Part shown: piece after piece, positions 1 to 64,000 of the stretch
How positions within the stretch are numbered: the stretch's first letter is position 1
Layout: each line of letters begins with the position of its first letter
Source: Pseudomonadota bacterium
GTDB taxonomy: Bacteria; Desulfobacterota; WTBG01; JAPLJA01
Assembly (NCBI GenBank): GCA_026388815.1
Contig: JAPLJA010000033.1
Location: 4,901 to 68,900, forward strand
Direction of reading: 5' to 3'
DNA: 64,000 nt
Notes under the pieces: generated by a model
What the model was told of the DNA's origin: nothing
Databases searched by the model: none
Seen by the model: the letters and a program-made list of their open reading frames with translations, nothing else
Position numbers and translations under genes: made by a program

Positions 1-330
1 AATGAGGGCAGACAGACCCGCGACTTTCAGTATGTGAAAGATGCGGTTCATGCATACTGCCTGGTTCTCATGAAGGGTGCGGAACTGGCGGGAAAGGTAT
101 TCAACATTGGCACCGGGAAGCAGACCTCGGTTATCGATCTGGCTAAAATGATTTTGAAGATTACCGCTTCCCGGTCTCCGGTTCTCTACGAGGAGGGGCG
201 CTCTGCGGATCTCATGTCACTTGAGGCAGATTATTCTGATATCAATGCGTCTACCGGGTGGATGCCCAGATACACCCTCGAGGATGGCCTTAAGCAGACA
301 GCAGACTGGTATAAGAGGTTTATCAGATGA
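1..330 (+). CDS. NAD-dependent epimerase/dehydratase, C-terminal part (5' end outside window)
   Basis: Frame 1 is open from base 1: GRQTRDFQYVKD, VFNIGTG and GWMPRYTLEDGL match the extended-SDR C-terminus. Confidence 0.85.
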   Translation, partial: NEGRQTRDFQYVKDAVHAYCLVLMKGAELAGKVFNIGTGKQTSVIDLAKMILKITASRSPVLYEEGRSADLMSLEADYSDINASTGWMPRYTLEDGLKQTADWYKRFIR

Positions 331-1271
331 GAGTCCTGGTTACGGGGGGAGCAGGTTTTATCGGGAGATGGGTGGTAAAACAACTGCTCCAGAAAAATGT
401 GCATGGCCCTCTCCACATTTCGGTACTGGATAACCTCTCCAATGGGAGCAGAAAGAATATCGCTGAATTTGAAGAAGAGAAAGAATCCTTTACCTTCATC
501 CAGGGTGATATCCGTGATCGAAAGCTTCTCCAATTGTTGTTTAAGGAAGGTTTTGACCTGCTCATCCATCTGGCAGCAAGCATTAATGTTCAAGAGAGCC
601 TTCTGGATCCTCAGGAGACCTTTGAGAATGATGTAGTGGGAACCTTTAACCTGCTGGAAGAAGCAAGGAAAAGAAACACCAGGTTTGTTTACATCAGTAC
701 CTGTATGGTGTATGCACGGGCTGAACATAAGGCTATCCGTGAGGATGATCCCCTCTCTCCTGCCTCTCCCTACGCCGGTTCAAAGCTGGCCGGAGAAAAT
801 CTGGTTGAATCCTATTATCGTGGCTACGGGCTGCCGGCGCTTATCTTAAGACCGTTTAACACCTACGGGCCGTTCCAGAAGAGCAATCAGGAGGGAGGAG
901 TAGTGGCCATCTTCATAGAAAAGGCCCTGAAAGGGGAGGAGATTCCAATCTTTGGTGACGGGGAACAGACACGCGATTTCCTCTATGTCGAGGATTGCGC
1001 TGAATTTATCGTGAAGGCCTCTTTTTCCGAGGCAGCAACAGGCCAAGTGATCAATGCCGGTTCAGGCCAGGATATCACGATAAACGATCTCGGGAGAATC
1101 GTTTGCCCGGATGAGAGAAAGATACGTTATCTCCCCCACCATCACCTCCAGTCTGAGATAAAGAGGCTGCTCTGCGATTCTACCAAGGCAAAGTCCCTCC
1201 TTGGCTGGGGACCGGGGACATCATTGAAAGAGGGAATTGCAAAGACGATGGACTGGATGAGGACGAGATGA
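327..1271 (+). CDS. NAD-dependent epimerase/dehydratase (extended SDR)
   Basis: TGGAGFIG Rossmann motif, YAGSK catalytic YxxxK, GDGEQTRDF; ATGA overlap with upstream gene. Confidence 0.92.
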   Translation: MRVLVTGGAGFIGRWVVKQLLQKNVHGPLHISVLDNLSNGSRKNIAEFEEEKESFTFIQGDIRDRKLLQLLFKEGFDLLIHLAASINVQESLLDPQETFENDVVGTFNLLEEARKRNTRFVYISTCMVYARAEHKAIREDDPLSPASPYAGSKLAGENLVESYYRGYGLPALILRPFNTYGPFQKSNQEGGVVAIFIEKALKGEEIPIFGDGEQTRDFLYVEDCAEFIVKASFSEAATGQVINAGSGQDITINDLGRIVCPDERKIRYLPHHHLQSEIKRLLCDSTKAKSLLGWGPGTSLKEGIAKTMDWMRTR

Positions 1272-2125
1272 AGGTTGTTATTACCGGATCCTCAGGTTTC
1301 ATTGGCAGTCATCTCCTCCATGCCTTGAAGCATCTCCCGGCGATTAAACTCTGTCCGTTTCAGCCGGGCGTTCACAGCCTCTTCGATCCCGAGAGCCTGA
1401 AGCCCCTGCTGGAAAAAAGCAGGATTGTATACCATCTCGCCGGTGCAAACCGGGCTGTGCCCCATGAATTGATGGGGGTAAATGTGATCGGTACCCTCAA
1501 TGTGCTTGAGGCTATGAGGCAGGTCGCTGATGCTGATGTTAAGCTTGTTTTTCTCTCTTCCTTCCAGGTGTACCGCCCCACCCCGGAACCGGTCATGGTG
1601 GATGAATCCTTCCCCCTTGAGCCGGAAACACTATACGGTATTTCTAAAAAGATGGGGGAAGACTTGATTGGTTTCTATGCATTTCCATCCGTCATTTTTA
1701 GATCATCCAATACGTATGGTCCTGGATGCCGCCCTTATTACCATTCAGTTATTTCCACCTTTTGTGATCAGATAGTGAGGGATAGGCCTTTAACTGTAAA
1801 TGGAACTGGTGAGCAGTTGAGAGATTTTATCTATATAGATGATGTTATAAGCGCACTGATAAAGACTATGGAGTATACAGTTAAGACAGTTGAGGTTTTC
1901 AATCTGTGTTCAGGAAGGCTTGCCTCATTAAAGGAGGTGACTAATACCCTTCAGGATATTTCAGGAAAGGAGATCCAGATAACAAGTAAGACAATTCTTG
2001 AAGACTATAGGGTTCTCAAAGGAAACAATGAAAAAGTAAAAGAAATGCTCAACTGGTCTCCTGAAGTTGATCTGCGGGAGGGTCTTGAGCAGACCTACAG
2101 GTGGTTTGAGAGGGGAAACAGATGA
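1268..2125 (+). CDS. NDP-sugar reductase/epimerase resembling the N-terminal domain of CapF/FnlB/WbjC
   Basis: TGSSGFIG, HLAGANR, YGISK and CRPYYHSVISTFC resemble CapF-family motifs. Confidence 0.8.
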   Translation: MKVVITGSSGFIGSHLLHALKHLPAIKLCPFQPGVHSLFDPESLKPLLEKSRIVYHLAGANRAVPHELMGVNVIGTLNVLEAMRQVADADVKLVFLSSFQVYRPTPEPVMVDESFPLEPETLYGISKKMGEDLIGFYAFPSVIFRSSNTYGPGCRPYYHSVISTFCDQIVRDRPLTVNGTGEQLRDFIYIDDVISALIKTMEYTVKTVEVFNLCSGRLASLKEVTNTLQDISGKEIQITSKTILEDYRVLKGNNEKVKEMLNWSPEVDLREGLEQTYRWFERGNR

Positions 2126-2523
2126 AGGGCGTTGAGGTAAAGCGGCTCGATATAAAGAGGGATGAGAGGGGGTGGCTGGTTGAAGTCCTGAGGAGTGAAG
2201 CGCTGAAGAGAGGAGACAGGTTCGGCCAGTTCCTGATTACCACGGCTTATCCCGGTTATATCAAGGGCAATCACTATCATACCCGGAAGTTTGAATGGTA
2301 CTGTGTAATCAGGGGAGAGGGTAAGCTGGTCCTCGAGGATAATGCAAGTGGGGAAAGGGAAGAGATGGCCCTCAGCGAAGAAGGGATCACTTTGGTAATG
2401 ATTCCTCCCGGCATCACCCACGCCATCGAGAATACGGGCAAGGATATTCTCTCCGTGCTCATCTACATTGATGAGCCCTTCAATGAGTCAGACCCCGATA
2501 CCTTCTTTAAGAAGATTACCTGA
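2122..2523 (+). CDS. Cupin (WxcM/CapF C-terminal-like sugar epimerase)
   Basis: DERG, KGNHYH..K.E, IPPGITHAIEN, FNESDPDTF. Confidence 0.85.
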   Translation: MKGVEVKRLDIKRDERGWLVEVLRSEALKRGDRFGQFLITTAYPGYIKGNHYHTRKFEWYCVIRGEGKLVLEDNASGEREEMALSEEGITLVMIPPGITHAIENTGKDILSVLIYIDEPFNESDPDTFFKKIT

Positions 2524-2524
2524 G

Positions 2525-3544
2525 ATGCCTCGTTCTGCTCTTGTTTCCGTGATCGTCGTAAACTGGAATGGCAGGGAACACCTTGAGGACTGTTTCACTT
2601 CCCTTTTACTCCAGACCCATTCCCCCCTGGAGATCCTGATGGTGGACAATGGCTCAGTTGATGGATCAGTGGAATATGTAAAGGAAAGATTCCCTCAGGT
2701 GAAAACAATTGAGAATGCATCCAACCTGGGTTTTGGCGCAGCGGTGAATGCGGGGTATAAAAGGGCTGAAGGTGAGTACCTTCTCTTTCTCAATAATGAT
2801 CTCTATCTGAAGGAGACCTGTATCGAGGAAATGCTGAAGCTGCTTCATACACAGGGATGTGGCGCCGTCGTTCCCAAAATCCTCCTCTTCAACGAAAGGG
2901 ACACCATTAACTCTTTCGGGAACGTGATCAACTTCCTCGGATTGGCCTGCCCAAAGTATATCTGGGAGAAGGATAGGCAGGATATGGAGGTGGAGGAGAC
3001 CAGTTGCGGCGGTATCTTCCTGCTCAGGAAGGATTTTATGGAGAGCCTCAAGGGATTTGATGAAGACTTCTTCATGTACCATGAAGACCATGATCTCTCT
3101 TGGAGGATCCGGCTCCAGGGGAAGAGGCTGCTGGTGGACCCGCGGGCAGTGATCTACCATAAATACCAGTTCAGCAAGAGTCCCGGCAAATTCTACTACT
3201 CAGAGAAGAACCGCCTCCAGCTCCTCTTCAAGAATTACAGCCTGAAGACGCTCCTCCTCATCTCACCGGCCCTTATCATCGTGGAGCTGGCTGAAATCTG
3301 CTTTTCTCTGACCAGCGGCTGGTTCTGGAAAAAGATTGGAAGTTATGATGAAATGTTATCCTCCCTACCAGGGATCAGGGCGAAACGGAAAATCATACAG
3401 CAGGAAAGAAAGGTTTCAGACCGGGAGATCGTAAAGATTTTTACAGGAGAATTGAAGATAAGCGGGGTTAATAATTTCCTGCTGGACAGGGTATTGAGTC
3501 CGCTCTTGAGTTGTTATTGGAAGCTCATCAGAGGTTTGATCTGA
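2525..3544 (+). CDS. Glycosyltransferase family 2 (WbbL-like)
   Basis: VSVIVVNWNG, VDNGSVDGS, NLGFGAAVN, FLNND, GFDEDFFMYHEDHDL; start placed at ATG 2525 just after the upstream stop. Confidence 0.9.
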   Translation: MPRSALVSVIVVNWNGREHLEDCFTSLLLQTHSPLEILMVDNGSVDGSVEYVKERFPQVKTIENASNLGFGAAVNAGYKRAEGEYLLFLNNDLYLKETCIEEMLKLLHTQGCGAVVPKILLFNERDTINSFGNVINFLGLACPKYIWEKDRQDMEVEETSCGGIFLLRKDFMESLKGFDEDFFMYHEDHDLSWRIRLQGKRLLVDPRAVIYHKYQFSKSPGKFYYSEKNRLQLLFKNYSLKTLLLISPALIIVELAEICFSLTSGWFWKKIGSYDEMLSSLPGIRAKRKIIQQERKVSDREIVKIFTGELKISGVNNFLLDRVLSPLLSCYWKLIRGLI

Positions 3545-4560
3545 TGGCCAGGATAAGAGAAGCGTTGCGAAGAATCCTGTTTCTTCCCCCTGCCTTGCCC
3601 TCCCAGATTCAGATTGAGGTGACCAATCGCTGCAACCTGAGTTGCCTCATGTGCCCGAGGGAAGCCCTCGGTGTATCCAAAGAAGACATGCCCTTTGAAC
3701 TGTTGCAACAGGTTGTGGACAGGATCGAAGGTGTAAAGCTGGTTACCTTAACGGGATGGGGTGAGCCTTTCATCCATCCTGACCTCTTTACCATGATTCA
3801 TTATTGCAAGGGTAAGGGACTAAAGGTAAAGTTGAGCACCAATGGCACATTGGTGGATGAGGTGATGCAGAGGAGGATAGTTGATTCGGGCCTTGATAGC
3901 ATTACCTTTTCCCTCGAGAGTATCGGGGAAAAAAGTGAAGAAGGTCATAGGGGAGAAAAGGTAGTTGAGAATCTCAAGAGATTGCTGGACCTGCGAAAGG
4001 CGAAGATACCGGAGGTGGTAATCCAGGTAACCATCCATCAGGGAAAGGAAGAAGATCTCTACGAACTCATTCGTCTCGGTGCAGAGATAGGAGCAGACAG
4101 GATCAACCTGAGCCGTCTTGACCTGAGGTTCAATCCTTCTCTCAAGAGGCCGTCTCATGCAGAGGAAGAAGCGCTCTTCAGAGGAACCGAGCACCTGGGA
4201 GCGGAGAAAGGAATCCAGGTGGATTTCATTCCTTATGCAATATCTCACGGGATGGAAAGGCTATCGTACAGGATATTGAGAAAATCCCTTCACCGTTTTG
4301 GGAAATACTGCCTCAGGCTTTATGATTACCTCTATATAAATCTGAAGGGCGAAGCAACTCCATGCTGCAGCCTCCCCCTCTATTCAGTAGGTGATATCTT
4401 GAAGGAGGATCTCAGGGCAATCTGGAAAGGTGAGCAGCTAAGGGAATTTCGCAAGGAGTATAAGAGAATTTGTGGTGCCTGTGATCAGTGGAGAATTCAC
4501 TACAAAAAAATCCCAAATAGATCTATACAGTTTGATAAAGAAGCCAAGCGAAGTGAGTAG
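3544..4560 (+). CDS. Radical SAM protein with SPASM/twitch domain
   Basis: CNLSCLMC, GWGEP, STNG; C-terminal Cys pattern YC...PCC...CGAC. Confidence 0.88.
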   Translation: MARIREALRRILFLPPALPSQIQIEVTNRCNLSCLMCPREALGVSKEDMPFELLQQVVDRIEGVKLVTLTGWGEPFIHPDLFTMIHYCKGKGLKVKLSTNGTLVDEVMQRRIVDSGLDSITFSLESIGEKSEEGHRGEKVVENLKRLLDLRKAKIPEVVIQVTIHQGKEEDLYELIRLGAEIGADRINLSRLDLRFNPSLKRPSHAEEEALFRGTEHLGAEKGIQVDFIPYAISHGMERLSYRILRKSLHRFGKYCLRLYDYLYINLKGEATPCCSLPLYSVGDILKEDLRAIWKGEQLREFRKEYKRICGACDQWRIHYKKIPNRSIQFDKEAKRSE

Positions 4561-4614
4561 CGTAAATAGGCATGTCCTTCGAGAAAATGAAACTGAAGGT
4601 ACTCTATCAACTGT

Positions 4615-4650
4615 AAAAAAAGGAAGCCCCCGAAAGAAGGCTTCCTTTTT
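4615..4650. terminator. Bidirectional intrinsic terminator
   Basis: aaaaaggaagcc-loop-ggcttccttttt hairpin with A and T tails, between convergent genes. Confidence 0.8.
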
Positions 4651-4669
4651 AAAAGAGAGAGAAAATTCC

Positions 4670-6127
4670 TTATTGAGCCTGTGTCTTGGACATCACCGCG
4701 TCAATGGACTGGTAAAAGGCCTCGATTACATTATGCTGATATTTCCCTACGGGCAAACCGTTGTAGATCACCGTAGTTTTCCCTTCAACCAGTGTTCGGG
4801 TGTAGGGCACAGACCAGTCTGGGTAGTCTACCGGATCTTCAAGGCTGAACTGCTTGAAGTTTTCGTAACACTTCATGGCATGATGGAACATCGTATCAGA
4901 GTTCTCGGCTAAGAACTCAATAGGCACAGCAATGGCGTAATCATATCCGTCATTAATCGCAGTCCAGTAGGCCCGGTTGGTGGAGAGATACTTCTTCTTG
5001 GGATCCCAGATCGGGTCGGCGAACTCATCCTGACAGGTTACCACATTGGTGCGGCTGAATTTATCCTTGTAGGTGGTAGCTAACATCTGCTTTACCTCTT
5101 CCACGACCCTGTTCCGGTAAGGTGGCCCAAGCTTGAGCCATGCCTCGTGCTTGAAGTAGTCCCAGGGCATGCCATGCACGGTTACTGCCACGGTCACGCT
5201 TACCCCCTTGGGGAGTGTGTCCAGCCGGTCCTTGAGCATATCCAGGTAAGCCTGGCGTAGAGGCTGAAAATCCCCTATCTGGGGTGCTATGATTACCTTT
5301 ATCTTTTTGCCGGGGTGGGAATGCCCCCACTCCTCTATGTACTCAAAGCAGTGACGGAAGCCCGAGTTGAAGTCCTCAAAGTGTGAATAAACGGGCATGA
5401 GGGAGGACAGGACGATGGTTTCACAGCCGGCATCCAGCAGTTCGTGGATCTTTTTCTTCATCTCGTAGTAGTACATATTGCTCTCTGCCCGGCACTCGAT
5501 TCCTGGATAATTCTGTTTCAACTGGTCAAAGGTTGCGTTGATTATCTTGAAACTCTCCTGCCAGTGGGGCAGTTTTTTCTGGACATTTATCCTGCCATAA
5601 TAAAGGATCCTTGCCTTATTGGCGACCTTTCCACACACTGATGGTTGTCCACCCAGGCGGCCCTTATAGATGAAATAACCATGGTCGAGGTAGAGTTGCT
5701 TGGAAGGAGGTTTCCAGAATACCTGTCCCTGCCTGTATTTTTCGATGTAAGGGATGCCATCATAATCACGGTCGTTTCCAAAGCAGTCTTCTAAGCGGGT
5801 GGGGACGAATTCCTTGCGCATATGAACATGAGCCGGATCCAGAAGAGATACTCCCGAGTCCTTCATGGCAAACTTGTTGGCTGGCCAGGGGACAATCACC
5901 TTAAAGATCTTCTGGACAATATTGTAAAAGAACGTATGACTGTGCTTCTCCGGCATAATCAGTCCGGTGACGAAAATGCCAACCTTGCCCACAGGCGTTA
6001 TGTCCTGGGTTTTGTAATATTCATAATAGTCAGGCTTTTGCGGCTGGTTCTTATACTTGAACAACCCATATCCCGCACCAATGAGCACCACCAGTATAAC
6101 CACAAGGCTAATCAGAAATTTTTTCAT
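4670..6127 (-). CDS. Membrane-anchored ferrochelatase-fold-like protein, paralog 1
   Basis: N-terminal hydrophobic anchor; GCETIVLSSLMPVYS, TVHGMP and PIEFLAENSDT echo HemH motifs. Start set at the ATG 6 nt after GGAGG. Confidence 0.65.
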   Translation of the reverse strand: MKKFLISLVVILVVLIGAGYGLFKYKNQPQKPDYYEYYKTQDITPVGKVGIFVTGLIMPEKHSHTFFYNIVQKIFKVIVPWPANKFAMKDSGVSLLDPAHVHMRKEFVPTRLEDCFGNDRDYDGIPYIEKYRQGQVFWKPPSKQLYLDHGYFIYKGRLGGQPSVCGKVANKARILYYGRINVQKKLPHWQESFKIINATFDQLKQNYPGIECRAESNMYYYEMKKKIHELLDAGCETIVLSSLMPVYSHFEDFNSGFRHCFEYIEEWGHSHPGKKIKVIIAPQIGDFQPLRQAYLDMLKDRLDTLPKGVSVTVAVTVHGMPWDYFKHEAWLKLGPPYRNRVVEEVKQMLATTYKDKFSRTNVVTCQDEFADPIWDPKKKYLSTNRAYWTAINDGYDYAIAVPIEFLAENSDTMFHHAMKCYENFKQFSLEDPVDYPDWSVPYTRTLVEGKTTVIYNGLPVGKYQHNVIEAFYQSIDAVMSKTQAQ

Positions 6128-6302
6128 AAACACCCTCCCGTTGAACTTTTATTTTCAGATAGAAATATTAGGCATCAAATATTTTGGTATTAAAATAATA
6201 TATTCCAAAGTATCTTGTCAAGGATTTTTTGAGGTAAGAAACAGCGATGTATAATATAAATGTTGGACGAATGATGAGAAAATAGAAATGAGAAAAAACA
6301 CC

Positions 6303-6337
6303 TTGCATCTGTGTTGCGAAAGTGACACAATAATACA
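6303..6337 (+). promoter_or_regulatory. TA promoter with overlapping palindromic operator, probably leaderless
   Basis: TTGCAT-17 bp-CACAAT, ATG 7 nt later with no SD; imperfect inverted repeat TGTGTTGC-GAAA-GTGACACA. Confidence 0.6.
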
Positions 6338-6595
6338 ATGAAAACTGCAGTCGTCCACGCGCGCATTGAGCCGCAAACAAAGCAAAAGGCGGAAGGGGTC
6401 CTTCGGAAACTTGGCCTTACTCCAACGGAGGCCATCCGTATTTTCTACCGGCAAATATCCCTCCGTGGTGGATTGCCTTTCCCGGTAGCGATTCCGAATG
6501 AGCTTACGGCGTCCACCTTAGAGAAGAGCCGTCGCGGCGAAGACATTCAGGAATTCAAGTCTTTAGAGGCAATGTTCAATAATTGGGAGAAATGA
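6338..6595 (+). CDS. dinJ: RelB/DinJ-family antitoxin
   Basis: VHARIEPQTKQKAEGVLRKLGLTPTEAIRIFYRQI...GLPF...IPNELT. Confidence 0.9.
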   Translation: MKTAVVHARIEPQTKQKAEGVLRKLGLTPTEAIRIFYRQISLRGGLPFPVAIPNELTASTLEKSRRGEDIQEFKSLEAMFNNWEK

Positions 6596-6864
6596 AGAAG
6601 GTCTCGCAGACCAGGCAGTTTTCCCGGGATGTCAAGCGCATGCGGAAACGAGGGAAGGACCTGCACAAGCTGCAGGAGATTGTCAAGCTGCTGGCCGAGG
6701 GTACTCCGCTTCCAGCGTACCACAGAGACCATCCCCTCATGGGGCCGTGGCAGCCATCGCGAGACTGTCACATTGAAGCCGACTGGATCTTGATTTACAC
6801 TGCATATAGAGACTCGCTTCGTCTTGAACGGACCGGCACACACAGCGACCTTTTCAAGAGATGA
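6592..6864 (+). CDS. yafQ: YafQ-family mRNA interferase toxin
   Basis: F.RDVKR, RDHPL.G.W, RDCHIEADWILIY, RTGTHSDLF; ATGA overlap with the antitoxin. Confidence 0.92.
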   Translation: MKKVSQTRQFSRDVKRMRKRGKDLHKLQEIVKLLAEGTPLPAYHRDHPLMGPWQPSRDCHIEADWILIYTAYRDSLRLERTGTHSDLFKR

Positions 6865-6868
6865 GATC

Positions 6869-6926
6869 TTCCAACAGCTCACTCCATCGGACGGCTGATA
6901 GCCACCGCTGACCCAAGTCTTTAGGT
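6869..6926 (+). other. Degenerate attC-like site (58 bp)
   Basis: TTCCAAC-5-ACTCCATC-GGACGGCTGATAGCCACC-GCTGACC-6-TTTAGGT has attC spacing; the first G of R' is mutated to T. Confidence 0.6.
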
Positions 6927-6993
6927 GTGAGCGAAATAAGAATAGCCGCTCCCCTTTCTGCTTGTAACTGAGCGAGGTATTAATCTTACCGAC

Positions 6994-8439
6994 TCATTTA
7001 CTCTGCCACTTGGATATCACCGAATCCAGAGACTGGTAAAAGGCTTCGACCACGTGTTTCTGGTACTTACCGACAGGCAAGCCATTATAGATAACCCGGG
7101 TTTTCCCCTGCACTAATTCCCGCGTAAAGGGGACTGACCAGTCAGGATAGTCTATGGGGGTGTCAATGTTGTACTGGTCGAACTTCTCATAACACTTCAT
7201 AGCATGGTGCATAAGGGTATCAGAGTTTTCTGATAAGAACTCAATCGGAAGGCCAATAGCATAGTCATATCCATCGTTAATGGCGGCCCAGTATGCCCGG
7301 TTGGTGGACAGATACTTCTGCTTGGGATCCCAGATGGGATCAGCAAATTCATCCTGGCAGATCACCACATTGGTGCGGCTGAACTTATATTTTGCCACTA
7401 ACTGCTTTACCTCTTCGTAAATCCTATCCCGGTAAGCAGGGGCAAGTTGAAGCCATGCCTCCCATTTAAAAAAGTCCCAGGGCATGCCATGGACAGTTAC
7501 AGCAACAGTCACGCTCGACCCCTCAGAGATTGTATCCAGCCGGTCCTTGAGCATTTCCAGAAAAGCCTGACGAAGTGGCTGGAAATTACCCATCATGGGT
7601 GCCATGATTACCTTGACCTTCTTATCCGGATGAGCCTGCTGCCATTCCTCTATATACTCAAAGCAGTGACGGAAACCGGAATTAAAATCCTCAAAATGGG
7701 AATAGAGAGGCATAAATGAGGAAAGGATAATAGTCTCGCAGCCTGCATCCAGCATTTCGTGGAGCTTCTTCTTCATATCGTGATAAAACATGTTCGTTTC
7801 TGCCCTGCACTCGATATCAGGGTATTTCTGTTTCAGCCGGTCAAAGGCTGCATTGATAACCTTGAAAGTCTCCTGCCAGTGGGGAAGTTTTCTCTGCTTG
7901 GTGCCGTGTCCGTAATAATAGAGTCTCGATTTATTTGCAACCTTACCGCAGAGTGAAGGTTCCCCGCATAGGCGTCCTTTATAAAGGAAATAGCCGTGGT
8001 CTAAGTAGATTCGAGACGAAGGGGGTACCCATACAACCTGTCCCTGCCTGTATTTCTCGATATAAGGTGTTCCGTCTAAGTCCCGGTCATTCCCAAAAGG
8101 ATCTTCAAGGTGAGTGGGGATGAATTCCTCGCGGGCATGAACGTGAGCCGGATCGAGGAGCGCTACGCCCCTGTCTTTAACAGCAAGCAAGTTAAAAGGC
8201 CAGGGGACTATTACCTTAAAGATCTTACGAACAATGTTGTGAAAAAACGCGTGGCTGTGATTCTCCGGCATGATCAGTCCAGTGACAAAGATTCCTGTTT
8301 TGCCTGCCGGCGTTGTGTCCTGTGTCTTAAAGACCTCAAAATAATCCGGCTTCAGGGGTCGGTTCTTGTACTTGAACAGCGCAAAGAGACCACCAGCCAG
8401 TACTACCAGCACTACCAGAATACCAATGACAATTCCCAT
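6994..8439 (-). CDS. Membrane-anchored ferrochelatase-fold-like protein, paralog 2
   Basis: Colinear and visibly highly similar to 4670-6127 (GIFVTGLIMPE, TVHGMPW, CQDEFADPIWDP, PIEFLSENSDT); shares the leader ttcaacgggagg. Confidence 0.65.
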   Translation of the reverse strand: MGIVIGILVVLVVLAGGLFALFKYKNRPLKPDYFEVFKTQDTTPAGKTGIFVTGLIMPENHSHAFFHNIVRKIFKVIVPWPFNLLAVKDRGVALLDPAHVHAREEFIPTHLEDPFGNDRDLDGTPYIEKYRQGQVVWVPPSSRIYLDHGYFLYKGRLCGEPSLCGKVANKSRLYYYGHGTKQRKLPHWQETFKVINAAFDRLKQKYPDIECRAETNMFYHDMKKKLHEMLDAGCETIILSSFMPLYSHFEDFNSGFRHCFEYIEEWQQAHPDKKVKVIMAPMMGNFQPLRQAFLEMLKDRLDTISEGSSVTVAVTVHGMPWDFFKWEAWLQLAPAYRDRIYEEVKQLVAKYKFSRTNVVICQDEFADPIWDPKQKYLSTNRAYWAAINDGYDYAIGLPIEFLSENSDTLMHHAMKCYEKFDQYNIDTPIDYPDWSVPFTRELVQGKTRVIYNGLPVGKYQKHVVEAFYQSLDSVISKWQSK

Positions 8440-8582
8440 AACCATCCTCCCGTTGAATAAATGTTATTATCCATCAGATTGAGTTTGAGTGAGTATATAG
8501 CAAAGACGATAAAAGAAATCAATTGAATAACAGAAAAAGGATTATCCTCAAAATGAAGACTGAAAAAGGTAATGGGGGAAGG

Positions 8583-9362
8583 CTATATCTGGTATTCCAC
8601 AGGCCTGATTCTCACCGGAATGGGCTTTATCCTTGAAGGCATGCATGCTGCTGATTCTTCCGGCTGCACCTCTTTTTCTTCTGCCTTTTCAATGAAGAAC
8701 TTTTTCCTGATCATCAAGGGTATCACACCGTCAGCCTGATTCTGCTCGCGGATGAACGTTCGGATTTCTTTAAGCTCCAAAGGTGTAACGACATCCTTGA
8801 GTTTTTTCAAAACCGTTTTAATGCACTGTTGATTGAACCTCTGGTAATACATAAGAGGGTTTAAAGTTTCAAAGATCATCCGTGTCCCTTTACCCGCCTT
8901 CATTTCTGTTGCAGTTTCCTTTAATATGGTAAGAAATATTACTGCTTTTTCCATGAGAGGTTCTGGCATAACCCGGAGCCACTCCTTTTTTATCTCCCCT
9001 TCTCTCACCTCACAGGAGTAGACAATGATTTTCAGAGATCCATGAATCAGCTTATATTCCATTGGTTCATTCACGTTCTTCCGCCATTTTTTTATAACGA
9101 ATCTTTTTCTGCCGTTCGTCGCTTCGAAATAGACCTCTTTAACCGGTTCACAATAGTCCCGTTCGCTGATTGTTGTACCCGGTATGGGCTTCAGTTCCTC
9201 CAGGTCATGTCCTTTATGTTTCACCATGAGAATATCGCTGTCGTCCAGAGGTTTTTCCATAAGTACACCTTCTTCTGAGAGGTCCTGGTATTCAGGATAC
9301 TTATCAAAAGGTGTGGAAGCAAATACCTCATTACAGCTTTTACAGTGATAGAGGTTAAACAT
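8583..9362 (-). CDS. Hypothetical protein with N-terminal CxxC and HxxH (possible Zn site)
   Basis: 259-aa ORF with GGAGG upstream; CKSC and HKGH motifs. Confidence 0.65.
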   Translation of the reverse strand: MFNLYHCKSCNEVFASTPFDKYPEYQDLSEEGVLMEKPLDDSDILMVKHKGHDLEELKPIPGTTISERDYCEPVKEVYFEATNGRKRFVIKKWRKNVNEPMEYKLIHGSLKIIVYSCEVREGEIKKEWLRVMPEPLMEKAVIFLTILKETATEMKAGKGTRMIFETLNPLMYYQRFNQQCIKTVLKKLKDVVTPLELKEIRTFIREQNQADGVIPLMIRKKFFIEKAEEKEVQPEESAACMPSRIKPIPVRIRPVEYQI

Positions 9363-9387
9363 ATTGGTTTTTCCTCCAAATTTCTAA

Positions 9388-9420
9388 ATATTGTGTTAGC
9401 AGATTCTATAAACACAATAT
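9388..9420. repeat. Perfect 10-bp inverted repeat, possible operator
   Basis: ATATTGTGTT-N13-AACACAATAT in the divergent intergenic region. Confidence 0.55.
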
Positions 9421-9462
9421 ATATGTATGTCAAGGAAATTTTTCTTGATGTGAAAATTTTTC

Positions 9463-9507
9463 TTGACAGGTAACTTAGATGCGATTAGAATGTTCACGAT
9501 TTGAACA
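9463..9507 (+). promoter_or_regulatory. Sigma70 promoter plus palindromic operator upstream of the regulator/glycan operon
   Basis: TTGACA(9463)-17 bp-TAGAAT(9486), followed by TGTTCA-N5-TGAACA (9491-9507). Confidence 0.8.
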
Positions 9508-9520
9508 CATAGAAGAACTA

Positions 9521-10099
9521 ATGGATAGTGAGTCGCACCGCATTTACAAAATATTAGAAGAGATATCAGTTGATGAGAGTATTACCCAGAGAAAACTGTC
9601 CCGGAAACTGGGTATAGCCCTTGGATTAACCAATCTTTATCTTAAGAGGATGATAAAAAAAGGTTACATCATGGTCAAGGCCATGCCCCGAAATCGGATT
9701 GTTTATAACCTCACTCCTAAAGGCATTACAGAAAAGGGATTGCTCACTCTTGAGTACATGAAATACTCCTTCAACTACTATAGGGAGTTCAGAGAAAGGA
9801 TCAGGAAAGCCTTTCAACAGGCAAGTGAGAACGGCGTGAAGAAATTGGTATTTTACGGGGCGGGTGAAGTAGGCGAACTTGCCTATCTTACCCTGCAGGA
9901 GAACGGCATGGAGCTCGCAGGAGTTGTTGACGACTTCAAGGTAGGAAAAGATTTCTTTGGAAAAAAGGTGGTAGGGATTGAGTCCTTGAAGAATCTCGAT
10001 TTTGATAGAGTTTTAATTACTGCCCTTTCGTCAAAGGAAGAGATATACAAGAGGTTGGTCAACAGTGGTATTCACGAAGAAAAAATCATCCTCTTTTAA
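9521..10099 (+). CDS. Winged-helix MarR-family EPS-associated transcriptional regulator with C-terminal Rossmann-like domain
   Basis: ITQRKLSRKLGIALGLTNLYLKRMIKKG..YNLTPKG..EK and FYGAGEVG. Start moved to 9521 because 9479 lies inside the promoter. Confidence 0.88.
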   Translation: MDSESHRIYKILEEISVDESITQRKLSRKLGIALGLTNLYLKRMIKKGYIMVKAMPRNRIVYNLTPKGITEKGLLTLEYMKYSFNYYREFRERIRKAFQQASENGVKKLVFYGAGEVGELAYLTLQENGMELAGVVDDFKVGKDFFGKKVVGIESLKNLDFDRVLITALSSKEEIYKRLVNSGIHEEKIILF

Positions 10100-10101
10100 T
10101 T

Positions 10102-11406
10102 ATGAACATCATGCAGATCATTCCCTATTTCTATCCTGCCTGGGCTTATGGTGGGACACCGCGGGTGGTCTTTGACCTGTGCAAGGAAATGGTTAAACAG
10201 GGGCAGAACGTAACAGTCTATACTACGGATACATTGGATAAAAATACCAGAATTAATCAAGCCGTCAGCTATCAGCCATCAGCTATCAGCCATCCAAAAC
10301 CCGAACCCCTAACCCCTAATCCCGAATCCCGAGGCTCTCTTTTTCATTTTGATACTGAGATTGATGGAATAAAAGTAAGATACTTCAGAAACATATCCAA
10401 TCGACTGGCTTTCACCCAGAAACTCTTCTTAACGCCTGGCTTTACTTCTCTCATCAAAGAGGAATTAAGGAACACAGACATTGTCCACCTCCAGGAATAC
10501 CGCACCTTCCAGAATGTGGCTGCCTGGAAGGCATGTAAACAGAGAGGAATTTCTTATGTTATCTCAGCGCATGGGGCAATAATGAAAATCATGGGCAGGG
10601 AGAAGAGGAAGGGTCTGTTTGACATGTGCTTTGGACTCAGAATCATAAGAGATGCCAGGAAACTGATTGCTTTAACTGAGCTTGAGAAGAGGCAATACCT
10701 GGAGTTTGGGATTGAAGATAAAAAGATCGAGGTTGTCCCCAGTGGTGTTGATATTTCTCAATTTCATACTCTCCCACCAAAAGGTACATTTCGAAAAAAG
10801 TATGGTCTCGGAGACTACCCGGTGATCCTCTTTCTTGGGCGGATACACAGGATAAAGGGGATTGATGTCCTGATTGATGCATTTGCTGATTTGAGAAGAG
10901 AGGAACCTAAGGCAAAGTTAATTATCGCCGGGCCTGATGATGGATTTAAAAAGGATTGCGGATTGCGGAGTGCGGAGTGCGGATTAAAGCAGGTGGATTT
11001 AAGTAACAAGGTGGAAGGAGAAAAAGGGAAGGTTAGAGAGGCGGATGTGATATTTACCGGTATGGTGAGTGGGGAGGAGAAATTTTCTCTCTATGTGGAT
11101 GCAGATGTAACAGTCCTCCCATCACGTTATGAAAACTTTCCTTCTGTCCCTTTTGAGTCCCTCATGTGTGGAACGCCAGTTGTGGTAAGCGAAGCATGTG
11201 GAGTAGCCGGGATGATCAAGAATGCTGGGGCTGGTTATATAGCAAAAGCAGAAGATATGGGCGATTTGAAAGAAAAGATACGGGAAGTGCTGGACAATAT
11301 GGAAAAGGCCCGGCTCTCAGTAGAGAAGGGACAAGAGTTGGTCAAGGATCAATTAAACTGGTGCACTATTGCTCAAAAGATGCTTCAGGTTTACAAGGGT
11401 TGTTAA
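10102..11406 (+). CDS. Glycosyltransferase family 4 with repeat-derived loop insertions
   Basis: YGGTP, FLGRIHRIKG, PSRYENFPSVPFESLMCGTPVV. Confidence 0.9.
   Translation: MNIMQIIPYFYPAWAYGGTPRVVFDLCKEMVKQGQNVTVYTTDTLDKNTRINQAVSYQPSAISHPKPEPLTPNPESRGSLFHFDTEIDGIKVRYFRNISNRLAFTQKLFLTPGFTSLIKEELRNTDIVHLQEYRTFQNVAAWKACKQRGISYVISAHGAIMKIMGREKRKGLFDMCFGLRIIRDARKLIALTELEKRQYLEFGIEDKKIEVVPSGVDISQFHTLPPKGTFRKKYGLGDYPVILFLGRIHRIKGIDVLIDAFADLRREEPKAKLIIAGPDDGFKKDCGLRSAECGLKQVDLSNKVEGEKGKVREADVIFTGMVSGEEKFSLYVDADVTVLPSRYENFPSVPFESLMCGTPVVVSEACGVAGMIKNAGAGYIAKAEDMGDLKEKIREVLDNMEKARLSVEKGQELVKDQLNWCTIAQKMLQVYKGC
10261..10331 (+). repeat. In-frame heptamer arrays (TCAGCNA-type x4, then AAHCCCK x5)
   Basis: gccgtcagctatcagccatcagctatcagccatc followed by aaacccg aacccct aacccct aatcccg aatcccg. 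Confidence 0.85.
10953..10985 (+). repeat. In-frame heptamer array (GGAKTGC) x4.7
   Basis: ggattgc ggattgc ggagtgc ggagtgc ggatt, encoding DCGLRSAECGL. Confidence 0.85.
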
Positions 11407-11476
11407 AACTGAGTATCAAAACAACACCTTACTGATATAAATTTTTATTTTTTGTGAAGCAGGAGGTGTTAGTTTA

Positions 11477-11644
11477 ATGAAGCAAAGGAGTATATCTTGG
11501 AGTGGTCGAGGACACGATTATTCTGAAACCGAAATCAATGTCGTTGTCGAGGCCATGCGCAATGCAGACCCCCTCACGCAAGGAAAGTATTTAACTGAAT
11601 TTGAGAATAGATTTAGAAAATCTCCACAGAGGATAATTTTATAA
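11477..11644 (+). pseudogene. 5' stump of a DegT/DnrJ aminotransferase
   Basis: Strong AGGAGG; translates to MKQRSISWSGRGHDYSETEINVVVEAMRNADPLTQGKYLTEFENRF and stops after 55 aa. Confidence 0.65.
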
Positions 11645-11646
11645 CC

Positions 11647-13128
11647 ATGAACATCGCCTGCATTTGCTCGGTTGTGGATTATGTTTTACGCAAGAAACCT
11701 TTAGTCAACCAACAGTGTATTCCAATGGGAATCGCTTCGATTGCCACTGTACTCCAGCAGGCTGGACACGATATTGTCACCCTTGTATTTTCTCCGGTTA
11801 CCCCGATCGCCACAACCGTGCGTGATTTTATTGTGCGCACTCAACCGCGGCTATGCTGTTTGAGTGCGGTTTCAACGCAATTTCCAGTTATGCGGGCGGT
11901 AGCCGAGTCGATTAAGGCCGTGGACCCTTCTATTTACGTGATCATAGGCGGGCCCCATGCATCTCTGAATCCGGAAGCCACGATGAGCCACAAGGTTTTT
12001 GATGCGGTCTGTATCAGTGAAGGAGAACAAGCTTCAGTGGAGCTGGCGGCACAATTGGCCCATGGAATTTCGGAACCGTCCGGGATTCCTAATCTGTGGC
12101 TGCGAACTCTGGCATCTCCCGATGGCATTGAACGGAATTCGCCCCGGCCATTCATCGAAGATCTTGCCAATATTCCATCCATAAATCGCGAATTATGGGT
12201 GCCGCACGTTGCGGATATTAACTATATGCCATCAATTTTGCTCGGCCGCGGCTGTCCATATCGCTGTACCTACTGTTCGAACCATGCCATGGCAAAGCTT
12301 GCGACAGGTCGATATGTCCGCTTACGCCCGATTTCTCAAGTGATAGATGAATTGCGTGCCGTCACATTGCGCTTTCCCAACGTCCAAGCCATCTTTTTTG
12401 AGGTCGAGACATTGGGCGCCGATGTCGGTTGGACGATCACGTTATGCAATGAACTTACCGCCTTCAATCGTAACCGTGAAAAACCACTGCGTTTTGGATC
12501 AAACTTAGCCGCCGGCCGACATGTGCTCTCGAACGAACAGTTGTTTAATGCCTTTAATAAAGCGAACTTTACGTTTATGAACATTGGACTGGAGAGTGGT
12601 TCGGAGAGGATCCGTGATGAAATATTGCGGCGACCACAGTATTCTAATGCTGAGATTATCACTTTCTGCGAAAAATTGCGCTGGCGGGGAATCAACGTGA
12701 ATCTTTTTGTACTGATAGGCATACCGACAGAAACACCTCATGACTGGCAGAAAACTATTGACGTCATTCGTGCGTGTCAACCGCAGTTCGTACTTAGCTC
12801 AATTTTTCATCCCTATCCGGGCACTGATTTGCATCATTACAGTCAGGTGCATGGATTATTGAGTGAGAAAGTTGAGACAGGCAAAATTGAAAGGCGCTCT
12901 TCCTTCCTGCGTCTGCCAGGCTTTTCACCGCGTCGGATCCAACGCGAATATTTGTTGCTGCCATGGGGCATTTTCCACGACCGCTGGCCGAAGCATCGCG
13001 TGATCGCGCAAATCGTGAAAAATTATATTAGCCTAAATCCGCGTCTCGATGCTTTTTGCCGCTATTTATTCAATTCAAACTCGGTCATGCGAATGATTTT
13101 GAAGCGGTTGAGCAACTATAATAACTGA
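11647..13128 (+). CDS. B12-binding radical SAM protein
   Basis: PMGIASIATVL, IGGPHAS, GRGCPYRCTYC, IGLESGS, PYPGT. Confidence 0.9.
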   Translation: MNIACICSVVDYVLRKKPLVNQQCIPMGIASIATVLQQAGHDIVTLVFSPVTPIATTVRDFIVRTQPRLCCLSAVSTQFPVMRAVAESIKAVDPSIYVIIGGPHASLNPEATMSHKVFDAVCISEGEQASVELAAQLAHGISEPSGIPNLWLRTLASPDGIERNSPRPFIEDLANIPSINRELWVPHVADINYMPSILLGRGCPYRCTYCSNHAMAKLATGRYVRLRPISQVIDELRAVTLRFPNVQAIFFEVETLGADVGWTITLCNELTAFNRNREKPLRFGSNLAAGRHVLSNEQLFNAFNKANFTFMNIGLESGSERIRDEILRRPQYSNAEIITFCEKLRWRGINVNLFVLIGIPTETPHDWQKTIDVIRACQPQFVLSSIFHPYPGTDLHHYSQVHGLLSEKVETGKIERRSSFLRLPGFSPRRIQREYLLLPWGIFHDRWPKHRVIAQIVKNYISLNPRLDAFCRYLFNSNSVMRMILKRLSNYNN

Positions 13129-13176
13129 AAAAGTTATTCGATGGTTGATTTATGAAAACTTTACAATTCTAAAAAA

Positions 13177-13671
13177 ATGAAAAAGACATTACGAAAAAAT
13201 TGGACGATCGCCTTGGAAGACATCGCGTTAGTTGTTTATGATTTTGATGGGGTGATGACAGATAACAGAGTTATCCTTTCTGAAGATGGTAAGGAAAGCG
13301 TAATAGTTAATAGATCAGATGGTTTAGCCGTAACTATTTTAAAGAACATGGGAGTTCGTCAGCTTATTCTTTCAAAGGAAAAAAATTCAATTGTATCGGC
13401 CAGAGCAAATAAGCTTGGACTCCCGGTTTTGCAAGGAATTGATAACAAAGAGTTGATTCTTCAACGATATTGTCAAGAAAATAACCTGCCTATTGATAAA
13501 GTTGTATTTGTTGGAAATGATTTAAACGATATTTGTTTAATGCGTATTGTAGGCTTCCCTTTGTGTCCGGCAGATGCTTATCCTGAAGTTAAAATCGAGT
13601 CAAAGTTCATTATTGCGGCAAATGGCGGATGTGGTGTCGTTAGAGAGCTTCTCAATCATTTAAGAAAGTAA
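13177..13671 (+). CDS. KdsC-like HAD phosphatase (2-keto-3-deoxy-sugar-phosphate phosphatase)
   Basis: YDFDGVMTD, NRSDG, FVGNDLND, GGCGVVRE. Confidence 0.88.
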   Translation: MKKTLRKNWTIALEDIALVVYDFDGVMTDNRVILSEDGKESVIVNRSDGLAVTILKNMGVRQLILSKEKNSIVSARANKLGLPVLQGIDNKELILQRYCQENNLPIDKVVFVGNDLNDICLMRIVGFPLCPADAYPEVKIESKFIIAANGGCGVVRELLNHLRK

Positions 13672-13674
13672 TGG

Positions 13675-14904
13675 ATGTATCGTATGAACGATATAAAGAA
13701 TCCAAATAAATATTTAGGGAACGAACTTAACTATATAAAGAAGGTCCTGGAGGGAGAATCTTGGTCATCTACAGGCGGTAGCTGGACAATTGCACTCGAA
13801 CAGGCTTTTGCGAAAAAAATTGGCACACAATACGCCGTTGCCTTTAACTCGGGAACTTCGACCCTCCATGCTGCCCTTGAAGCAGCAGGCGTTAAGGCGG
13901 GTGACGAGGTTCTTTCACCGGCTATAACGGTGATCATGGATACGACCGCTACCATTCTGGCAAATGCAGTTCCGGTGTACGTCGATGTCAATCCGAAGAC
14001 CTTCACAATGGATCCTGTGGATTTGGCCCAAAAAATTACCCCAAAGACAAGAGCCATAATAACAGTAGCCATTTATGGTCTCTCGCCTGATATGGATTCT
14101 ATTACTGATATTGCTCAAAAGCACAACATACCGGTAATCGAGGATAATGCCCAGGCCGTTCTCAGTTTCTACAAGGGATGCATGCTTGGCACCATCGGCG
14201 ACATGGCGAGTTTTAGTTTTGAGAATACAAAGCATATTTCCTGCGGCGAAGGCGGCATGGTTGTCACTAATAGTGAGGTTTACGCCGAAACTGTGCGGAA
14301 AATCGGAGGACACGGCTTCAAAAATCTCAAAGCGGATGAGGGACGCATCAGGCTCAACCAGGATGTTTTTCAAAACCCCCATTACAAGCGTCACAATATA
14401 CTTGGCTGGAACTATCGACTCTCCGAATTCAACGCAGCCATTGCACTGGCACAGCTCGAGCGTGTCGATGAACTGGTCGATCTGCGCATCAAGTCAGCTC
14501 ATCTTTTCATTGATGTTATGAATACATGTAATTACCTCATTCCCCAGGAAGTCCCGGAGGGATGTGTAAGTTCCTACTACACCCTTGGCGTTGTGTATGA
14601 GGGTGAGGAGCGCATAGGTGTATCCTGGGAAAAGTTCAGAAAGTCCTATATTGAAGAAGGCGGGGACGGGATATACGGCGCTTGGAGCGTACCATATCTC
14701 GAACCGATGATCACAGAAAGGCAGTATGTGAAAAGATGCCCCTGGGTCTATGAGAACGTTAAATATGAAAAAGGATTATGTCCGGTAGCGGAAGCTGTAC
14801 AGCCTAAGATAATGCAGTTTAAGACCAATTATAGGGATCCGAAACTTGCCGAAATAAAGGCTGATGTTCTTTTGAAGACAATTAAGCAGCTTAAAAGCAG
14901 ATAG
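13675..14904 (+). CDS. DegT/DnrJ/EryC1/StrS aminotransferase
   Basis: NSGTSTLHAAL, GDEV, IEDNAQA, SFENTKHISCGEGG. Confidence 0.92.
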   Translation: MYRMNDIKNPNKYLGNELNYIKKVLEGESWSSTGGSWTIALEQAFAKKIGTQYAVAFNSGTSTLHAALEAAGVKAGDEVLSPAITVIMDTTATILANAVPVYVDVNPKTFTMDPVDLAQKITPKTRAIITVAIYGLSPDMDSITDIAQKHNIPVIEDNAQAVLSFYKGCMLGTIGDMASFSFENTKHISCGEGGMVVTNSEVYAETVRKIGGHGFKNLKADEGRIRLNQDVFQNPHYKRHNILGWNYRLSEFNAAIALAQLERVDELVDLRIKSAHLFIDVMNTCNYLIPQEVPEGCVSSYYTLGVVYEGEERIGVSWEKFRKSYIEEGGDGIYGAWSVPYLEPMITERQYVKRCPWVYENVKYEKGLCPVAEAVQPKIMQFKTNYRDPKLAEIKADVLLKTIKQLKSR

Positions 14905-14916
14905 GGGCTGGAACAA

Positions 14917-15594
14917 ATGAAACAAATCATCGTGACCGGTTCAAAAGGGCTGATTGGCACGGAAGTGACTGGATATTTGAAATCCGCCGGCCATAAGATC
15001 ATAGAATGTGATTTGCGCCTAGGGCACGACCTTGCCGACGAAGAATTTGTTAAAGAATTTTTCAAAAAAAACAGGGCGGATTGCCTAGTGAATCTCTTTG
15101 CTTTGAATGATCATGTTGACAGTTCAAAGGAAAAAACTGACCTGTTCAATATTTCCCTGGAATCACTCAGCGACTATTTTAGGATAAATCTCACATGCTT
15201 GTTTTCCGTTTGCAGGGAATTCGCGAGGAATAACAGGAAGGGAACGATAGTGAATTTCTCTTCCACATACGGGATAACGGCGCCTTATCCTAGAATTTAT
15301 AAGGACAACCAAAAACATATCGGCTATTCTGTTTCAAAGGCCGGAGTTATTCAGATGACGAAACATCTGGCGGTTCTTCTGGCACCAGGCATCAGAGTGA
15401 ACTGCATTGCTCCAGGAGGCGTGAAGTATAAACAGGGCAGGGATTTTATTAAAAAATATAGCGAAAATGTTCCTATGAAAAGAATGATGGAGGCGAAAGA
15501 ATTAAATAAAATTGTGGAATATTTATGTTCTAACGATTCTTCCTATGTTACCGGATCGGTATTTTCCGTGGATGGAGGTTGGACTGCATGGTAA
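14917..15594 (+). CDS. Short-chain dehydrogenase/reductase
   Basis: TGSKGLIG, SSTYG, YSVSK, RVNCIAPGG, VDGGWTAW. Confidence 0.88.
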   Translation: MKQIIVTGSKGLIGTEVTGYLKSAGHKIIECDLRLGHDLADEEFVKEFFKKNRADCLVNLFALNDHVDSSKEKTDLFNISLESLSDYFRINLTCLFSVCREFARNNRKGTIVNFSSTYGITAPYPRIYKDNQKHIGYSVSKAGVIQMTKHLAVLLAPGIRVNCIAPGGVKYKQGRDFIKKYSENVPMKRMMEAKELNKIVEYLCSNDSSYVTGSVFSVDGGWTAW

Positions 15595-15959
15595 TGGTGC
15601 CGGATGAACTTACTAGACTTTTAGGCGGTATCAGAAGTAATTCGCCTGCGGCAATTGGAGAAGCTCTGATAAAAGTAGAACAAATATTTTTAAAGGAAAA
15701 ACTGATTGCTCCATATAATTATTGCTTTATAGGAACAAAACGTTGAATTGAAAAATTAAATAAAAAGGAGACTTAGTCGTGAAAACGATTGTAATGGCGA
15801 GCGCTACGAAAAATTCAGAAAGGATCATATAGAGTTGATCAGGGGCATAAAGTGTGTGGAGCATTGTGATATGAAGCTGATAGGCGAGTACCCTCAGTGA
15901 TGATATCGTCTTCTCCATTCGTTGTTTGTTGCCAATGATAATGGCATGGGAGCGGAATA

Positions 15960-16841
15960 ATGAGTAAGAAAAAACTGGATTTTTGCGGCCACAGCGTTGG
16001 CGATGATGAGCCGGTCTTCATGATTGCAGAGATTGGCTTGAATCACAACGGGGAGTTAGGAATAGCAAAGAAGCTTATAGATGCGGCGTTCGCGTGCAAC
16101 TGGCACTGTGTCAAGTTTCAGAAGAGAACCCCGGAAATCTGTGTCCCTGACCACCAGAAAACTGTAATCAAGGATACACCATGGGGTAAAATGAAGTATC
16201 TTGAATACAGACATAGAGTCGAGTTTGGAGAGAAGGAATACTCATATATCGACCACTATTGCCACGAGAAGCCGATCTTTTGGACAGCTTCGGTATGGGA
16301 CCTCCCGAGTCTTCAATTCATTCTCAGTTACAATGTGCCGTTTATAAAGATCCCGTCCGCAAAGCTTATCGACGCTGACCTTGTGCGTGCCGCCGCAATG
16401 ACTGGTAAGCCTGTGATTTTATCAACAGGCATGAGCACAGTCGAGGAAATTGATACAGCCGTTTCGGTGTTGGACGAATTTGCAACTGGTAATTACGTTC
16501 TGATGCACACGAATTCTATTTATCCCGCACCTCCTGAGGAGCTGAACTTGCGGGTCATAACCTTCCTCAAGGAACGGTACGGCTGCATCGTTGGTTACAG
16601 CGGCCATGAGTACGACTTGGAGCCGTCTGTTATCGCCGTTTCGCTTGGAGCAAGCCTTGTTGAAAGGCATGTGACGCTCGATCACAATATGTGGGGCTCC
16701 GACCATTTCGCGAGCCTCGAAGTCCACGGCATGGATCTGCTGCTTAAGAGGATAAAAAACATCAATATCATCCTCGGTAATGGCGTCAAGAAGCTATCGG
16801 AAACAGAAGCAGAAGTTAGGAAGAAACTAAGGGGATGCTAA
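15960..16841 (+). CDS. neuB: N-acylneuraminate(-9-phosphate) synthase, short form without SAF domain
   Basis: IAEIGLNHNG, VKFQKR, IKIPSA, LSTGMST, GYSGHE, ERHVTLD..MWGSDH. Confidence 0.9.
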   Translation: MSKKKLDFCGHSVGDDEPVFMIAEIGLNHNGELGIAKKLIDAAFACNWHCVKFQKRTPEICVPDHQKTVIKDTPWGKMKYLEYRHRVEFGEKEYSYIDHYCHEKPIFWTASVWDLPSLQFILSYNVPFIKIPSAKLIDADLVRAAAMTGKPVILSTGMSTVEEIDTAVSVLDEFATGNYVLMHTNSIYPAPPEELNLRVITFLKERYGCIVGYSGHEYDLEPSVIAVSLGASLVERHVTLDHNMWGSDHFASLEVHGMDLLLKRIKNINIILGNGVKKLSETEAEVRKKLRGC

Positions 16842-16845
16842 ACTC

Positions 16846-17607
16846 TTGAAAAGTGCAATATTTATCACCGTCAGATCCGATTCGAGCAGGCTGCCCAACA
16901 AGGCCCTACTGCCCATACTCGGCAAACCTGCAATAGAAATGATCATTCTGCGCGCGAAGCTTGTCAGGAATGTCGACACCATTATCGTCTGCACCACAGA
17001 GCGATACGTCGACGACAATATTGTTCAGATAGCCGAGGACTGCGGCGTCCAGTCTTTCCGCGGTAGCCTCAACGATAAACTCGACCGCTGGCTCGGCGCA
17101 GCAAGGAAGTTTGGCATCGACTGCTTCGTTAACATGGATGGTGACGACCTGCTCTGTGATCCAGAGCTGATGGAGACGGGCGTTAAGCAGCTCATGTCGA
17201 CAGCCGTGGATTTCATAGAGGCTCCTACAGGTCTCATCTGTGGCGCTTTCACCTATGGTATTAGGACAAAGGCTCTCGAAAAGGTCTGTAACATCAAAGG
17301 CACCAGCGACACTGAGATGATTTGGGTCTATTTCAAGGATACTGGTCTCTTTAATGTGGCGACGCTCACAGCGAACGACCCCATTTTTTACGATTCCATC
17401 ATCCGTATGACTCTCGACTATGAGGAGGATTTCGCCTTTTTCAAATCTATTTTCGAGCATTTCGGCTGTGTCAATAATGACACGCCACTGAGGTCAGTCG
17501 TACCATACTTGAAAGAGCATTCTGAGATTGTGCAGCTTAATGCCTTCAGACGACAGGATTGGGCAAGTCTCCAGAAGGAAAAAGCGAAACTGGTGCTGAA
17601 AACATAA
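16846..17607 (+). CDS. Cytidylyltransferase (SpsF/KdsB-like)
   Basis: VRSDSSRLPNK, FRGSLNDKLDR, DGDD, RMTLDYEED; TTG start. Confidence 0.85.
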   Translation: MKSAIFITVRSDSSRLPNKALLPILGKPAIEMIILRAKLVRNVDTIIVCTTERYVDDNIVQIAEDCGVQSFRGSLNDKLDRWLGAARKFGIDCFVNMDGDDLLCDPELMETGVKQLMSTAVDFIEAPTGLICGAFTYGIRTKALEKVCNIKGTSDTEMIWVYFKDTGLFNVATLTANDPIFYDSIIRMTLDYEEDFAFFKSIFEHFGCVNNDTPLRSVVPYLKEHSEIVQLNAFRRQDWASLQKEKAKLVLKT

Positions 17608-17729
17608 TGTCTACTTCAGAAATTATGGACAGTAACGTCACCCATGTTGTTTTTGTCATCCTCATCGATTTCGGTCACCTCGGCCGGAACCATCTCTTCA
17701 AGTCATTGCTGAATAGGGTTTGCCAATGA
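17607..17729 (+). pseudogene. Possible oxidoreductase (Gfo/Idh/MocA-like) 5' stump
   Basis: 40-aa ORF overlapping both neighbours; VILIDFGHLGRNHL resembles a decayed GxGxxG-R-H motif. Confidence 0.3.
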
Positions 17730-18541
17730 GTTTTAAAGATTTTAAAAAAATCTTACAGCTTCTACGTGAATTCTACGCAATAAACAAATCAGCTTATAAG
17801 AACAGCAAAAACACCAATATTACCAAAAAAAATAGTGAACTTCGCGATAAGTACAATGGTAAACGAATAATTATTATCTATACGGGCACATCAGTGGACC
17901 ATGTTGATTTTAAGCTATTAAAAGATGAATATGTGTTTGGTTGTAGTCTCTTGGCTCTGCATAAAAATTTTGACGATTTAGATGTGAATTTTTATGCAGA
18001 AGTTGATACATGGGGTTATCGTTTACATTATTTTTACAGTTGGTTATCACAAATTATTTATACAAAAACAAAACCTGGAACAAAAATATTTTTCGATGCA
18101 TCTTCTTATGAATTAGTAAAAAAACTTTATGCTTTCAGAGAAAAGGATACTCATTATTTAGCCTTTAATTCGACGTTTTTTGATAACGCCTCAAATGTTT
18201 CTATCGATATTGAAAAATTAAATAATATTATATCATTTGGTATTTTTAGCGCAAGTATTTGCATTTCAATATACATGGGATTTAAAAACATCTATTTGGT
18301 TGGTGCAGATTATACAAAAGATCCTATGATCTCAGGTCATTTTTATGATGGTGTGGAAGTTTGTTCACAACCAAGTCCGGAATTAGTTCAAAGGCATGAA
18401 ATAATTAATGAATTTTCTAATAGTAGAGGTGTGACTATATATAACGTAGTAGATAATGGATTTGATAGTAGAACTTTTAAACAAATTAGAACTGAGGAAT
18501 TTGTGAAAATGATACAGTCAAACAAAAAATCAATAATCTGA
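17726..18541 (+). CDS. MAF_flag10/DUF115-like protein (candidate nonulosonate transferase)
   Basis: LRDKYNGKRIIII.TG.S, SIYMGFKNIYLVGAD, HFY; very AT-rich. Confidence 0.7.
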   Translation: MSFKDFKKILQLLREFYAINKSAYKNSKNTNITKKNSELRDKYNGKRIIIIYTGTSVDHVDFKLLKDEYVFGCSLLALHKNFDDLDVNFYAEVDTWGYRLHYFYSWLSQIIYTKTKPGTKIFFDASSYELVKKLYAFREKDTHYLAFNSTFFDNASNVSIDIEKLNNIISFGIFSASICISIYMGFKNIYLVGADYTKDPMISGHFYDGVEVCSQPSPELVQRHEIINEFSNSRGVTIYNVVDNGFDSRTFKQIRTEEFVKMIQSNKKSII

Positions 18542-18640
18542 ATTTTTTGCTATATTGGTGCATTGATATTGGTACAAAACAATAACATATTTCATTATAA
18601 AATTAGCATATTCAGTGCCTTGTATAAATCGTGAGAAAAT

Positions 18641-20368
18641 ATGAAGACTTTTTACGGTAAATTTTTATTTATTTTAGGTAATGAGAGAAAAAAAATTAAA
18701 TATTTGTTGCTGCTGTTTCTTTTTTCTTCCATGTTGGATTTGTTCGGAATTGCTTTAATTGGGCCGTTTCTAAACAATTTATTTAATTCAGAGACTGGCG
18801 GGTTTTTTAGTGAAATAAGCAAGGGTGCGCCAGTATATATCGGTATTATGATTGTAGCGGCATTCTGTATTAAAGGGGTAACGGCTTATTATGTCGCAAA
18901 AACTATTGTGTTTTTTTCGTATCGGCAGCAAGGAATATTAGTGAAAAAAATTATGGGAGCGTACCAAAAATATCCATATGAACATTTGGTTACTGTGAAT
19001 ACTGCGGAAATCATTAATACAATAAATAATTATAGTGCTTTGTTTGCCAGTGGTGTTTTAATGAACATACTTGACTTATGGGCGAATTGTTTTGTTGCGC
19101 TTGTGATTATCGGTTTTTTAGCTTATCAGGATTGGATTATTTTAGGCATATTAGTTGGGATGCTTGCATTAGTGATATTTATATATGATTATTTTTTTAA
19201 AGTTCGCTTTGAACGATCAGGAAAAGAGTGTGCCCAGGCGCAGGAACAGATTATTAGAGGCGTTAATCATGCTTTTGGGGGGCTAAAGGAAATCCGGTTG
19301 TTGGGTGTGGAGGATTATTTTTACCGTAAGGTGTCTGTGGCTGTGGATAAATATGCAAATGAGGGGTCAATATCAAGCGCCTTTCAAATTTTACCGCGTT
19401 ATTTAATTGAGACTGTAATGATTGTCTTTGTTGTTTCAGTGTTGATTATTTATTCGTATTTAGGAAGAAATATTCAAGAGATTGTGTATTTATTTGGAAT
19501 ATTCGGAGTGGCGGCGATGAGATTGATGCCGTCATCGAATCAAATTATCGTCTCGATGAGCAAGGTGCGTTTTTCCTTATTTGTTATTGATAGGTTGTAT
19601 GAAACATTGTTGGAGATTGAGCGTTTTGCTGGCAATCAAGAACGGAATGATGCTGGGCGTAGCAAGTTTAAACAATTCAGACAGATTGTGCTTAAGGACG
19701 TTTATTTTAAGTATAAAAATACTGAATATCCTGCACTGAAGGATATTAATATTGTTGTTCGAAGAGGTCAGTCAATTGGCATTATTGGTGAATCTGGCTC
19801 TGGAAAAACAACTTTGGTGAATCTGATTTTAGGACTACTGGCGCCTCAAAGTGGTGAAATTGCCGTTGACGGTGTGACTATTAATAAAAATAATCTGAAT
19901 GAATGGCGTCAATTGTTAGCATATATTCCTCAAGACATTTATTTGATTGATGATACAATTGCCAGGAATGTCGCTTTAGGTATTGAGGATGCTATGATTT
20001 CCTTTGCCCGCTTAGAGAGAGCGATGAAATCAGCTCAGATATGGGATTTTGTGAATCAATTGCCCAAGGGGATCGATACGATGGTGGGCGAACGCGGCAT
20101 AATGTTATCAGGCGGTCAACGGCAACGAATTGCAATTGCGAGGGCCATCTACCATGACCATGACATTATTGTTATGGATGAAGGCACTTCAGCGTTAGAT
20201 GACGAAACTGAAAGCGCAGTAGTGAAGTCGATTGCAGCGCTTAAGGGTGACTATACTCTTATTGTCATTGCCCACCGATACACTACTTTAAAAAACTGTG
20301 ACCTCATATATAAAATGAGTTGTGGGGCAGTGATAGATAGCGGCGAGTACCAAGTTCTGTGTCAATAG
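18641..20368 (+). CDS. ABC transporter permease/ATPase (PglK/MsbA-like glycan flippase)
   Basis: N-terminal TM domain; GESGSGKT, LSGGQRQRIAIARA, MDEGTSALD, IAHR. Confidence 0.9.
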   Translation: MKTFYGKFLFILGNERKKIKYLLLLFLFSSMLDLFGIALIGPFLNNLFNSETGGFFSEISKGAPVYIGIMIVAAFCIKGVTAYYVAKTIVFFSYRQQGILVKKIMGAYQKYPYEHLVTVNTAEIINTINNYSALFASGVLMNILDLWANCFVALVIIGFLAYQDWIILGILVGMLALVIFIYDYFFKVRFERSGKECAQAQEQIIRGVNHAFGGLKEIRLLGVEDYFYRKVSVAVDKYANEGSISSAFQILPRYLIETVMIVFVVSVLIIYSYLGRNIQEIVYLFGIFGVAAMRLMPSSNQIIVSMSKVRFSLFVIDRLYETLLEIERFAGNQERNDAGRSKFKQFRQIVLKDVYFKYKNTEYPALKDINIVVRRGQSIGIIGESGSGKTTLVNLILGLLAPQSGEIAVDGVTINKNNLNEWRQLLAYIPQDIYLIDDTIARNVALGIEDAMISFARLERAMKSAQIWDFVNQLPKGIDTMVGERGIMLSGGQRQRIAIARAIYHDHDIIVMDEGTSALDDETESAVVKSIAALKGDYTLIVIAHRYTTLKNCDLIYKMSCGAVIDSGEYQVLCQ

Positions 20369-20424
20369 TGAAAGAAGAAGATTGTTAGCGCCAAGCTTCA
20401 TATCTGTGCTTAAAAGGAGAATTT

Positions 20425-21396
20425 ATGAGATTTACAATTGGCTTTGAAAAAAATGATAAAGAGAAGTTATTCGAATTATGGAATGATATTATCATAAATC
20501 AGCAGTGGTCTGAAGGTAAATATGCGAAGTTATTTGAGGAAAAGTGGACTGCTTACAATAACAGCCCATCAGTTGTTTTTTCCAGTTGGGCAGGTGCTGC
20601 CCTCGCTGCATTGGAATTCTATGGAGTTAAGGGACAGACGGTGTTATGCCCTTCCAATACATTCATGGCAACACCTTTGAGTGTTATTAAGGCTGGTGGA
20701 AGTATTGAATTCGTAGACTGCAACAGACATGACCTTTGCATGTCTTTCGCTGATCTAAAATATAAAGTGGAACAGTTTAAACCGAAGTTGGTGTGGATTG
20801 TGCACATTGGTGGGCATATTGCTTTTGAAATAGAGAAAATAGCTAATTTGTGCAAGGAAAAAAGTATAGTCCTGTTGGAGGATTGCGCTCATGCTCATGG
20901 GGCTTCATGGAACGGCAAAAAAGCCGGGACATGGGGAGATGCAGGTATTTATTCATTTTATGCAACGAAAACCATTTCAACCGGTGAAGGTGGCATACTG
21001 GTTACCAATAACTCAAGTTTACTTGATTTCTGTCGGCAATATAGAAATTATGGGAAATTCGATTATCAAGTGGAAGGCTTGAATTACCGGATGAGTGAAT
21101 TTACCGCTGCTCTTGGTTGTGTACAGACAGATCGCTTAGATGAAATCGTGTCTTGGAAGAACGAATATGCCTCTAAGCATCTGGACGCGCAATTTCCTAA
21201 CCGTGTTAAATTTCCATCGGGCATGATCTCTGGATACTATAAGTATATCGTTTTTGATCCGATAGAGAAGTCCACTGGCAAGGTGTATGATCAGCCGTGC
21301 CACCGCTTTATAAAAAAGAATTATGTGTTGCACAACTCGGATTGGGTGGCGAAAAATCATTGGTGTGTGCCTTTATACTATAAGGGAGATATATAA
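20425..21396 (+). CDS. DegT-family aminotransferase
   Basis: EDCAHAHG, SFYATKTISTGEGG, GLNYRMSE. Confidence 0.9.
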   Translation: MRFTIGFEKNDKEKLFELWNDIIINQQWSEGKYAKLFEEKWTAYNNSPSVVFSSWAGAALAALEFYGVKGQTVLCPSNTFMATPLSVIKAGGSIEFVDCNRHDLCMSFADLKYKVEQFKPKLVWIVHIGGHIAFEIEKIANLCKEKSIVLLEDCAHAHGASWNGKKAGTWGDAGIYSFYATKTISTGEGGILVTNNSSLLDFCRQYRNYGKFDYQVEGLNYRMSEFTAALGCVQTDRLDEIVSWKNEYASKHLDAQFPNRVKFPSGMISGYYKYIVFDPIEKSTGKVYDQPCHRFIKKNYVLHNSDWVAKNHWCVPLYYKGDI

Positions 21397-21415
21397 AAAT
21401 TCAGGAGGGACTGAA

Positions 21416-22354
21416 GTGAAAGTACTTGTAACAGGTGGTTCAGGTTTTATTGGGTCGCATGTTGTTGATAAATTGAGAGATAAAGGGGTTGATGTGCGCA
21501 TTTATGACATGATCATGCCAACTTTTTGTAAAAATATCGAATATTACCAGGGCAGTATTCTTGATGATATGACGTTAGGCATGGCAATGCATGGAATCGA
21601 TGCCATTTTTCATCTTGCGGCTGTTGCGGATGTCAAGGATGTATTCGAATCACCCCATTATTCAGAAGCTATTAATGTCAGAGGCACGATCAATATTCTC
21701 GAAGCGGCGCGCAGATCGAAAATTAGGGTAATTTATGGTAGCACCACATGGGTTTACAGTGATACGCAAGGGAAAAAGGTCGATGAATCAACTCCGCTTC
21801 AGGCTCCTTTTCACCTTTACACGGCAACAAAATTAGCTGGCGAGTATTACTGTAAAAATTATAGCAATTTATATGGGATAGAAACAACGATTCTTCGATA
21901 TGGTATCCCATATGGACCTAGGGCAAGGGACGGTGCCGTGGTTCCCATATTTGTCGGCAAAGCCTTAAAAGGGGAACCTCTCACCATTGCTGGCGATGGT
22001 TCCCAATTCAGAAAATTCGTTTATGTTGAAGATCTTGCTGAGGGTAATGTCCTGGCTCTGAAATCCATAGCAAAAAACAAGATATACAATCTTGATGGTA
22101 ATGAACAGGTGAGCATAAGACAGATCGCGGAAACCATACAGAAACTGATCGGAGACGTAAAAATCGAATATATACCGGCGCGCACGGGAGATTTCTCTGG
22201 CAAGGAAATTTCAAGCGAACTGGCAAAAAATGAATTAGGATGGGAGCCTAAGGTAAGATTTGAGGAAGGTGTGCGCCGATATATTGAGTGGTATAAGGAT
22301 AGAGACCAAAAAAGAAAAGAAAGCTGGGAGAAAATTGATAGTAATTTAAAATAA
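21416..22354 (+). CDS. NAD-dependent epimerase/dehydratase
   Basis: GTG start after AGGAGG; TGGSGFIG, YTATK, GDGSQFR. Confidence 0.9.
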   Translation: MKVLVTGGSGFIGSHVVDKLRDKGVDVRIYDMIMPTFCKNIEYYQGSILDDMTLGMAMHGIDAIFHLAAVADVKDVFESPHYSEAINVRGTINILEAARRSKIRVIYGSTTWVYSDTQGKKVDESTPLQAPFHLYTATKLAGEYYCKNYSNLYGIETTILRYGIPYGPRARDGAVVPIFVGKALKGEPLTIAGDGSQFRKFVYVEDLAEGNVLALKSIAKNKIYNLDGNEQVSIRQIAETIQKLIGDVKIEYIPARTGDFSGKEISSELAKNELGWEPKVRFEEGVRRYIEWYKDRDQKRKESWEKIDSNLK

Positions 22355-22367
22355 GGATGCAGCTGCG

Positions 22368-23033
22368 ATGAACGTCATTATTGTTGCTCCTCATATGGAT
22401 GATGAAGTGCTTGGTTGCGGTGGGGTGATTATGAAGCATAAAGAAAAAGGTGATAATGTGTCCGTCATCTTTATCGCCCACCGAGTCTATAATCATTCCT
22501 ATAACCACGCAAGAAACGTGATAGAAAAGACTCATGCGCAAAAAGCAAAAGAGATTTTAGGTTATGATCATATCTATTTTCTTGGTTTACCGGATGAAAG
22601 GCTCGATGCTGCCGTTCAAGACATCATTATACCTCTTGAAAGGCAAGTCGAGATGACTCGTCCTGACATTGTATATGTCCCTTTTCGAGGGGATAATAAC
22701 CAAGATCATATCGCTGTTTTTAATGCAGCCAGAGTGGTTTTTAGGCCTACTGCTACCACTTTCATTAAAAAGATATACATGTATGAAGTTCCTTCATCAA
22801 CAGAGCAATCTCCATCTCTCTTAGAGAATGCTTACCTGCCATCCTATTATGTGGATATTAAAAAGTATATTGATAAAAAGCTGGCGGCTTTGGCCTGTTA
22901 TGAAAGCGAAATCCGTCCTTTTCCGCATCCTCGTTCTCCAGATGGCTTAAGAATCTGGTCACAGAAAAGGGGTATGGAAATTGGTTTTGAGTATGCAGAG
23001 GCGTTCATGATCTTAAGAGATAAATGGTGTTAA
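22368..23033 (+). CDS. PIG-L/LmbE-family N-deacetylase
   Basis: APHMDDEVLGCGG, DNNQDH, YESE..PFPHPRS, AEAF. Confidence 0.9.
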   Translation: MNVIIVAPHMDDEVLGCGGVIMKHKEKGDNVSVIFIAHRVYNHSYNHARNVIEKTHAQKAKEILGYDHIYFLGLPDERLDAAVQDIIIPLERQVEMTRPDIVYVPFRGDNNQDHIAVFNAARVVFRPTATTFIKKIYMYEVPSSTEQSPSLLENAYLPSYYVDIKKYIDKKLAALACYESEIRPFPHPRSPDGLRIWSQKRGMEIGFEYAEAFMILRDKWC

Positions 23034-23034
23034 G

Positions 23035-23658
23035 ATGATTTTAGGCATAACGCCCGCACGAGGGGGCAGCAAAGAGATTCCAGAAAAAAACATCAAGCAG
23101 ATAGCAGGGAAACCACTGATAGCTTGGACCATAGAAGCCGCCAGGCAATCGTGGCTCATCGATCGCTATATTGTTTCGACAGAGAGTAATGAGATCGCGG
23201 AAGTTGTAAGAAAATTCGGCGCTGAAGTATTGTGGAGACCACCTGAGTTGGCAACTGATGAGGCATCAACTCTTGCTGTGCTTCAGCATGCCATTGAGTG
23301 CATACCCACTGATATTGTTGTCTTGCTTCAGGCCACATCGCCGGTTAGAAGACCTGGGCTTATTGATGAGTCTATTCAAGATTTTTATCTTAATGACTAT
23401 GACTCACTGGCGACAGGATTCTATTGCAAATACGTTGAATATGGAAGGAATGATCTTCATCGCCAGAACATTTCAGGATTCTTCTACGATGATGGTAACG
23501 TGTATGTTGTGAAGGCCGACCTTGTGAGAAACGGAGATCGGTATGGAACCAAGGTCGGCCGCAAAATTATCAGCAGGTGGGAAAATGTTGATATAGATGA
23601 TATGTTCGACTTCTGGGTTGCTGAAAGGATTCTCGAATGCGGAATGGTCAGATGGTAA
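23035..23658 (+). CDS. neuA: Acylneuraminate cytidylyltransferase
   Basis: PARGGSKEIPEKN, GKPLIAW, RPPELATD, LQATSP, DIDD. Confidence 0.9.
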   Translation: MILGITPARGGSKEIPEKNIKQIAGKPLIAWTIEAARQSWLIDRYIVSTESNEIAEVVRKFGAEVLWRPPELATDEASTLAVLQHAIECIPTDIVVLLQATSPVRRPGLIDESIQDFYLNDYDSLATGFYCKYVEYGRNDLHRQNISGFFYDDGNVYVVKADLVRNGDRYGTKVGRKIISRWENVDIDDMFDFWVAERILECGMVRW

Positions 23659-24368
23659 TTACGATTCATCAACCAGAACATATGCCGTGGCTCGGTTTTT
23701 TTCACAAGGTTTACATGTCTGAAGTTTTAGTGTTTCTTGATAACGTCCAGTACCGTAGAAGATACTTTCAGAATAGAAATAAAATCAGGATAAAGAACGG
23801 TTGGCAGTGGTTGACGGTACCGTTGAAAAAGGAAAACAGAGATGAACTGCTTATAAAAGATGCAAAAATATATAGGGATGACACTAAATGGATAATTAAA
23901 AACACGGACAGTATCTACCACAATTACTGCAAGGCCCCCTTCTTTAACACCTTTTGGGACAATTTCAAATCTACATACAGTAATGAATATCAATACCTAT
24001 CGGAATTAAACATATCTTTAATACATTTTTTTTTCAATGTTCTCGGTCTGAAAAAAGATGTTGTTTTGGCTTCAACGATGGGCGTTTTAGGTGAAAAGGG
24101 CGATTTGATATTTAACATTTGCAAAGCAATTGGGACAACAAAGTATGTATCAGGCATTTCAGGACGGGATTATCTTGATATGGAAAAGTTTCACAGAAAT
24201 GGAATCGAGGTTATTATACAGGAATTCCGCCACCCGGTATACAAACAAATGTATGACCCCTTTATGCCTTGCATGTCCATAATAGACCTTCTTTTTAACC
24301 ACGGAGATAAAAGCCTCGACATTATTAATGGAGTAGGCGTCCCTGTTATGGAAGAAATATTTACGTAG
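23652..24368 (+). CDS. wbqC: WbqC-family protein
   Basis: IHQPEHMPWLGFF, DNVQY, QNRNKI, WLTVP, SIIDLLFN. Confidence 0.9.
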   Translation: MVITIHQPEHMPWLGFFHKVYMSEVLVFLDNVQYRRRYFQNRNKIRIKNGWQWLTVPLKKENRDELLIKDAKIYRDDTKWIIKNTDSIYHNYCKAPFFNTFWDNFKSTYSNEYQYLSELNISLIHFFFNVLGLKKDVVLASTMGVLGEKGDLIFNICKAIGTTKYVSGISGRDYLDMEKFHRNGIEVIIQEFRHPVYKQMYDPFMPCMSIIDLLFNHGDKSLDIINGVGVPVMEEIFT

Positions 24369-24389
24369 ACGATATCCAAGGAAAACGGA

Positions 24390-25427
24390 ATGAAAAATAG
24401 AAATATCGCTTGTAATTATTATCCTGCATGGCCAGGTTGGCCGGAACATAGAACAGCAGTTATTGCAGAAGTTGGCATTAACCACGGAGGCGATGATTCT
24501 CTTGCATGGCAAATGATCGAAACGGCCCAAGAAAACGGTGCCGATTTTATAAAATTGCAGTCTTTTGTTACTGAAGAGTTTTTTCATCCATCACTACCTT
24601 ATTTTTTAAGCACAAAAGCTATGGAGCTTTCCTTTGAATCCCAAAGAAAGCTGTTCAGAAAGGCACAAAGTCTCAACATCAAACTGATAACGACGCCGTT
24701 CGATTTTAAATCGGTCGATCTTGCTGAGGAGTTTGATCCCGTAGCACATAAAATAGCATCCATGGACAACGATAATATCCCTCTTATCACCTATATTGCC
24801 GCAAAAAAGAGGCCTGTTCTTGTCTCGTGCGGAATGGCCAACCTCGGGGAAATAGAGAAGATCATCACTATTATGAAGAGAGCAGGGAACGATAAATTGG
24901 TCCTTTTGCACTGTGTATCTGATTATCCGACATCCCCAGACCATTTGAATCTTGCTATGCTGGATCTCTTGCGATCGACTTTCAAGGTACCGGTTGGTCT
25001 TTCTGATCATTCACTCGGTTTGTACAGTTCTTTTATTGCAGCGTCTCTGGGTGCGGTAGTCATTGAAAAACACTTTACTACTGACAAAGCGCTTCACGAA
25101 AGGTTTCCTGATGCAGATCATAATATTTCTATTGAACCTCATGAATTAAAAGAACTGAGATGTTTTTGTGAATCAGTCCCGATCATGATGGGGATTGCAC
25201 CACGTGTCCTTACCGAAAACGAAACAATCGGAAGAAATGATTTCAGAAGGGGATTATACTGTAAAAAGGATATAGCGGCGGGAGAAAAAATCAGTTTAGA
25301 AAATACTATCTTATTAAGGCCGGTCAAAGGCATAGCAGCCGGTGCTTGGGATTTTGTATGCGGCCTAAAAGCAAAACGGAATATTTTTAAGGACAAGCCT
25401 ATCTATTATTCTGATTTAGGGCTTTAG
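24390..25427 (+). CDS. neuB: N-acetylneuraminate/nonulosonate synthase with C-terminal SAF domain
   Basis: IAEVGINHGG, KIAS, LHCVSDYP, GLSDHS, IEKHFT, RRGL..RP..GI. Confidence 0.9.
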   Translation: MKNRNIACNYYPAWPGWPEHRTAVIAEVGINHGGDDSLAWQMIETAQENGADFIKLQSFVTEEFFHPSLPYFLSTKAMELSFESQRKLFRKAQSLNIKLITTPFDFKSVDLAEEFDPVAHKIASMDNDNIPLITYIAAKKRPVLVSCGMANLGEIEKIITIMKRAGNDKLVLLHCVSDYPTSPDHLNLAMLDLLRSTFKVPVGLSDHSLGLYSSFIAASLGAVVIEKHFTTDKALHERFPDADHNISIEPHELKELRCFCESVPIMMGIAPRVLTENETIGRNDFRRGLYCKKDIAAGEKISLENTILLRPVKGIAAGAWDFVCGLKAKRNIFKDKPIYYSDLGL

Positions 25428-25442
25428 GTCTCAACATTTTTT

Positions 25443-26450
25443 ATGAATGTTTTCTTCAGAGTTGACGGCGGCAACTTATACAGCTTGGGCATGGGCCACG
25501 TCTATCGATGTCTGAAGTTTGCTGACTTTTTACGAAAAAAGAAGATTGCATCAGTTTTTGTCATGAAGGAGATAAAAGGCGGCATACAGAAAGTCGAGGA
25601 GGGAAAATACCCAATAATAAAACTGCCAAAAGGCATTGATCTCCAGAAAGAAATCAACAAATTAAGGAACATATGTTCCAAACATATACTGATTACCGAT
25701 ATTCGTGGTCTGGACAATACTTATTTTGAGCAACTCAACAACTGTTGCAGTAGGACAATATATTTTGACGATTTAGGTGATAATGGCCTCTTTCCCCATG
25801 TCTTAATCAATCCGTCAGTCACACCACTTTTGCAGAAGTACAATAAGCGGCAGCCTTCAACCAAATATCTTATAGGTAGACACTATTTTATTCTTGGTGC
25901 AGGGTTTCGGCGGAAACGGAACGTCCGAAAAACAATAAAAACAGCCCTAGTCTGTTTGGGTGGAGCTGATCCGGCAAACTATACGCCTACTCTTCTGAGA
26001 GTCTTGGAACGGGTGACTCACGATTTTGAAATCATGCTTATTTTAGGACCTGCCTTTCAGAAGTTTTATGAAATAGACGAAATACATAGACGAACAAAAA
26101 AACGGATGTGCATTTTGAGAAATGTGCCTAACATGGGCGAACTTATGTATAATGCAGATATTGCCTTCGTTTCCGGTGGCGATATCGCCCTTGAACTGGC
26201 GTATACAGGGACCCCAGGATTTATCATACCTACTATTGAATACGAGAACACAACAGCAGCGCACTTCGAATTAAAAAGGGTTTTTCTCAATCTTGACGAC
26301 ATAAAAACAAAAGACCCTGCTAAAAGCATAAGAAAGATTGAAGCGTTCTTGGATGACTTCCCGAAGAGGATGGAATTTTCCCAAAATGCAAAGAACTTTA
26401 TTGACGGTAAAGGACTTAAGAGAATTATTTATGAGCTTGGTATTATTTAG
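25443..26450 (+). CDS. PseG/SpsG-like NDP-sugar hydrolase (GT-B fold)
   Basis: FRVDGG...GMGHVYRCL, LGGADP, NMGELM..ADIA, DGKG. Confidence 0.8.
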   Translation: MNVFFRVDGGNLYSLGMGHVYRCLKFADFLRKKKIASVFVMKEIKGGIQKVEEGKYPIIKLPKGIDLQKEINKLRNICSKHILITDIRGLDNTYFEQLNNCCSRTIYFDDLGDNGLFPHVLINPSVTPLLQKYNKRQPSTKYLIGRHYFILGAGFRRKRNVRKTIKTALVCLGGADPANYTPTLLRVLERVTHDFEIMLILGPAFQKFYEIDEIHRRTKKRMCILRNVPNMGELMYNADIAFVSGGDIALELAYTGTPGFIIPTIEYENTTAAHFELKRVFLNLDDIKTKDPAKSIRKIEAFLDDFPKRMEFSQNAKNFIDGKGLKRIIYELGII

Positions 26451-26480
26451 AATATTCAGAGTAGCCCCATGTTTATCTTG

Positions 26481-26614
26481 GCGTTTCAGTAAAAAAATCC
26501 ATTTTGTTATACCGAACGACAGCAAGAGGTCTTGTAACTCTCTAATAAAAAATGTTTTCTCCCTGTGGTCGAAATGACAAATTTGTCTTTATTTGACTTT
26601 TTACGAGCTTATCA
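26481..26614. repeat. Degenerate nested palindromic REP/MITE-like element
   Basis: Inner tgttataccgaac...ggtcgaaatgaca and outer gtaaaaaaatc...gactttttacg imperfect inverted pairs. Confidence 0.45.
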
Positions 26615-26653
26615 CGCTTGATTCGAAAATAAAATATAGCAGAGGTAATAAAT

Positions 26654-28429
26654 GTGAACATTTTAGGTATTATGGTAGGCACCAACTCAACGGCTGCGCT
26701 TCTGAAGGACGGTTGCTTGGTTGCTTGTGCGAGTGAGGAGCGGTTCCTTAGAAAAAAAAATATCGGGATATACCCTTCTAACGCTGTGGAGTATTGCCTA
26801 AAAGAAGCAGCTCTGAACCCTTCGGATATCGATATTGCTGTATTTGACTCAATTACGTTTAACTACCATCATTGGGTAGTAGACAGAGACGGTACCTTTT
26901 CTGTGCAGGATTGGGTACGGGAGCAGCAGCAATACTGGAAACCTCTTTTGTATGACAAAATAGAGGTGGATTATTATGAAATATTTAAGGACAAGATAAT
27001 ACCCGAACATTACACGCCAGAAATCATACGTGACTATATCAGACCCGGCAAGGATATTCGGCCCCTTTTGCTGAGAAGACACTTGGGCGACGGGATAAAG
27101 AAGATCGAAAACTCTGTTCATTACGAGAGCCATCATTATTATGGTTATTATATGTCACCTTTCAGAGAAGAGAAAGTACTCAGTTTTGTCATTGAAGGAT
27201 GGGGTGACGGGATGAATGCATCCGTTGGCATTTTTGCAAACGGCGTGTACAAAGAGTTATATAAGACTGATCTCTGTAATATAGGGAGACTTTACCGGTA
27301 TGTCACCCTCATGCTTGGCATGAAACCAAATGAGCATGAATATAAAGTTATGGGTTTAGCAGGTTACAATACAAGACACCAGCTTGTTTGGGACATTCTG
27401 GCCGATACTCTCTACGTAGATGGCTGTAATTTTAAATACAGAAAAAAACCAACTGACCATTATTTCTGGTTTAAAGAGCGCTTTGAAGGTTGCCGTTTTG
27501 ATGAAATCGCAGGTGGTGTGCAGAAATACATAGAAACACTGATTTGCGACTGGATTCGAAATTGGATTGTCAAAACTGGAGTCCGGCGCATTGTGGTCAG
27601 CGGCGGAGTTGCCATGAATATCAAAGCAATGATGGAAGTGGCAAAACTGGATGAAGTTGATAAAATATTTGTGGCCGGGACGGGTAGCGATGAGTCAACA
27701 ACAATTGGAGCCTGTTACAGGATCTATGTTTTCCACTGCATGGAGACAGGTAAGGTCCCTGCGGCTATTCCCCTTGTGCCGAATTTATATCTCGGTCCGG
27801 CATACTCCCATTCAGACATTGATGAAGCACTTGAAGCATACGGTGGGGAAGCTTTCATCATAATAAAAAATCCAGTTACAGCAGATGATGTGGCTAAGAT
27901 TATAGCCGGAGGCAATCCCATTGCCCGATTTTCAGGCAGAATGGAATTTGGTGCGAGGGCACTGGGGAATAGGTCTATTCTTGCCGATCCGAGAAACCTC
28001 AATGTGATACGAAAAATAAATCAACAAATTAAAAGCAGGGACTTCTGGATGCCTTTTGCTCCGGTTGTAACGGAAGAGCGGAGCAATGATTACTTACTGA
28101 ACCCAAAGAATATTCAAAGCCCACACATGGCCATCGGGTTTGAGACAAAACCTCTTGCTAACAGAGACCTGATCGCGGCACTCCATCAAGGGGATCTGAC
28201 AGCTCGTCCCCAGATCTTGGAAGAATCTACGAACCCGGGATATTATGGCCTCATTAAAGCCTTTGAAAGACTGACCGGTGTCGGAGGGTTGGTAAATACT
28301 TCCTTCAATCTGCACGGAGAACCTATTGTTAACACCCCCCAAGATGCATTGCATGTGTTCATGAAGTCAGGGCTGGAGTATTTGATATTAGAAGACATCC
28401 TCATATATAAAAACCACAACAAGTCTTGA
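26654..28429 (+). CDS. Carbamoyltransferase (NodU/CmcH family)
   Basis: SEERF.R.K, EYKVMGLA, SGGVAMN, EFGARALGNRSILADP, RDFWMPFAP, NTSFNLHGEPIV. Confidence 0.93.
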   Translation: MNILGIMVGTNSTAALLKDGCLVACASEERFLRKKNIGIYPSNAVEYCLKEAALNPSDIDIAVFDSITFNYHHWVVDRDGTFSVQDWVREQQQYWKPLLYDKIEVDYYEIFKDKIIPEHYTPEIIRDYIRPGKDIRPLLLRRHLGDGIKKIENSVHYESHHYYGYYMSPFREEKVLSFVIEGWGDGMNASVGIFANGVYKELYKTDLCNIGRLYRYVTLMLGMKPNEHEYKVMGLAGYNTRHQLVWDILADTLYVDGCNFKYRKKPTDHYFWFKERFEGCRFDEIAGGVQKYIETLICDWIRNWIVKTGVRRIVVSGGVAMNIKAMMEVAKLDEVDKIFVAGTGSDESTTIGACYRIYVFHCMETGKVPAAIPLVPNLYLGPAYSHSDIDEALEAYGGEAFIIIKNPVTADDVAKIIAGGNPIARFSGRMEFGARALGNRSILADPRNLNVIRKINQQIKSRDFWMPFAPVVTEERSNDYLLNPKNIQSPHMAIGFETKPLANRDLIAALHQGDLTARPQILEESTNPGYYGLIKAFERLTGVGGLVNTSFNLHGEPIVNTPQDALHVFMKSGLEYLILEDILIYKNHNKS

Positions 28430-28442
28430 AAAGGGTCTAAGC

Positions 28443-29678
28443 ATGGGAATCCGAAAAAGAGAAGACAGTATCAAAAGTCAATATAATAAAAGCAGGCTCA
28501 AATTTGACGAATCTACGTATCATTACAGTTCCGAAGAGAAAGAAAGGGAGTTTATCCAATCCCAGTTTTCCACCAAAGATGAGATGCGCCGGTATCAAGA
28601 ATACCGTAAGGAATGGCATCGCCGGTCTGATGAAATGGACCCTGGATCCTTTCCCCTTGCTGTCATCTGTGAGCTTGTCAGTGTTTGCAATTTGACATGC
28701 GAGATGTGTTACACACGGACGCCCGAGTTTCAAAAGACCATAGTCGGTAAACAGAGAATGCTTCCTTGGGACATTGTGGTTCAAATTATAGATGAATGTG
28801 TTGAATTAGGTGTATACAGTATGCTGTTCTCATGGCGCGGCGAATCCACTCTTTACCATTCAAAAGGTTCAGATGGAAAGTGGCATGATTTTGCCGATGT
28901 CTTAGCTTATGCTCGGCATAAAAAGATCCTTGAGATAACAAGCTTAACTAACGGCAGAGTTCTCAAAGACCTTCTGATTGAAAAAATTGTAAAAGCGCAG
29001 CCAAGCTGGCTTAGTTTCTCCATTGATGGTTTCGGAGATGATTATGGGAAAATTAGGAAATCACTGAAAATCGAAAAGATGAAGAGGCCATTCGATATTG
29101 TTGTCGATAATATTAAAAAAATGATAGAGGTAAGAAGAGTCCTTGGCTTAACCATGCCACAAATTAGGACAAACACAATCTACCCACCTATTTCCAATAA
29201 TCCTGAACGCTATCGTTTATTCATGGAAAGCATTGGCGTTGGTCTTGTAACTATAAACGAAATGCTTGATTACCGGGGTGCTGAGCTCCCGGAAGACGCA
29301 GTGATGGACGACTGGTTTTGCCAATATCCGTTTCAACGACTGGTCGTCAGTGCAAATGGTATGATCATGCCATGCCCAGGGGCACATAATGAAGATGACG
29401 AGGTAGTGATAGGAAGGTACGTTGGTATTCCTTATAAAAATATTGTCATTGAAGGTGTCACTAAAACTATTGAATATCCTGAGATTACCCTCAAGAAGGC
29501 GTGGGAAAGCGAAAAGGTAAAGCGTATCCGTAAGGTTCACCGAGAAGGCAAAAGAAAGGAGATTCAGGTATGTAAACACTGCAGACACGGAGCAAAGAAA
29601 CACGGCTATGCTTGGATTCCTGACGATTGGGACATGCAAGAAATGAGGTGGAAAGACAGAGTTTGGAGAAACGGTTAA
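28443..29678 (+). CDS. Radical SAM/SPASM protein
   Basis: CNLTCEMC, WRGES, TNG; CQYPF...PC...CKHC. Confidence 0.88.
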   Translation: MGIRKREDSIKSQYNKSRLKFDESTYHYSSEEKEREFIQSQFSTKDEMRRYQEYRKEWHRRSDEMDPGSFPLAVICELVSVCNLTCEMCYTRTPEFQKTIVGKQRMLPWDIVVQIIDECVELGVYSMLFSWRGESTLYHSKGSDGKWHDFADVLAYARHKKILEITSLTNGRVLKDLLIEKIVKAQPSWLSFSIDGFGDDYGKIRKSLKIEKMKRPFDIVVDNIKKMIEVRRVLGLTMPQIRTNTIYPPISNNPERYRLFMESIGVGLVTINEMLDYRGAELPEDAVMDDWFCQYPFQRLVVSANGMIMPCPGAHNEDDEVVIGRYVGIPYKNIVIEGVTKTIEYPEITLKKAWESEKVKRIRKVHREGKRKEIQVCKHCRHGAKKHGYAWIPDDWDMQEMRWKDRVWRNG

Positions 29679-29681
29679 AAA

Positions 29682-30548
29682 ATGAGAGTACAAACTACTT
29701 TTATTGGGAATGAATCACCCTTTCTTGATGCAATACAGAGGCATTCCGACCTCAAATATATTGTCTGCACGAAGATCAGTAGGAAGGCAAGAAAATTTTT
29801 CGGATCTGCTTTCAACTACGCCAAAGAACATAACATAAAGATTATTGAACCGGAAGAATTTACAGTACACCCTTGTCCGACTGATCTCATTATTGTAGCC
29901 GGTTATCCGAAATTGATACCTCGACATATTATTAACTACCCCCGTATTGGCATTATAAATATCCATATGTCGTTGCTCCCGGCATACAGAGGAAGACATC
30001 CACTTAACTGGGCCATAATTAACGGTGAACGTCAAACTGGGGTTACAATCCATCACATAAACGAAGATTTCGATGAGGGAAACATTATCTGTCAGCACAG
30101 AATCCCTATAAAAAACGATGATACTGTAATGGACGTTTATAAAAAAGCTGTCATAACGGGGAATCTGCTGATCAAAAGAACCTTTGATATAATCAGTCTT
30201 GATCACTTCAGGGGCATTCAGCAAGACAAACGCTTTGCCTCATATTACCCGCCTCGAAAGCCAAAAGACGGGAAAGTTAACTGGAGCGATACGGCTGTTA
30301 AAATCAGAAACCTGGTGCGTGCTTTGACTGAACCCTATCCAGGAGCTTATTTCTATTATCAAGGGGGAAAAATGATAGTTGACGAGGTTGAGGTCGTTCG
30401 TCTTCCAAAGCACAACGCTGAGAAAGGAAAACCTTTTTTGTTGGGAGGTTTTTATACTGTAAAAACAGGCGACGAATATTTAAAAATTATCAAACTCCGC
30501 AACCGGATACAAGAGCTTCCAAAACAACCACATGTTGTAAAGAGGTAA
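29682..30548 (+). CDS. N10-formyl-THF-dependent formyltransferase (Fmt/ArnA-like)
   Basis: INIHMSLLPAYRGRHP, TGVTIH, DEG, RALTEPYPGA. Confidence 0.9.
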   Translation: MRVQTTFIGNESPFLDAIQRHSDLKYIVCTKISRKARKFFGSAFNYAKEHNIKIIEPEEFTVHPCPTDLIIVAGYPKLIPRHIINYPRIGIINIHMSLLPAYRGRHPLNWAIINGERQTGVTIHHINEDFDEGNIICQHRIPIKNDDTVMDVYKKAVITGNLLIKRTFDIISLDHFRGIQQDKRFASYYPPRKPKDGKVNWSDTAVKIRNLVRALTEPYPGAYFYYQGGKMIVDEVEVVRLPKHNAEKGKPFLLGGFYTVKTGDEYLKIIKLRNRIQELPKQPHVVKR

Positions 30549-30554
30549 AACACG

Positions 30555-31607
30555 ATGGTCAAACGAATAAAAGAAAACAAGCTGCAGTTTGACATGGATA
30601 CCGGTTGGAAGAGTTTTAGGAACCATTTCAGACGGGGCCATGGGCATATGGTTGCTTATTTATGGAACCGTTTTCAGTGGAACTATTTTTATCGCCTTGG
30701 CATTGTTCCAAAGTTTCCACTTAATGTCGATATTGAGTCCTCAAGTAGGTGCAATATACAGTGCGAACATTGTTTTAGACAATATATGGACATGCATGAA
30801 TCTGATTTCATGCCCATGCCGCTTTATAAAAAAATAGTTGATGAATGCGCGCGGTACAATCTTTTTACTTTAAAATTCAGCATGCGTGGCGAGCCTACCC
30901 TGAATCGGGAAATAGTCTCAATGGTATCCTATGCAAAGCAAAAGGGGATCAAAGAGGTATGGATAAACACCAACGGCAGCCTTTTAACAGAGGATATGGC
31001 AGAAGGATTCATCAAAGCCGGACTTGACTGCCTGACGGTTTCATTTGACGGCTTAGGAAAAATGTATGAACGTATTCGGACTCCTCTGAAATATGAAGAG
31101 GCTCTTGCCCGCATAAAAATGTTTGCAGAAGTTAGAAAATATTTAAAGGTACAGAAACCGATTTTTAAAGTGCAGAGTATCTGGTCGGCCATAAAAGAAA
31201 ACCCCGAGGAGTATCTGAATATCGTGGGGAATATTGCAGATAAGGTATCTTACAACATTAACTTTGATTATGAAAACATTCATTTTATCCCTGATCCTAA
31301 TTATGTTTGCTATCGCCTCTGGCAGAGAATTGCCATTACAAGCACCGGTGACGTCCTGAAGTGTCCATCGGATTTTAAGAAGAAAGAAGTTTTGGGCAAT
31401 GCTCAAGACCGCTCCATAAAGGAAATCTGGGATAGTAAGCAGGAAGAAGAACGAAAACGCCACCTCGGAGGCAAAAGGCTCGAGTCGCTTGTTTGCAAAG
31501 AGTGCCATCATGGAGCTACTATTATCAGGGATGAAAAGGCTTATTCGGGAAGGAAACACGAGGTAAACGAAGTTTTGTATGAAGAGCCTACTACTGTTTC
31601 CCGATGA
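30555..31607 (+). CDS. Radical SAM/SPASM protein
   Basis: FPLNVDIE..CNIQCEHC, RGEP, NTNG; CYRLWQR...C...CKEC. Confidence 0.9.
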   Translation: MVKRIKENKLQFDMDTGWKSFRNHFRRGHGHMVAYLWNRFQWNYFYRLGIVPKFPLNVDIESSSRCNIQCEHCFRQYMDMHESDFMPMPLYKKIVDECARYNLFTLKFSMRGEPTLNREIVSMVSYAKQKGIKEVWINTNGSLLTEDMAEGFIKAGLDCLTVSFDGLGKMYERIRTPLKYEEALARIKMFAEVRKYLKVQKPIFKVQSIWSAIKENPEEYLNIVGNIADKVSYNINFDYENIHFIPDPNYVCYRLWQRIAITSTGDVLKCPSDFKKKEVLGNAQDRSIKEIWDSKQEEERKRHLGGKRLESLVCKECHHGATIIRDEKAYSGRKHEVNEVLYEEPTTVSR

Positions 31608-31699
31608 CATGATTTTAATGTGAATCATCAAGGCAGACACTTTAGAGAGTCACCAGATATTTTAGATATGGAGACAAAAAAAACTCAAAGGAGCAATAC

Positions 31700-33166
31700 T
31701 TGAGAGTACTGTTGATATATCCGTCACGGGTTGGAAGAGGCAACATTCCCATTAATATCCCTATCTTACAGGCTGTTTTAAAGCGTGAGGGGCATGAGGT
31801 CATGATTTTTGACGCCAACAGCTACCGATGGACCCAGTGGGGTATGCTACAAACCAAGATGGGGATGTTTAAAAAGACGGACGAAGACAAATATAATCAA
31901 ATGCTTTTCAAAACTGATATATATATAGATTTCGCGGGCCTCCTGAAAGAATTCTCTCCTCACGTTGTAGCGGTATCCTGCCTGACGACGGATTTCCCTT
32001 TTTCTTTAGTTCTGATACGCATAGCAAAAAAGATAGACCCATCGATAATATCATTGTACGGCGGGATTCATCCCACGATTGCGCCGGACCAAGTCATATC
32101 GCATCCGGAGGTCGATTATGTTTGTATCGGTGAAGGAGAGGATACGATTGTCGAATTCATAGATCGACTTGAGCACGGGAAGGATTTCTATACGGTAAGA
32201 AATATCGTGGGGAAAAAGGGAGACAGGGTTATCAAAAACGAGATGCGTCCACTCGTTTCGCTGAACGATATTCCATTCCAGGATTTTTCGGGATTCGAAG
32301 AGTTTCATTTCTATCGTCCATTTGATGGTAAGGTTTATAAAATGGCAAGCATTGAAGTAAGCCGGGGTTGTTTGTTCCCTTGCTCTTACTGCGTCAATCA
32401 CTCTCTAAGAGGTATCTATAAAGGCCTAGGCACATATCGCCGTGTTAAAGCAATTCAGCGAGCCATAGACGAAATCGTTTTTCTCAAAAATACGTATAAT
32501 TTTGAATTTATCCGCTTTTGGGACGAAGACTTTACGTCTCACCGCATGGAATTCCTCAAGGAGTTCTCCCAAGAATACATCGAGAAAGTGCACTTACCGT
32601 TCTTGGTCTATGCACGCTGCGAGACGATTACCGATGAAAAGGTTGAGATTCTCAAAGACATGGGGTGCAAAACATTTGCTGTTGGCATAGAATCAGGGAA
32701 TGAATGGATACGTAAGAACATTTTAAATCGGAATGTTTCGGACCAAACTATTGTTGAAAAAATAAATATCATACACAAGCATGACGTGAGGGTATCCGCG
32801 TACAATATGATAGGATTGCCCTTTGAAACACGCCAGGCGATCTTTGACACGATAGATCTCAATAGGGCAAGCAAAACAGCAACCTCGTCTGTCGTATTTC
32901 TTGAACCTTATCCTGCAACAAAAATTATGGATATGCTGGTTCAGGAGAATCTTATTTCCTCCAACTATATTGCAGAATACAGAATGAATGAACCGCATTT
33001 CATTCCCAAAGGCATGACAAAGCAGGAACTGATAGGATTACTAAAGACCTTCCCCCTCTACCTGAAACTGCCTCACTATATGTTCCCGCTCATAAAAATA
33101 TGTGAAGGCGAAGGCTTCCTCCCAAATATGGTTCAAAGTCTCTTAAGTAATATCTATTTAAAATAG
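31700..33166 (+). CDS. B12-binding radical SAM protein
   Basis: GGIHPT, IGEGE, SRGCLFPCSYC, GIESGN, PYP.T; TTG start after AGGAG. Confidence 0.9.
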   Translation: MRVLLIYPSRVGRGNIPINIPILQAVLKREGHEVMIFDANSYRWTQWGMLQTKMGMFKKTDEDKYNQMLFKTDIYIDFAGLLKEFSPHVVAVSCLTTDFPFSLVLIRIAKKIDPSIISLYGGIHPTIAPDQVISHPEVDYVCIGEGEDTIVEFIDRLEHGKDFYTVRNIVGKKGDRVIKNEMRPLVSLNDIPFQDFSGFEEFHFYRPFDGKVYKMASIEVSRGCLFPCSYCVNHSLRGIYKGLGTYRRVKAIQRAIDEIVFLKNTYNFEFIRFWDEDFTSHRMEFLKEFSQEYIEKVHLPFLVYARCETITDEKVEILKDMGCKTFAVGIESGNEWIRKNILNRNVSDQTIVEKINIIHKHDVRVSAYNMIGLPFETRQAIFDTIDLNRASKTATSSVVFLEPYPATKIMDMLVQENLISSNYIAEYRMNEPHFIPKGMTKQELIGLLKTFPLYLKLPHYMFPLIKICEGEGFLPNMVQSLLSNIYLK

Positions 33167-33189
33167 TGTTTTTTAATGAGGGAGCGTTA

Positions 33190-34212
33190 ATGAATTTAAA
33201 CCAAATACAAGAAAAGATAAAGGACAGCAGGCTGTTCAGGAAGAGGCGATTACAGTCAAGAATTCCCTTAGAATTCCCCATGGTGCTCAATGTTGAGCTA
33301 ACCAACAGGTGTACAGAGAACTGCATCTGGTGCCCCCGCGACAGCATGGATAGAACGCAGGGATTCATGGAAGTGACTCTTTTTAAAAAGATTATCGATG
33401 AAGCAAGTCTCTATCCAAAACTCAGGAAATTGTTCGTTCATTGGATGGGAGAGCCGCTGCTACATCCGGACTTTCTCGAATGTATAAAATACGCCAGCTC
33501 AAAAAAAGTTGCTGAAATGATACTGATTGCAACCAACGGCGTACTGCTTACGGAAAAAATAATGAAAGGGCTCATCGAAACGAAGGTCGATGAGCTCTAT
33601 ATCAGTATCGACGCAGCCAGTTCTGGACGATATGAGCAATTGAAGCATACCAAACATTTTGAGAATATAAAACATAACATCGAGCACGCAGTGGCGCTTA
33701 AGAAACAATTGAAGGTAAAACTACCCTTCATCAGGGTCAAGTTCCTCGAAACCGACCTGAATGCTGATCAGATCGAAGCATTCAAACAACAGTGGCGCAA
33801 GAATGCAGATTCGGTTTTTATCGAAAAGGATCTCAGCATTTGGGATGGCAAAAGCCAAAAAGTGAACGCAAACATCAAAGGAATGAAAAGTTATTTAAAG
33901 AATTACGGTGAGTTAGAGAGCCGTTACCCTTGTGACAGAATCTGGTATTTGTTGGCGGTTCAGTGGAACGGAAAGGTCTCCCCGTGTGTCTGTGATTGGA
34001 ACGGAGAAAATGCCGTTGGAGATTCAAATATCCAGACCTTAAGAGAAATCTGGTATGGCAATGAGCTTAAAAACTATAGATATCACCATGTGAACCATGC
34101 ATATGATCGGCTGCCATTATGCGACGCTTGTGACAGGTGGGGTACAAGACACATGGGGGACTGGCTTATGAAGCACAAAGAAAAGGCCCTTTCAGTTCCT
34201 GACGGAAGATAA
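33190..34212 (+). CDS. Radical SAM/SPASM protein
   Basis: ELTNRCTENCIWC, MGEPLLH, TNG; PC...PCVCD...CDAC. Confidence 0.9.
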   Translation: MNLNQIQEKIKDSRLFRKRRLQSRIPLEFPMVLNVELTNRCTENCIWCPRDSMDRTQGFMEVTLFKKIIDEASLYPKLRKLFVHWMGEPLLHPDFLECIKYASSKKVAEMILIATNGVLLTEKIMKGLIETKVDELYISIDAASSGRYEQLKHTKHFENIKHNIEHAVALKKQLKVKLPFIRVKFLETDLNADQIEAFKQQWRKNADSVFIEKDLSIWDGKSQKVNANIKGMKSYLKNYGELESRYPCDRIWYLLAVQWNGKVSPCVCDWNGENAVGDSNIQTLREIWYGNELKNYRYHHVNHAYDRLPLCDACDRWGTRHMGDWLMKHKEKALSVPDGR

Positions 34213-34252
34213 AAGCGGTAATGTATAAAGCTCACAGCAATAATTACGGGAT

Positions 34253-34984
34253 GTGATGAAAAAGGACACAACAAAAGTAAAATGGGACAATGCCTACCGT
34301 TTAGGGATGACTATGTGGTATCCCTCTGAGTGTTTAATACGGTTCATGGCTAAAAATTTCAAAAAACAAATAGGCATAAAAGAATATAAGACAATACGAC
34401 CTGCCGAAACCATTCTTGATTTGGGATGTGGGAACGGTGCAAATGTATTATTTTTCAATAGGCTCGGATATCGAGCATACGGCGTTGATATCTCTCGGGT
34501 TGCAGTTGATTTAGGGAATAAACTGTTGGCCGAAAACGGATTTAAGGAGACACTTATTTGCATAGACATGGAGCATCTGTCGTTTGAGAATAATTACTAT
34601 GATATTGTCGTATCCCACGCGGCTCTTGATCATATCCTCTATAGTCAATACCTGAAAGTAATAAAGAACATAAAGACAATGCTCAAAAATGGTGGATTCC
34701 TTTTTATAACGCTCAGAAGTACCGAAGGCTTCGATTATGAAAGCAAGACAGCGACCAAAGTTGAGCCCCGCACTTTGATTACAGGTGATAAAAAAGCTCT
34801 GAATTCCCCTTTTGAAAATCCTTATGAAAAAGGGATACCACAGCATTTCTTTACTTTTGAGGAAATTATGGAATCCCTTTCGGACTTTTCAATTATTACT
34901 ATAGAAAAAAATGTCGAATCTAGTGGCCCTGACTCAGAGTTCGTAGATGGACGTTGGTTCATAACAGCGCAACTTGCGAAATAG
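34253..34984 (+). CDS. Class I SAM-dependent methyltransferase
   Basis: ILDLGCGNG, GVDIS, LKNGG. Confidence 0.88.
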   Translation: MMKKDTTKVKWDNAYRLGMTMWYPSECLIRFMAKNFKKQIGIKEYKTIRPAETILDLGCGNGANVLFFNRLGYRAYGVDISRVAVDLGNKLLAENGFKETLICIDMEHLSFENNYYDIVVSHAALDHILYSQYLKVIKNIKTMLKNGGFLFITLRSTEGFDYESKTATKVEPRTLITGDKKALNSPFENPYEKGIPQHFFTFEEIMESLSDFSIITIEKNVESSGPDSEFVDGRWFITAQLAK

Positions 34985-34991
34985 GAGGCTT

Positions 34992-35687
34992 ATGAAAAAC
35001 GTTAACAAAGAGAAATGGGATGAAATATACAAAATTAAAAAGCAAAAGGGAAGTTTTAATAAATACCCCACCGAACATATCGTAGTTTTTATTGCGAAGA
35101 ACTACTACAAGGCATCTGACCGTTCAGCGATAAAAATTCTTGAAATAGGGTGCGGATCAGGATGCACACTTACCTATCTTGCTAAAGAGGGGTTTGACGC
35201 TTATGGTGTAGATCATTCTGAATATGCTATCGAGATGTCAAAAGAGTTCTTGTTGATAAACCAATGCAGTGCACAAGTCTCGGTTCAATGTGCAACAGTT
35301 TTACCATATGCTGATAACTTTTTCCATGCCTGTGTTGAAAGCAATAGTATTCATTGTAATACAACTGAGGATATACGGCTAATGATGATTGAAATACACA
35401 GGGTGTTGCGACCAGGAGGAAAGTTTTTTGGTATTTTTGTATCCGATCGCTCAGATGAATTCGGCAAGGGCCGGATGATCGATGTATCGACATTTGATTT
35501 CAGCAATACGACGACCTTTCGCGGACAATTTGATGGGTTTCCGGTAATCCATTTCTTCTCACGAGATGAAATATTGGACTTGGCTGGCTGCTTTTCCTCA
35601 TGCAAGCTCGAACTCGATATTACGACCATTGAGACAGGCAGTCACAGAAGTCCCTTGGGATACTGGCTTGTAGAGTTAAGAAAATAA
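34992..35687 (+). CDS. Class I SAM-dependent methyltransferase
   Basis: ILEIGCGSG, GVDHS, RVLRPGG; GGAGG upstream. Confidence 0.9.
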   Translation: MKNVNKEKWDEIYKIKKQKGSFNKYPTEHIVVFIAKNYYKASDRSAIKILEIGCGSGCTLTYLAKEGFDAYGVDHSEYAIEMSKEFLLINQCSAQVSVQCATVLPYADNFFHACVESNSIHCNTTEDIRLMMIEIHRVLRPGGKFFGIFVSDRSDEFGKGRMIDVSTFDFSNTTTFRGQFDGFPVIHFFSRDEILDLAGCFSSCKLELDITTIETGSHRSPLGYWLVELRK

Positions 35688-35738
35688 TAGCTGTGTATTA
35701 CTCGATATTATTTGCTCACCATCTCAAGTTATAAATTC

Positions 35739-37292
35739 ATGAACGTTCTTCTCATTAACTTGCAGAATTCCGGGTCGCGTCTCGGCTACGCCGGACTCTT
35801 TTTCCCTTTTGGTATGGCGTACATATCGGCAGTCCTGAAAAAGCACGGCCTTGTTGTGGATTGTTTAGACCTTCACACCGAAAAGATACTCCAAGAAGAA
35901 GCTTTCAACAGCTGGGCTGAAGTAAGCCGTTTTGACATTGCGAAGTATGACATTGTTGCGTTTGGGGGAACTTTTTTGAAATTCGAGGAGTTAAAACACC
36001 TTTCAGAAAAAATATACCAGACCAATAATAATATTTTTCAGGTTGCAGGCGGCAATATGGCGACGATTATCTCTGAAATCATCCTCCGACAGACACGGGT
36101 CAATTGTGTCTGCCTCTATGAAGGGGAAGAAACAATCATCGAATTGCTGAACTTGATAAAAAACAATAAAAACTGGAGAGAAACCAAAAGCATCAATTAC
36201 CTAGACGAACGGCATGAATTGGTGCAGACCCCTCTTCGGGACAAAATAAAACTATTGGACTCCATCCCTTTTCCCGACAGGAGCGGATGGTCGTTCGGTC
36301 TCATCAGAAGGGCATTCCCGTATGGTTCCCCGGGGCGCTATTGCGCTATAATGTTTGCAAGTAGAGGATGTCCATTCACCTGCATCTTTTGTAACCCTAT
36401 TTCGGGAAGGATTGTCAGGAGCCGTTCATCTGAAAACATTGTAGAAGAGATCATCTTCCTTAAAAATAATTGGAATATACGGTACTTCAGGTTTTTTGAT
36501 GAAGTCTTCATCGGGTCGAAACAAAAGATCAAAAATTTGTGCGAATTGATGATCAAAGAAAAACTTGATGTTTTTTGGTGGTGCCAGACCCAAATAAAGT
36601 TCGTTGATGAAGAACTCCTGCGATTGATGAAACGGGCGGGGTGTATAGAAATAGGCTATGGTATAGAATCGGGGAGTAATATCATCCTTACAGAGATGAA
36701 TAAGGGGATTACGAAAAAGCTTGCAAAAGAGGTTGTAGAAATGACCAATCGGGTGGGCATAAAACCTTCCTTAAATCTTATTACGGGAACACCATCAGAA
36801 ACGCCTCAAACACTGCAGGAAACAAAGGAATTTTTAATATCGCTCAATCATATAAAGTGGTCACAAGTACCTACCATTGACTTTATAATTCCCATTCCAA
36901 ACACAAAACTCTATACTATCGCAAAAGAGAAGGGCTTTTTAAAGAATGAGGAAAAATACTTAACAGAAGATATGTTTATGATGGATAAATACTCAAAAAC
37001 TATTAACTTAACACAAATGCCTGACAAAGATTTCTTCGATCTTGTGGCTCAATGTAACAACGAAGTCAGAGTCGACTTCCTCAGAAAGCACCCCTTCAAA
37101 AGGCTTAGCTCGTTATTAGGTCTCGATCATCTGCGAATGGGTCTTATTTTTCGAAACTTTTCCCTCAGTCAGATAGTGCCGCTTACGGAAGCGCTGCTCT
37201 ATGCTACCCTCGGTAAGAAGAAAAACATACTTGGGAAGTGGGTTCTCTGTTGGATTTATAGGAGACAAGATGGTCGCAGTGCAAGATCTTGA
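35739..37292 (+). CDS. B12-binding radical SAM protein
   Basis: PFGMAYISAVL, YEGEE, SRGCPFTCIFC, GIESGS. Confidence 0.9.
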   Translation: MNVLLINLQNSGSRLGYAGLFFPFGMAYISAVLKKHGLVVDCLDLHTEKILQEEAFNSWAEVSRFDIAKYDIVAFGGTFLKFEELKHLSEKIYQTNNNIFQVAGGNMATIISEIILRQTRVNCVCLYEGEETIIELLNLIKNNKNWRETKSINYLDERHELVQTPLRDKIKLLDSIPFPDRSGWSFGLIRRAFPYGSPGRYCAIMFASRGCPFTCIFCNPISGRIVRSRSSENIVEEIIFLKNNWNIRYFRFFDEVFIGSKQKIKNLCELMIKEKLDVFWWCQTQIKFVDEELLRLMKRAGCIEIGYGIESGSNIILTEMNKGITKKLAKEVVEMTNRVGIKPSLNLITGTPSETPQTLQETKEFLISLNHIKWSQVPTIDFIIPIPNTKLYTIAKEKGFLKNEEKYLTEDMFMMDKYSKTINLTQMPDKDFFDLVAQCNNEVRVDFLRKHPFKRLSSLLGLDHLRMGLIFRNFSLSQIVPLTEALLYATLGKKKNILGKWVLCWIYRRQDGRSARS

Positions 37293-38172
37293 GTACACCC
37301 ACTGTTACTTTTGCGGTGAAAATAAAACCAGCCCACTTTACAGTATAAAAGGGTTCAGGGGTGATCCGCGCAGTTTTAGTGTCGTACAATGTGCTGTCTG
37401 TTCGTTAGTTTATATTAATCCTCGATACTCTGAAGAAGAAAATTTGGCCTTATATCGGGATGCCTATTATGCAAACAGTGCTGTAGACCCTTCTGGTAAG
37501 ATCCGGAGTTTTTTGACCGACAAGGAAAACAAGATCAAGGATCACAAAATTGAAGTCTCATATATAAAAAAATACAAGGGGGGCGGCAGAATACTCGACG
37601 TTGGTACTGCAGCAGGTTTCTTTCTTGAAGCCTTGGATGGTCCGTGGGTAAAATATGGGGTCGATATTTCAGCATTTGCCCTCAGTCACATAAAAGATTC
37701 TGCAGTTCAAATGTTCCACGGTACATTGCTTGAAGCACACTACGATGATAATTATTTTGATGTTATCTATGTTGGTCACACCCTCGATCGACTCATAGAT
37801 ATGAAACAAAACATAGCGGAAATGAAACGCATTCTAAAGAAAGATGGTATCATATTGGTAACTATTCCGAACATCAATTCTTTGTGTGCCAGGCTATTTA
37901 AAGAGAAATTCAGACTGCTCTATTCGAACCACTTAATCTATTTCTCAACAAAGACACTTGGTTCTTTCCTTCATGAAGTTGGATTATACATACAGGATGT
38001 TAAATATCCTTTTTATAGGACCTCATTTTTTTCATGGAAAGAATTACATAAAAATATCGCCAAAATAATATTACAGAAGCTCTGTAACACAATGCATATA
38101 AAAACAAATATGGTCTCTCCCCCTTTTTGGGGAAATGTAATGAGTGTGGTTATTGGGGTGCGAAGTGCGTGA
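37270..38172 (+). CDS. SAM-dependent methyltransferase with N-terminal Zn-ribbon
   Basis: CYFC...CAVC.LVYINPR, ILDVGTAAG. Confidence 0.85.
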   Translation: MVAVQDLEYTHCYFCGENKTSPLYSIKGFRGDPRSFSVVQCAVCSLVYINPRYSEEENLALYRDAYYANSAVDPSGKIRSFLTDKENKIKDHKIEVSYIKKYKGGGRILDVGTAAGFFLEALDGPWVKYGVDISAFALSHIKDSAVQMFHGTLLEAHYDDNYFDVIYVGHTLDRLIDMKQNIAEMKRILKKDGIILVTIPNINSLCARLFKEKFRLLYSNHLIYFSTKTLGSFLHEVGLYIQDVKYPFYRTSFFSWKELHKNIAKIILQKLCNTMHIKTNMVSPPFWGNVMSVVIGVRSA

Positions 38173-38947
38173 CGGGGGAAAAAGTTACTGGAAAAACTTC
38201 TTGGGAATCCCGCGTTATAAAATTGATTGGTTTTTTAAATGTTACATACATAAAGTGTTTGGGATTACGTTTGACAAGCTTCACGACCAGAGACAGTACT
38301 GGAATAGTCGGGGCGCAGGATATTTTGAAGAGGTTTTCCAGTCTCAGCATTATACCTATGAGATCTTTTTTCAAGACATGTTTATTAACGAACTAAGGTC
38401 GCTTAGTTTTGAAAACTTCTTTGAGGCAGGATGCGGTTTTGGATGGAACGTAAAAAGAGTAAAACAGGAGTTTCCTAATGTAAAGATTGAGGGGATAGAT
38501 TTCAGTATGCCGCAATTAATGAATAGCAAGATTTATCTGCCTCATATCTATATGCCTGCCGTCCAGGGAGACGCATGCTTAATGCCATTCAAAGACAAGG
38601 CCTTCGATATTGGTTTTACCCTCGGTGTCTTTATGAATATCCATCCTGCCAAGATAGAAAAAGCCATTGATGAGATGATTCGAGTAAGTAAAAAATATAT
38701 TATTCATCTTGAATGGGACCAAGATAATACCAAACCTGCCTTAAGAGAAAAAAGAATTTTTAAAACTAATATTATTTCACATAACTACAGGTGTCTTTAT
38801 GAACAGAGGGGGAAAAGGATTATAAAGTTTAAAACATATAAGGATTTTGAGGAGAGTTTCAATAAAAGATTTAAGTCAACCAAAGTATCTACGTGGGAGC
38901 AGTTTGAAGGACCGGAGAAATATATTCTGCTTGTCGTGGAGCTATAA
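38165..38947 (+). CDS. Class I SAM-dependent methyltransferase
   Basis: FEAGCGFG, GIDFS, QGDA; start uncertain (38144 or 38165). Confidence 0.8.
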   Translation: MRDGGKSYWKNFLGIPRYKIDWFFKCYIHKVFGITFDKLHDQRQYWNSRGAGYFEEVFQSQHYTYEIFFQDMFINELRSLSFENFFEAGCGFGWNVKRVKQEFPNVKIEGIDFSMPQLMNSKIYLPHIYMPAVQGDACLMPFKDKAFDIGFTLGVFMNIHPAKIEKAIDEMIRVSKKYIIHLEWDQDNTKPALREKRIFKTNIISHNYRCLYEQRGKRIIKFKTYKDFEESFNKRFKSTKVSTWEQFEGPEKYILLVVEL

Positions 38948-38966
38948 GCGGACATCGTAAAAAATA

Positions 38967-40736
38967 ATGAAAGAGATCGTCTTAACGGGATTTTCGGAGT
39001 TTTGGCCTGCAGACGAACACAATGCAGTTTTCTTGGGACCATGGTGTTTTGCAGGTAATGATAAACATAATTTTTGGGATCAAAAAAAGTTTCTTTTAGC
39101 CCCATCTCCGTGGCAAAGTCCGCAATCAATTTTAGAAGCATCTTTATATATAGATTCATTGACTGATAGAATTATCCCACCTTTATCTAATCTTATGAAT
39201 TCTTTTCATAAAGTTGCATACTCCGAACGTTTCTGGGAAATGTATTTTATAGTTTGGCTTAATTGCTGGCTTGGTCATTGCTATGACCGCTATCAACGAT
39301 TAAAAAATCTTGGTGAAGTAGTTAATGAAAAATTTATTGTTAATATTATTGATAGTGATGTCAATCCCTGCCGGGATTTTCGGGACTATATGAGAAAAAT
39401 GACAGAAGGACATTACTATAATCTGCAGATAATGTCAGACATTATTCGATTTGGTAGATTTGATTTTTTAATCCCCAGTGCACATGCGATATCATGCGAA
39501 TTTTCTAATGAAGGATATGATCAGAAATCTATAAGGGAATATAGGTCTACAACTGAACTGGGTAAGTCAAGAGTAAAATTTATTAAAAAACTATGGGGTT
39601 ATTTCGCACATTGGCCGAGCACCTCTTTGCATTTAGGTAGTATTTACGGTCTTTCCATCGTTGACAGGATTTGCTTGCAGTTTGCGTATGATCCATTTTT
39701 TTTATTTAGAAGAGTTGATATTAGCAATCTGTCAGAAATAAAAGGTAACCGAAATGATTTCATTAGACTACACTTTGAATTTGGAGCACTAACTGAGTTT
39801 GAAAAAATTATAGAGCGCATATTCTTACGATATGTTCCCGAGGCCCTGCTTAATATTTATTATAATAACAATAATAATTTGCCCATTAAATATTGGATAG
39901 GCAATGATATTTATCATTCTGAAAAAAAAAGTTTTAGCATAGCTGTGGTTTGTGAAAATGGCGGGAAGTGGCTATCTGCACAACATGGAGCTGGATTTGG
40001 CCAAACATTAAGCATGCCTATAAGTAAAATCGATTATAAAATAAGTGATGGTTTTATTACCTGGGGTTGGAGCTACAAGCACATATATCCCTCAACTTAT
40101 TATTCATTGCCTTCACCAATGCTGAGCAAACTACCTAAACATAAGCAGGAGAATAATCAATTAATTATAGTGAGTGTAATGTATCCGACATTCTTCTATC
40201 GCTTGCTGAGCAGTCTTACTCCAGAACAGCAATTAAGCCACTTGGAAAACAAACTTATTTTTATAAATAAATTGAAGCAAGATATTCGCTCCCAAATAAG
40301 ATATAAGCCATATTGGTATAATTATGGGGCAGATGAGGTAAGATTTCTTGGCAATGTATTATCCCCAGAACAGTTTCTATTAAAAGGCAGATTAGCCAAA
40401 GAGATAAATAGATCCAGATTGACAGTTATCGACCATAATGGAACGAGCGTTTCAGAGGCTTTTGCCATGAATGCTCCGACAATACTTTTCTGGAATCCTG
40501 AGCATTTTGCGGTATCCAGTGAAGCTACAAAATATTTTGATGGTTTACGTTCTGCGGATATATTGTTTGATACACCGGAGGAAGCAGCTGAAAAAGTTAA
40601 TAAAATCTGGCAAGATGTTTCCGGCTGGTGGCGTCAACCTGAAGTGCAGAAAGCTAAAGATGATTTCTGCTGTCAATACGCCCGCACAGACAAGAATTGG
40701 CGAAAAATATGGGTTCATTTTATTAAGCAGCTATGA
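38967..40736 (+). CDS. LIC12162-family putative surface-carbohydrate transferase
   Basis: FLGPWC, QHG.G, FITWGW, PTILFW, WW..PEVQ.A...FC are recalled family motifs. Confidence 0.75.
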   Translation: MKEIVLTGFSEFWPADEHNAVFLGPWCFAGNDKHNFWDQKKFLLAPSPWQSPQSILEASLYIDSLTDRIIPPLSNLMNSFHKVAYSERFWEMYFIVWLNCWLGHCYDRYQRLKNLGEVVNEKFIVNIIDSDVNPCRDFRDYMRKMTEGHYYNLQIMSDIIRFGRFDFLIPSAHAISCEFSNEGYDQKSIREYRSTTELGKSRVKFIKKLWGYFAHWPSTSLHLGSIYGLSIVDRICLQFAYDPFFLFRRVDISNLSEIKGNRNDFIRLHFEFGALTEFEKIIERIFLRYVPEALLNIYYNNNNNLPIKYWIGNDIYHSEKKSFSIAVVCENGGKWLSAQHGAGFGQTLSMPISKIDYKISDGFITWGWSYKHIYPSTYYSLPSPMLSKLPKHKQENNQLIIVSVMYPTFFYRLLSSLTPEQQLSHLENKLIFINKLKQDIRSQIRYKPYWYNYGADEVRFLGNVLSPEQFLLKGRLAKEINRSRLTVIDHNGTSVSEAFAMNAPTILFWNPEHFAVSSEATKYFDGLRSADILFDTPEEAAEKVNKIWQDVSGWWRQPEVQKAKDDFCCQYARTDKNWRKIWVHFIKQL

Positions 40737-40803
40737 TTAAATATGAAAAGATTAATTTTCAGTCTTTCATTCACAAGTGTGATGATTAACGGGTGAAATT
40801 ATT

Positions 40804-41574
40804 ATGATAGCCGCCTTATTATTGGGCCGAAAAGGAAGTGTCGGTTTTCCGGGGAAGAATCTCTATACCATTCTGGGACGGCCTTTGATGGTTTATCCTC
40901 TGCTTGCGGCACTTCATGCGCGGTCTGTCGATCGCGTGTATGTTTCCACCGATGATGAAGAGATCATGGACATCGGCCGTCAATATGGCGCCGAAATTAT
41001 CATACGCCCACCGGAACTGGCCACCAAGGAAGCTCTGGGCGAGCATGCTTATGTTCATGGCTATAGGTGCATTAGAGATGAGTTGCAAAAAGGTGGCCAC
41101 GATCTTGAAGTAATTGTTTTATTGTTCTGCAACGCAGCAACTATACTTGCTAAAACGATTGACGAGGGAATAGGTGTGCTCAGGAGCCATCAGGAATATG
41201 ATTCTGCAGTCACCGTTTCCTGTTATAATATGTGGAGCCCTCTGAGGGCCCGAAAAATTGGCGAAAATGGACTTTTACATCCCATTGTTCCATTTGATTT
41301 TTTCGGCGATCCAGCCACCTTGAATTGCGACCGTGATTCACAGGGCGATGTCTGGTTTGCCGATATGGGAGTCTCGATTGTCAGACCACGGTGCCTCGAA
41401 AATTTAGAAAGAGGGTTACTTCCCCAAAAGTGGATGGGGCAGAAGATCTTTCCATTAAAACAAATCGCTGGATGTGATGTTGATTTTGAATGGCAGATTC
41501 CCGGTGTTGAATACTGGCTAAGACAAAACGGATTTTCGGAGACTACAACCCCCTATGAAAAGGTAAACGCTTAG
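40804..41574 (+). CDS. Cytidylyltransferase (CMP-sugar synthetase-like)
   Basis: GRKGSVGFPGKN, VSTD, RPPELAT, DVD. Confidence 0.85.
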   Translation: MIAALLLGRKGSVGFPGKNLYTILGRPLMVYPLLAALHARSVDRVYVSTDDEEIMDIGRQYGAEIIIRPPELATKEALGEHAYVHGYRCIRDELQKGGHDLEVIVLLFCNAATILAKTIDEGIGVLRSHQEYDSAVTVSCYNMWSPLRARKIGENGLLHPIVPFDFFGDPATLNCDRDSQGDVWFADMGVSIVRPRCLENLERGLLPQKWMGQKIFPLKQIAGCDVDFEWQIPGVEYWLRQNGFSETTTPYEKVNA

Positions 41575-41584
41575 GAACACCATT

Positions 41585-42580
41585 ATGGTTCAGGCCGTCG
41601 CCAACGCAAATTTCCATTCCCTGAGCGGGAGTTCTGCACCTCAGGATCAGAGCCCCGAATATAAAGAATATCGGCAGTGCTGGGTGGATAACCCTGCTCA
41701 GTTTATCGTGCGCGACTTTCCACTGCACCTTGATATCGAAATCACAAACCGGTGTAACCTGCAATGTACGTTTTGCGATAAGCTGCCCTTATTGTCAAAG
41801 GAACAAATGGGCGATATGGAGATGTGGCTTTATAAAAAGATTCTGGATGAGGCGGAACAGGGTGGTCTATGGGGTGTAAAATTGAGCTATCGGGGGGAGT
41901 CGCTGCTGCACCCGCAGATCGCAGAAATGGTAGCTTATGCAAAATCAAAAGGCGTTTTGGATGTATATTTCAATACAAACGGAATGTTATTGTCAGAGAA
42001 AATGTCCTTGAAGCTTATGGATGCAGGCTTGGACAGAATTTCTGTTTCTATGGATGGCACAGATCCGGTCGCCTTCGAACGTGAGCGGAAAGGTGCAAAA
42101 TATCATCGAATACTCAGAAACATTGAGAATATGATGGAACTCAAGTCAAAGCGCGGATATTCACACCCTAAGGTTCGCGTTCAGTCCGTTCGTTTCCCTG
42201 ATTTGGATGTGGATGGATACACGAATTTCTGGGCATCCCGCTGTGATGAAGTGGCAACGATTGACTATAAGGATGTGAACGTAAGGAACGGAGACATTCT
42301 TAAAAATGATTGGGCATGCCCGCAATTATGGCAGCGGATGACCGTTGAATGCAACGGAACGATCATGCCTTGTAATAATGACGATTTCAGGCTTTTGTCT
42401 CCCGGCAATGTTAAAGATAAATCGGTATATGCATACTGGCATGATACCCGTGTATATCAGATCAGGGAATTACATAAGCAAGGATTATCTCACCTTGTTG
42501 AAGCCTGTAATGGATGTCCATGGCGAACGACACAAATATCGAAGCTCATAAATAATCTTCAAGACAATCACGTGAAATAG
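41585..42580 (+). CDS. Radical SAM/SPASM protein
   Basis: FPLHLDIEITNRCNLQCTFC, RGESLLH, CPQLWQR...PC...CNGC. Confidence 0.9.
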   Translation: MVQAVANANFHSLSGSSAPQDQSPEYKEYRQCWVDNPAQFIVRDFPLHLDIEITNRCNLQCTFCDKLPLLSKEQMGDMEMWLYKKILDEAEQGGLWGVKLSYRGESLLHPQIAEMVAYAKSKGVLDVYFNTNGMLLSEKMSLKLMDAGLDRISVSMDGTDPVAFERERKGAKYHRILRNIENMMELKSKRGYSHPKVRVQSVRFPDLDVDGYTNFWASRCDEVATIDYKDVNVRNGDILKNDWACPQLWQRMTVECNGTIMPCNNDDFRLLSPGNVKDKSVYAYWHDTRVYQIRELHKQGLSHLVEACNGCPWRTTQISKLINNLQDNHVK

Positions 42581-42588
42581 ATTCCTAA

Positions 42589-43680
42589 ATGCAGACTCCC
42601 GTCAAATACCGTAAAGGGATAGAGAAGATTTGGCGCACAAAACCTGAGGAAGATACACGCCTCGGAAAATTGCGTCTTGATAAAAATGAGCGTATATCAA
42701 CTTTCCCGGAAAAATTCTGGGAAAGCGTGTTTATGAAGGTGCGAGAAGAGATGGTACTTGCGTATCCAGAGGTGTTCCCCTTGTATCAAAGGCTGGCAGG
42801 TTTCCATAGCCTATCAGTTGAGAATTTTTTGCTGACTGCAGGGTCAGACACCGCCATACGGCACTGCTTCGAGACATTTGTTGCACCGGGAGACAAAGTT
42901 TTCTATCCGGAGCCGACTTTTGCAATGGTTCCCATATACGGGGGACTATTTTGTGCTGACATGAAAGCCGTCACATATGACGAGGAGTTGCACCTCGATA
43001 TTGAATATCTTTTGGGTGCGATAGATAATAAAACGTCGCTCGTCGTCCTGGCTAATCCAAACAGTCCTACCGGCAAATACGAGTCTAATTTCAAAGTAGC
43101 CAAGATTCTGGAGAAAGCCGCGCACTTTCGTGTGCCGGTCCTGATAGACGAGGCATACTATGGATTCTGCCCACATACGGCAGCAGGACTCATGAAGGAT
43201 TATGCAAACTTGATCATCACAAGGTCATTTTCAAAGATTTCAGGCATGGCCGGATTGCGGGTTGGTTATGCCATGGGAAGCCCGGGAGTTATTTCATTGC
43301 TTACTAAGTTTCGCCCTATGTACGAAGTCAATTCCATTGGAATCTTATTTGCGTGTGAGATACTGGATAACTGGGAGGTCGCGGAAACATACGGCCGGCA
43401 AACCATCGCCGGCAGGGAACGGTTTTCGGCTTTTTTAAAAGGCTGTGGATTTTCTGTTATCAATACGGAAACCAATTTTCTCCATGTGAACTTTGGTTTA
43501 TTGAAAGATGCGATGCTCAATGCGCTGAATGCAAAAGATATCCTTGTCCGTGGGATGCTTAATATTCGGGGATATGAAAATTATACCAGATTTTCTGTGG
43601 GGCCGTGGGAATATATGAACCCGGTTGTTGATGTTATCAAGAGTGTACTGCATTGTAATGATGGACAAAATCATCCGTAG
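42589..43680 (+). CDS. PLP-dependent class I/II aminotransferase (HisC-like)
   Basis: LRLDKNE, ANPNSPTG, IDEAY, RSFSK..GMAGLRVG. Confidence 0.88.
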   Translation: MQTPVKYRKGIEKIWRTKPEEDTRLGKLRLDKNERISTFPEKFWESVFMKVREEMVLAYPEVFPLYQRLAGFHSLSVENFLLTAGSDTAIRHCFETFVAPGDKVFYPEPTFAMVPIYGGLFCADMKAVTYDEELHLDIEYLLGAIDNKTSLVVLANPNSPTGKYESNFKVAKILEKAAHFRVPVLIDEAYYGFCPHTAAGLMKDYANLIITRSFSKISGMAGLRVGYAMGSPGVISLLTKFRPMYEVNSIGILFACEILDNWEVAETYGRQTIAGRERFSAFLKGCGFSVINTETNFLHVNFGLLKDAMLNALNAKDILVRGMLNIRGYENYTRFSVGPWEYMNPVVDVIKSVLHCNDGQNHP

Positions 43681-44571
43681 ATGGGTATGCTTAAAACAAT
43701 TATAAAATATTTTTTTGTAACGGTAGGAATTAACCCTGAAAGACTTATTAGGGTAATCTCAAAGTGGTCAATCAAGAGTACAATCAATAATTGTGCAGAA
43801 GATTATAATGAGTTAATTGAAAAATTAAGAAATATAGAACCTGATTTGTCGGAACAGTATTCGAGGGGGAAAGAAAAATATAATGATTATCTTGAGTTGA
43901 AAAGACGTGCACTCCACGCTTTTCAATGTTCTTTAATGCTCAAAGTTTTGGGGAAATTAGATGCCATGAAATTAACGGTAGTAGATATTGGTGATTCTGC
44001 CGGTACTCATATGCGATACTTGCAAGAGTTAACCAAGAGTAAGTATGAGATAAATACCATAAGTGTAAATCTTGATTCAAGAGCAATTGAGAAAATAAAA
44101 GCAAAAGGTCAGAAAGCGATTCTTTGTCGGGCTGAAGATTTAAACTTAAATATGGAACAACGTATCGATTTATTTACTTCTTTCGAAATGGTCGAACATC
44201 TTCATAATCCAGCAATTTTCTTCCATCGATTAGCTAATAAGTCTGATTGCAATACAATGTTGATAACGTTGCCATATTTGAGATATAGTAGAGTAGGTTT
44301 GCATCATGTAAGGAACAGAGTAGAAAATATTACTTTTGCTGAAGATGAGCATATTTTTGAATTAAATCCTGAAGATTGGACACTACTCATGCTCCACTCC
44401 GGCTGGAAAGTTGTCCATAGTGAAATATATTATCAGTATCCAACTAAATGGTTTTTTGTTACATGGTTATTGAGGAAATATTGGCAAATTACGGACTATG
44501 AAGGTTTTTGGGGTGCAATTTTGGAAAAAGAAAAAACTTATGATGAATTATATCAAGACTGGGAAGATTGA
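43681..44571 (+). CDS. Methyltransferase-domain protein
   Basis: VVDIGDSAG, FEMVEHL.NP. Confidence 0.72.
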   Translation: MGMLKTIIKYFFVTVGINPERLIRVISKWSIKSTINNCAEDYNELIEKLRNIEPDLSEQYSRGKEKYNDYLELKRRALHAFQCSLMLKVLGKLDAMKLTVVDIGDSAGTHMRYLQELTKSKYEINTISVNLDSRAIEKIKAKGQKAILCRAEDLNLNMEQRIDLFTSFEMVEHLHNPAIFFHRLANKSDCNTMLITLPYLRYSRVGLHHVRNRVENITFAEDEHIFELNPEDWTLLMLHSGWKVVHSEIYYQYPTKWFFVTWLLRKYWQITDYEGFWGAILEKEKTYDELYQDWED

Positions 44572-44608
44572 ATTGGCAAAGTGTGAGTTTCTATCTCGGT
44601 TATGATTT

Positions 44609-45484
44609 ATGAGATATTTAAAAAAGTTACCCAAATTTGTGAAAACGATAGCTAAAAACCCTGAGGTGATGTACGACTTTTACAAGTATCTGAAGAATGA
44701 TGTATTGGCACTGATGGGTAAGTTTAGTTATGACTACAAAGTATTGTATATTGCAGGGCTTCCTAAATCAGGCACGACGTGGATGGAAACGCAGCTTGCG
44801 AGATATCCCGGTTACAACATCAGGTATTTCCAAGATCCTGACGGATGTGTTTACGAACATGATATTTGCGATTCGGTTTTTTCATCCCTGCCGAAATATC
44901 GTTACTCAGTTTTAAAATTGCATACTAAATACAGTAAAAGAAACTATGAGACCATAAGAAAGTATGTTCCCCGATTTGTTGTCATGATACGCGATTTAAG
45001 AGACATGTGTGTATCACGATACTTTCATGTAAAAAAAGAAAAGACTCATCGCCATTATGAGCTGTACAACAGGGAATCAGTAGAAGTGGGACTGATGCAT
45101 TGCATCACGGTTATTGAAGAAGAATATGTTTCTTGGGTAAACGACTGGATCAAGGCTTGCAGGGATAATCCGGACAATATTATGCTAATCACTTATGAGG
45201 AGTTAAATTGTTCTCCAGAAGAGACGTTTAAAAAAGTCACTAATTTTTTCCACCTTCCTGTAAGGACTGATTTTCTCGAAGATGCAAAGAGGTCAAATCT
45301 ACAAGGCGAGAGGAATCTGCAGCAGGAACTGGAGAAAAATTTTGGTATTATAAAAAGTACGAAAAGAAAAGGAACAATAGGCGATTGGAAGAATTATTTT
45401 TCAGAATCACACAAGAAGAAATTCAAGGAGATAGCTGGTAATCTGATGATTGAGTTAGGATACGAAAAGGATATGAATTGGTAA
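44609..45484 (+). CDS. PAPS-dependent sulfotransferase
   Basis: 5'-PSB GLPKSGTTW, 3'-PB RDLRDMCVS, C-terminal RKGTIGDWKNYF. Confidence 0.88.
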   Translation: MRYLKKLPKFVKTIAKNPEVMYDFYKYLKNDVLALMGKFSYDYKVLYIAGLPKSGTTWMETQLARYPGYNIRYFQDPDGCVYEHDICDSVFSSLPKYRYSVLKLHTKYSKRNYETIRKYVPRFVVMIRDLRDMCVSRYFHVKKEKTHRHYELYNRESVEVGLMHCITVIEEEYVSWVNDWIKACRDNPDNIMLITYEELNCSPEETFKKVTNFFHLPVRTDFLEDAKRSNLQGERNLQQELEKNFGIIKSTKRKGTIGDWKNYFSESHKKKFKEIAGNLMIELGYEKDMNW

Positions 45485-46278
45485 AATCTGTGAAAGAAGA
45501 AGGTGAAGCGAATATCCATTATTATACGGATGAGATTGCCCGTTACTATGCTGATAACAGAGTAAAATGGGAAGATTTTTATCCGTCGGAAAGATGGATA
45601 TTTGAGAGAGTAGCTGGTCGGGCACGCAATATGGGCCGTATTCTAGATGTGGGGTGTGCTGTGGGCGGCCTCTGGTGCGCTCTGGCAAAGCGTTTTTCCG
45701 TGACTGAATACGTGGGTGTAGATATTAACCCCAAAGCCATTGAAATAGCGAATTCAAGAAAATCATCTTTTCCTATCAATCTCTGCCGTTTTGAGTGTAA
45801 TGACATTCTTGAAATGAATTCACTGCCAGTTGAGGGTTTTGATAACGTATTTTCCCTAAGTTGTGCAGATTGGAATATTCTGACCAGGGATATCATTCGG
45901 GAATGCTGGCGTTATGTTAAAAAAGACGGTCATTTCATACTGACACTGAGACTCACGCCGGAGACTTCACTATATAATATCTCAGAGAGCTTCCAGTATA
46001 TTTGCTTTAAGGATAAAGTTGTAGATTGCATGGATGGCTGTGAAAAAGCACCCTATGTGGTTTTGAACATCCACGATGCATTATTCATGTTGAGCGAACT
46101 TGATCCGAAACCGGTCCAAGTTGTGGCTTATGGCTACTGGGGAAATCCCTCCCCTACTGCACGGACGTTGTATAAGCGTCTCTGTTTTACTGCACTGGCG
46201 GTTAAGAAGGGGGGGCATAACGAACAACTTGAAGAGATAAAAGGGGAATTCCATTTGCCGGTTGACCTGTTAATCTGA
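45478..46278 (+). CDS. Class I SAM-dependent methyltransferase
   Basis: ILDVGCAVGG, YVGVDIN; start uncertain. Confidence 0.82.
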   Translation: MVKSVKEEGEANIHYYTDEIARYYADNRVKWEDFYPSERWIFERVAGRARNMGRILDVGCAVGGLWCALAKRFSVTEYVGVDINPKAIEIANSRKSSFPINLCRFECNDILEMNSLPVEGFDNVFSLSCADWNILTRDIIRECWRYVKKDGHFILTLRLTPETSLYNISESFQYICFKDKVVDCMDGCEKAPYVVLNIHDALFMLSELDPKPVQVVAYGYWGNPSPTARTLYKRLCFTALAVKKGGHNEQLEEIKGEFHLPVDLLI

Positions 46279-46295
46279 TCAGCAAGGAGAAGAAT

Positions 46296-47198
46296 TTGAA
46301 AGCAGTTGTTTTTGGGGGAGCAGGTTTTTTAGGAAGTCATGTGGCAGACGTTCTAACCGATGCAGGTTATCATGTGAGGATATTTGATTTGAAACCGTCA
46401 CCATACATCCGGGCTGGGCAGACCATGATCGTCGGAGACATACTGGATCCTGATGCGGTCTCCAAGGCAGTAGAGGGATGTGACTACGTTTACAACTTTG
46501 CGGGTATTGCTGATCTGGATGATGCTTCCACAAAGCCCTCTGATACCCTTCTGCTGAACGTTTATGGCAATACTTTGTTGCTGGATGCATGTGTCCGGGC
46601 CGGTTGCAGGCGATTTATTTATGCCAGTACAATATATGTTTACGGTGATAAGGGTGGCTTCTATCGTTGCAGCAAACAGGCCTCAGAGTTGTATATCGAG
46701 GAGTACCACAGGCACTTTAACCTGAGTTACAGTGTCCTGCGGTACGGAACGCTCTATGGTCCGAGAGCGGATGGGCGCAACAGCATTTATCGGTATCTAC
46801 GGCAGGCATTAAAAGAAAAGAAGATCAGTGCCGTTGGAACCGGTGATGAATTTCGTGAGTATATCCATGTCAGGGATGCGGCCAGGTTGAGTGTAGAGAT
46901 ACTCGATGATAAATATGCAAATACCCATGTAACTTTAACCGGACATCATGTCATGCGGTTTAAGGATCTCCTGCTCACAATTCGAGAAATATTAAGTGAA
47001 CAAATAGAGATTGAGTACATTGAAATGGCAAACCGCAACCACTATGAGTTAACCCCTTACTCATATGTTCCCAAGGTCGATTACAAGCTGACGTCTAATT
47101 GTTATGTGGATATAGGACAGGGGCTTATTGAATGTTTAGCGGAAATCGATCGGGAGATGCAGGAAAGGTCAACAGAAGATGGAGAAACTAAGGCTTGA
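46296..47198 (+). CDS. NAD-dependent epimerase/dehydratase
   Basis: FGGAGFLG, YRCSK, RYGTLYGP; TTG start after AGGAG. Confidence 0.9.
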   Translation: MKAVVFGGAGFLGSHVADVLTDAGYHVRIFDLKPSPYIRAGQTMIVGDILDPDAVSKAVEGCDYVYNFAGIADLDDASTKPSDTLLLNVYGNTLLLDACVRAGCRRFIYASTIYVYGDKGGFYRCSKQASELYIEEYHRHFNLSYSVLRYGTLYGPRADGRNSIYRYLRQALKEKKISAVGTGDEFREYIHVRDAARLSVEILDDKYANTHVTLTGHHVMRFKDLLLTIREILSEQIEIEYIEMANRNHYELTPYSYVPKVDYKLTSNCYVDIGQGLIECLAEIDREMQERSTEDGETKA

Positions 47199-48121
47199 AA
47201 ACTGTCCTTATCACAACATCTTCCTTTGCTGAAAATTCACCCGAGCTTCTTGAGATCATGGCTGCAAATGGGCTTCGGATCGTTAATAATCCATATCGAC
47301 GTCAGCTAAGTGAAAGTGAATTCGATCAGTTGCTAAAAAAGCATAAGCCAATTGGTCTTCTGGCCGGTACGGAAAAGATATCCCGTGCTCATCTTGAGCA
47401 GGCATCAGAACATCTTTGTGTAATCTCGCGGGTTGGTGTTGGTTGGGATAATGTAGACAGGAAAGCGGCTGAGGATATGGGGATTTTAATTTACCGGACA
47501 CCTGGTGTTTTGACAGAAGCCGTGGCGGAGTTGACAATCGGACTAATTTTATCCGGTTTGCGTTTTATTCCAGATCAGGACTGGATGGTTCGACAAGGCC
47601 GGTGGCGGAAAAAAATGGGCGGTCTCCTTCAGGGCAGAGAGGTCGGTATTATTGGGTTTGGGGCTATAGGGCAACGGGTGGGGGAACTGGTGAAAGCTTT
47701 CGGTGCCTCTGTGTTCTATTATGATCTATGTCCCACCAATGTTTCTTGGGCAACAGCCGTACCACTCCATGACCTTTTGAAAACAGCGGATGTGATCTCT
47801 ATTCATGCGGGTGGAAATGAAGTAATCATGGGGGCTGCGGAATTTCAATCTATAAAAAAACAAAACGTAATCCTGGTCAATACGGCAAGAGGGAGTTTGA
47901 TTGACGAGGAAGCTCTGTATCAATGCCTCTGCAACGGTCGTCTGGGGTACGCCTGTCTCGATGTTTTTAATCATGAACCATATGATGGCCCTCTATGCCG
48001 TCTCAAGAACGTAGTTCTAACTCCCCATATAGGTTCCTATGCCCTTGAGGCACGGCGGCTGATGGAACGATGTGCTGTGGAAAACCTATTGGCTGGCTTG
48101 GAAAAAGCCCGAGCCCTTTAA
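47195..48121 (+). CDS. D-isomer-specific 2-hydroxyacid dehydrogenase (SerA-like, no ACT domain)
   Basis: RVGVGWDNVD, GIIGFGAIG, NTARG, LDVF..EP, TPHIGS. Confidence 0.9.
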   Translation: MKTVLITTSSFAENSPELLEIMAANGLRIVNNPYRRQLSESEFDQLLKKHKPIGLLAGTEKISRAHLEQASEHLCVISRVGVGWDNVDRKAAEDMGILIYRTPGVLTEAVAELTIGLILSGLRFIPDQDWMVRQGRWRKKMGGLLQGREVGIIGFGAIGQRVGELVKAFGASVFYYDLCPTNVSWATAVPLHDLLKTADVISIHAGGNEVIMGAAEFQSIKKQNVILVNTARGSLIDEEALYQCLCNGRLGYACLDVFNHEPYDGPLCRLKNVVLTPHIGSYALEARRLMERCAVENLLAGLEKARAL

Positions 48122-48140
48122 TCATTCTATACTGATTATT

Positions 48141-48815
48141 TTGAAACTAATCTGGATTTCGCATGTTATCGAACGATCAACACCCAGGTACGGGGGAGTA
48201 TATGATACCTTTGTTCAACCTTGTAGCAATATTGAGACAGGCGATACCTGTAATACGAGTCGCCTGACAATTTCCAGCCACGCAGGCACGCATGTTGATA
48301 CACCTTCCCATTTTATTGACAAGGGGAAGACCATCGTTGATTATCCCCCTGAAACATGGGTATTCAATTTCCCTCGGCTATTAGAAATTTCGGTTCAGCC
48401 CGGTGAATTGATCGATCTGCAGAAGCTACCTTCAGATTTATCAGTGAATCATCAAGTGGATTTAGTTTTGTTGCGTACCGGTTTTGAGCAGTGTAGAGAT
48501 GATGAGCTTTACTGGAAAAGTGGGCCAGGCATTGCTTCCTCGATGGCAGTTGATCTAAGCAAATTTTATCCATCAATACGTGCATTAGGAGTGGATTTCA
48601 TTTCCATATCAAGTTTTTGTCATCGTGAAGAAGGCAGAAAGGCGCACAAGGCATTTCTTGGACAAGAGATATTATTATTTGAAGATTTATCCCTCAAAGA
48701 GATCAGTCATTCGGAGAGCTTGAACCGAGTAATAGCCTTGCCGCTGCGATTCACCGGCGCTGATGGCGCGCCATGCACAATATTAGGGTGGGAGAAGGAT
48801 AATGAGAAAATATGA
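48141..48815 (+). CDS. Cyclase/kynurenine-formamidase-family metal hydrolase
   Basis: HAGTHVDTPSHF, GVDF.S, E.L, ALPL...GADGAP; start uncertain. Confidence 0.85.
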   Translation: MKLIWISHVIERSTPRYGGVYDTFVQPCSNIETGDTCNTSRLTISSHAGTHVDTPSHFIDKGKTIVDYPPETWVFNFPRLLEISVQPGELIDLQKLPSDLSVNHQVDLVLLRTGFEQCRDDELYWKSGPGIASSMAVDLSKFYPSIRALGVDFISISSFCHREEGRKAHKAFLGQEILLFEDLSLKEISHSESLNRVIALPLRFTGADGAPCTILGWEKDNEKI

Positions 48816-49440
48816 TGCCGTCATCTTTGATTTTGATGGTGTTCTGGTTGAATCTGTAGATGTCAAGACCCAGGCTTTTGCAGCACTATATGCAGAATAT
48901 GGGCAGGAAATCGTTGAAAAGGTTATTGCCTATCATTTACAACATGCCGGCGTATCCCGCTTTGACAAATTTCGGTATTTTCAGGAAGTATTGTTGGGTA
49001 AGCGTCTAAGTGAAGAAGAGGAAAAGATGCTTTGTGTACAATTTTCCGAATTGGTTGTTGATGCTGTCGTCGTCGCGCCATGGGTACCAGGAGCCAAAGA
49101 ATTTTTAGAACGTTTTTACAAGGAAATACCTCTGTTCATTGCATCTGGTACTCCAGATGATGAAATCAAAGAGATTGTAAATAGACGGCAAATGTCGCAT
49201 TATTTTGTTTCAATTCATGGTACACCGGCAAAAAAAGCTGAAATTATTAACACTATTTGGAATAAATTTGGTTTTGAGAGAAAGCGTATGCTGATGGTTG
49301 GCGATGCCGTCGCTGATTACGAGGGAGTTATTCTGACGGGTATATGTTTTATTGGACGAGTTCAGCATTTGGATAAGAACACATTTCCTGAAAGTGTACA
49401 TGTAATCAAGGATTTATGCATGTTGCATCATTATGTATAG
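48802..49440 (+). CDS. HAD-superfamily hydrolase
   Basis: IFDFDGVL, ASG, MVGDA..D. Confidence 0.88.
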   Translation: MRKYDAVIFDFDGVLVESVDVKTQAFAALYAEYGQEIVEKVIAYHLQHAGVSRFDKFRYFQEVLLGKRLSEEEEKMLCVQFSELVVDAVVVAPWVPGAKEFLERFYKEIPLFIASGTPDDEIKEIVNRRQMSHYFVSIHGTPAKKAEIINTIWNKFGFERKRMLMVGDAVADYEGVILTGICFIGRVQHLDKNTFPESVHVIKDLCMLHHYV

Positions 49441-51376
49441 TAATGGCGAAAAATCGATGTCAAATGAGTCTCATGATAGTATCGTAATATCTTTACCTTG
49501 TTCAAGCCTTTCTACAATTACATCTTTTTTTGATCATGAAGTATCGGTTCCGTGGCTTTATCTTGGCAAGGATTACTTTAAAAAAAGTTGGTTAGAAAAG
49601 AAATTGGGGAGTAAATATTTTCTTATAGATATTGCCAAGCTCCTTGATCAAGTTGCAAAAGACATAAGGAACGATCATGTCAGTTGGATAGACGAATTGA
49701 ATAAAATTAATGGTCAAAACATTGATTGGTGGTTTGCTTCGATATCTTCGAGGAATATTTACTGTAGTAACTTGTTCCAATTTTGCTGTTATTTGGAAGT
49801 CTTAAAGCGGCTCTGGATTGATCAAGGAATTCGTCCACGATTGCTTTTTGTGGAATCTGTCGGTTTATCAAAGGTCATCCAGAAGTGGGCATTCAATAAA
49901 GGCATTATCACGTATGTTATTAATCAACATATTCTTCTATTGAAGCGTATAAGTAATTGTTTTTATCTCATCATGCGATATGTTAATTTTATCATTGCTT
50001 TGATAGTAAAATGGCTTGCTGCCTTTATAACAAGATTAGGATCGATTCCAAATCAAGGACAGGGAGATTTATTTGCCATCATAGATACGTTCATTCATGA
50101 AAATAGTCTATCTGAGGATGGCTCTTTTAAGGACCGATACTATCCACATCTTCATGAGTATTTAGGTGAGCGTGGCCTATACTCAATGATACATCCAGTT
50201 CTTCATGGCTTTCGCTTTAATTATTTTTCTATCTATCAGAGAATGCGCAGATCCAAATCGCATTTTATCATTCCTGAAGATTACCTGGGTATTCTTGACT
50301 ATCTATGGATCATTTCTCATCCGCTTCGCGTATTGAGAACTGAAGTCGTGATGGTTCGATTTCGCGAGCATGATTTAGAGAATATTACGAATGAAGAAAA
50401 ATGGATTACAGCATGTTCTGGGCTTCAAGCTGCTTTAATCTATCGGCTATTTATAAAGCTTGGTCGTTCAGATATGCGTCCAAAAATTATTATTAACTGG
50501 TATGAAAATCAGGTAATTGATAAAGCCCTCATTGCCGGCGCCCGAAAAGCGTTTCCAAGAGCGAAAATAATTGGGGCACAGATGTTCATTCATTCACCGA
50601 ATCATTTGAACTTATTTCCATGCCAATCGGAGGTTAATGCGAGTATTATCCCGGATATGCTTCTTGAAACGAGCGAATACCAATGTAATGTTGCTGCCAG
50701 TTTTTGCAAAAATATAACGTGCAGGCCAGCAGCGGCGTTACGATATGCACATTTGTTTACTGATATGCGGGTAGATGTCGCAGAATTCGACGCCTCAGTA
50801 GTAAATATCTTAATACTGTTACCCTTTGATGTCGCCGAATCTATAGAGATGCTGGATGTGATTAAGAAAGCAATTTATTACCTTGAGGAAAATATCAAAT
50901 TCATAATAAAAATTCATCCCGATAATTCGCCAGAGTTTTTATTAAAATTCTTTGGCGCACATGGGTTCCCGCCTCAATTTGAGATATTTTATGGTAGCCT
51001 GCCTGAGGCTTTGCAGAGCGCGTCTATGGTAATTTCTTCGAACTCAAGTTCTATGGTAGAGGCAGCGGTGTATGGTTTACCTATAATCTTTTTAAGTCAG
51101 CAAACAGTACTCAACCAAAATCTGCTAACAAATATGATGAAACATACAAAAATTGTCATGGAATGTTTTTCTGTTTCAGATTTGATTGTAGCAATTAAAA
51201 AATATATCTTTTTATCAAAGGAAGAAAAAAAAGAATATATTTCGATTGGCAAAAATATTAGAGATATTTTCTTTACAGAAATAAATGAAGAAACCATGAA
51301 AGCTTTCATTGACCAAGATATTACATCGATTGCTAATGAAGAAAACAATAACTATGTATCAGGAAAAGTTATCTAA
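49433..51376 (+). CDS. Surface-carbohydrate biosynthesis protein (LIC13510-like, GT-B-like C-terminus)
   Basis: 647-aa ORF with DRY, YENQ..DKAL, IKIHP and SS..VEAA..GLP; family assignment is from memory. Confidence 0.55.
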   Translation: MYSNGEKSMSNESHDSIVISLPCSSLSTITSFFDHEVSVPWLYLGKDYFKKSWLEKKLGSKYFLIDIAKLLDQVAKDIRNDHVSWIDELNKINGQNIDWWFASISSRNIYCSNLFQFCCYLEVLKRLWIDQGIRPRLLFVESVGLSKVIQKWAFNKGIITYVINQHILLLKRISNCFYLIMRYVNFIIALIVKWLAAFITRLGSIPNQGQGDLFAIIDTFIHENSLSEDGSFKDRYYPHLHEYLGERGLYSMIHPVLHGFRFNYFSIYQRMRRSKSHFIIPEDYLGILDYLWIISHPLRVLRTEVVMVRFREHDLENITNEEKWITACSGLQAALIYRLFIKLGRSDMRPKIIINWYENQVIDKALIAGARKAFPRAKIIGAQMFIHSPNHLNLFPCQSEVNASIIPDMLLETSEYQCNVAASFCKNITCRPAAALRYAHLFTDMRVDVAEFDASVVNILILLPFDVAESIEMLDVIKKAIYYLEENIKFIIKIHPDNSPEFLLKFFGAHGFPPQFEIFYGSLPEALQSASMVISSNSSSMVEAAVYGLPIIFLSQQTVLNQNLLTNMMKHTKIVMECFSVSDLIVAIKKYIFLSKEEKKEYISIGKNIRDIFFTEINEETMKAFIDQDITSIANEENNNYVSGKVI

Positions 51377-51840
51377 TTTATATTCGTCGTTGTTTCTGCC
51401 TTATAAATTTGGTTTTGTTCTTGGACATACATATTTGACAAATCAGCAAATCCTCAAGATGAGAGAGATTCTATATTCTCATGGCAATCAGGAAATTTTA
51501 GATGAATATGAAACAAAAATGGTAAATTTAATCGGTTCAGCAGGGTATGGAATCAGTTTTGCTGCCGGCAGGATGGCATTTTACTCGATTCTTCAAGCAC
51601 TAAATATTAGATATGGCGATGAAGTCATATTATTCGGTTTTGCGAGTGTCGAAGCGATGGCACATCAGTTGCGCGTTGTTGCAACAAATACTGGAGGGAT
51701 ACCTGAAGTAGTGGTTAATGCTTAAGGTAGCTACGGTGTGGATAACCGTGATGTAGATTCCTACGTCCGATGCATTATTTATTAATCTTTTGAAGGATGA
51801 AGGCCTGAGGAGGGAACAGGGGAAAAGGGTTATGAAAGGT
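51354..51840 (+). pseudogene. Chimeric remnant: DegT N-terminus fused to a GT4 C-terminal fragment
   Basis: FAAGRMAFY..L.AL....GDEVIL, then VEAMA...VVATNTGGIPEVV, a stop, then frameshifted LLKDEGLRREQG. Confidence 0.7.
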
Positions 51841-51969
51841 ACCATAAGTATTTTACTGCAGAACGTATGTCCCTTTAGTATGTGTGAATAATACACAGTC
51901 TGGTGGTGCAAAAGTGAACACATGTGTACTGCAAGACCAGTATGATAAAATACAGATAAGAGAATTTGC

Positions 51970-53427
51970 ATGAAAATAGATCGGATTCTCCTTATTGCTC
52001 CACCCGCCTTCACCACGAAGAGATGGCGGGATATAAATCCGCTTCCTCCGATGGGGCTCGGTTATCTTGCATCTGTAGCCGAAGGTTTAGGAATAAAGGT
52101 AAAGATTCTTGATTGTCTAATGCATGGGTGGGAACATGAAGAATGTGTTGATAAAAACTTCGTCCGAGTTGGATTATCGGATAAGGAGATTGAAGAGAAA
52201 ATTATTGAGTTCAAGCCTGATCTTGTTGGGATAAATTGCCAATTTAGCAGGCAATATAAGATTTATCACAAGATTTTTTCTCTGATAAAAAAGGTTGACC
52301 AGCGCATAATAGTCGTTGCCGGTGGTCCTCACGCAACCGTTTGCCCAGAAGAGGTGCTCAACGATGATAATTGTGATTATCTTTTGTCTGGTGAAGCAGA
52401 AGATTCATTTCGTGAACTGATCGAAGCACTCCAACAGGACACCGAAATTGCATCCATCGATGGATTAGGATGGAAGACTAAGGAAAAGCTCCAGCTTAAC
52501 CCGAAAATGAAATTCATTCATGATCTTAATGCACTTCCTTTTCCGGCTTATCATATAATGGAGTTGGATAAGTATTTTGGTTTGGACACGTCTCATGGCA
52601 CAAGGCACAAGAAACGTTTTTGTCCCATTATTACATCGCGCGGATGTCCTGCCAAATGCACTTTCTGCAGTGCACACCAGGTATGGGGCAATAAATACAG
52701 AATGAGATCGGTAGAAAATGTTATTGAGGAAATGAGGTTGCTTAAAGATCGATACGGTGTCGAAGAAATCATGTTCGAAGACGATAATGTGACAGCAGAT
52801 GCCAAGAGAGCAAAACTCTTATTTTCGAGGATGATAGATGAGCGTTTTGACTTTGTTTGGGATACTCCGAATGGTGCTGGCGTATGGTCAATGGATGAGG
52901 AACTGATTGATTTAATGAAACAATCTGGTTGCATTATGTTGAATTTCCCGGTTGAGAGTGGTTCGCAACATGTTTTGAAGAATATAATCAAGAAGCCCCT
53001 TGACTTGGGAAAAGTTAAGAGGTTAGTAAAATATTGTCAGAAAATTCGTCTGGACCATTCCATGTTTATAGTTATTGGCAGTCCGGGCGAAAAAATAACG
53101 AATATGTGGGAATCATTCAAATTCGCAGTGGAATGTGGGTGTTTTTCTCCTCATATATCTGTTGCAACGCCTTATCCTGGGACTCAACTATATGAAGACT
53201 GTGTTAAGAATGGTTATTTTGCAAGACCCTATTCACTTGATGACCTTTTTATTAGAAGCTTTCTTATCAGAACGCCGGATTGGAACGAGGAAGACTTGAA
53301 GAAGGTTCTTTTCAGAGGAAATCTTTATCTTAAACTAAAAAGTATAATAGTACATCCATCCAAAATAATAAAATATGCTATCAAAATTATCTTAAGACCA
53401 TCGATAGTTATTCAACTGTTCAAGTAA
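51970..53427 (+). CDS. B12-binding radical SAM protein
   Basis: PPMGLGYLAS, AGGPHAT, GEAE, SRGCPAKCTFC, ESGS, TPYPGT. Confidence 0.92.
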   Translation: MKIDRILLIAPPAFTTKRWRDINPLPPMGLGYLASVAEGLGIKVKILDCLMHGWEHEECVDKNFVRVGLSDKEIEEKIIEFKPDLVGINCQFSRQYKIYHKIFSLIKKVDQRIIVVAGGPHATVCPEEVLNDDNCDYLLSGEAEDSFRELIEALQQDTEIASIDGLGWKTKEKLQLNPKMKFIHDLNALPFPAYHIMELDKYFGLDTSHGTRHKKRFCPIITSRGCPAKCTFCSAHQVWGNKYRMRSVENVIEEMRLLKDRYGVEEIMFEDDNVTADAKRAKLLFSRMIDERFDFVWDTPNGAGVWSMDEELIDLMKQSGCIMLNFPVESGSQHVLKNIIKKPLDLGKVKRLVKYCQKIRLDHSMFIVIGSPGEKITNMWESFKFAVECGCFSPHISVATPYPGTQLYEDCVKNGYFARPYSLDDLFIRSFLIRTPDWNEEDLKKVLFRGNLYLKLKSIIVHPSKIIKYAIKIILRPSIVIQLFK

Positions 53428-53467
53428 ATTTATAAGCGGTAAAAGAAGATAAGAAAGGAATTTAACT

Positions 53468-54574
53468 ATGCTACCAGTATCCAGACCATCAATAGGCAGT
53501 GAGGAACTTGAAGAAGTAAAAAAAGTGTTTGATACGGGATGGCTTGGCTTGGGGTCAACAGTTTTTGAGTTTGAAAACGCGGTTAAGGAATATTTGGGGG
53601 CTAAAAACGTTATTGCCGTAAATACTGGGACGACGGCACTCCACATTGCATTTGATGCCTTTGGTATCACCGAAGGGGACGAGGTCATTGTTCCATCCCT
53701 TACCTTCTGTGCATCTATCCAGGTCATTACCGCCTTGAGGGCAATCCCTGTATTCTGTGAGGTTGATCCTGATACATTAAATATTGACATTAATGATCTG
53801 AGAAAAAGAATAACTCCCAGAATAAAGGCGATCATGCCCATACACTACTGCGGGAATGCCTGTGATATGGATAGTCTTCTGGATATTGGCAAAAAGCATA
53901 GCATTCTCATTATTGAAGATGCTGCACATGCTTTTGGCTCATCTTATAAAGGGAAAAAGATAGGAAGTTTTGGTGATGTTACCTGCTTCAGTTTCGACCC
54001 CATAAAAAACATTACCTGTGGTGAAGGCGGGGCAGTGGTGCTCTCTGACGATGATATTGCGGAAGAAATTCGTCGAAAGAGAATTTTGGGAATAGATAAG
54101 GACACTTGGCACCGATACCAAAACAAAAAGAGCTGGTTCTATGAAGTGACTACACAGGGGTACCGTTATCACATGAGCAACATCAATGCGGCAATCGGGC
54201 TTGCCCAATTAAAAAAGATAAGTGTATTTATAGAAAAAAAGAGGAAAATTGTTGCGACCTACAATGAGGCTTTTAGGTACTTAAAGGGCATTAAGATTCT
54301 GAACTGGAACCGTGATGAAACTGTTCCCTTCACATATATGATAAGAGTTCTTGATGGCAGACGTGGCGAAATGATGGATTTCCTGAATGAAAAGGGCGTG
54401 GGTACTGGTGTCCACTACATCCCGAATCATCTGCAACCATTCTTCAAGCCTTTCTCTACACCACTGCCCATTACAGAACAAGTTTATGAAGAGATACTTA
54501 CACTACCCCTATATTACGATATGACTGAGAACGATATAGATTTGGTGATTCAATCAATCATTGCCTTTTTTTAG
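53468..54574 (+). CDS. DegT-family aminotransferase
   Basis: NTGTTALH, EDAAHAFG, SFDPIKNITCGEGG, LTLPLY. Confidence 0.93.
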   Translation: MLPVSRPSIGSEELEEVKKVFDTGWLGLGSTVFEFENAVKEYLGAKNVIAVNTGTTALHIAFDAFGITEGDEVIVPSLTFCASIQVITALRAIPVFCEVDPDTLNIDINDLRKRITPRIKAIMPIHYCGNACDMDSLLDIGKKHSILIIEDAAHAFGSSYKGKKIGSFGDVTCFSFDPIKNITCGEGGAVVLSDDDIAEEIRRKRILGIDKDTWHRYQNKKSWFYEVTTQGYRYHMSNINAAIGLAQLKKISVFIEKKRKIVATYNEAFRYLKGIKILNWNRDETVPFTYMIRVLDGRRGEMMDFLNEKGVGTGVHYIPNHLQPFFKPFSTPLPITEQVYEEILTLPLYYDMTENDIDLVIQSIIAFF

Positions 54575-54603
54575 TCAGCGTTTACATGGCGCGGGAATAT
54601 TAA

Positions 54604-55542
54604 ATGAAACCAGCAGTGAGCATTAATCTTTGTTGTTACAATTCGGAAAATTATTTGCGAGAAACGATAGACAGTATTGTAAAACAGACATATAAAAACT
54701 GGGAGCTTATAGTAATTAACGATGGTTCGTCAGACTCGACAGAATCCATAATTTATGAATATATAAAAAAAGGGTACCCAATAATTTATCATTACCAGGA
54801 AAACAAGGGGCTTGGATATTCCCGGAACGAGGCGCTTAAACGTTCAAATGGTGAATTTATTGCCCTTATTGATCATGACGATATCTGGATGCCCAACAAA
54901 TTAGAAATGCAAATACCGTGTTTCGAAAAGAAGCCCACTATTGGTTTTGTTTTTAGTAATGCGATATATTTCTCAAACTCAAGTAAGAATATAAGATTTA
55001 ATTTGTATGGAAACCGCAAACCGCCTAGTGGGAGAATATTTGGTGAATTATTAAAACGTAATTTTATATGTATATCAACTGTCATTATCAAAAAGACAGC
55101 ACTGATGGAACTTGAACAAAAGTTTGATGAGAGATTCAAGTTCGGAGAAGAATTAGATGTTTTTTTAAGAATATTATACAAATGGGAAAGTGTATATGTA
55201 GATGGGTATTTAACGATGTACAGGATGCATGCAAATAGTTTAACGTCCCGAATGCCTGAAGTAATTCCTAAAGAAATGGAGATGATTATTTCAAGGCTAA
55301 AACGGTTATATCCTGAGATAGAAACGAATTATAAATATGAGCTGAATGTAATGAGAGCTAATATACAATATTTATACGCTTTAGAAGATTTCCGTTGCAA
55401 TAGAAGGAAGGATTTAAGAAAACGACTTGCGCCCTATCTTATGATAGAGAAAAAGTTGTGGATGCCATACATTTTTTCTTTTTTACCTTTCTCTTTTTAT
55501 AAATACTTGCTAAGTCTGAAAAAAAACCAATATAAATTTTAA
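54604..55542 (+). CDS. Glycosyltransferase family 2
   Basis: YNSE, NDGSSDST, NKGL..SRN, IDHDD.W.P.KLE. Confidence 0.9.
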   Translation: MKPAVSINLCCYNSENYLRETIDSIVKQTYKNWELIVINDGSSDSTESIIYEYIKKGYPIIYHYQENKGLGYSRNEALKRSNGEFIALIDHDDIWMPNKLEMQIPCFEKKPTIGFVFSNAIYFSNSSKNIRFNLYGNRKPPSGRIFGELLKRNFICISTVIIKKTALMELEQKFDERFKFGEELDVFLRILYKWESVYVDGYLTMYRMHANSLTSRMPEVIPKEMEMIISRLKRLYPEIETNYKYELNVMRANIQYLYALEDFRCNRRKDLRKRLAPYLMIEKKLWMPYIFSFLPFSFYKYLLSLKKNQYKF

Positions 55543-55694
55543 CACTCCCACATTTAAATAAGATATCTGTTGGAGAATGATTCCGAACGTAAATACTTAT
55601 TGGAGACTGGTTGTAGAATGTGACTTGCTGGATTATATTAGCGTTAGTCCTTTATGCTCCACCCCATGAAGAGTGGAGAGGTTATAGCTGTTAA

Positions 55695-57446
55695 ATGAAC
55701 ATTATTGTCTGCCTCCTAACATCACTTCTGCTCAATCTCTATGGTGTGGACTGGGGTCTTCCATCTCCGAAGAAGACTGCGCTCGTTTTTCCCGTGGCCA
55801 GGGAAAATGAAAAATTGTTCGGCATGCTGAAAGAGGGGATGAGCAACAAGCAATCTGAAGCGATGCATTCTTTCAACCGCTATGGGATGGATAATCATAA
55901 AGGTTTGGAGTTTTTTCCGGATCGGTTCCCCCGTGATGAGCGGATGCAGACCTTTCTGCGAAGCTACCTCCTTGCTACATGTCAGGAGGGAGAATATTCT
56001 GTCGTTTCCTCGGTGAGCGGCATGAAAGGATGGCGCCTGAGTCTCAATCCCCGCTTCTTCCGGTACGGCGGTTGTTTCGTCTACACGGTGGGTTTTGTGC
56101 TGAAGGTGACCTCTCTGTTTGAGTGGACCAGCCTCCCCTCTGATCTTTCGTCCTCCCTGAATAACCCTGATGCAGTAAGAAGGGTATACATCGCCGGAAG
56201 GCTGGTGATGGTTATTGCGGTCATGCTGAGCTGCCTTCTCCTCTACCTCCTCGGCAAGAGCCTGTACGGGAGGGAAGCAGGGCTCCTTGCTGCCCTCGCC
56301 TTCGGGGTTTCACCCGGCGTGGTTGCATCCGCCCATACCATGAAGCCGTATATCTTCGGGGTATGTTTTATCCTCCTCTTTCTCATGTGCACCGTGAAGA
56401 TGAAAAACAGTGGCACCCGGTACTCATACGTTCTTGCGGGCATCTTTCTGGGACTCGCTGCCGGCTCGTCTCTCTCTTTCCTCATCTTCTTCTTTCACCT
56501 CTTCATCTGCCACCTGCTCCGCACGCCAAAAGGGGGAATAAGGGCATATGCCGCCTCTCTCAAGGAGGGCAATTTTCTCCTCGCTCTCGGCTCCGTGCTC
56601 CTTGCTCTCCTGCTCACCAACCCCCACTACCTCCTCTCCTGCAGAGAGGTGTTCACCGAGATGAGTTTCCGGATACAGCAGGTATCTTTTTCTCTCTCTT
56701 CAGAGCAGGCGGGTCAGTTTGCATTTTCCTTTTTCTGGATGATCCATGGTATTACTCTTTCACTGATTATTGCCGTCGGCCTGTTCTTTTCGCTGACCAG
56801 AGGCAGGGAGTACTGGTTTCTTCCCCTGCTCCCGGTTCTCTATTTCTTGCTGATGTCTGCAATCGTTGATACGGGGGATCAAACCTACCTGGATTTTTCG
56901 CTCTCTTTAGTCCCCTTTACCGCTCTCCTTGCCGGTATTGGCGCTCAGAACCTCCTCGCATTCCAAAAAAGGTGGATCAGGGTCCTTCTTCTCCTCGTGC
57001 TAACAGTAACTTTTTTCCATTCCCTCCTCTACTCCTATAACTTCAAGCAGGATACATCACAGGACAGCACTTTTTACCGGGCAGGGGCGTGGATTAATCA
57101 CACTGTTCCGCAGGGATCGAGTATCGGACTCCTGCATACCTTTACGCCGACAACCACACCCCCCTTTGATTTCAGAAAATTCCGAATCGCTATCTATGCA
57201 CCCCAGGATCTCTCCTCACGTAAAACACAGCTCTCTCAATATTTTATTTCCGCCAGGCGGATTGATGATCTCCTTGTCCCCCATTATCAGCTCTTACAGT
57301 CCTTTTCCCCTTCATGGCCTCTTTCAACGTTAGGATTCAAAGATCATTTTACCAGGGCTAATCCACCGGTATTCATCTATAAGAGAATTCAGGAGTCAGG
57401 CGCCAGAATTCAGAATCAAAGTGGAGAGCAACTACCGCCATTTTAA
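55695..57446 (+). CDS. GT-C fold polytopic glycosyltransferase (ArnT/PMT_2-like)
   Basis: WGLP, LNPRFFRYG, many TM segments, GLLAA..F..SP, TNP. Confidence 0.72.
   Translation: MNIIVCLLTSLLLNLYGVDWGLPSPKKTALVFPVARENEKLFGMLKEGMSNKQSEAMHSFNRYGMDNHKGLEFFPDRFPRDERMQTFLRSYLLATCQEGEYSVVSSVSGMKGWRLSLNPRFFRYGGCFVYTVGFVLKVTSLFEWTSLPSDLSSSLNNPDAVRRVYIAGRLVMVIAVMLSCLLLYLLGKSLYGREAGLLAALAFGVSPGVVASAHTMKPYIFGVCFILLFLMCTVKMKNSGTRYSYVLAGIFLGLAAGSSLSFLIFFFHLFICHLLRTPKGGIRAYAASLKEGNFLLALGSVLLALLLTNPHYLLSCREVFTEMSFRIQQVSFSLSSEQAGQFAFSFFWMIHGITLSLIIAVGLFFSLTRGREYWFLPLLPVLYFLLMSAIVDTGDQTYLDFSLSLVPFTALLAGIGAQNLLAFQKRWIRVLLLLVLTVTFFHSLLYSYNFKQDTSQDSTFYRAGAWINHTVPQGSSIGLLHTFTPTTTPPFDFRKFRIAIYAPQDLSSRKTQLSQYFISARRIDDLLVPHYQLLQSFSPSWPLSTLGFKDHFTRANPPVFIYKRIQESGARIQNQSGEQLPPF
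57384..57417 (+). repeat. Heptamer array (AGAATTC/AGGAGTC) in the 3' end of a CDS
   Basis: agaattc aggagtc aggcgcc agaattc agaatc; same family as 63889-63922. Confidence 0.75.
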
Positions 57447-57520
57447 ATACAGGGAGGATATTCCGTGAAGAAAATGCTTCCCTTGAATTTTTTAGAGATG
57501 AGTGTTAAATAACAATTAAT

Positions 57521-57593
57521 GAGTTCAGGAGTGGGAGAGTCAGGGAGTTTTTCATAGAGCTCTTGAACTCCGCAACTCGCTAACTCCGTAACT
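57521..57593. repeat. Inverted octamer-period arms (GAGTNNNN x4 ... AACTCNNN x3.5)
   Basis: gagttcag gagtggga gagtcagg gagttttt ... aactccgc aactcgct aactccgt aact. Confidence 0.75.
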
Positions 57594-57605
57594 AATGATT
57601 TATTT

Positions 57606-58334
57606 ATGGATCAGAATACTTTAATACTCATACCCGCCTTTAATGAGGAGAAAAATATTAAACAGGTAATCTCCGGTATAAAGCAACTCTGGCCGGAAAC
57701 ACATATTCTGGTTGTAAATGACGGTTCCAGAGATGATACAGCTTCAGTTGCTCTGAAGATCGGTGGAGAGGTGATCAGTCTTCCTTTTAACTTAGGCTAT
57801 GGTGTGGCCTTACAGACCGGTTATAAGTATGCTATAAACAAGGACTATAAATATCTTATCCAGATGGATGGGGATGGACAGCACGACCCTGCTTATATAG
57901 ATGACCTGCTTAAAGTGGTTACATTGAACGAGGCAGATGTGGCCATTGGTTCAAGATTCTCTTCCGAGGAGAAAAGGGGTACCTACAGGGCGGGATTTTT
58001 CAAGAAGATAGGCATGAAGTTGTTTGGCCTGATTACTTCCATCCTCATCGGTCAGAAGGTTACTGATCCAACTACTGGTTACCAGGCGATGAATAGAAGG
58101 GTCTTAGAATTTTTTGTAAGTGATATCTATCCAGTGGATTTCCCAGATGCAGATGTCCTCATTATGCTCCATCGGGCAGGTTTTAGAATCAGAGAAGTGC
58201 CTGTGGCTATGCACCAGAGCGTAAACAACAGGTCTATGCACCGCGGCCTGGTTCCTCTCTACTATGTGTTCAAGATGTTTCTCTCGATATTTGTGGAACT
58301 GCTGCGCAAGATGCCGAGGAGGGAAGTACAATAA
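57606..58334 (+). CDS. DPM1-like GT2 (polyprenyl-phosphate glycosyltransferase)
   Basis: IPAFNEE, NDGSRDDT, NLGYG.ALQTG, MDGDGQH, GSRF, TDPTTG. Confidence 0.9.
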   Translation: MDQNTLILIPAFNEEKNIKQVISGIKQLWPETHILVVNDGSRDDTASVALKIGGEVISLPFNLGYGVALQTGYKYAINKDYKYLIQMDGDGQHDPAYIDDLLKVVTLNEADVAIGSRFSSEEKRGTYRAGFFKKIGMKLFGLITSILIGQKVTDPTTGYQAMNRRVLEFFVSDIYPVDFPDADVLIMLHRAGFRIREVPVAMHQSVNNRSMHRGLVPLYYVFKMFLSIFVELLRKMPRREVQ

Positions 58335-58350
58335 AAGTCATGCGTCAAAC

Positions 58351-58589
58351 GGTTGGGCAGCTGGTCTCGGTAGACGTAAAGGGTTATGGGTCCACGCAAC
58401 CGATTAACGATAGACGAAACGAGCCTCGCAACCGTATAACGAATAACTTTTTAAAAGGTTGCGCAGCTGGTCTCGGTAGACGTAAAGGGTTATGGGTCCA
58501 CGCAACCGATTAACGATAGACGAAACGAGTCGCGCAACCGTATAACGAATAACTTTTTAGAAGGTTGCGCAGATGGTCTCGGTAGATGT
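58351..58589. repeat. 106-bp tandem repeat, two full copies plus the left arm of a third; each unit is an imperfect hairpin
   Basis: Units start at 58351, 58457 and 58563; ends GGTTGCGC...GCGCAACC. The right arm recurs at 59000-59043. Confidence 0.92.
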
Positions 58590-58598
58590 TGAACATAT

Positions 58599-59048
58599 AT
58601 GGATGAAGTAAAAAAACCAATAAGGAGTTTTCACGATCTGGAGGTATACCAAAGTACCTATGAAGCAATGCTAACAGTGTTTAAAAATATTTTGCCAAAG
58701 CTGCCTAAGGAAGAAGAATATGACCTGAAGGATCAACTCCGCCGTTCAGCAAAAGCGATCCCGCGGTTAATAGCTGAGGGACATTCTAAAAGGCATCAGA
58801 AAAGGGGTTTTCAGAAATACCTCGATGATGCAATGACTGAATCGAACGAAACCATAGTTTCCATAACACAAGCTCGTGACCTGTACGGAAGTTGTGTTGA
58901 TGTCACTTTGTGTAATGAGCTGATTAATATCTATGATAAAACGAGCAGACAGTTGTATAATTTTTCTGTAGCCTGGACTAAGTTCAATGAACGCAAGGAG
59001 TCCACGCAACCGATTAACGATAGACGAAACGAGTCGCGCAACCTTTAA
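58599..59048 (+). CDS. Four-helix-bundle protein (23S rRNA IVP / bAvd-like family)
   Basis: SFHDLEVYQ, LPKEEEYDLKDQLRRSA..IP..IAEG, F..YL..A..E..ET. Confidence 0.9.
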   Translation: MDEVKKPIRSFHDLEVYQSTYEAMLTVFKNILPKLPKEEEYDLKDQLRRSAKAIPRLIAEGHSKRHQKRGFQKYLDDAMTESNETIVSITQARDLYGSCVDVTLCNELINIYDKTSRQLYNFSVAWTKFNERKESTQPINDRRNESRNL

Positions 59049-59073
59049 TTACGATTAACGGGTATTTAGAACG

Positions 59074-59460
59074 ATGCCACTGAGGCAAAAAATCTTCGTC
59101 ATCCTGATCAGCATTGCACTCATGATATTTATTGTTGAGCTTGTGCGCAGGCGGAAGCTCAGGGAGGAATACTCCTGGCTGTGGCTGCTCACCGGTGTCA
59201 TCATCCTGATCCTGGCAAGCTGGCATGACCTGCTCATATACGTAACTCAATTCATCGGGGCAGCCCTCCCTACCTCAACGCTTTTCTTCCTGGGCCTGGT
59301 CTTCCTGTTCCTGATAGCAGTCCAGTTTTCCACGAAGATTTCCAAGCTCACAGATCAGGTCAAGAACCTTGCCCAGGAGAACGCCCTGCTGAAGTCGAGG
59401 ATTGAGAAGATGGAGGGAAACAAGGAGAAAGGGATTGAAGAGCGACAAGAAAAAGATTAG
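59074..59460 (+). CDS. DUF2304 membrane protein
   Basis: IVELVRRRKLREEYSWLW...S.KISKL...VKNLAQE.ALL. Confidence 0.88.
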   Translation: MPLRQKIFVILISIALMIFIVELVRRRKLREEYSWLWLLTGVIILILASWHDLLIYVTQFIGAALPTSTLFFLGLVFLFLIAVQFSTKISKLTDQVKNLAQENALLKSRIEKMEGNKEKGIEERQEKD

Positions 59461-59551
59461 CTTTCAGCTCTCAGCTTAATTTATTAATTAGTAAGGCTGA
59501 TAGCTGATCGCTGATAGCTGACAGCTTTTCAATGGCTGAAAGCTGACAGCT
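59459..59551. repeat. Inverted heptamer arms (TCAGCT.../...AGCTGA) around an AT-rich loop
   Basis: agctttcagctctcagct - taatttattaattag - gctgatagctgatcgctgatagctgacagct ... gctgaaagctgacagct. Confidence 0.85.
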
Positions 59552-59567
59552 ATATCAAGGAGACATA

Positions 59568-60989
59568 ATGGAAAAGAGACTAAGCAAGAAGCAGATGAAG
59601 CATCTGAGGGAGAGCTATCAGTTCAAATCTGACGAGGAACTTGCCAAGGAATGGCAGACGGATAGCGATACGATCCAGAAGGCGTTGAAGACCATGGGCC
59701 TGAGGAGGACGAAGGCTGAGCAAAAGCAGGTTGTCCGTATTGCTGAGGCAGATGCCAGGAGGGAAATAAGGGTCGAGGCAGGCAGGGAATGGCTCTGGAC
59801 TCTTCTCTCTGTTTTCTCGATTATCATCCTCGGTGCCATAGTGTATTCAAATACCCTCAACGCTTCCTGGCATTTCGATGACTCGGTTGTTGTCACAGAG
59901 AACTGGGGATTGCGTGACCTCAGGGGGAATTTTAATACTATTTTTTCAGCAAATCGCAGTGTTGGTTTCTTTACGTTTGCCCTGAATTATTATTTCAATA
60001 AATTGAACGTTACAGGCTACCATGTGGTCAATATTTTCATTCATATTGCAAATGCTTTGTTCGTTTATTCCCTGATCATGCTCACCTTGAAAACGCCAGC
60101 AATGGTTAAGAGCAGGCTTGCAAATCATGCACGTTTTTTAGCCCTCGCATCTGGCCTCATCTTCGTCTCGCACCCCATTCAAACCCAGGCAGTTACGTAC
60201 ATTGCCCAAAGGTTTACCTCACTTGCTACATTCTTTTATCTCCTCTCTCTTCTTCTCTTCGTGAAGGCTCGATTAACTTTCCTTCAGGGAAAGAGCTTTT
60301 TTTCTCCTCTTCACTGCATCTGTTACTGCTTTTCATTATTGTCTGCCTTCCTTGCCATGCATACAAAGGAGATTACCTTCACCTTACCATTTATCATTAT
60401 CCTTTATGAATTGTTCTTCATTGACTCCACCTTGAAATCATGGGGGAAAAGGTTCCTGTATCTTTTACCGTTTATCCTCATGCTTGCAATCATCCCAAGC
60501 ACCGCCTTAAAGCTCTCGGCGGGAGACAAGCCCATCGGAGACATAATCGGTGAGATCCGGGAACAGGTTCAGGAGACGCCCCTTATATCCCGTGGTGATT
60601 ACCTCTTAACCCAGTTCAATGTCATTGTTACGTATATCCGGCTTCTCTTGCTGCCCATGAATCAAAACCTTGATTATGATTATCCTATTGCCCGGAAACT
60701 TTTTCAGTTCCCGACTTTTCTTTCCTTTATGTTCCTCCTTGCCCTGTTCATCGTGGCCATCTATCTCTTTTTTAAAAAGCGCCGCCTCATCTCCTTTGCC
60801 ATACTCTGGTTTTTTATAACCCTCTCAGTTGAATCGAGCATCATCCCCATCCGTGACGTGATCTATGAGCACCGTGTCTATCTGCCCAGCGTGGGATTTG
60901 TAATCTTGATAGCGATTTTTCTCCATGAGTCGGGAGAGAGCTTTCGTCAGAGATTTTTACAGAAACCGCCTGTTGAGAAAAAACAATAG
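59568..60989 (+). CDS. TMTC-like GT-C glycosyltransferase membrane domain (TPRs encoded separately)
   Basis: YSNTL...WHFDD, YH..N..IH..N, HPIQTQAVTYI.QR, KE, YEHRVYLPSVG. Confidence 0.85.
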   Translation: MEKRLSKKQMKHLRESYQFKSDEELAKEWQTDSDTIQKALKTMGLRRTKAEQKQVVRIAEADARREIRVEAGREWLWTLLSVFSIIILGAIVYSNTLNASWHFDDSVVVTENWGLRDLRGNFNTIFSANRSVGFFTFALNYYFNKLNVTGYHVVNIFIHIANALFVYSLIMLTLKTPAMVKSRLANHARFLALASGLIFVSHPIQTQAVTYIAQRFTSLATFFYLLSLLLFVKARLTFLQGKSFFSPLHCICYCFSLLSAFLAMHTKEITFTLPFIIILYELFFIDSTLKSWGKRFLYLLPFILMLAIIPSTALKLSAGDKPIGDIIGEIREQVQETPLISRGDYLLTQFNVIVTYIRLLLLPMNQNLDYDYPIARKLFQFPTFLSFMFLLALFIVAIYLFFKKRRLISFAILWFFITLSVESSIIPIRDVIYEHRVYLPSVGFVILIAIFLHESGESFRQRFLQKPPVEKKQ

Positions 60990-61009
60990 GGATCATCAAC
61001 TCTTCCTGG

Positions 61010-61834
61010 ATGGATAGGATTACATTTTTGCTTCTCCTGTTTTTCATTTTCTCCCTTTCTTCCACCACGTTTAAGAGAAATTATTGCTGGGTCAGCGAAT
61101 CACATTTTGTTGAAGACATCATGAGGAAAGCGCCAGGAAAGGCAAGAACTCACCTCATCGGAGGAGTATACTATTTCAAAAAGGAAAGATATGAAGAAGC
61201 ACAAAAAGAATATCAGAAGGCCATTGAACTTAATCCCTTTTATCCTGAGGTGCACAATAACATGGGAAATTACTTTTTCATAAAAGGAGAATATGACAGG
61301 GCATTGGCTGAGTATCAGAAGGCTCTATCCCTGAATCCTTCTCTTTCCTGGGCACACTATAATATGGGGCATGTACTCCTGCAGAAAGGACGGTATGCAG
61401 AAGCAATTGCAGAACTTAAAAAATCAGGAGGTCCATCTGGTCTCCTCCCCCCGGATGCTTATTTTGATTTAGGTCTTGCCTATAAGATGACGGGTCAAAT
61501 CGGCCAGGCTATCAGTCACTATCAGGAGACCATAAGGCTTGATCCTACCATGGTCAGGGCCTACACAAACCTTGGGAATCTTTATAACAGGAAGGGTCTT
61601 CTTGATCGGGCTGTTGAAACATACGAGGAAGGATTGAAGCTTGATCCTCGCAATACTCTCCTCCTTGCCAATTTAGGTCAGACGCTGAGCCAGAAAGGAG
61701 AGTATGACAGGGCAATAGAAGTGTTGGCAACGGCATTAAAAATCAGGGGAGATCTCTCTTTTGCCCGGGATAATCTGGAGACGACACTAAAAGCAAAGAA
61801 CAATAAGCAAAGAGCGCAGAGTAACAAGCCATGA
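61010..61834 (+). CDS. TM + TPR module 1 (TMTC C-terminal half)
   Basis: TM helix, then KRNYCW...KAPGKAR and several TPRs; frame open from 60977, no clear SD. Confidence 0.82.
   Translation: MDRITFLLLLFFIFSLSSTTFKRNYCWVSESHFVEDIMRKAPGKARTHLIGGVYYFKKERYEEAQKEYQKAIELNPFYPEVHNNMGNYFFIKGEYDRALAEYQKALSLNPSLSWAHYNMGHVLLQKGRYAEAIAELKKSGGPSGLLPPDAYFDLGLAYKMTGQIGQAISHYQETIRLDPTMVRAYTNLGNLYNRKGLLDRAVETYEEGLKLDPRNTLLLANLGQTLSQKGEYDRAIEVLATALKIRGDLSFARDNLETTLKAKNNKQRAQSNKP
61792..61833 (+). repeat. Degenerate heptamer array (AGCAAAG type) at a CDS 3' end
   Basis: agcaaag aacaata agcaaag agcgcag agtaaca agccatg. Confidence 0.55.
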
Positions 61835-61877
61835 GGCACGAACAGATAGCAGGGACTCCAGAGTACGGAGTGGGTAA

Positions 61878-62774
61878 TTGAATCGCATGATGCGCCTTTT
61901 TTTCTTATCTCTCGTTATTCTCTCCTACGTAGTGGGAACTGCTTCGCGCAATCGTGTCTGGAGCAATGATGTAACCCTCTGGAATGACTGTATTGAAAAG
62001 AACAAGGCCAAGGCCAGATACAAGGCCAGACCCTATCGTATTTATGCAGACAGCCTGAAAAGGGAAAATAATTTTGATAATGCAATTAAATTTTATCGGG
62101 AGGCTATGAAGTTCGATCCAAAGTCACCTTTGACCTACAACAATTTAGGAGTGATATTAGAAACACAAGGAAGTCTAACTCAAGCCGAATTGTTGTACCG
62201 GCAGGCGCTGACTATCTGGCCGTATTACCCAGATGCGCTCAACAATCTGGGTAACATCTTCATGAAACGGGGTGTGCTTGACCAGGCCATAGACTATTTC
62301 ACCCTGGCGGTAAAGCTAAAGCAGGATCCGGATTACTGCTACAACCTCGGCAGTGCTTACCAGCGCAAGGAGCAGTGGGACAAGGCCATAATCTGGATTC
62401 AAGAGGCTCTGAAGCTAAAGGATGACCTGGAGTATGCCCACAACAACCTCGGGGTCAGCTACTGGAGGAAGGGACTCTACGAGCAGGCACTGGCAGAATT
62501 TAGAAGGGCTCTGGAGATCAAACCTGATTTTTTCGATGCCCATGCCAATCTGGGGCTCCTCTACTACAGCGGGTATAAGGATAATACTCAGGCACTCTTT
62601 CACCTTACCCGTGCCCTAACCATTGCACCCGCTCATCCCCAGGCTGGAATGATCAAGGGGGTGGTGGAAGAAATACAGAGGAAGGGTCAAAGGGTAGCTT
62701 TCAGCTATCAGCGGGATAAAAAAAGCGGTCAGCGGTCAGCTTTCAGCCTCACGATTGAGAAAGATACAGTATGA
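61878..62774 (+). CDS. TM + TPR module 2 (TMTC C-terminal half)
   Basis: TM, SRNRVWSNDVTLWND, TPRs (YNNLG, ALNNLG, AHNNLG); the tail is repeat-derived. Confidence 0.85.
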   Translation: MNRMMRLFFLSLVILSYVVGTASRNRVWSNDVTLWNDCIEKNKAKARYKARPYRIYADSLKRENNFDNAIKFYREAMKFDPKSPLTYNNLGVILETQGSLTQAELLYRQALTIWPYYPDALNNLGNIFMKRGVLDQAIDYFTLAVKLKQDPDYCYNLGSAYQRKEQWDKAIIWIQEALKLKDDLEYAHNNLGVSYWRKGLYEQALAEFRRALEIKPDFFDAHANLGLLYYSGYKDNTQALFHLTRALTIAPAHPQAGMIKGVVEEIQRKGQRVAFSYQRDKKSGQRSAFSLTIEKDTV

Positions 62775-62990
62775 AGGATTTTAAAAAGTTAAGCGTGTGG
62801 CATAAAAGCCACCAATTGACATTGGCTGTTTATAATTAAAGCTGAGAGCTGAATGCTGAAAGCTAAACGCTATTTAATAATTAAGCTGAGAGCTGAAAGC
62901 TGACCGCTGACAGCTATTAACCTGAGAGCTGAGCACTTACAGCTTAATCATAATTAAAGCTGAAAGCTGACCGCTGAAAGCTGATAGCTA
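62696..62990. repeat. Inverted heptamer arms (TCAGC left, GCTGA right) enclosing a four-helix-bundle stump
   Basis: Left arms at 62696-62712 and 62724-62747; four right-arm blocks at 62840-62990 separated by AT-rich spacers. Confidence 0.88.
62771..62839 (+). pseudogene. Truncated four-helix-bundle gene
   Basis: Translates to MKDFKKLSVWHKSHQLTLAVYN-stop, the typical N-terminus of this family. Confidence 0.8.
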
Positions 62991-63006
62991 AACACCGAGC
63001 GCTAAT

Positions 63007-63924
63007 ATGGTTGCACGACTAAATTTAATGATGATTGTTCTCGCAGTCTCACTGTTGTCATTTTCCCGTAACGCTATATGGAGAGATGATCTTTCCCTCT
63101 GGTCAAACGTGGTAAAGGGCAGTCCAACAAAGGCCCGCGGGTACAATATGCAGGGTGTATCGTATATGGATAAGATTCGCTATAAAGAAGCATTATCCTG
63201 TTTTTATCATGCGCTCAAACTCCAACCCTCCAAGCCTCAGACCCTGGTGAACCTGAGCAGGTACCATATCCTCCATGGCCTATACGAAGAGGCGATGAGG
63301 GAATGTCGAGAAGCCCTTGCGGTGATGCCTGATAATTGGGGGGCACATCTAAATCTCGGTGTCGCCTATTTCCGGCAAGGTTACGTAGATGAGGCAATAA
63401 GTGAGTATCAGAATATCCTGAAGAGCGAATCAACCTTTTATAAGGCTTTGAACAATCTTGGTCTCGCCTATCAAAAGAAAGGAGCGTTAAAGGAAGCATC
63501 TGTTTGCATTCGTGAGGCAATCAGAATAAATCCAGATTATCCTGAAGCCTATTTCAACCTGGGGGAAGTGTTACATGCCATGGGACAGGTAGATGAAGCA
63601 CTCCTTAAGTATGAGCGGGCAGTTGCATTAAGTCCTGACTACTGGGAGGCAGGCTACAACCTCGCAAACCTCTATGCAGAAAAGAAGGATTATACGAGGG
63701 CAGTGGAGGCCTATAAAAAAGTTCTAAGCATAAATCCAGCTTTTTCTCCAGCCTGGAACAATCTGGGTAATATATATTTTATGACCGACCGGATTAAGGA
63801 AGCCAAAGACAGTTATGCAAAGGCGCTCCGGTATGATCCGGGCAATGTGCAGGCGAGGAACAATCTGGAGATGGTGATGCGGGGAAGACAGAATTCAGAA
63901 GTCAGGAGTCAGAATTCAGAATGA
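63007..63924 (+). CDS. TM + TPR module 3 (TMTC C-terminal half)
   Basis: TM, SRNAIWRDDLSLWSNVVKGSPTKAR, multiple TPRs; tail QNSEVRSQNSE is repeat-derived. Confidence 0.87.
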   Translation: MVARLNLMMIVLAVSLLSFSRNAIWRDDLSLWSNVVKGSPTKARGYNMQGVSYMDKIRYKEALSCFYHALKLQPSKPQTLVNLSRYHILHGLYEEAMRECREALAVMPDNWGAHLNLGVAYFRQGYVDEAISEYQNILKSESTFYKALNNLGLAYQKKGALKEASVCIREAIRINPDYPEAYFNLGEVLHAMGQVDEALLKYERAVALSPDYWEAGYNLANLYAEKKDYTRAVEAYKKVLSINPAFSPAWNNLGNIYFMTDRIKEAKDSYAKALRYDPGNVQARNNLEMVMRGRQNSEVRSQNSE

Positions 63925-64000
63925 AGACAGAAGGCGAAGAACAGAATACAGCAATGAGCAATCAGCATTCAGCTATCAGCGGTCAGCAACCCGAAACCCG
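63889..64000 (+). repeat. Composite heptamer arrays (CAGAATT, TCAGCNN, AACCCGA)
   Basis: cagaattcagaagtcaggagtcagaattcagaat ... gcaatcagcattcagctatcagcggtcagc aacccga aacccg. Confidence 0.8.
63921..64000 (+). CDS. Possible start of the next gene (runs off the window)
   Basis: ATGA overlap with the module 3 stop; frame open to the end (MKTEGEEQNTAMSNQHSAISGQQPET). Confidence 0.35.
   Translation, partial: MKTEGEEQNTAMSNQHSAISGQQPET

Follow-up and report, generated by a model that had tools for sequence, protein, structure and literature searches.

Why would a gene of the PF05635 family lie in a row of hairpins between two protein-coding genes of one operon? The family has thousands of members and, to our knowledge, has had no known function since its discovery in the intervening sequences (IVS) of ribosomal RNA; neither do we know of a catalytic motif in the four-helix-bundle protein. 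The locus that raises this question lies in the window, the whole 64,000-nt stretch of DNA analysed here, and its features are collected in Table 1, in which E designates a gene-less hairpin unit and F the filled unit with the four-helix-bundle gene.

Table 1. Features of the hairpin array and of its two neighbouring genes (positions in the window)
Feature	Position	Strand	Details
GT2 glycosyltransferase gene, 242 aa	57606-58334	+	ORF; PF00535 E 2e-26; upstream neighbour
Gene-less unit E1, 106 nt	58347-58452	+	hairpin 58351-58433 plus 23-nt spacer
Gene-less unit E2, 106 nt	58453-58558	+	hairpin 58457-58539 plus 23-nt spacer
Left arm of filled unit F	58563-58598	+	27-nt repeat 58563-58589; core begins 36 nt 5' of ATG
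Four-helix-bundle gene, 149 aa	58599-59048	+	PF05635/TIGR02436 matches
Right arm of filled unit F	59000-59043	+	core begins 431 nt past ATG
Spacer, 30 nt, block to DUF2304 start codon	59044-59073	+	
DUF2304 membrane-protein gene, 128 aa	59074-59460	+	ORF; PF10066 E 9e-27; downstream neighbour

A three-unit hairpin array and the protein that it encloses

The repeat search, the ORF and the profile matches agree with the layout described in an earlier note made from this DNA, namely two 106-nt hairpin units and a third one enclosing the four-helix-bundle gene, the block sitting between GT2 (PF00535) and DUF2304 (PF10066). The best NCBIfam match of the GT2 protein is of the polyprenyl-phospho-sugar synthase type, with a score far under the cut-off. 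The first hairpin core starts 16 nt past the GT2 stop codon; in E1 the left core is GGTTGGGC and the right core ends in CGCAACC. E1 and E2 are 96% identical over 106 nt, differing at 3 of the 83 hairpin positions. The 27-nt left arm is present three times, starting at 58351, 58457 and 58563 (identities of 100, 96 and 89%), as is the 44-nt right arm, found at 58390-58433 (95%) and, with 100% identity, at 58496-58539 and 59000-59043. The note's reading of the last of these also held, since this arm equals the right arm of copy 2 and codes for the protein's last ~16 residues (~134-149). Within F, 410 nt separate the left arm, which ends at 58589, from the right arm, which starts at 59000; the filled cassette (58563-59043) measures 481 nt and the inserted block from GT2 to DUF2304, an E-E-F array, about 739-740 nt. 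The tandem layout is backed by independent contigs, among them a 404-nt contig of run X1 that spans 58405-58801 with 1 difference. All 20 sequencing runs containing the stretch (shares of 0.25-0.48) are DNA metagenomes, and none is RNA.

Could the array be no more than an immobile local repeat, in which hairpin and gene were tandemly duplicated by slippage and the likeness to a mobile element is superficial? The perfect head-to-tail register of the units, called by TRF with period 106 and a score of 438, fits this idea. So does the distribution of full arms in the genome, where BLAST of the arms and an exact GGTTGCGC...GCGCAACC search found them only at the window locus and in C269; allowing 1 mismatch, the GGTTGCGC...GCGCAACC pattern gave 166 matches versus 149 in the control and thus performed no better. 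Against it stands a profile search of the same genome, which recovered four diverged gene-less copies in short inter-ORF gaps at four other gene junctions, and further evidence comes from relatives and from other phyla, as described below.

The protein matches PF05635 as its sole Pfam family (E 2.5e-18; 66.7 bits, cut-off 33.8) as well as TIGR02436 (E 1.6e-14; 54.1 bits, cut-off 24). An AlphaFold model (mean pLDDT 80.4) places helices at residues 13-30, 37-61, 71-95 and 102-136, followed by a low-confidence tail, and the predicted fold is a four-helix bundle like that of Xcc0516 (2GSC). Indeed, the best Foldseek matches are five 2gsc chains (TM 0.72-0.75 by target, probability 1.00), with E values of only 0.024-0.085, and the sequence match to 2gsc_A has an E value of 3.2e-4. 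Comparison with homologues in other phyla gives dN/dS of 0.03-0.08, which indicates that the protein is under strong purifying selection.

How do the arms pair? Each gene-less unit is predicted to form a bulged hairpin with about 16 pairs, the fold having -30.7 kcal/mol in E1 (z -2.0; 4 of 200 shuffles as stable) and -32.9 kcal/mol in E2 (z -2.9; 2 of 200), and both strands of these units fold with similar strength. The minimum-energy fold of the F unit (58555-59060, 506 nt) pairs its two arms, so that terminal inverted repeats form a stem around the ORF, but the 506-nt unit as a whole is not unusually stable (z -1.27; 14 of 100 shuffles equal). The gene-less hairpins thus exceed their shuffled controls by a moderate margin only, and the filled unit does not exceed them. 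The inverted repeat of the arms (I2) has 21 nt that are 76% complementary, a stem weaker than the 28-bp stem of Coxiella. Inward of the outer 8+5 pairs, the arms pair mostly at CG steps, which in both consensus arms are spaced 6-7-5-7-7 nt from the outer end, as read by eye from the consensus. Within the right arm, identity is 0.43 at lag 7 and 0.11-0.36 at the remaining lags in the range 1-15, a weak periodicity. The gene is thus bracketed by inverted arms with 7-nt periodicity.

Insertion at one operon junction and its variants among close relatives

The earlier note had pictured a hairpin element that exists in filled and empty forms, and relatives do offer the empty site to be expected of a discrete insertion. 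In a close relative whose DUF2304 is 86% identical (L095), 7 nt lie between the GT2 stop and the DUF2304 ATG; two further genomes of the same class (G009 and G026) have 5 nt at this junction, and 51 of the 68 metagenome loci with GT2 upstream have at most 60 nt. These comparisons indicate clearly that the array was inserted at the GT2/DUF2304 operon junction in the lineage of the window. A junction that is pristine in L095 and in most relatives also speaks against a purely local repeat. At the ends of the block no target-site duplication was seen relative to the pristine junction of L095, from which the flanks have diverged; terminal inverted repeats, the other feature considered in a comparison with MITEs, are present.

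Close relatives that carry the array differ both in the number of units and in the unit that holds the gene. Two of them have no gene, the junction being E-E with 251 nt in L090 and E'-E with 236 nt in L094. In L088 it is E-F-E with 752 nt, the gene DNA being 99% identical to that of the window, and in L089 it is F-E. Contigs of run X2 show one gene-less unit preceding F, and contigs of run X1 a gene-less unit abutting DUF2304, at a joint with just 28 nt on one side, where the caution line is 30. The 30-nt spacer before DUF2304 in the window differs from the spacer in L088, L090 and L094.

Unrelated hairpin inserts are present at this junction in other lineages too, and hairpins are found at all examined junctions of the operon (57521-57586, the block and 59458-59553), as might be expected if these were regulatory hairpins of the host (mRNA stabilisers, attenuators or breakers of translation coupling) with the gene as a passenger. 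However, 51 of 68 loci lack any insert, which implies that the operon has no need of one. Between 57400 and 59700 a single terminator-like site was found versus 1.8 expected, and none within the block. In addition, the arms are tied to the gene subfamily and not to the operon, the same arms being seen regardless of the host operon. We regard such a regulatory role as highly improbable. Rfam gave nothing at the gathering score in the same interval, the best match being P26 on the neighbouring hairpin (59459-59527; 25 bits, cut-off 36).

How might the gene be expressed? Promoter-like sites in 57400-59700 show no excess (3 versus 3.3 expected), and the only two within the block lie inside the four-helix-bundle ORF, with first hexamers at 58692 and 58933. 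Both neighbours were called in 57 loci; in 47 of these the gene has the orientation of both, and in 2 it runs against both. This bias would fit the suggestion in the earlier note of an mRNA intervening sequence.

Arms that travel with a gene subfamily and are conserved as nucleic acid

Homologues of the window's subfamily gave 2708 matches at E ≤ 1e-5. Arms were surveyed in 81 loci, 80 from genome contigs plus the window, counting both cores at up to 3 mismatches. Both were present in 50 of the 81, the left core typically at -36 to -39 and the right core at +430/431 from the ATG. The loci come from MAGs labelled as more than 10 phyla, including Chloroflexota, Desulfobacterales, Planctomycetota, Omnitrophota, Bacteroidales and Saccharibacteria, and gene copies 70-81% identical are found in other phyla; among 40 relatives of the same class, none had the subfamily at E ≤ 1e-30. 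The same cores at the same distances from the ORF in many phyla confirm that the arms travel with the gene subfamily, and this distribution argues strongly that the cassette, gene and cognate arms together, has spread horizontally among many phyla. A search of viral contigs returned 110 pattern matches and 0 confirmed relatives, hence no phage vector by this query. The link did not extend to the other TIGR02436 genes of the genome, for of the 10 other hits 8 have clear heptamer arms of their own that are different from those of the window. With the same arms flanking orthologues at unrelated sites in many phyla and the subfamily in 0 of 40 same-class relatives, the idea of an immobile local repeat appears largely refuted by these comparisons, and we assign it an almost negligible probability.

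The right arm overlaps the end of the ORF; is it then conserved for the sake of the protein? The tails of homologous proteins read TQPxxDxRNE... or RNxxTKDETSSATE, or the ORF stops 5' of the right arm. Across 19 loci every frame is represented at the right core: the ORF runs into the arm in one frame in 10 loci, in a second in 6 and in the third in 2, and the remaining 1 ends ahead of the core. In 18 loci, identity to the window is 0.78 in the last 30 nt of the right arm versus 0.48 at third codon positions. An arm that is read in different frames or left untranslated must be conserved as nucleic acid, and the alignments indicate this for the arms.

Watson-Crick pairs number 11.3 of 14 between arms of the same locus versus 10.5 between arms of different loci, and 0 of 5000 shuffles come up to the observed total, although the shuffles ignore the kinship of the loci. 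Compensatory types include GGTTACGC/GCGTAACC, GGTTGCGT/ACGCAACC, GGTTGCGA/TCGCAACC and GGTTACGT/ACGTAACC, and these substitutions indicate that the terminal stem has been maintained through compensatory changes. At the two free core positions no covariation was seen, with 3557 of 5000 shuffles scoring at least as high as the data. Which molecule folds? Among 630 cells, 29 are G-T and 20 A-C, an excess too slight to favour sense RNA over DNA as the folding molecule.

Origin of the gene-less units and a model of the element

The earlier note assumed that the gene had entered the loop of a pre-existing third hairpin. This is probably not the case. Over 16 nt, the end of the left half of the gene-less units resembles the stretch of canonical filled cassettes that leads up to and includes ATGG, so these units look like cassettes that have lost codons 2-133. 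That they keep an in-frame mini-ORF of ATG and C-terminal tail was considered and ruled out, the ATG frame and the tail frame being different. Among the 80 related loci, 6 (L007, L020, L028, L043, L044 and L085) contain gene-less units whose cores are likewise 68-75 nt apart. In L040 the gene is directly preceded by a shorter unit of 43 nt, in L054 left cores lie to either side of it, and in two Cloacimonadota loci, L043 and L044, it stands between two complete gene-less hairpins and not inside one.

We think it likely that the locus is an IVS-like cassette that has spread horizontally and is expressed when the operon is read through, and that recombination between arms reshuffles its array. 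Positions 58347-59043 would represent one hairpin element present in three units, of which the third is a complete IVS-like cassette and the first two are the same arms without the gene. The gene, presumably lacking a promoter of its own, would depend on host-operon transcripts that read through it. The arms of such a transcript may pair and, like those of rRNA intervening sequences, be cleaved by the RNase III of the host, and such cutting would make an insertion between cistrons tolerable. Gene-less units could arise when a filled unit loses codons 2-133, and homologous recombination between near-identical arms might then add units, remove them or switch them between filled and empty; recombination of R2 with R3, for instance, would delete the gene. 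Finally, a protein of the pentamer type may act on its own arms, as suggested by the joint travel of arms and subfamily and by the homology to Avd.

The same variants can be read at the DNA level, as the work of a transposase-free mobile element whose arms extrude as hairpins or cruciforms and whose gene-less hairpins are landing pads; the gene would move by recombination, gene conversion or a circle between direct arm copies, and the protein would mark or protect its own arms. Such an element would account for the gene being in unit 2 of 3 in L088 and in unit 3 of 3 in the window, for the E-only alleles, for E2, whose outer ends are F-like and whose centre is E-like as expected from gene conversion, and for the arrangements of L043, L044, L040 and L054. 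The lack of strand signal among G-T and A-C cells and the like folding of both strands of the gene-less units are also in line with it. Nevertheless, we consider it unlikely. A purely DNA-level element does not predict the co-orientation of 47 versus 2, the array variants can be accounted for by ordinary homologous recombination between 44-106-nt repeats, with no function contributed by the element, and neither a circle nor an excision joint was found in the contigs aligned to the stretch.

How does the IVS-like cassette that we favour compare with known systems? In the passages describing the Coxiella burnetii 23S rRNA IVS (helix 45), that element has a 28-bp terminal stem and tandem heptamers 5' of the S23p ATG and is excised by RNase III (PMC4990558, Warrier et al. 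2016). These passages, which also cover Leptospira, place a PF05635/S23p ORF in the loop of a terminal-inverted-repeat stem, as here, and give the Coxiella IVS a size of 428-444 nt compared with 481 nt for our cassette (PMC4990558). Both have 7-nt periodic repeats by the start codon without a strong ribosome-binding site, and both are sporadically and horizontally scattered (PMC4990558). On the other hand, RNase III excision is reported there as demonstrated for Coxiella and is for our cassette presumed by analogy, and the Coxiella ORF is described as decaying whereas the cassette protein is under strong purifying selection (PMC4990558). Unlike an IVS, which resides inside 23S rRNA, the cassette lies between two protein-coding operon genes, has tandem and dispersed gene-less copies, and has an ORF that runs into the right arm at its 3' end; the interval 57400-59700 gave no rRNA match, so the cassette is not at the 23S rRNA helix 25/45 location of IVS.

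REP and REPIN sequences are short palindromes dispersed in intergenic gaps, and they also flank their cognate gene, RAYT, whose product is an IS200/IS605-like HUH/Tyr transposase with known catalytic motifs. The present locus resembles them in its dispersed palindromes, in a protein gene flanked by the same palindromes and in gene-less copies that outnumber the gene. It differs in that the ORF matches PF05635 alone in Pfam and no transposase, and in arms that are 7-nt periodic, CG-phased and common to many phyla along with the gene. A further relative is Avd, the accessory protein of diversity-generating retroelements (DGRs), for which the passages concerned describe a role in DGR retrohoming and name 4DWL (BPP-1 Avd) and 2GSC as homologous structures (PMC10053308). 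Our model matches 8ub7_B, an Avd chain of a DGR ribonucleoprotein, with TM 0.69 by target at rank 50. Avd binds nucleic acid. Both are small basic helical proteins with what is, according to the model, a homologous four-helix-bundle fold, and a nucleic-acid partner is proposed here too; the present locus, however, is without reverse transcriptase, template repeat or variable repeat, and the proposed partner is its own flanking arms.

Heptanucleotide tandem repeats are described in the relevant passages for Beggiatoaceae (TAACTGA; PMC4679880) and Geobacter metallireducens (PMC2700814), and as in these reports, intergenic arrays of 7-nt period are abundant in the genome studied here, with 348 of period 7 versus 10 of period 6 and 12 of period 9. 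Those passages present the repeats without a link to four-helix-bundle genes or gene-enclosing hairpins (PMC4679880, PMC2700814), and the window's cassette arms, unlike such arrays, are only weakly periodic. In the parts of the literature searched, we found no account of genes of this family lying between arms other than in rRNA; the Geobacter supplementary repeat tables might bear on this. What is new here is that the block is an insertion with an allelic series, that the arms belong to the protein subfamily, that the right arm appears conserved as nucleic acid and the stem compensatory, and that co-orientation holds in 47 of 57 loci.

One junction in at least five states among close relatives, with the gene in different units of the same array, amounts to a natural experiment. 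The arms are demonstrably selected as nucleic acid, their frame of reading differing between lineages, and the cassette is strongly oriented with the host operon. These features of the locus allow concrete tests of protein and arm function in the PF05635 family, and they connect that family with the heptanucleotide repeats whose excess in bacterial genomes has long been noted. It is possible, though rather unlikely, that four-helix-bundle cassettes and their gene-less hairpins together constitute a class of mobile elements without a transposase, in which periodic, CG-phased arms serve as portable homology and as a binding lattice for their own pentameric protein, RNase III neutralises inserts between cistrons and in rRNA, and the gene hops between landing pads by recombination or conversion of the arms. 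If true, this would explain why one junction has no array, E-E, E-F-E or E-E-F in close relatives, and why some genomes have hundreds of 7-nt arrays but about ten such genes.

Layout of the hairpin block

Two 106-bp hairpin units, followed by a third in which about 410 bp with a four-helix-bundle gene replace the middle, had been described between a GT2 gene and a DUF2304 gene, and repeat searches agree with ORF and profile matches on this layout (see table). The same tandem array was recovered by TRF. The third left and right arms, 410 nt apart, enclose an ORF that matches PF05635 (66.7 bits, cut-off 33.8) and TIGR02436 (54.1 bits, cut-off 24), the protein family of the intervening sequences (IVSs) of 23S rRNA. 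Also as described, the second gene-less unit and the filled unit have identical right arms, and the arm of the filled unit encodes the C-terminal ~16 residues of the protein. On folding, both gene-less units (E1 and E2) gave imperfect hairpins of ~16 pairs (E1 -30.7 kcal/mol, z -2.0; E2 -32.9 kcal/mol, z -2.9), with the complementary strand folding about equally well. The arms of the filled unit were paired in its minimum-energy fold, but the stability of the whole 506-nt stretch was not unusual (z -1.27).

Features of the block and its surroundings in the window
Feature	Position	Length	Remark
Hairpin before GT2	57521-57586		gene-less, 7-8-nt units
GT2	57606-58334		upstream neighbour
Gene-less unit E1	58347-58452	106 nt	96% identical to E2
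Gene-less unit E2	58453-58558	106 nt	96% identical to E1
Left arm, three copies	starts 58351, 58457, 58563	27 nt	
Right arm, three copies	starts 58390, 58496, 59000	44 nt	copies at 58496 and 59000 identical
Four-helix-bundle ORF	58599-59048	149 aa	inside third arm pair
DUF2304	59074-59460		downstream neighbour
Two adjacent hairpins	59458-59553		AGCTGAN-type heptamers
Arrays similar to AGCTGAN type	62724-62989		

Hairpins are also present at the junctions flanking GT2 and DUF2304. In the one before GT2, GAGTTCAGGAGT... is paired with ...AACTCCGTAACT (-27.3 kcal/mol, z -3.06, 0 of 200 shuffles as good), and the pair directly after DUF2304 reaches -43.6 kcal/mol (z -4.33). AGCTGAN-type units also flank a four-helix-bundle gene on the same contig, just past the window end (G000:C267:70342-70701).

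The protein subfamily and its arms

Of 2722 candidate homologues of the 149-aa protein, 2708 passed E <= 1e-5, and the top 120 share 69-98% identity with it. In species-representative genomes 111 stretches encode a relative; the best 80 of these loci served for the analyses of arms and orientation. Their MAG labels comprise Deltaproteobacteria/Desulfobacterales, Chloroflexota, Planctomycetota, Omnitrophota, Cloacimonadota, Bacteroidales, Saccharibacteria, Margulisiibacteriota, Zixibacteria, WOR-3 and one Thermoplasmata archaeon, and at E <= 1e-30 the subfamily was found in none of 40 relatives of the same class, so its distribution is patchy and horizontal. The AlphaFold model has confident helices at residues 13-30, 37-61, 71-95 and 102-136 and a low-confidence tail. 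Among solved structures it is matched best by the chains of pentameric Xcc0516 (2gsc; TM 0.72-0.75 by target), followed at lower rank by 2rld and by an Avd chain from a diversity-generating retroelement (DGR) ribonucleoprotein (8ub7_B). Judging by dN/dS, which is 0.03-0.08 against five homologues with unsaturated synonymous sites and 0.17 against the metagenome locus L088, the protein is under strong purifying selection.

Subfamily loci carry a left core, GGTTGCGCnnCTCG, at 36-39 nt upstream of the ATG and, ~430 nt downstream of it, the right core CGAGnnGCGCAACC. Both occur at <=3 mismatches in 50 of 81 loci (the best 80 plus the window, where they stand at -36 and +431), and on these sequence grounds the arms are those of this particular subfamily. 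The co-location of arms with TIGR02436 genes proposed in the earlier note thus holds within the subfamily, but 8 of the 10 other TIGR02436 matches in the window's own genome have different arms of their own, built from clear-cut 7-nt units in tandem. One of the remaining two is cut by a contig end; the other, a weak 201-aa match (G000:C119:3999-4571, E 3.9e-6), has no visible flanking arms. This genome holds 348 tandem arrays of period 7 (335 distinct) against 10, 105 and 12 of periods 6, 8 and 9 at the same threshold and, since TIGR02436 matches number only 11, most period-7 arrays have no such gene beside them. A strict test gave 23 inverted array pairs, 18 of them at <=120 nt apart; the four more than 300 nt apart all enclose a TIGR02436 match.

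What is conserved in the arms? Past residue ~133 the protein tails are the unrelated-looking TQPxxDxRNE... or RNxxTKDETSSATE, or none (133-aa forms), and the two tail types are one DNA sequence in different reading frames. In 19 loci that keep exactly the window's register, all three frames are represented at the right core: in 10, 6 and 2 of them the ORF runs on into the arm, and in one it ends before the core. Compared with the window, 18 loci show an identity of 0.78 over the final 30 nt of the right arm and 0.64 over the initial 30 nt of the left, versus 0.48 at third codon positions. Over 14 core positions of 45 distinct arm pairs, Watson-Crick pairs average 11.3 within a locus versus 10.5 between loci, a total attained by 0 of 5000 shuffles, which ignore kinship among loci, and three positions within the outer 8-bp helix show double compensatory types. 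By these patterns, selection acts on the arms as nucleic acid, with mutual pairing. Among the 45 pairs no covariation was found at the core's two free positions, and G-T versus A-C cells (29 versus 20 of 630) gave no indication of the folded strand, or of RNA versus DNA.

Allelic states of the GT2-DUF2304 junction

A GT2 match at E <= 1e-40 was present in 5 of the 40 same-class relatives, and in two relatives of that class, G009 and G026, 5 nt separate the GT2 stop from the DUF2304 ATG. Surveying metagenome contigs by DUF2304 gave 80 loci, 68 with GT2 upstream on the same strand; from the end of the GT2 match to the DUF2304 start there were <=60 nt in 51, 61-140 nt in one and >140 nt in 16. 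The five closest loci are an allelic series at one junction: L095 (DUF2304 identity 86%) has 7 nt and no hairpin, L094 (89%) a unit with a short loop and one gene-less unit in 236 nt, L090 (95%) two gene-less units in 251 nt, L088 (95%) a filled unit between two gene-less ones in 752 nt, its gene 98% identical as protein and 99% as DNA, and L089 (95%), whose contig begins within the gene, a filled unit followed by a gene-less one. The window, with two gene-less units and then the filled one, spans 740 nt. The empty site anticipated in the earlier note was thus found in L095, G009 and G026, and the coexistence of filled and empty forms was borne out in the window, L088 and L089. By this comparison the block was inserted, at a junction that varies among close relatives.

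Contigs from two public metagenome runs show further arrangements. One of 253 nt (X2) runs from GT2 through a single short-loop gene-less unit into the beginning of a filled unit; one of 404 nt (X1), with one difference, has unit 2 contiguous with the filled unit. In a third, of 484 nt (X1; 10 differences in 197 nt), the right arm, the window-genome spacer and DUF2304 follow directly on the loop side of a gene-less unit, the joint having only 28 nt at its left, under our caution line of 30.

L088, L090 and L094 are 89-95% identical to the window in DUF2304 protein and 75-76% in GT2, the final ~60 nt of which are nearly identical; the contrast suggests a recombination boundary in or near GT2. 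Unrelated lineages (L103, L113, L120, L133, L135, L162 and others) have other inserts of 145-365 nt at this junction, some being heptamer arrays (GAGTTTGTTGAGTTT...) and others long inverted arms (CACCGCAGAGAGCGCAGAG... paired with ...CTCTGCGCTCTCTGCGGTG) surrounding nested palindromes.

Over 83 positions, the gene-less units found in the window and in L088, L089 and L090 have 0-8 differences; they have in common ...GTA(A/G)AGGGTTATGG fused directly to GTCCACGCAACC.... Their left part is the sequence before and including the start codon in filled cassettes of other phyla (...CGTAGAGCGGTTATGGAT, L008 and L011), and their right part begins at the right-arm start. We infer from this short resemblance that a gene-less unit is a cassette minus codons 2-133 rather than an older hairpin later given a gene; of the idea of a gene in the third copy's loop, the enclosing arm pair stands, but the other copies look like cassettes that lost theirs. 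In the window and L088 the filled units have a common inner-left sequence, GTTGAACATATATGG, different from that of gene-less units, so the two kinds of unit are separate lineages coexisting in the array. E2, with filled-like outer ends and a gene-less-like centre, is a mosaic that gene conversion or unequal crossing-over would give, and a crossover between E2 and the filled unit in their identical right arms would delete the gene, leaving exactly the X1-type allele. The gene lies in unit 2 of 3 in L088 and in unit 3 of 3 in the window, and this shifting position speaks for a rival, less likely model in which gene-less hairpins would serve, at the DNA level, as a 'landing pad'.

Gene-less units with a core spacing of 68-75 nt lie <=1.5 kb from the gene in 6 of the 80 loci (L007, L020, L028, L043, L044, L085), and a shorter one, of 43 nt, directly upstream of it in L040. 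Cloacimonadota MAGs (L040, L043, L044, L054) have a permuted layout with a purine-rich stretch (AAAGGAA) right before the ATG: in L043 and L044 the gene sits between two complete gene-less hairpins, one per side, not inside one, and in L054 left cores lie on both sides of it. A profile search of the window's own genome found four diverged gene-less copies (contigs C269, E 5.9e-6; C257, 9.2e-4; C10, 6.1e-3; C310, 0.036), each in a short inter-ORF gap.

A probable intervening sequence in a messenger RNA

Among 57 related loci with both neighbours called, the gene has the orientation of both in 47, of one only in 8 and of neither in 2 (binomial test, 2/49, 4e-12, the loci not being independent), and a scan around the block gave no excess of promoter-like or terminator-like sites; together these fit read-through dependence, with the arms acting in the transcript. 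The closest precedent, the 23S rRNA IVS of Coxiella, is described in PMC4990558 as 428-444 nt long, with a 28-bp terminal stem, excision by RNase III and tandem heptamers ahead of the S23p start codon. By these data and this precedent, the block is probably an IVS-like cassette resident in an mRNA. We propose that its gene would be transcribed by read-through from the host operon, that host RNase III would cut the cassette out of the polycistronic transcript, which may be why it is tolerated there, and that recombination between arms would remodel the array; the protein may itself act on its own arms. As for the 'transposase-free hairpin element or mRNA intervening sequence' of the earlier note, the inserted block, the cognate paired arms and the co-orientation favour it in part, but RNase III cleavage enters as a putative step.

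Our literature search, which covered main texts, found this gene family between inverted arms only for rRNA IVSs. The portions of two heptanucleotide-repeat papers available to us (PMC4679880, PMC2700814) do not mention the four-helix-bundle family, and in the available portion of a preprint on CPR rRNA insertions the domain is noted solely within such insertions. Compared with rRNA IVSs, the block is an element of the same type, but it lies at the junction of two operon genes and is accompanied by gene-less copies in tandem. The value of this locus lies mainly in its offering several states of one site together with a constraint on the arms at the nucleic-acid level.

Follow-up and report, generated by a model that had tools for sequence, protein, structure and literature searches.

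Does a glycosyltransferase of the GT-C class have to carry its last membrane helix in its own chain, or can that helix be supplied in trans? The question is raised by a locus at the end of the window (the whole stretch of 64,000 nucleotides that was analysed), where an open reading frame for a membrane protein is followed by a row of open reading frames that each begin with a single helix and continue into tetratricopeptide repeats (TPRs). Enzymes that join a GT-C part to a TPR tail include human TMTC and TMEM260, which are linked to disease. They form a huge family, here 37,493 sequence clusters with representatives at E<=0.001, and are hardly studied in bacteria. A natural locus that has core and TPR parts on separate genes, and several TPR versions for one core, would make it directly testable how the TPRs choose acceptors.

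A membrane core that ends before helix 11

The core and the modules behind it are arranged as follows.

59568..60989, + strand: MEM, the predicted GT-C catalytic core, 473 aa (AF2 model and alignment with fused homologues)
61010..61834, + strand: module M1, 274 aa; helix 11, then RN..W...K.R, then TPRs
61878..62774, + strand: module M2, 298 aa, TTG start; a heptamer-repeat array encodes its final ~25 aa
63007..63924, + strand: module M3, 305 aa; the module used in the docking model
63921..64000, + strand: start of module M4, 478 aa, which continues past the window to L009:4258
L009:4786-5688: module M5, 300 aa, on the same contig past the window end, 3' of a small four-helix-bundle gene

An original prediction made from this DNA had described the first frame as the catalytic membrane part of a TMTC-like enzyme that stops short of its last helix. 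The coordinates of this frame and of the three that follow it are confirmed, and the three motifs quoted for the first are all present: FDD (F103-D104-D105), HP.Q..AV.YI..R (H202-P-I-Q-T-Q-A-V-T-Y-I-A-Q-R215) and EHR.YLPS (E434-H-R-V-Y-L-P-S441). The majority of the residues in these motifs are invariant among 70 homologues, as are FDD, K267-E268..T272 and E434-H-R-x-Y438. F103-D104-D105 is an acidic motif of the DD/DxD type that follows helix 1 in the first extracytoplasmic loop, with D104 invariant and D105 at least 90% conserved in the same set. In the AF2 model (pLDDT 86.2, pTM 0.83) a cytoplasmic N-terminal extension of ~48 aa leads into ten membrane helices, and alignment with five fused homologues places the C-terminus in the cytoplasmic loop after the tenth, ahead of helix 11.

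When the model was compared with 48,161 chains by VIA-align, the top 20 matches all had the GT-C fold (Z 9.7-17.4; next row Z 6.8), being glycosyltransferases and the GPI-transamidase subunit PIGU. The best is Pmt2 (6p2r_B; Z 17.4, rmsd 4.9, 331 aligned), and others are STT3B (Z 16.5), AglB (16.4), Pmt4 (16.3), ArnT (15.2) and PglB (14.6), which places the fold in the ArnT/PMT/STT3-like class of the GT-C superfamily. Foldseek against the PDB returned no match for MEM at E<=0.001, with the same families in its best rows. Queried by sequence, the PDB yielded 0 hits at E<=10 to a TPR-free core profile; TPR matches dominated the result of the first profile (A2). Pfam and NCBIfam gave no match for MEM, PMT_2 (PF13231) included. 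The modelled fold and the acidic DD motif together support the proposed reading of MEM as the catalytic membrane portion of a GT-C glycosyltransferase.

How far does the label TMTC-like carry? Pfam PF08409 (TMTC_DUF1736) gave no match to the core at a threshold as loose as E<=10, nor does it figure among the 25 families that most of the 70 homologues match. The nearest paralogue in the same genome (C197) scores 24.3 bits on it against a cutoff of 27, and another paralogue (C265:2120-4330) reaches 24.0 bits on PMT_2 against a cutoff of 26.1; a separate upstream frame at 55695-57446 matches PMT_2 with 35.5 bits. In a by-eye comparison with the TMTC motifs of PMC7801869 (Table 4, where they also run from M1 to M7), DD and KE..T are present in the core, ER..Y appears as E-H-R-V-Y and DW as D-Y, PxxP is not evident, and of SHKSYRP and RxD only the Arg is kept; FDD, KE..T and EHRxY correspond to the TMTC motifs M1, M4 and M7. 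What carries the designation is thus the architecture, the fold and some of the TMTC motifs, and not the family model.

By the description in PMC7801869, the eukaryotic O-mannosyltransferases TMTC1-4 likewise have an 11-helix GT-C part followed by non-cytoplasmic TPRs; loop 1 contains DD, loop 3 contains KE..T, and a motif like ER..Y precedes helix 10. Homologues are noted there among prokaryotes. In contrast to the locus described here, TMTCs appear in that source as single chains that use dolichyl-phosphate mannose as donor and cadherins as targets. Here, eleven helices plus TPRs are reached only by adding the ten helices of the core to the one helix of a module. As a lead only, feature comparison places an Atlas cluster with PF08409 close to the core (rank 10, score 0.94).

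A row of intact modules and its layout in relatives

Each module frame begins with the eleventh helix that is absent from MEM, continues with the invariant RN..W...K.R and ends in TPRs. M1, M2 and M3 align to the last helix, the RN..W, the K.R and the TPRs of the five fused homologues, so the following frames encode what the first one lacks, as predicted. The two sides of the split are not halves, as they had been called, but ten helices on one side and one helix with TPRs on the other. R21, N22, W25 and R44 are invariant in 25/25 modules. Profile searches matched the TPRs of M1-M3 strongly (TPR_1 at E 5e-36 to 2e-45; tandem 34-residue repeats, 4-6 in each module, by TPR_1 and TPR_2 at E 1e-33 to 1e-49). 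Three tandem modules had been counted; three do lie in the window, but two more follow just past its end to make a row of five paralogous copies, and three further free modules with the same helix-11 type are found elsewhere in the genome, giving a total of eight. The N-terminal helix of the modules could be a cleaved signal peptide. Residues 1-60 of M5 as a homologue query gave 18 candidates and 0 at E<=0.001, the region being too short for the word index. Just behind the modules a 791-aa Ser/Thr-rich secreted protein is encoded.

The spacers along the row of core and modules measure 20, 43, 232 and -4 nt, the start of M4 (63921) overlapping the stop of M3 by 4 nt. The larger spacer and the stretch past the window contain further elements.

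62768..62835, + strand: in the M2-M3 spacer, a 68-nt leftover from the 5' end of a four-helix-bundle gene (family D7)
62841..62986, + strand: three heptamer-repeat arrays, in the M2-M3 spacer
L009:4343-4702: a second four-helix-bundle gene, between M4 and M5, past the window

The remnant shares 84% identity with the beginning of the intact downstream gene and is flanked by inverted heptamer arrays (pair I4). In four metagenome runs the contig depth over the three arrays is very high and loose ends are numerous, which fits a dispersed repeat.

Might the split be an assembly or sequencing artefact in a normal fused gene? The sister clade (L029, L030) gives a reason to ask, since its single fused gene is interrupted at a run of 8-9 T. 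Yet contigs from runs of two studies read across the junction between core and M1 with no indels: X1 and X2 from study P1 (X1 possibly being the sample behind the window's own assembly) and X4 from study P3. The same stop ahead of helix 11 recurs in 11 related loci and in L100-L102, and one frameshift cannot yield five complete modules. We therefore reject this explanation and give it next to no probability. Read-through that would fuse core and M1 is rejected as well, because the stop of MEM and the start of M1 lie in different frames. One candidate split, L165 (record title Omnitrophota), was not counted, as its break falls inside helix 11 and its frames abut.

Fused single chains are the rule among relatives, with 142 of the 150 best representatives reaching 517 aa or more. 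Over helices 1-10 these bacterial GT-C+TPR proteins (~550-850 aa) show 43-57% identity to the core and share its invariant motifs, and they continue into the helix 11 with RN..W and the TPRs that the modules have; the difference is that helix 11 and the TPRs sit here on separate, multiplied genes. The literature searched contained no functional study of them, and they are annotated only as 'tetratricopeptide repeat protein'. The original prediction had proposed to look in related genomes for the layout of one core and several modules. This layout was found in 11/11 metagenome loci with a core 78-89% identical, where a TPR-less core is followed by up to five TPR frames (several of these loci being cut by contig ends), and in a MAG locus titled Thermodesulfobacteriota with a GT2 gene, a DUF2304 gene, a 451-aa core and five different modules. 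The first module varies among relatives, with M1 present in the window and its one orthologous locus, L026, and another type elsewhere. M2 has orthologues in L021, L022, L025, L026, L028 and L033, M3 and M4 in L021, L022, L025 and L033, and M5 in L021, L022 and L033.

Do the extra modules simply represent leftovers of tandem full-length genes, whose membrane parts were deleted and which are now decaying? The same genome does contain a tandem array of at least six fused paralogues, and the spaces between modules contain repeat arrays and a gene remnant. On the other hand, all five frames are intact, and so are their orthologues in about four to six other loci each (one for M1), while the spacers are too small for remnants of membrane domains. 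In pairs with the window, dN/dS is 0.12-0.22 for the modules (0.22 for M1 against L026, 0.15-0.21 for M2) and 0.09-0.18 for the core, with dS large (0.8-2.3) in most of these pairs and not computable in 4 comparisons. Close pairs give 0.20-0.46 for the modules, which evolve faster there than the core (0.35-0.46 versus 0.10). Decay is thus rejected as very improbable, and the codon-level comparison over the whole range of 0.12-0.46 supports modules that are intact and under purifying selection.

A scan of 57400-64000 for promoters and terminators found 8 and 4 sites, below the 10.7 and 6.2 expected from shuffles, and so gives no evidence of separate transcription units. A Shine-Dalgarno-like sequence is clear before the core alone (AAGGAG) and weak or absent before most modules and the GT2 gene, which makes it uninformative.

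Which enzyme do the modules serve?

Structure prediction of the membrane part together with each module had been suggested as a check. The complex model of core and M3, one of the eight modules, scored 0.87 in three runs against 0.00 for the best of 3 controls, with a partner pLDDT of at least 87 and at least 90% of contacts common to the runs. In calibration, 116 of 157 solved complexes and 2 of 215 mismatched pairs came up to the pass mark. Knowledge of the fused family can let the model pass a split gene, and the result for M3 therefore speaks for likeness to helix 11 rather than for binding in the cell. The predicted contacts involve module residues 1-48, with family-invariant residues among them (R21, N22, W25, K42 and R44 are included), and on the core Y93, N95, F103, H202, P203, T206, Y211 and N365-D371.

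In the module tree (a quick search with SH-aLRT support only) M1, M2, M3, M4 and M5 each form a clade across contigs (SH-aLRT 95-100), but the modules do not form one clade, and the starred branches require two changes or more. The closest grouping of M2 and of the alternative first module is with the TPR portion of the single gene in the sister clade (SH-aLRT 100), whereas M1, M3, M4 and M5 are placed elsewhere, which points to the M2 lineage as the original tail of the core. This grouping is what one would expect of a simple two-piece enzyme, in which one module, either the adjacent one or that of the M2 lineage, completes the core and the others work independently of it as periplasmic TPR proteins anchored in the membrane. 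It would also fit that free modules adjoin complete fused copies in other genomes (L036, L037, L110, L115, L121, L123, L131) and so need not belong to a TPR-less core. However, R21, N22, W25 and R44 are kept in every module examined, M3 docks in the model although it is not of the M2 lineage, and with their helix-11 segments all eight free modules reach 56-77 bits on a single profile. We regard such a division of labour as unlikely.

The neighbourhood of fused copies also invites the idea that free modules serve the fused paralogues, displacing or adding to their own TPRs, or act as general periplasmic TPR scaffolds or chaperones, the more so as two of them sit inside the fused-paralogue array on contig C265. 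Against this, the core has neither a helix 11 nor TPRs of its own and is nevertheless under purifying selection. In addition, the three distant modules score 56-63 bits on the helix-11 profile, on which fused close homologues of the core have a median of 53 bits (216 proteins) and the genome's own fused paralogues only 21-23 bits; the helix 11 of the free modules is thus of the core's subfamily type and not of the type of the neighbouring fused paralogues. Either role, with the paralogues or as general scaffolds or chaperones, appears improbable to us.

We consider it reasonably probable that the locus encodes a periplasm-facing GT-C glycosyltransferase of the TMTC/ArnT/PMT kind that is split into subunits, with the modules serving one core.

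Sugar supply and a possible mechanism

What would such an enzyme use as donor? The genes upstream of the core offer a candidate route.

57606..58334, + strand: GT2 glycosyltransferase, candidate polyprenyl-phosphate sugar synthase (GacI/PpgS/DPM1-like; PF00535, E 2e-26)
58599..59048, + strand: four-helix-bundle gene of the '23S rRNA intervening sequence protein' family (PF05635, E 2.5e-18; TIGR02436)
59074..59460, + strand: DUF2304 small membrane protein (GacJ/Rv3632 family; PF10066, 93.9 bits, cutoff 25.5)
59496..59523, + strand: GCTGAnn heptamer-repeat array, just 5' of the core

The GT2 and DUF2304 genes named in the original prediction as feeding the enzyme are upstream of the core in conserved synteny: a GT2 orthologue precedes it in related loci, and the DUF2304 gene lies directly upstream in every related locus that reaches that far. 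The two are adjacent in L022, L024, L025 and L027 and split here by the four-helix-bundle gene. The best NCBIfam match of the GT2 protein is PpgS at 103.6 bits, below the 370-bit equivalog-level cutoff.

According to bioRxiv 10.1101/180810, the GacI/GacJ complex of Streptococcus pyogenes makes GlcNAc-P-undecaprenol for the GT-C enzyme GacL. By the same account, GT2 and DUF2304 proteins from neighbouring genes, GacI/GacJ and mycobacterial PpgS/Rv3632, make a polyprenyl-monophosphate sugar for transfer by a GT-C enzyme on the outside of the membrane. A gene pair of this kind also stands in front of the core here, and GacL differs in being described there without a TPR domain and with a polysaccharide acceptor. 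By analogy, the DUF2304 protein is likely the activator partner of the GT2. A second comparison is offered by Pseudomonas aeruginosa TfpW, described in bioRxiv 10.1101/2020.04.19.049825 as a GT-C enzyme with a cytoplasmic N-terminus, 11 predicted helices and an essential DDx. Like the split enzyme proposed here, it is by description a bacterial GT-C with periplasmic TPRs, C-terminal in its case, and it glycosylates pilin; unlike it, TfpW is a single 646-aa chain encoded beside the acceptor gene. In human TMEM260, the TPR domain of a GT-C enzyme binds the acceptor peptide as reported in bioRxiv 10.64898/2026.03.17.711096, and this case supports, by analogy, a TPR part that sets acceptor choice; TMEM260 itself is not a close relative, and its one chain also contains a Rossmann-like domain.

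Taken as a working model, the split enzyme might operate as follows. The GT2 and its DUF2304 partner would load a sugar onto polyprenyl phosphate at the cytoplasmic face, and the core would use this lipid-linked sugar on the outer face of the membrane. The MEM gene would provide helices 1-10 with all catalytic and donor-binding motifs, and the separate genes would provide helix 11 and the periplasmic TPR domain, which are C-terminal in the single chain of relatives. The module helix is predicted to insert beside core helices 1, 3 and 10, with the RN..W...K.R segment resting on conserved periplasmic loops of the core, and the TPR domain would hold the acceptor, so that different modules might direct the same core to different acceptors.

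The analysis itself shows the fold, the split point, a conserved layout, purifying selection and one docking model; the activity, the sugar, the acceptor and the alternation or exchange of modules on one core are what we infer here. Nothing that the original prediction had named as speaking against it came up. This prediction of a modular protein glycosyltransferase with interchangeable TPR adaptors was right in its observation and is partly supported in its interpretation, in which both a protein acceptor and the interchangeability of the modules would be conjectural steps. In its boldest form, the model describes a combinatorial GT-C enzyme, in which up to eight paralogous subunits of helix 11 plus TPRs can, one at a time, complete the ten-helix core in trans, each aiming the same lipid-linked sugar at another acceptor; we put this forward tentatively, as a possibility that falls somewhat short of an even chance. 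The Ser/Thr-rich protein encoded behind the row would then be a candidate acceptor. The literature searched contained no case of a GT-C enzyme with exchangeable specificity subunits. Should the combinatorial form be true, the last GT-C helix can be supplied in trans, and specificity would reside in exchangeable subunits, akin to an E3 ligase with many substrate adaptors.

The four-helix-bundle gene between GT2 and DUF2304 is an insertion inside the operon, present at this position in L020 and absent in L022, L024, L025 and L027. Metagenome contig depth peaks at the GCTGAnn array in front of the core.

The core and its row of modules

The window spans positions 4901-68900 of contig C267. The row is headed by a membrane protein gene, here called MEM or the core, and continues past the window end on the same contig in a stretch labelled L009:

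59568-60989, MEM, 473 aa, head of the row
61010-61834, same strand as MEM, module M1, 274 aa
61878-62774, same strand as MEM, module M2, 298 aa, TTG start
63007-63924, same strand as MEM, module M3, 305 aa
L009:2822-4258, module M4, 478 aa, overlapping the M3 stop by 4 nt
L009:4786-5688, module M5, 300 aa, after a 119-aa four-helix-bundle gene

M4 and M5, two further ORFs of the same build as M1-M3, were found by reading the contig beyond the window. The original prediction of one core with three tandem TPR modules therefore stands as to architecture but not as to number, since the row is 1+5.

Where the chain is split can be seen from an alignment of MEM and M1-M5 with five fused homologues, that is, one-chain relatives of 554-730 aa comprising membrane part, helix 11 and TPRs. 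MEM covers these as far as the loop past the penultimate helix, ending in ...EHRVYLPSVGFVILIAIFLHESGESFRQR..., and each of M1-M5 covers the last helix, then the motif RN..W.D..LW.D...K...K.R and then TPRs, the TPR matches of M1-M3 being strong. This agrees with the earlier claim that every downstream ORF supplies the missing final segment (TM helix, RN..W, K.R) together with TPRs. When the window's modules are aligned with those of related loci (25 in all), R21, N22, W25 and R44 (M3 numbering) prove invariant, and W32 and K42 are conserved in at least 90%.

The AF2 model of MEM (pLDDT 86.2, pTM 0.83) has a short three-helix N-terminal part followed by ten membrane helices, as counted from the model's secondary-structure string rather than from a topology prediction. 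Its conserved loops (94-144, 202-210, 265-268, 314-380 and 426-439) all lie on one side, so that MEM plus a module helix would reproduce the topology that PMC7801869 gives for TMTC proteins (11 helices, N-in, TPR-out). In a fold search against 48,161 chains, run without Foldseek prefiltering, the top 20 consist only of GT-C folds: Pmt2 (Z 17.4, rmsd 4.9, 331 aligned), STT3B (16.5), AglB (16.4), Pmt4 (16.3), ArnT (15.2) and PglB (14.6), down to EmbA (9.7) as the lowest; the first row of another kind is a designed helical protein at Z 6.8. Foldseek itself returned nothing at E<=0.001, its top rows nonetheless being the same GT-C families, a PDB sequence-profile search gave 0 hits, and Pfam and NCBIfam gave no match to MEM even at E<=10.

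Invariant or nearly so in 70 homologues are MEM residues D104, D105, R130, H202, P203, T206, V209, Y211, Q214, R215, K267, E268, T272, D369, Y370, D371, Y372, P427, E434, H435, R436 and Y438. Set against the TMTC motifs in Table 4 of PMC7801869, M1 (DD) and M4 (KE..T) of that table are matched and M7 (ER..Y) approximately, but M2, M3 and M5 only in part. The claim of TMTC likeness thus holds for the GT-C fold and some motifs, but not for the Pfam family: TMTC_DUF1736 does not match MEM. The closest MEM paralogue in the genome reaches 24.3 bits on this model (cutoff 27), and another reaches 24.0 bits on PMT_2 (cutoff 26.1). As leads only, the protein-atlas neighbours of MEM are bacterial clusters that carry PMT_2 in part (21-23% of members), and a eukaryotic PF08409 cluster at rank 10. 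Taken together, the fold, motif and Pfam results lead us to class MEM as a GT-C enzyme core, putatively working like a TMTC or ArnT type enzyme, and not to place it in Pfam's TMTC family.

MEM residues 1-48 (59568-59710) form a cytoplasmic N-terminal extension of three short helices in the model (pLDDT about 78-94). It has no family match, is highly conserved among relatives 78-89% identical to MEM, and is absent from the fused homologues and from the loci L029 and L101 discussed below.

Predicted docking, selection and descent of the modules

Can a module supply the last helix of the core? Complex prediction was applied to MEM residues 70-473 and M3, the sole module modelled, each with its own alignment (A3 and A4). 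The pair scored 0.87 over three runs, compared with 0.00 for the best of three controls, as the proposed docking of modules on the membrane half would have it in the case of M3. The partner pLDDT did not fall below 87, and the runs had 90% or more of their contacts in common. In calibration, 116 of 157 solved complexes passed, as did 2 of 215 mismatched pairs, counts that apply only roughly here because own alignments were supplied. In the model the M3 helix (residues 1-19) packs on MEM 88-103, the end of helix 1, and against 190-211 (helix 3 and the HP.Q..AV loop) and 448-460 (helix 10). M3 residues R21, N22, W25, K42 and R44 touch MEM Y93, N95, H202, P203, T206, Y211 and N365-D371, so family-invariant residues of both chains meet; in the TPR part of M3, residues 143, 145 and 174-177 make contact with MEM as well. 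Halves of a split gene may pass such a docking because the model knows the fused family; the prediction shows the M3 head to be a good helix 11 for MEM, rather than binding in the cell.

Selection was estimated as dN/dS by the Nei-Gojobori method.

Table. dN/dS of genes in the row. Module dS in pairs with the window is 0.8-2.3 overall and partly saturated; L numbers denote related loci.
MEM, pairs with window: 0.09-0.18
M1, pairs with window: 0.22
M2, pairs with window: 0.15-0.21
M3, pairs with window: 0.13-0.18
M4, pairs with window: 0.12-0.16
M5, pairs with window: 0.18-0.21
Modules, close pairs (L022 vs L033/L023; L021 vs L025): 0.20-0.46 (dS 0.016-0.41)
MEM, L022 vs L023: 0.10
DUF2304 gene, close pairs: 0.22-0.23

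Saturation prevented a dS estimate in four comparisons: M3 between the window and L021, the window and L025, and L022 and L025, and M2 between L026 and L028. From these values it follows that the modules are under purifying selection, somewhat weaker than that on the core, and this includes M2 and M3, for which decay had been considered.

A module tree was built from the helix-11 region plus 240 residues of 28 modules and 72 fused proteins (at least 560 aa, motif past residue 330, cut piece no shorter than 200 aa, or than 150 aa for the genome's own paralogues), using a quick IQ-TREE search with SH-aLRT as sole support. M1, M2, M3, M4 and M5 each form one clade across contigs (support 95-100), and the modules together are not a single clade. 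M2 and an alternative first module found in related loci cluster with the TPR part of the single gene of a sister clade (support 100), and this lineage is the original tail of the core.

The combination of a core with several helix-11-plus-TPR subunits exists, is conserved and is under selection, which confirms and enlarges the architecture first noticed. The best-supported reading, which we consider somewhat favoured on the strength of one docking model, conservation and analogy, is that the modules would alternate on one core and set the choice of acceptor. Full-text literature searches turned up neither a split bacterial GT-C+TPR enzyme nor free helix-11-plus-TPR subunits.

Related loci and the spread of the split form

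In related loci, ORFs of at least 100 aa were classed by their BLASTP matches among the window's proteins (E<=1e-6), and modules were flagged by R[NDSTG]..W within the first 110 residues. In each of the 11 metagenome loci whose core is 78-89% identical to MEM (L020-L028, L033, L034), the core lacks TPRs and TPR ORFs follow it; because several are near-duplicates, they represent about five lineages. Flagged modules number 1 to 5 in ten of them, varying with contig ends; in L034 the called TPR ORF begins past the helix, at the ORF caller's start. GT2, DUF2304, core and then M2-M3-M4-M5 keep their order. M1 has an orthologue in L026 only, and L020, L021, L024, L025 and L027 have a first module of another type.

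The sister clade (L029 and L030, 57-60% identical) has one fused gene with a single TPR part, interrupted at a run of 8-9 T. The break (L029:1880-1990, L030:2480-2600) is a -1 shift, leaving the invariant EHR.YLPS segment in a frame that lacks an upstream start codon, and it recurs in these two diverged contigs and four clusters of 377-378 aa proteins (P0012, P0014-P0016). It could reflect slippage, homopolymer phase variation or a conserved break.

The TPR-less relative P0026 served to fetch 78 genome loci, of which L100-L102 (titled Thermodesulfobacteriota) show the split; the expected 1+n layout recurs in L101 as well as in the 11 metagenome loci. L101 (L101:7813-19250, a MAG) has GT2, DUF2304, a 451-aa core ending after helix 10 and five modules of 329-512 aa; all carry QRN..W at residues 22-35, and their identity to the window's modules is only 28-36%. 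This layout points to an independent module expansion, or to an old divergence with transfer between phyla. A fused paralogue comes after the L101 row. Another split form is seen in L151 (and L049/L050), and free modules, that is, separate helix-11-plus-TPR ORFs, stand beside complete fused copies in L036, L037, L110, L115, L121, L123 and L131.

The family of MEM counts 37,493 representatives at E<=0.001, 19,019 at 1e-10 and 5,566 at 1e-30. The best 150 comprise 142 of at least 517 aa and eight of 360-456 aa. Of the best 120 90%-identity clusters, 36 (the window's own included) are 377-485 aa long with no Pfam domain; the remaining 84 contain TPR families. A sample of the phylum gave a MEM hit at E<=1e-80 in 11 of 301 genomes, again including the window's own; nine of the other ten have open frames of 551-807 aa and one ends at a contig edge. 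The core-plus-modules architecture is a rare variant of a very common, unstudied fused family. The locus occurs in communities of freshwater sediment or groundwater.

Within the source genome, a local HMM of the helix-plus-motif segment, searched against all ORFs, scored M1-M5 at 65-77 bits and found three extra free modules:

C183:21434-22318, - strand, 63 bits
C265:7490-8449, 59 bits
C265:6534-7235, 56 bits

On this HMM, 216 fused proteins (at least 540 aa, 43-58% identical to MEM) reach 26-70 bits (median 53), and the genome's own fused paralogues (about 30% identical) 21-23 bits, with three of seven scoring at all. Since they score above the latter, we infer that the extra modules carry MEM's type of helix 11, an assignment limited by the profile having been built on free modules. 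The C183 orphan (295 aa; helix, NRN..W, TPRs) has no GT-C gene nearby. The other two sit between fused paralogues in C265:2120-16910 (L003-L008), a tandem array of at least six GT-C+TPR genes about 30% identical to MEM.

The module row is probably followed directly by this array: the end of C267 and the start of C265 have exactly 141 nt in common, and a frame stays open over the join:

L009:6200-7726 (C267:72199-73725) into C265:1-~990, Ser/Thr-rich protein, 791 aa, 27% Ser+Thr

If the contigs truly adjoin, the row is continued by two free modules and six or more fused paralogues. The 791-aa protein has a signal-like N-terminal segment, 11.4% Ser and 15.9% Thr, and matches no Pfam family. Its paralogues are encoded on C272 and C233, and L033 (51% identity) and L021 (41%) each have a homologue behind M5. 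Going by position and composition only, one may speculate that this putatively secreted protein is a candidate acceptor and candidate surface glycoprotein.

Proposed donor supply and genomic surroundings

The neighbouring GT2 and DUF2304 genes, proposed earlier to feed the enzyme, match PF00535 and DUF2304 (93.9 bits), lie upstream of MEM and do so likewise in related loci of several clades. The GT2 scores under the PpgS equivalog cutoff. According to bioRxiv 10.1101/180810, the GT2 GacI and the DUF2304 protein GacJ form a complex; with GacJ, the Km for undecaprenyl phosphate falls and Vmax rises. The GT-C enzyme GacL is reported to use the GlcNAc-P-undecaprenol so made, and Rv3632 to stimulate PpgS.

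Further upstream, a long run of sugar-modifying genes, all on the same strand, spans 37201-55542 and comprises five methyltransferase-domain ORFs, a cytidylyltransferase, a SPASM and a B12-binding radical SAM enzyme, two aminotransferases, a sulfotransferase, an epimerase, a 2-hydroxyacid dehydrogenase, a HAD hydrolase, a GT2 and two large ORFs without any family (38967-40736, 49433-51376). A second GT-C gene (55695-57446; PMT_2, 35.5 bits) has a G+C content of 0.52-0.55 against 0.32-0.47 in its surroundings, and orthologues (58-59% identity) upstream in L024, L027 and L041.

The spacers of the module row are filled by GCTGAnn heptamer arrays in both orientations, and four-helix-bundle genes, which belong to the '23S rRNA intervening sequence protein' family, lie inside the operon:

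59496-59523, 62727-62747, 62841-62986 and 63960-63987, GCTGAnn arrays in the window
L009:4283-4303 and L009:4683-4800, GCTGAnn arrays past the window
58599-59048 and L009:4343-4702, four-helix-bundle genes
62768-62835, 68-nt remnant of such a gene between M2 and M3

The genome has 65 arrays of at least three units on 31 contigs, ten of them within the 6.5-kb module-row stretch, and 1 Mb of shuffled sequence has 0. In metagenome contigs, depth is highest at these arrays and loose ends are many, so they are a dispersed repeat. Translated, the repeats make up the M2 C-terminal tail and the M4 N-terminal extension. Inverted repeats flank the four-helix-bundle genes, for example a 19-nt perfect pair around L009:4343-4702, and related contigs differ in whether they have such a gene, as expected of a mobile insertion; six ORFs of this family occur in the genome.
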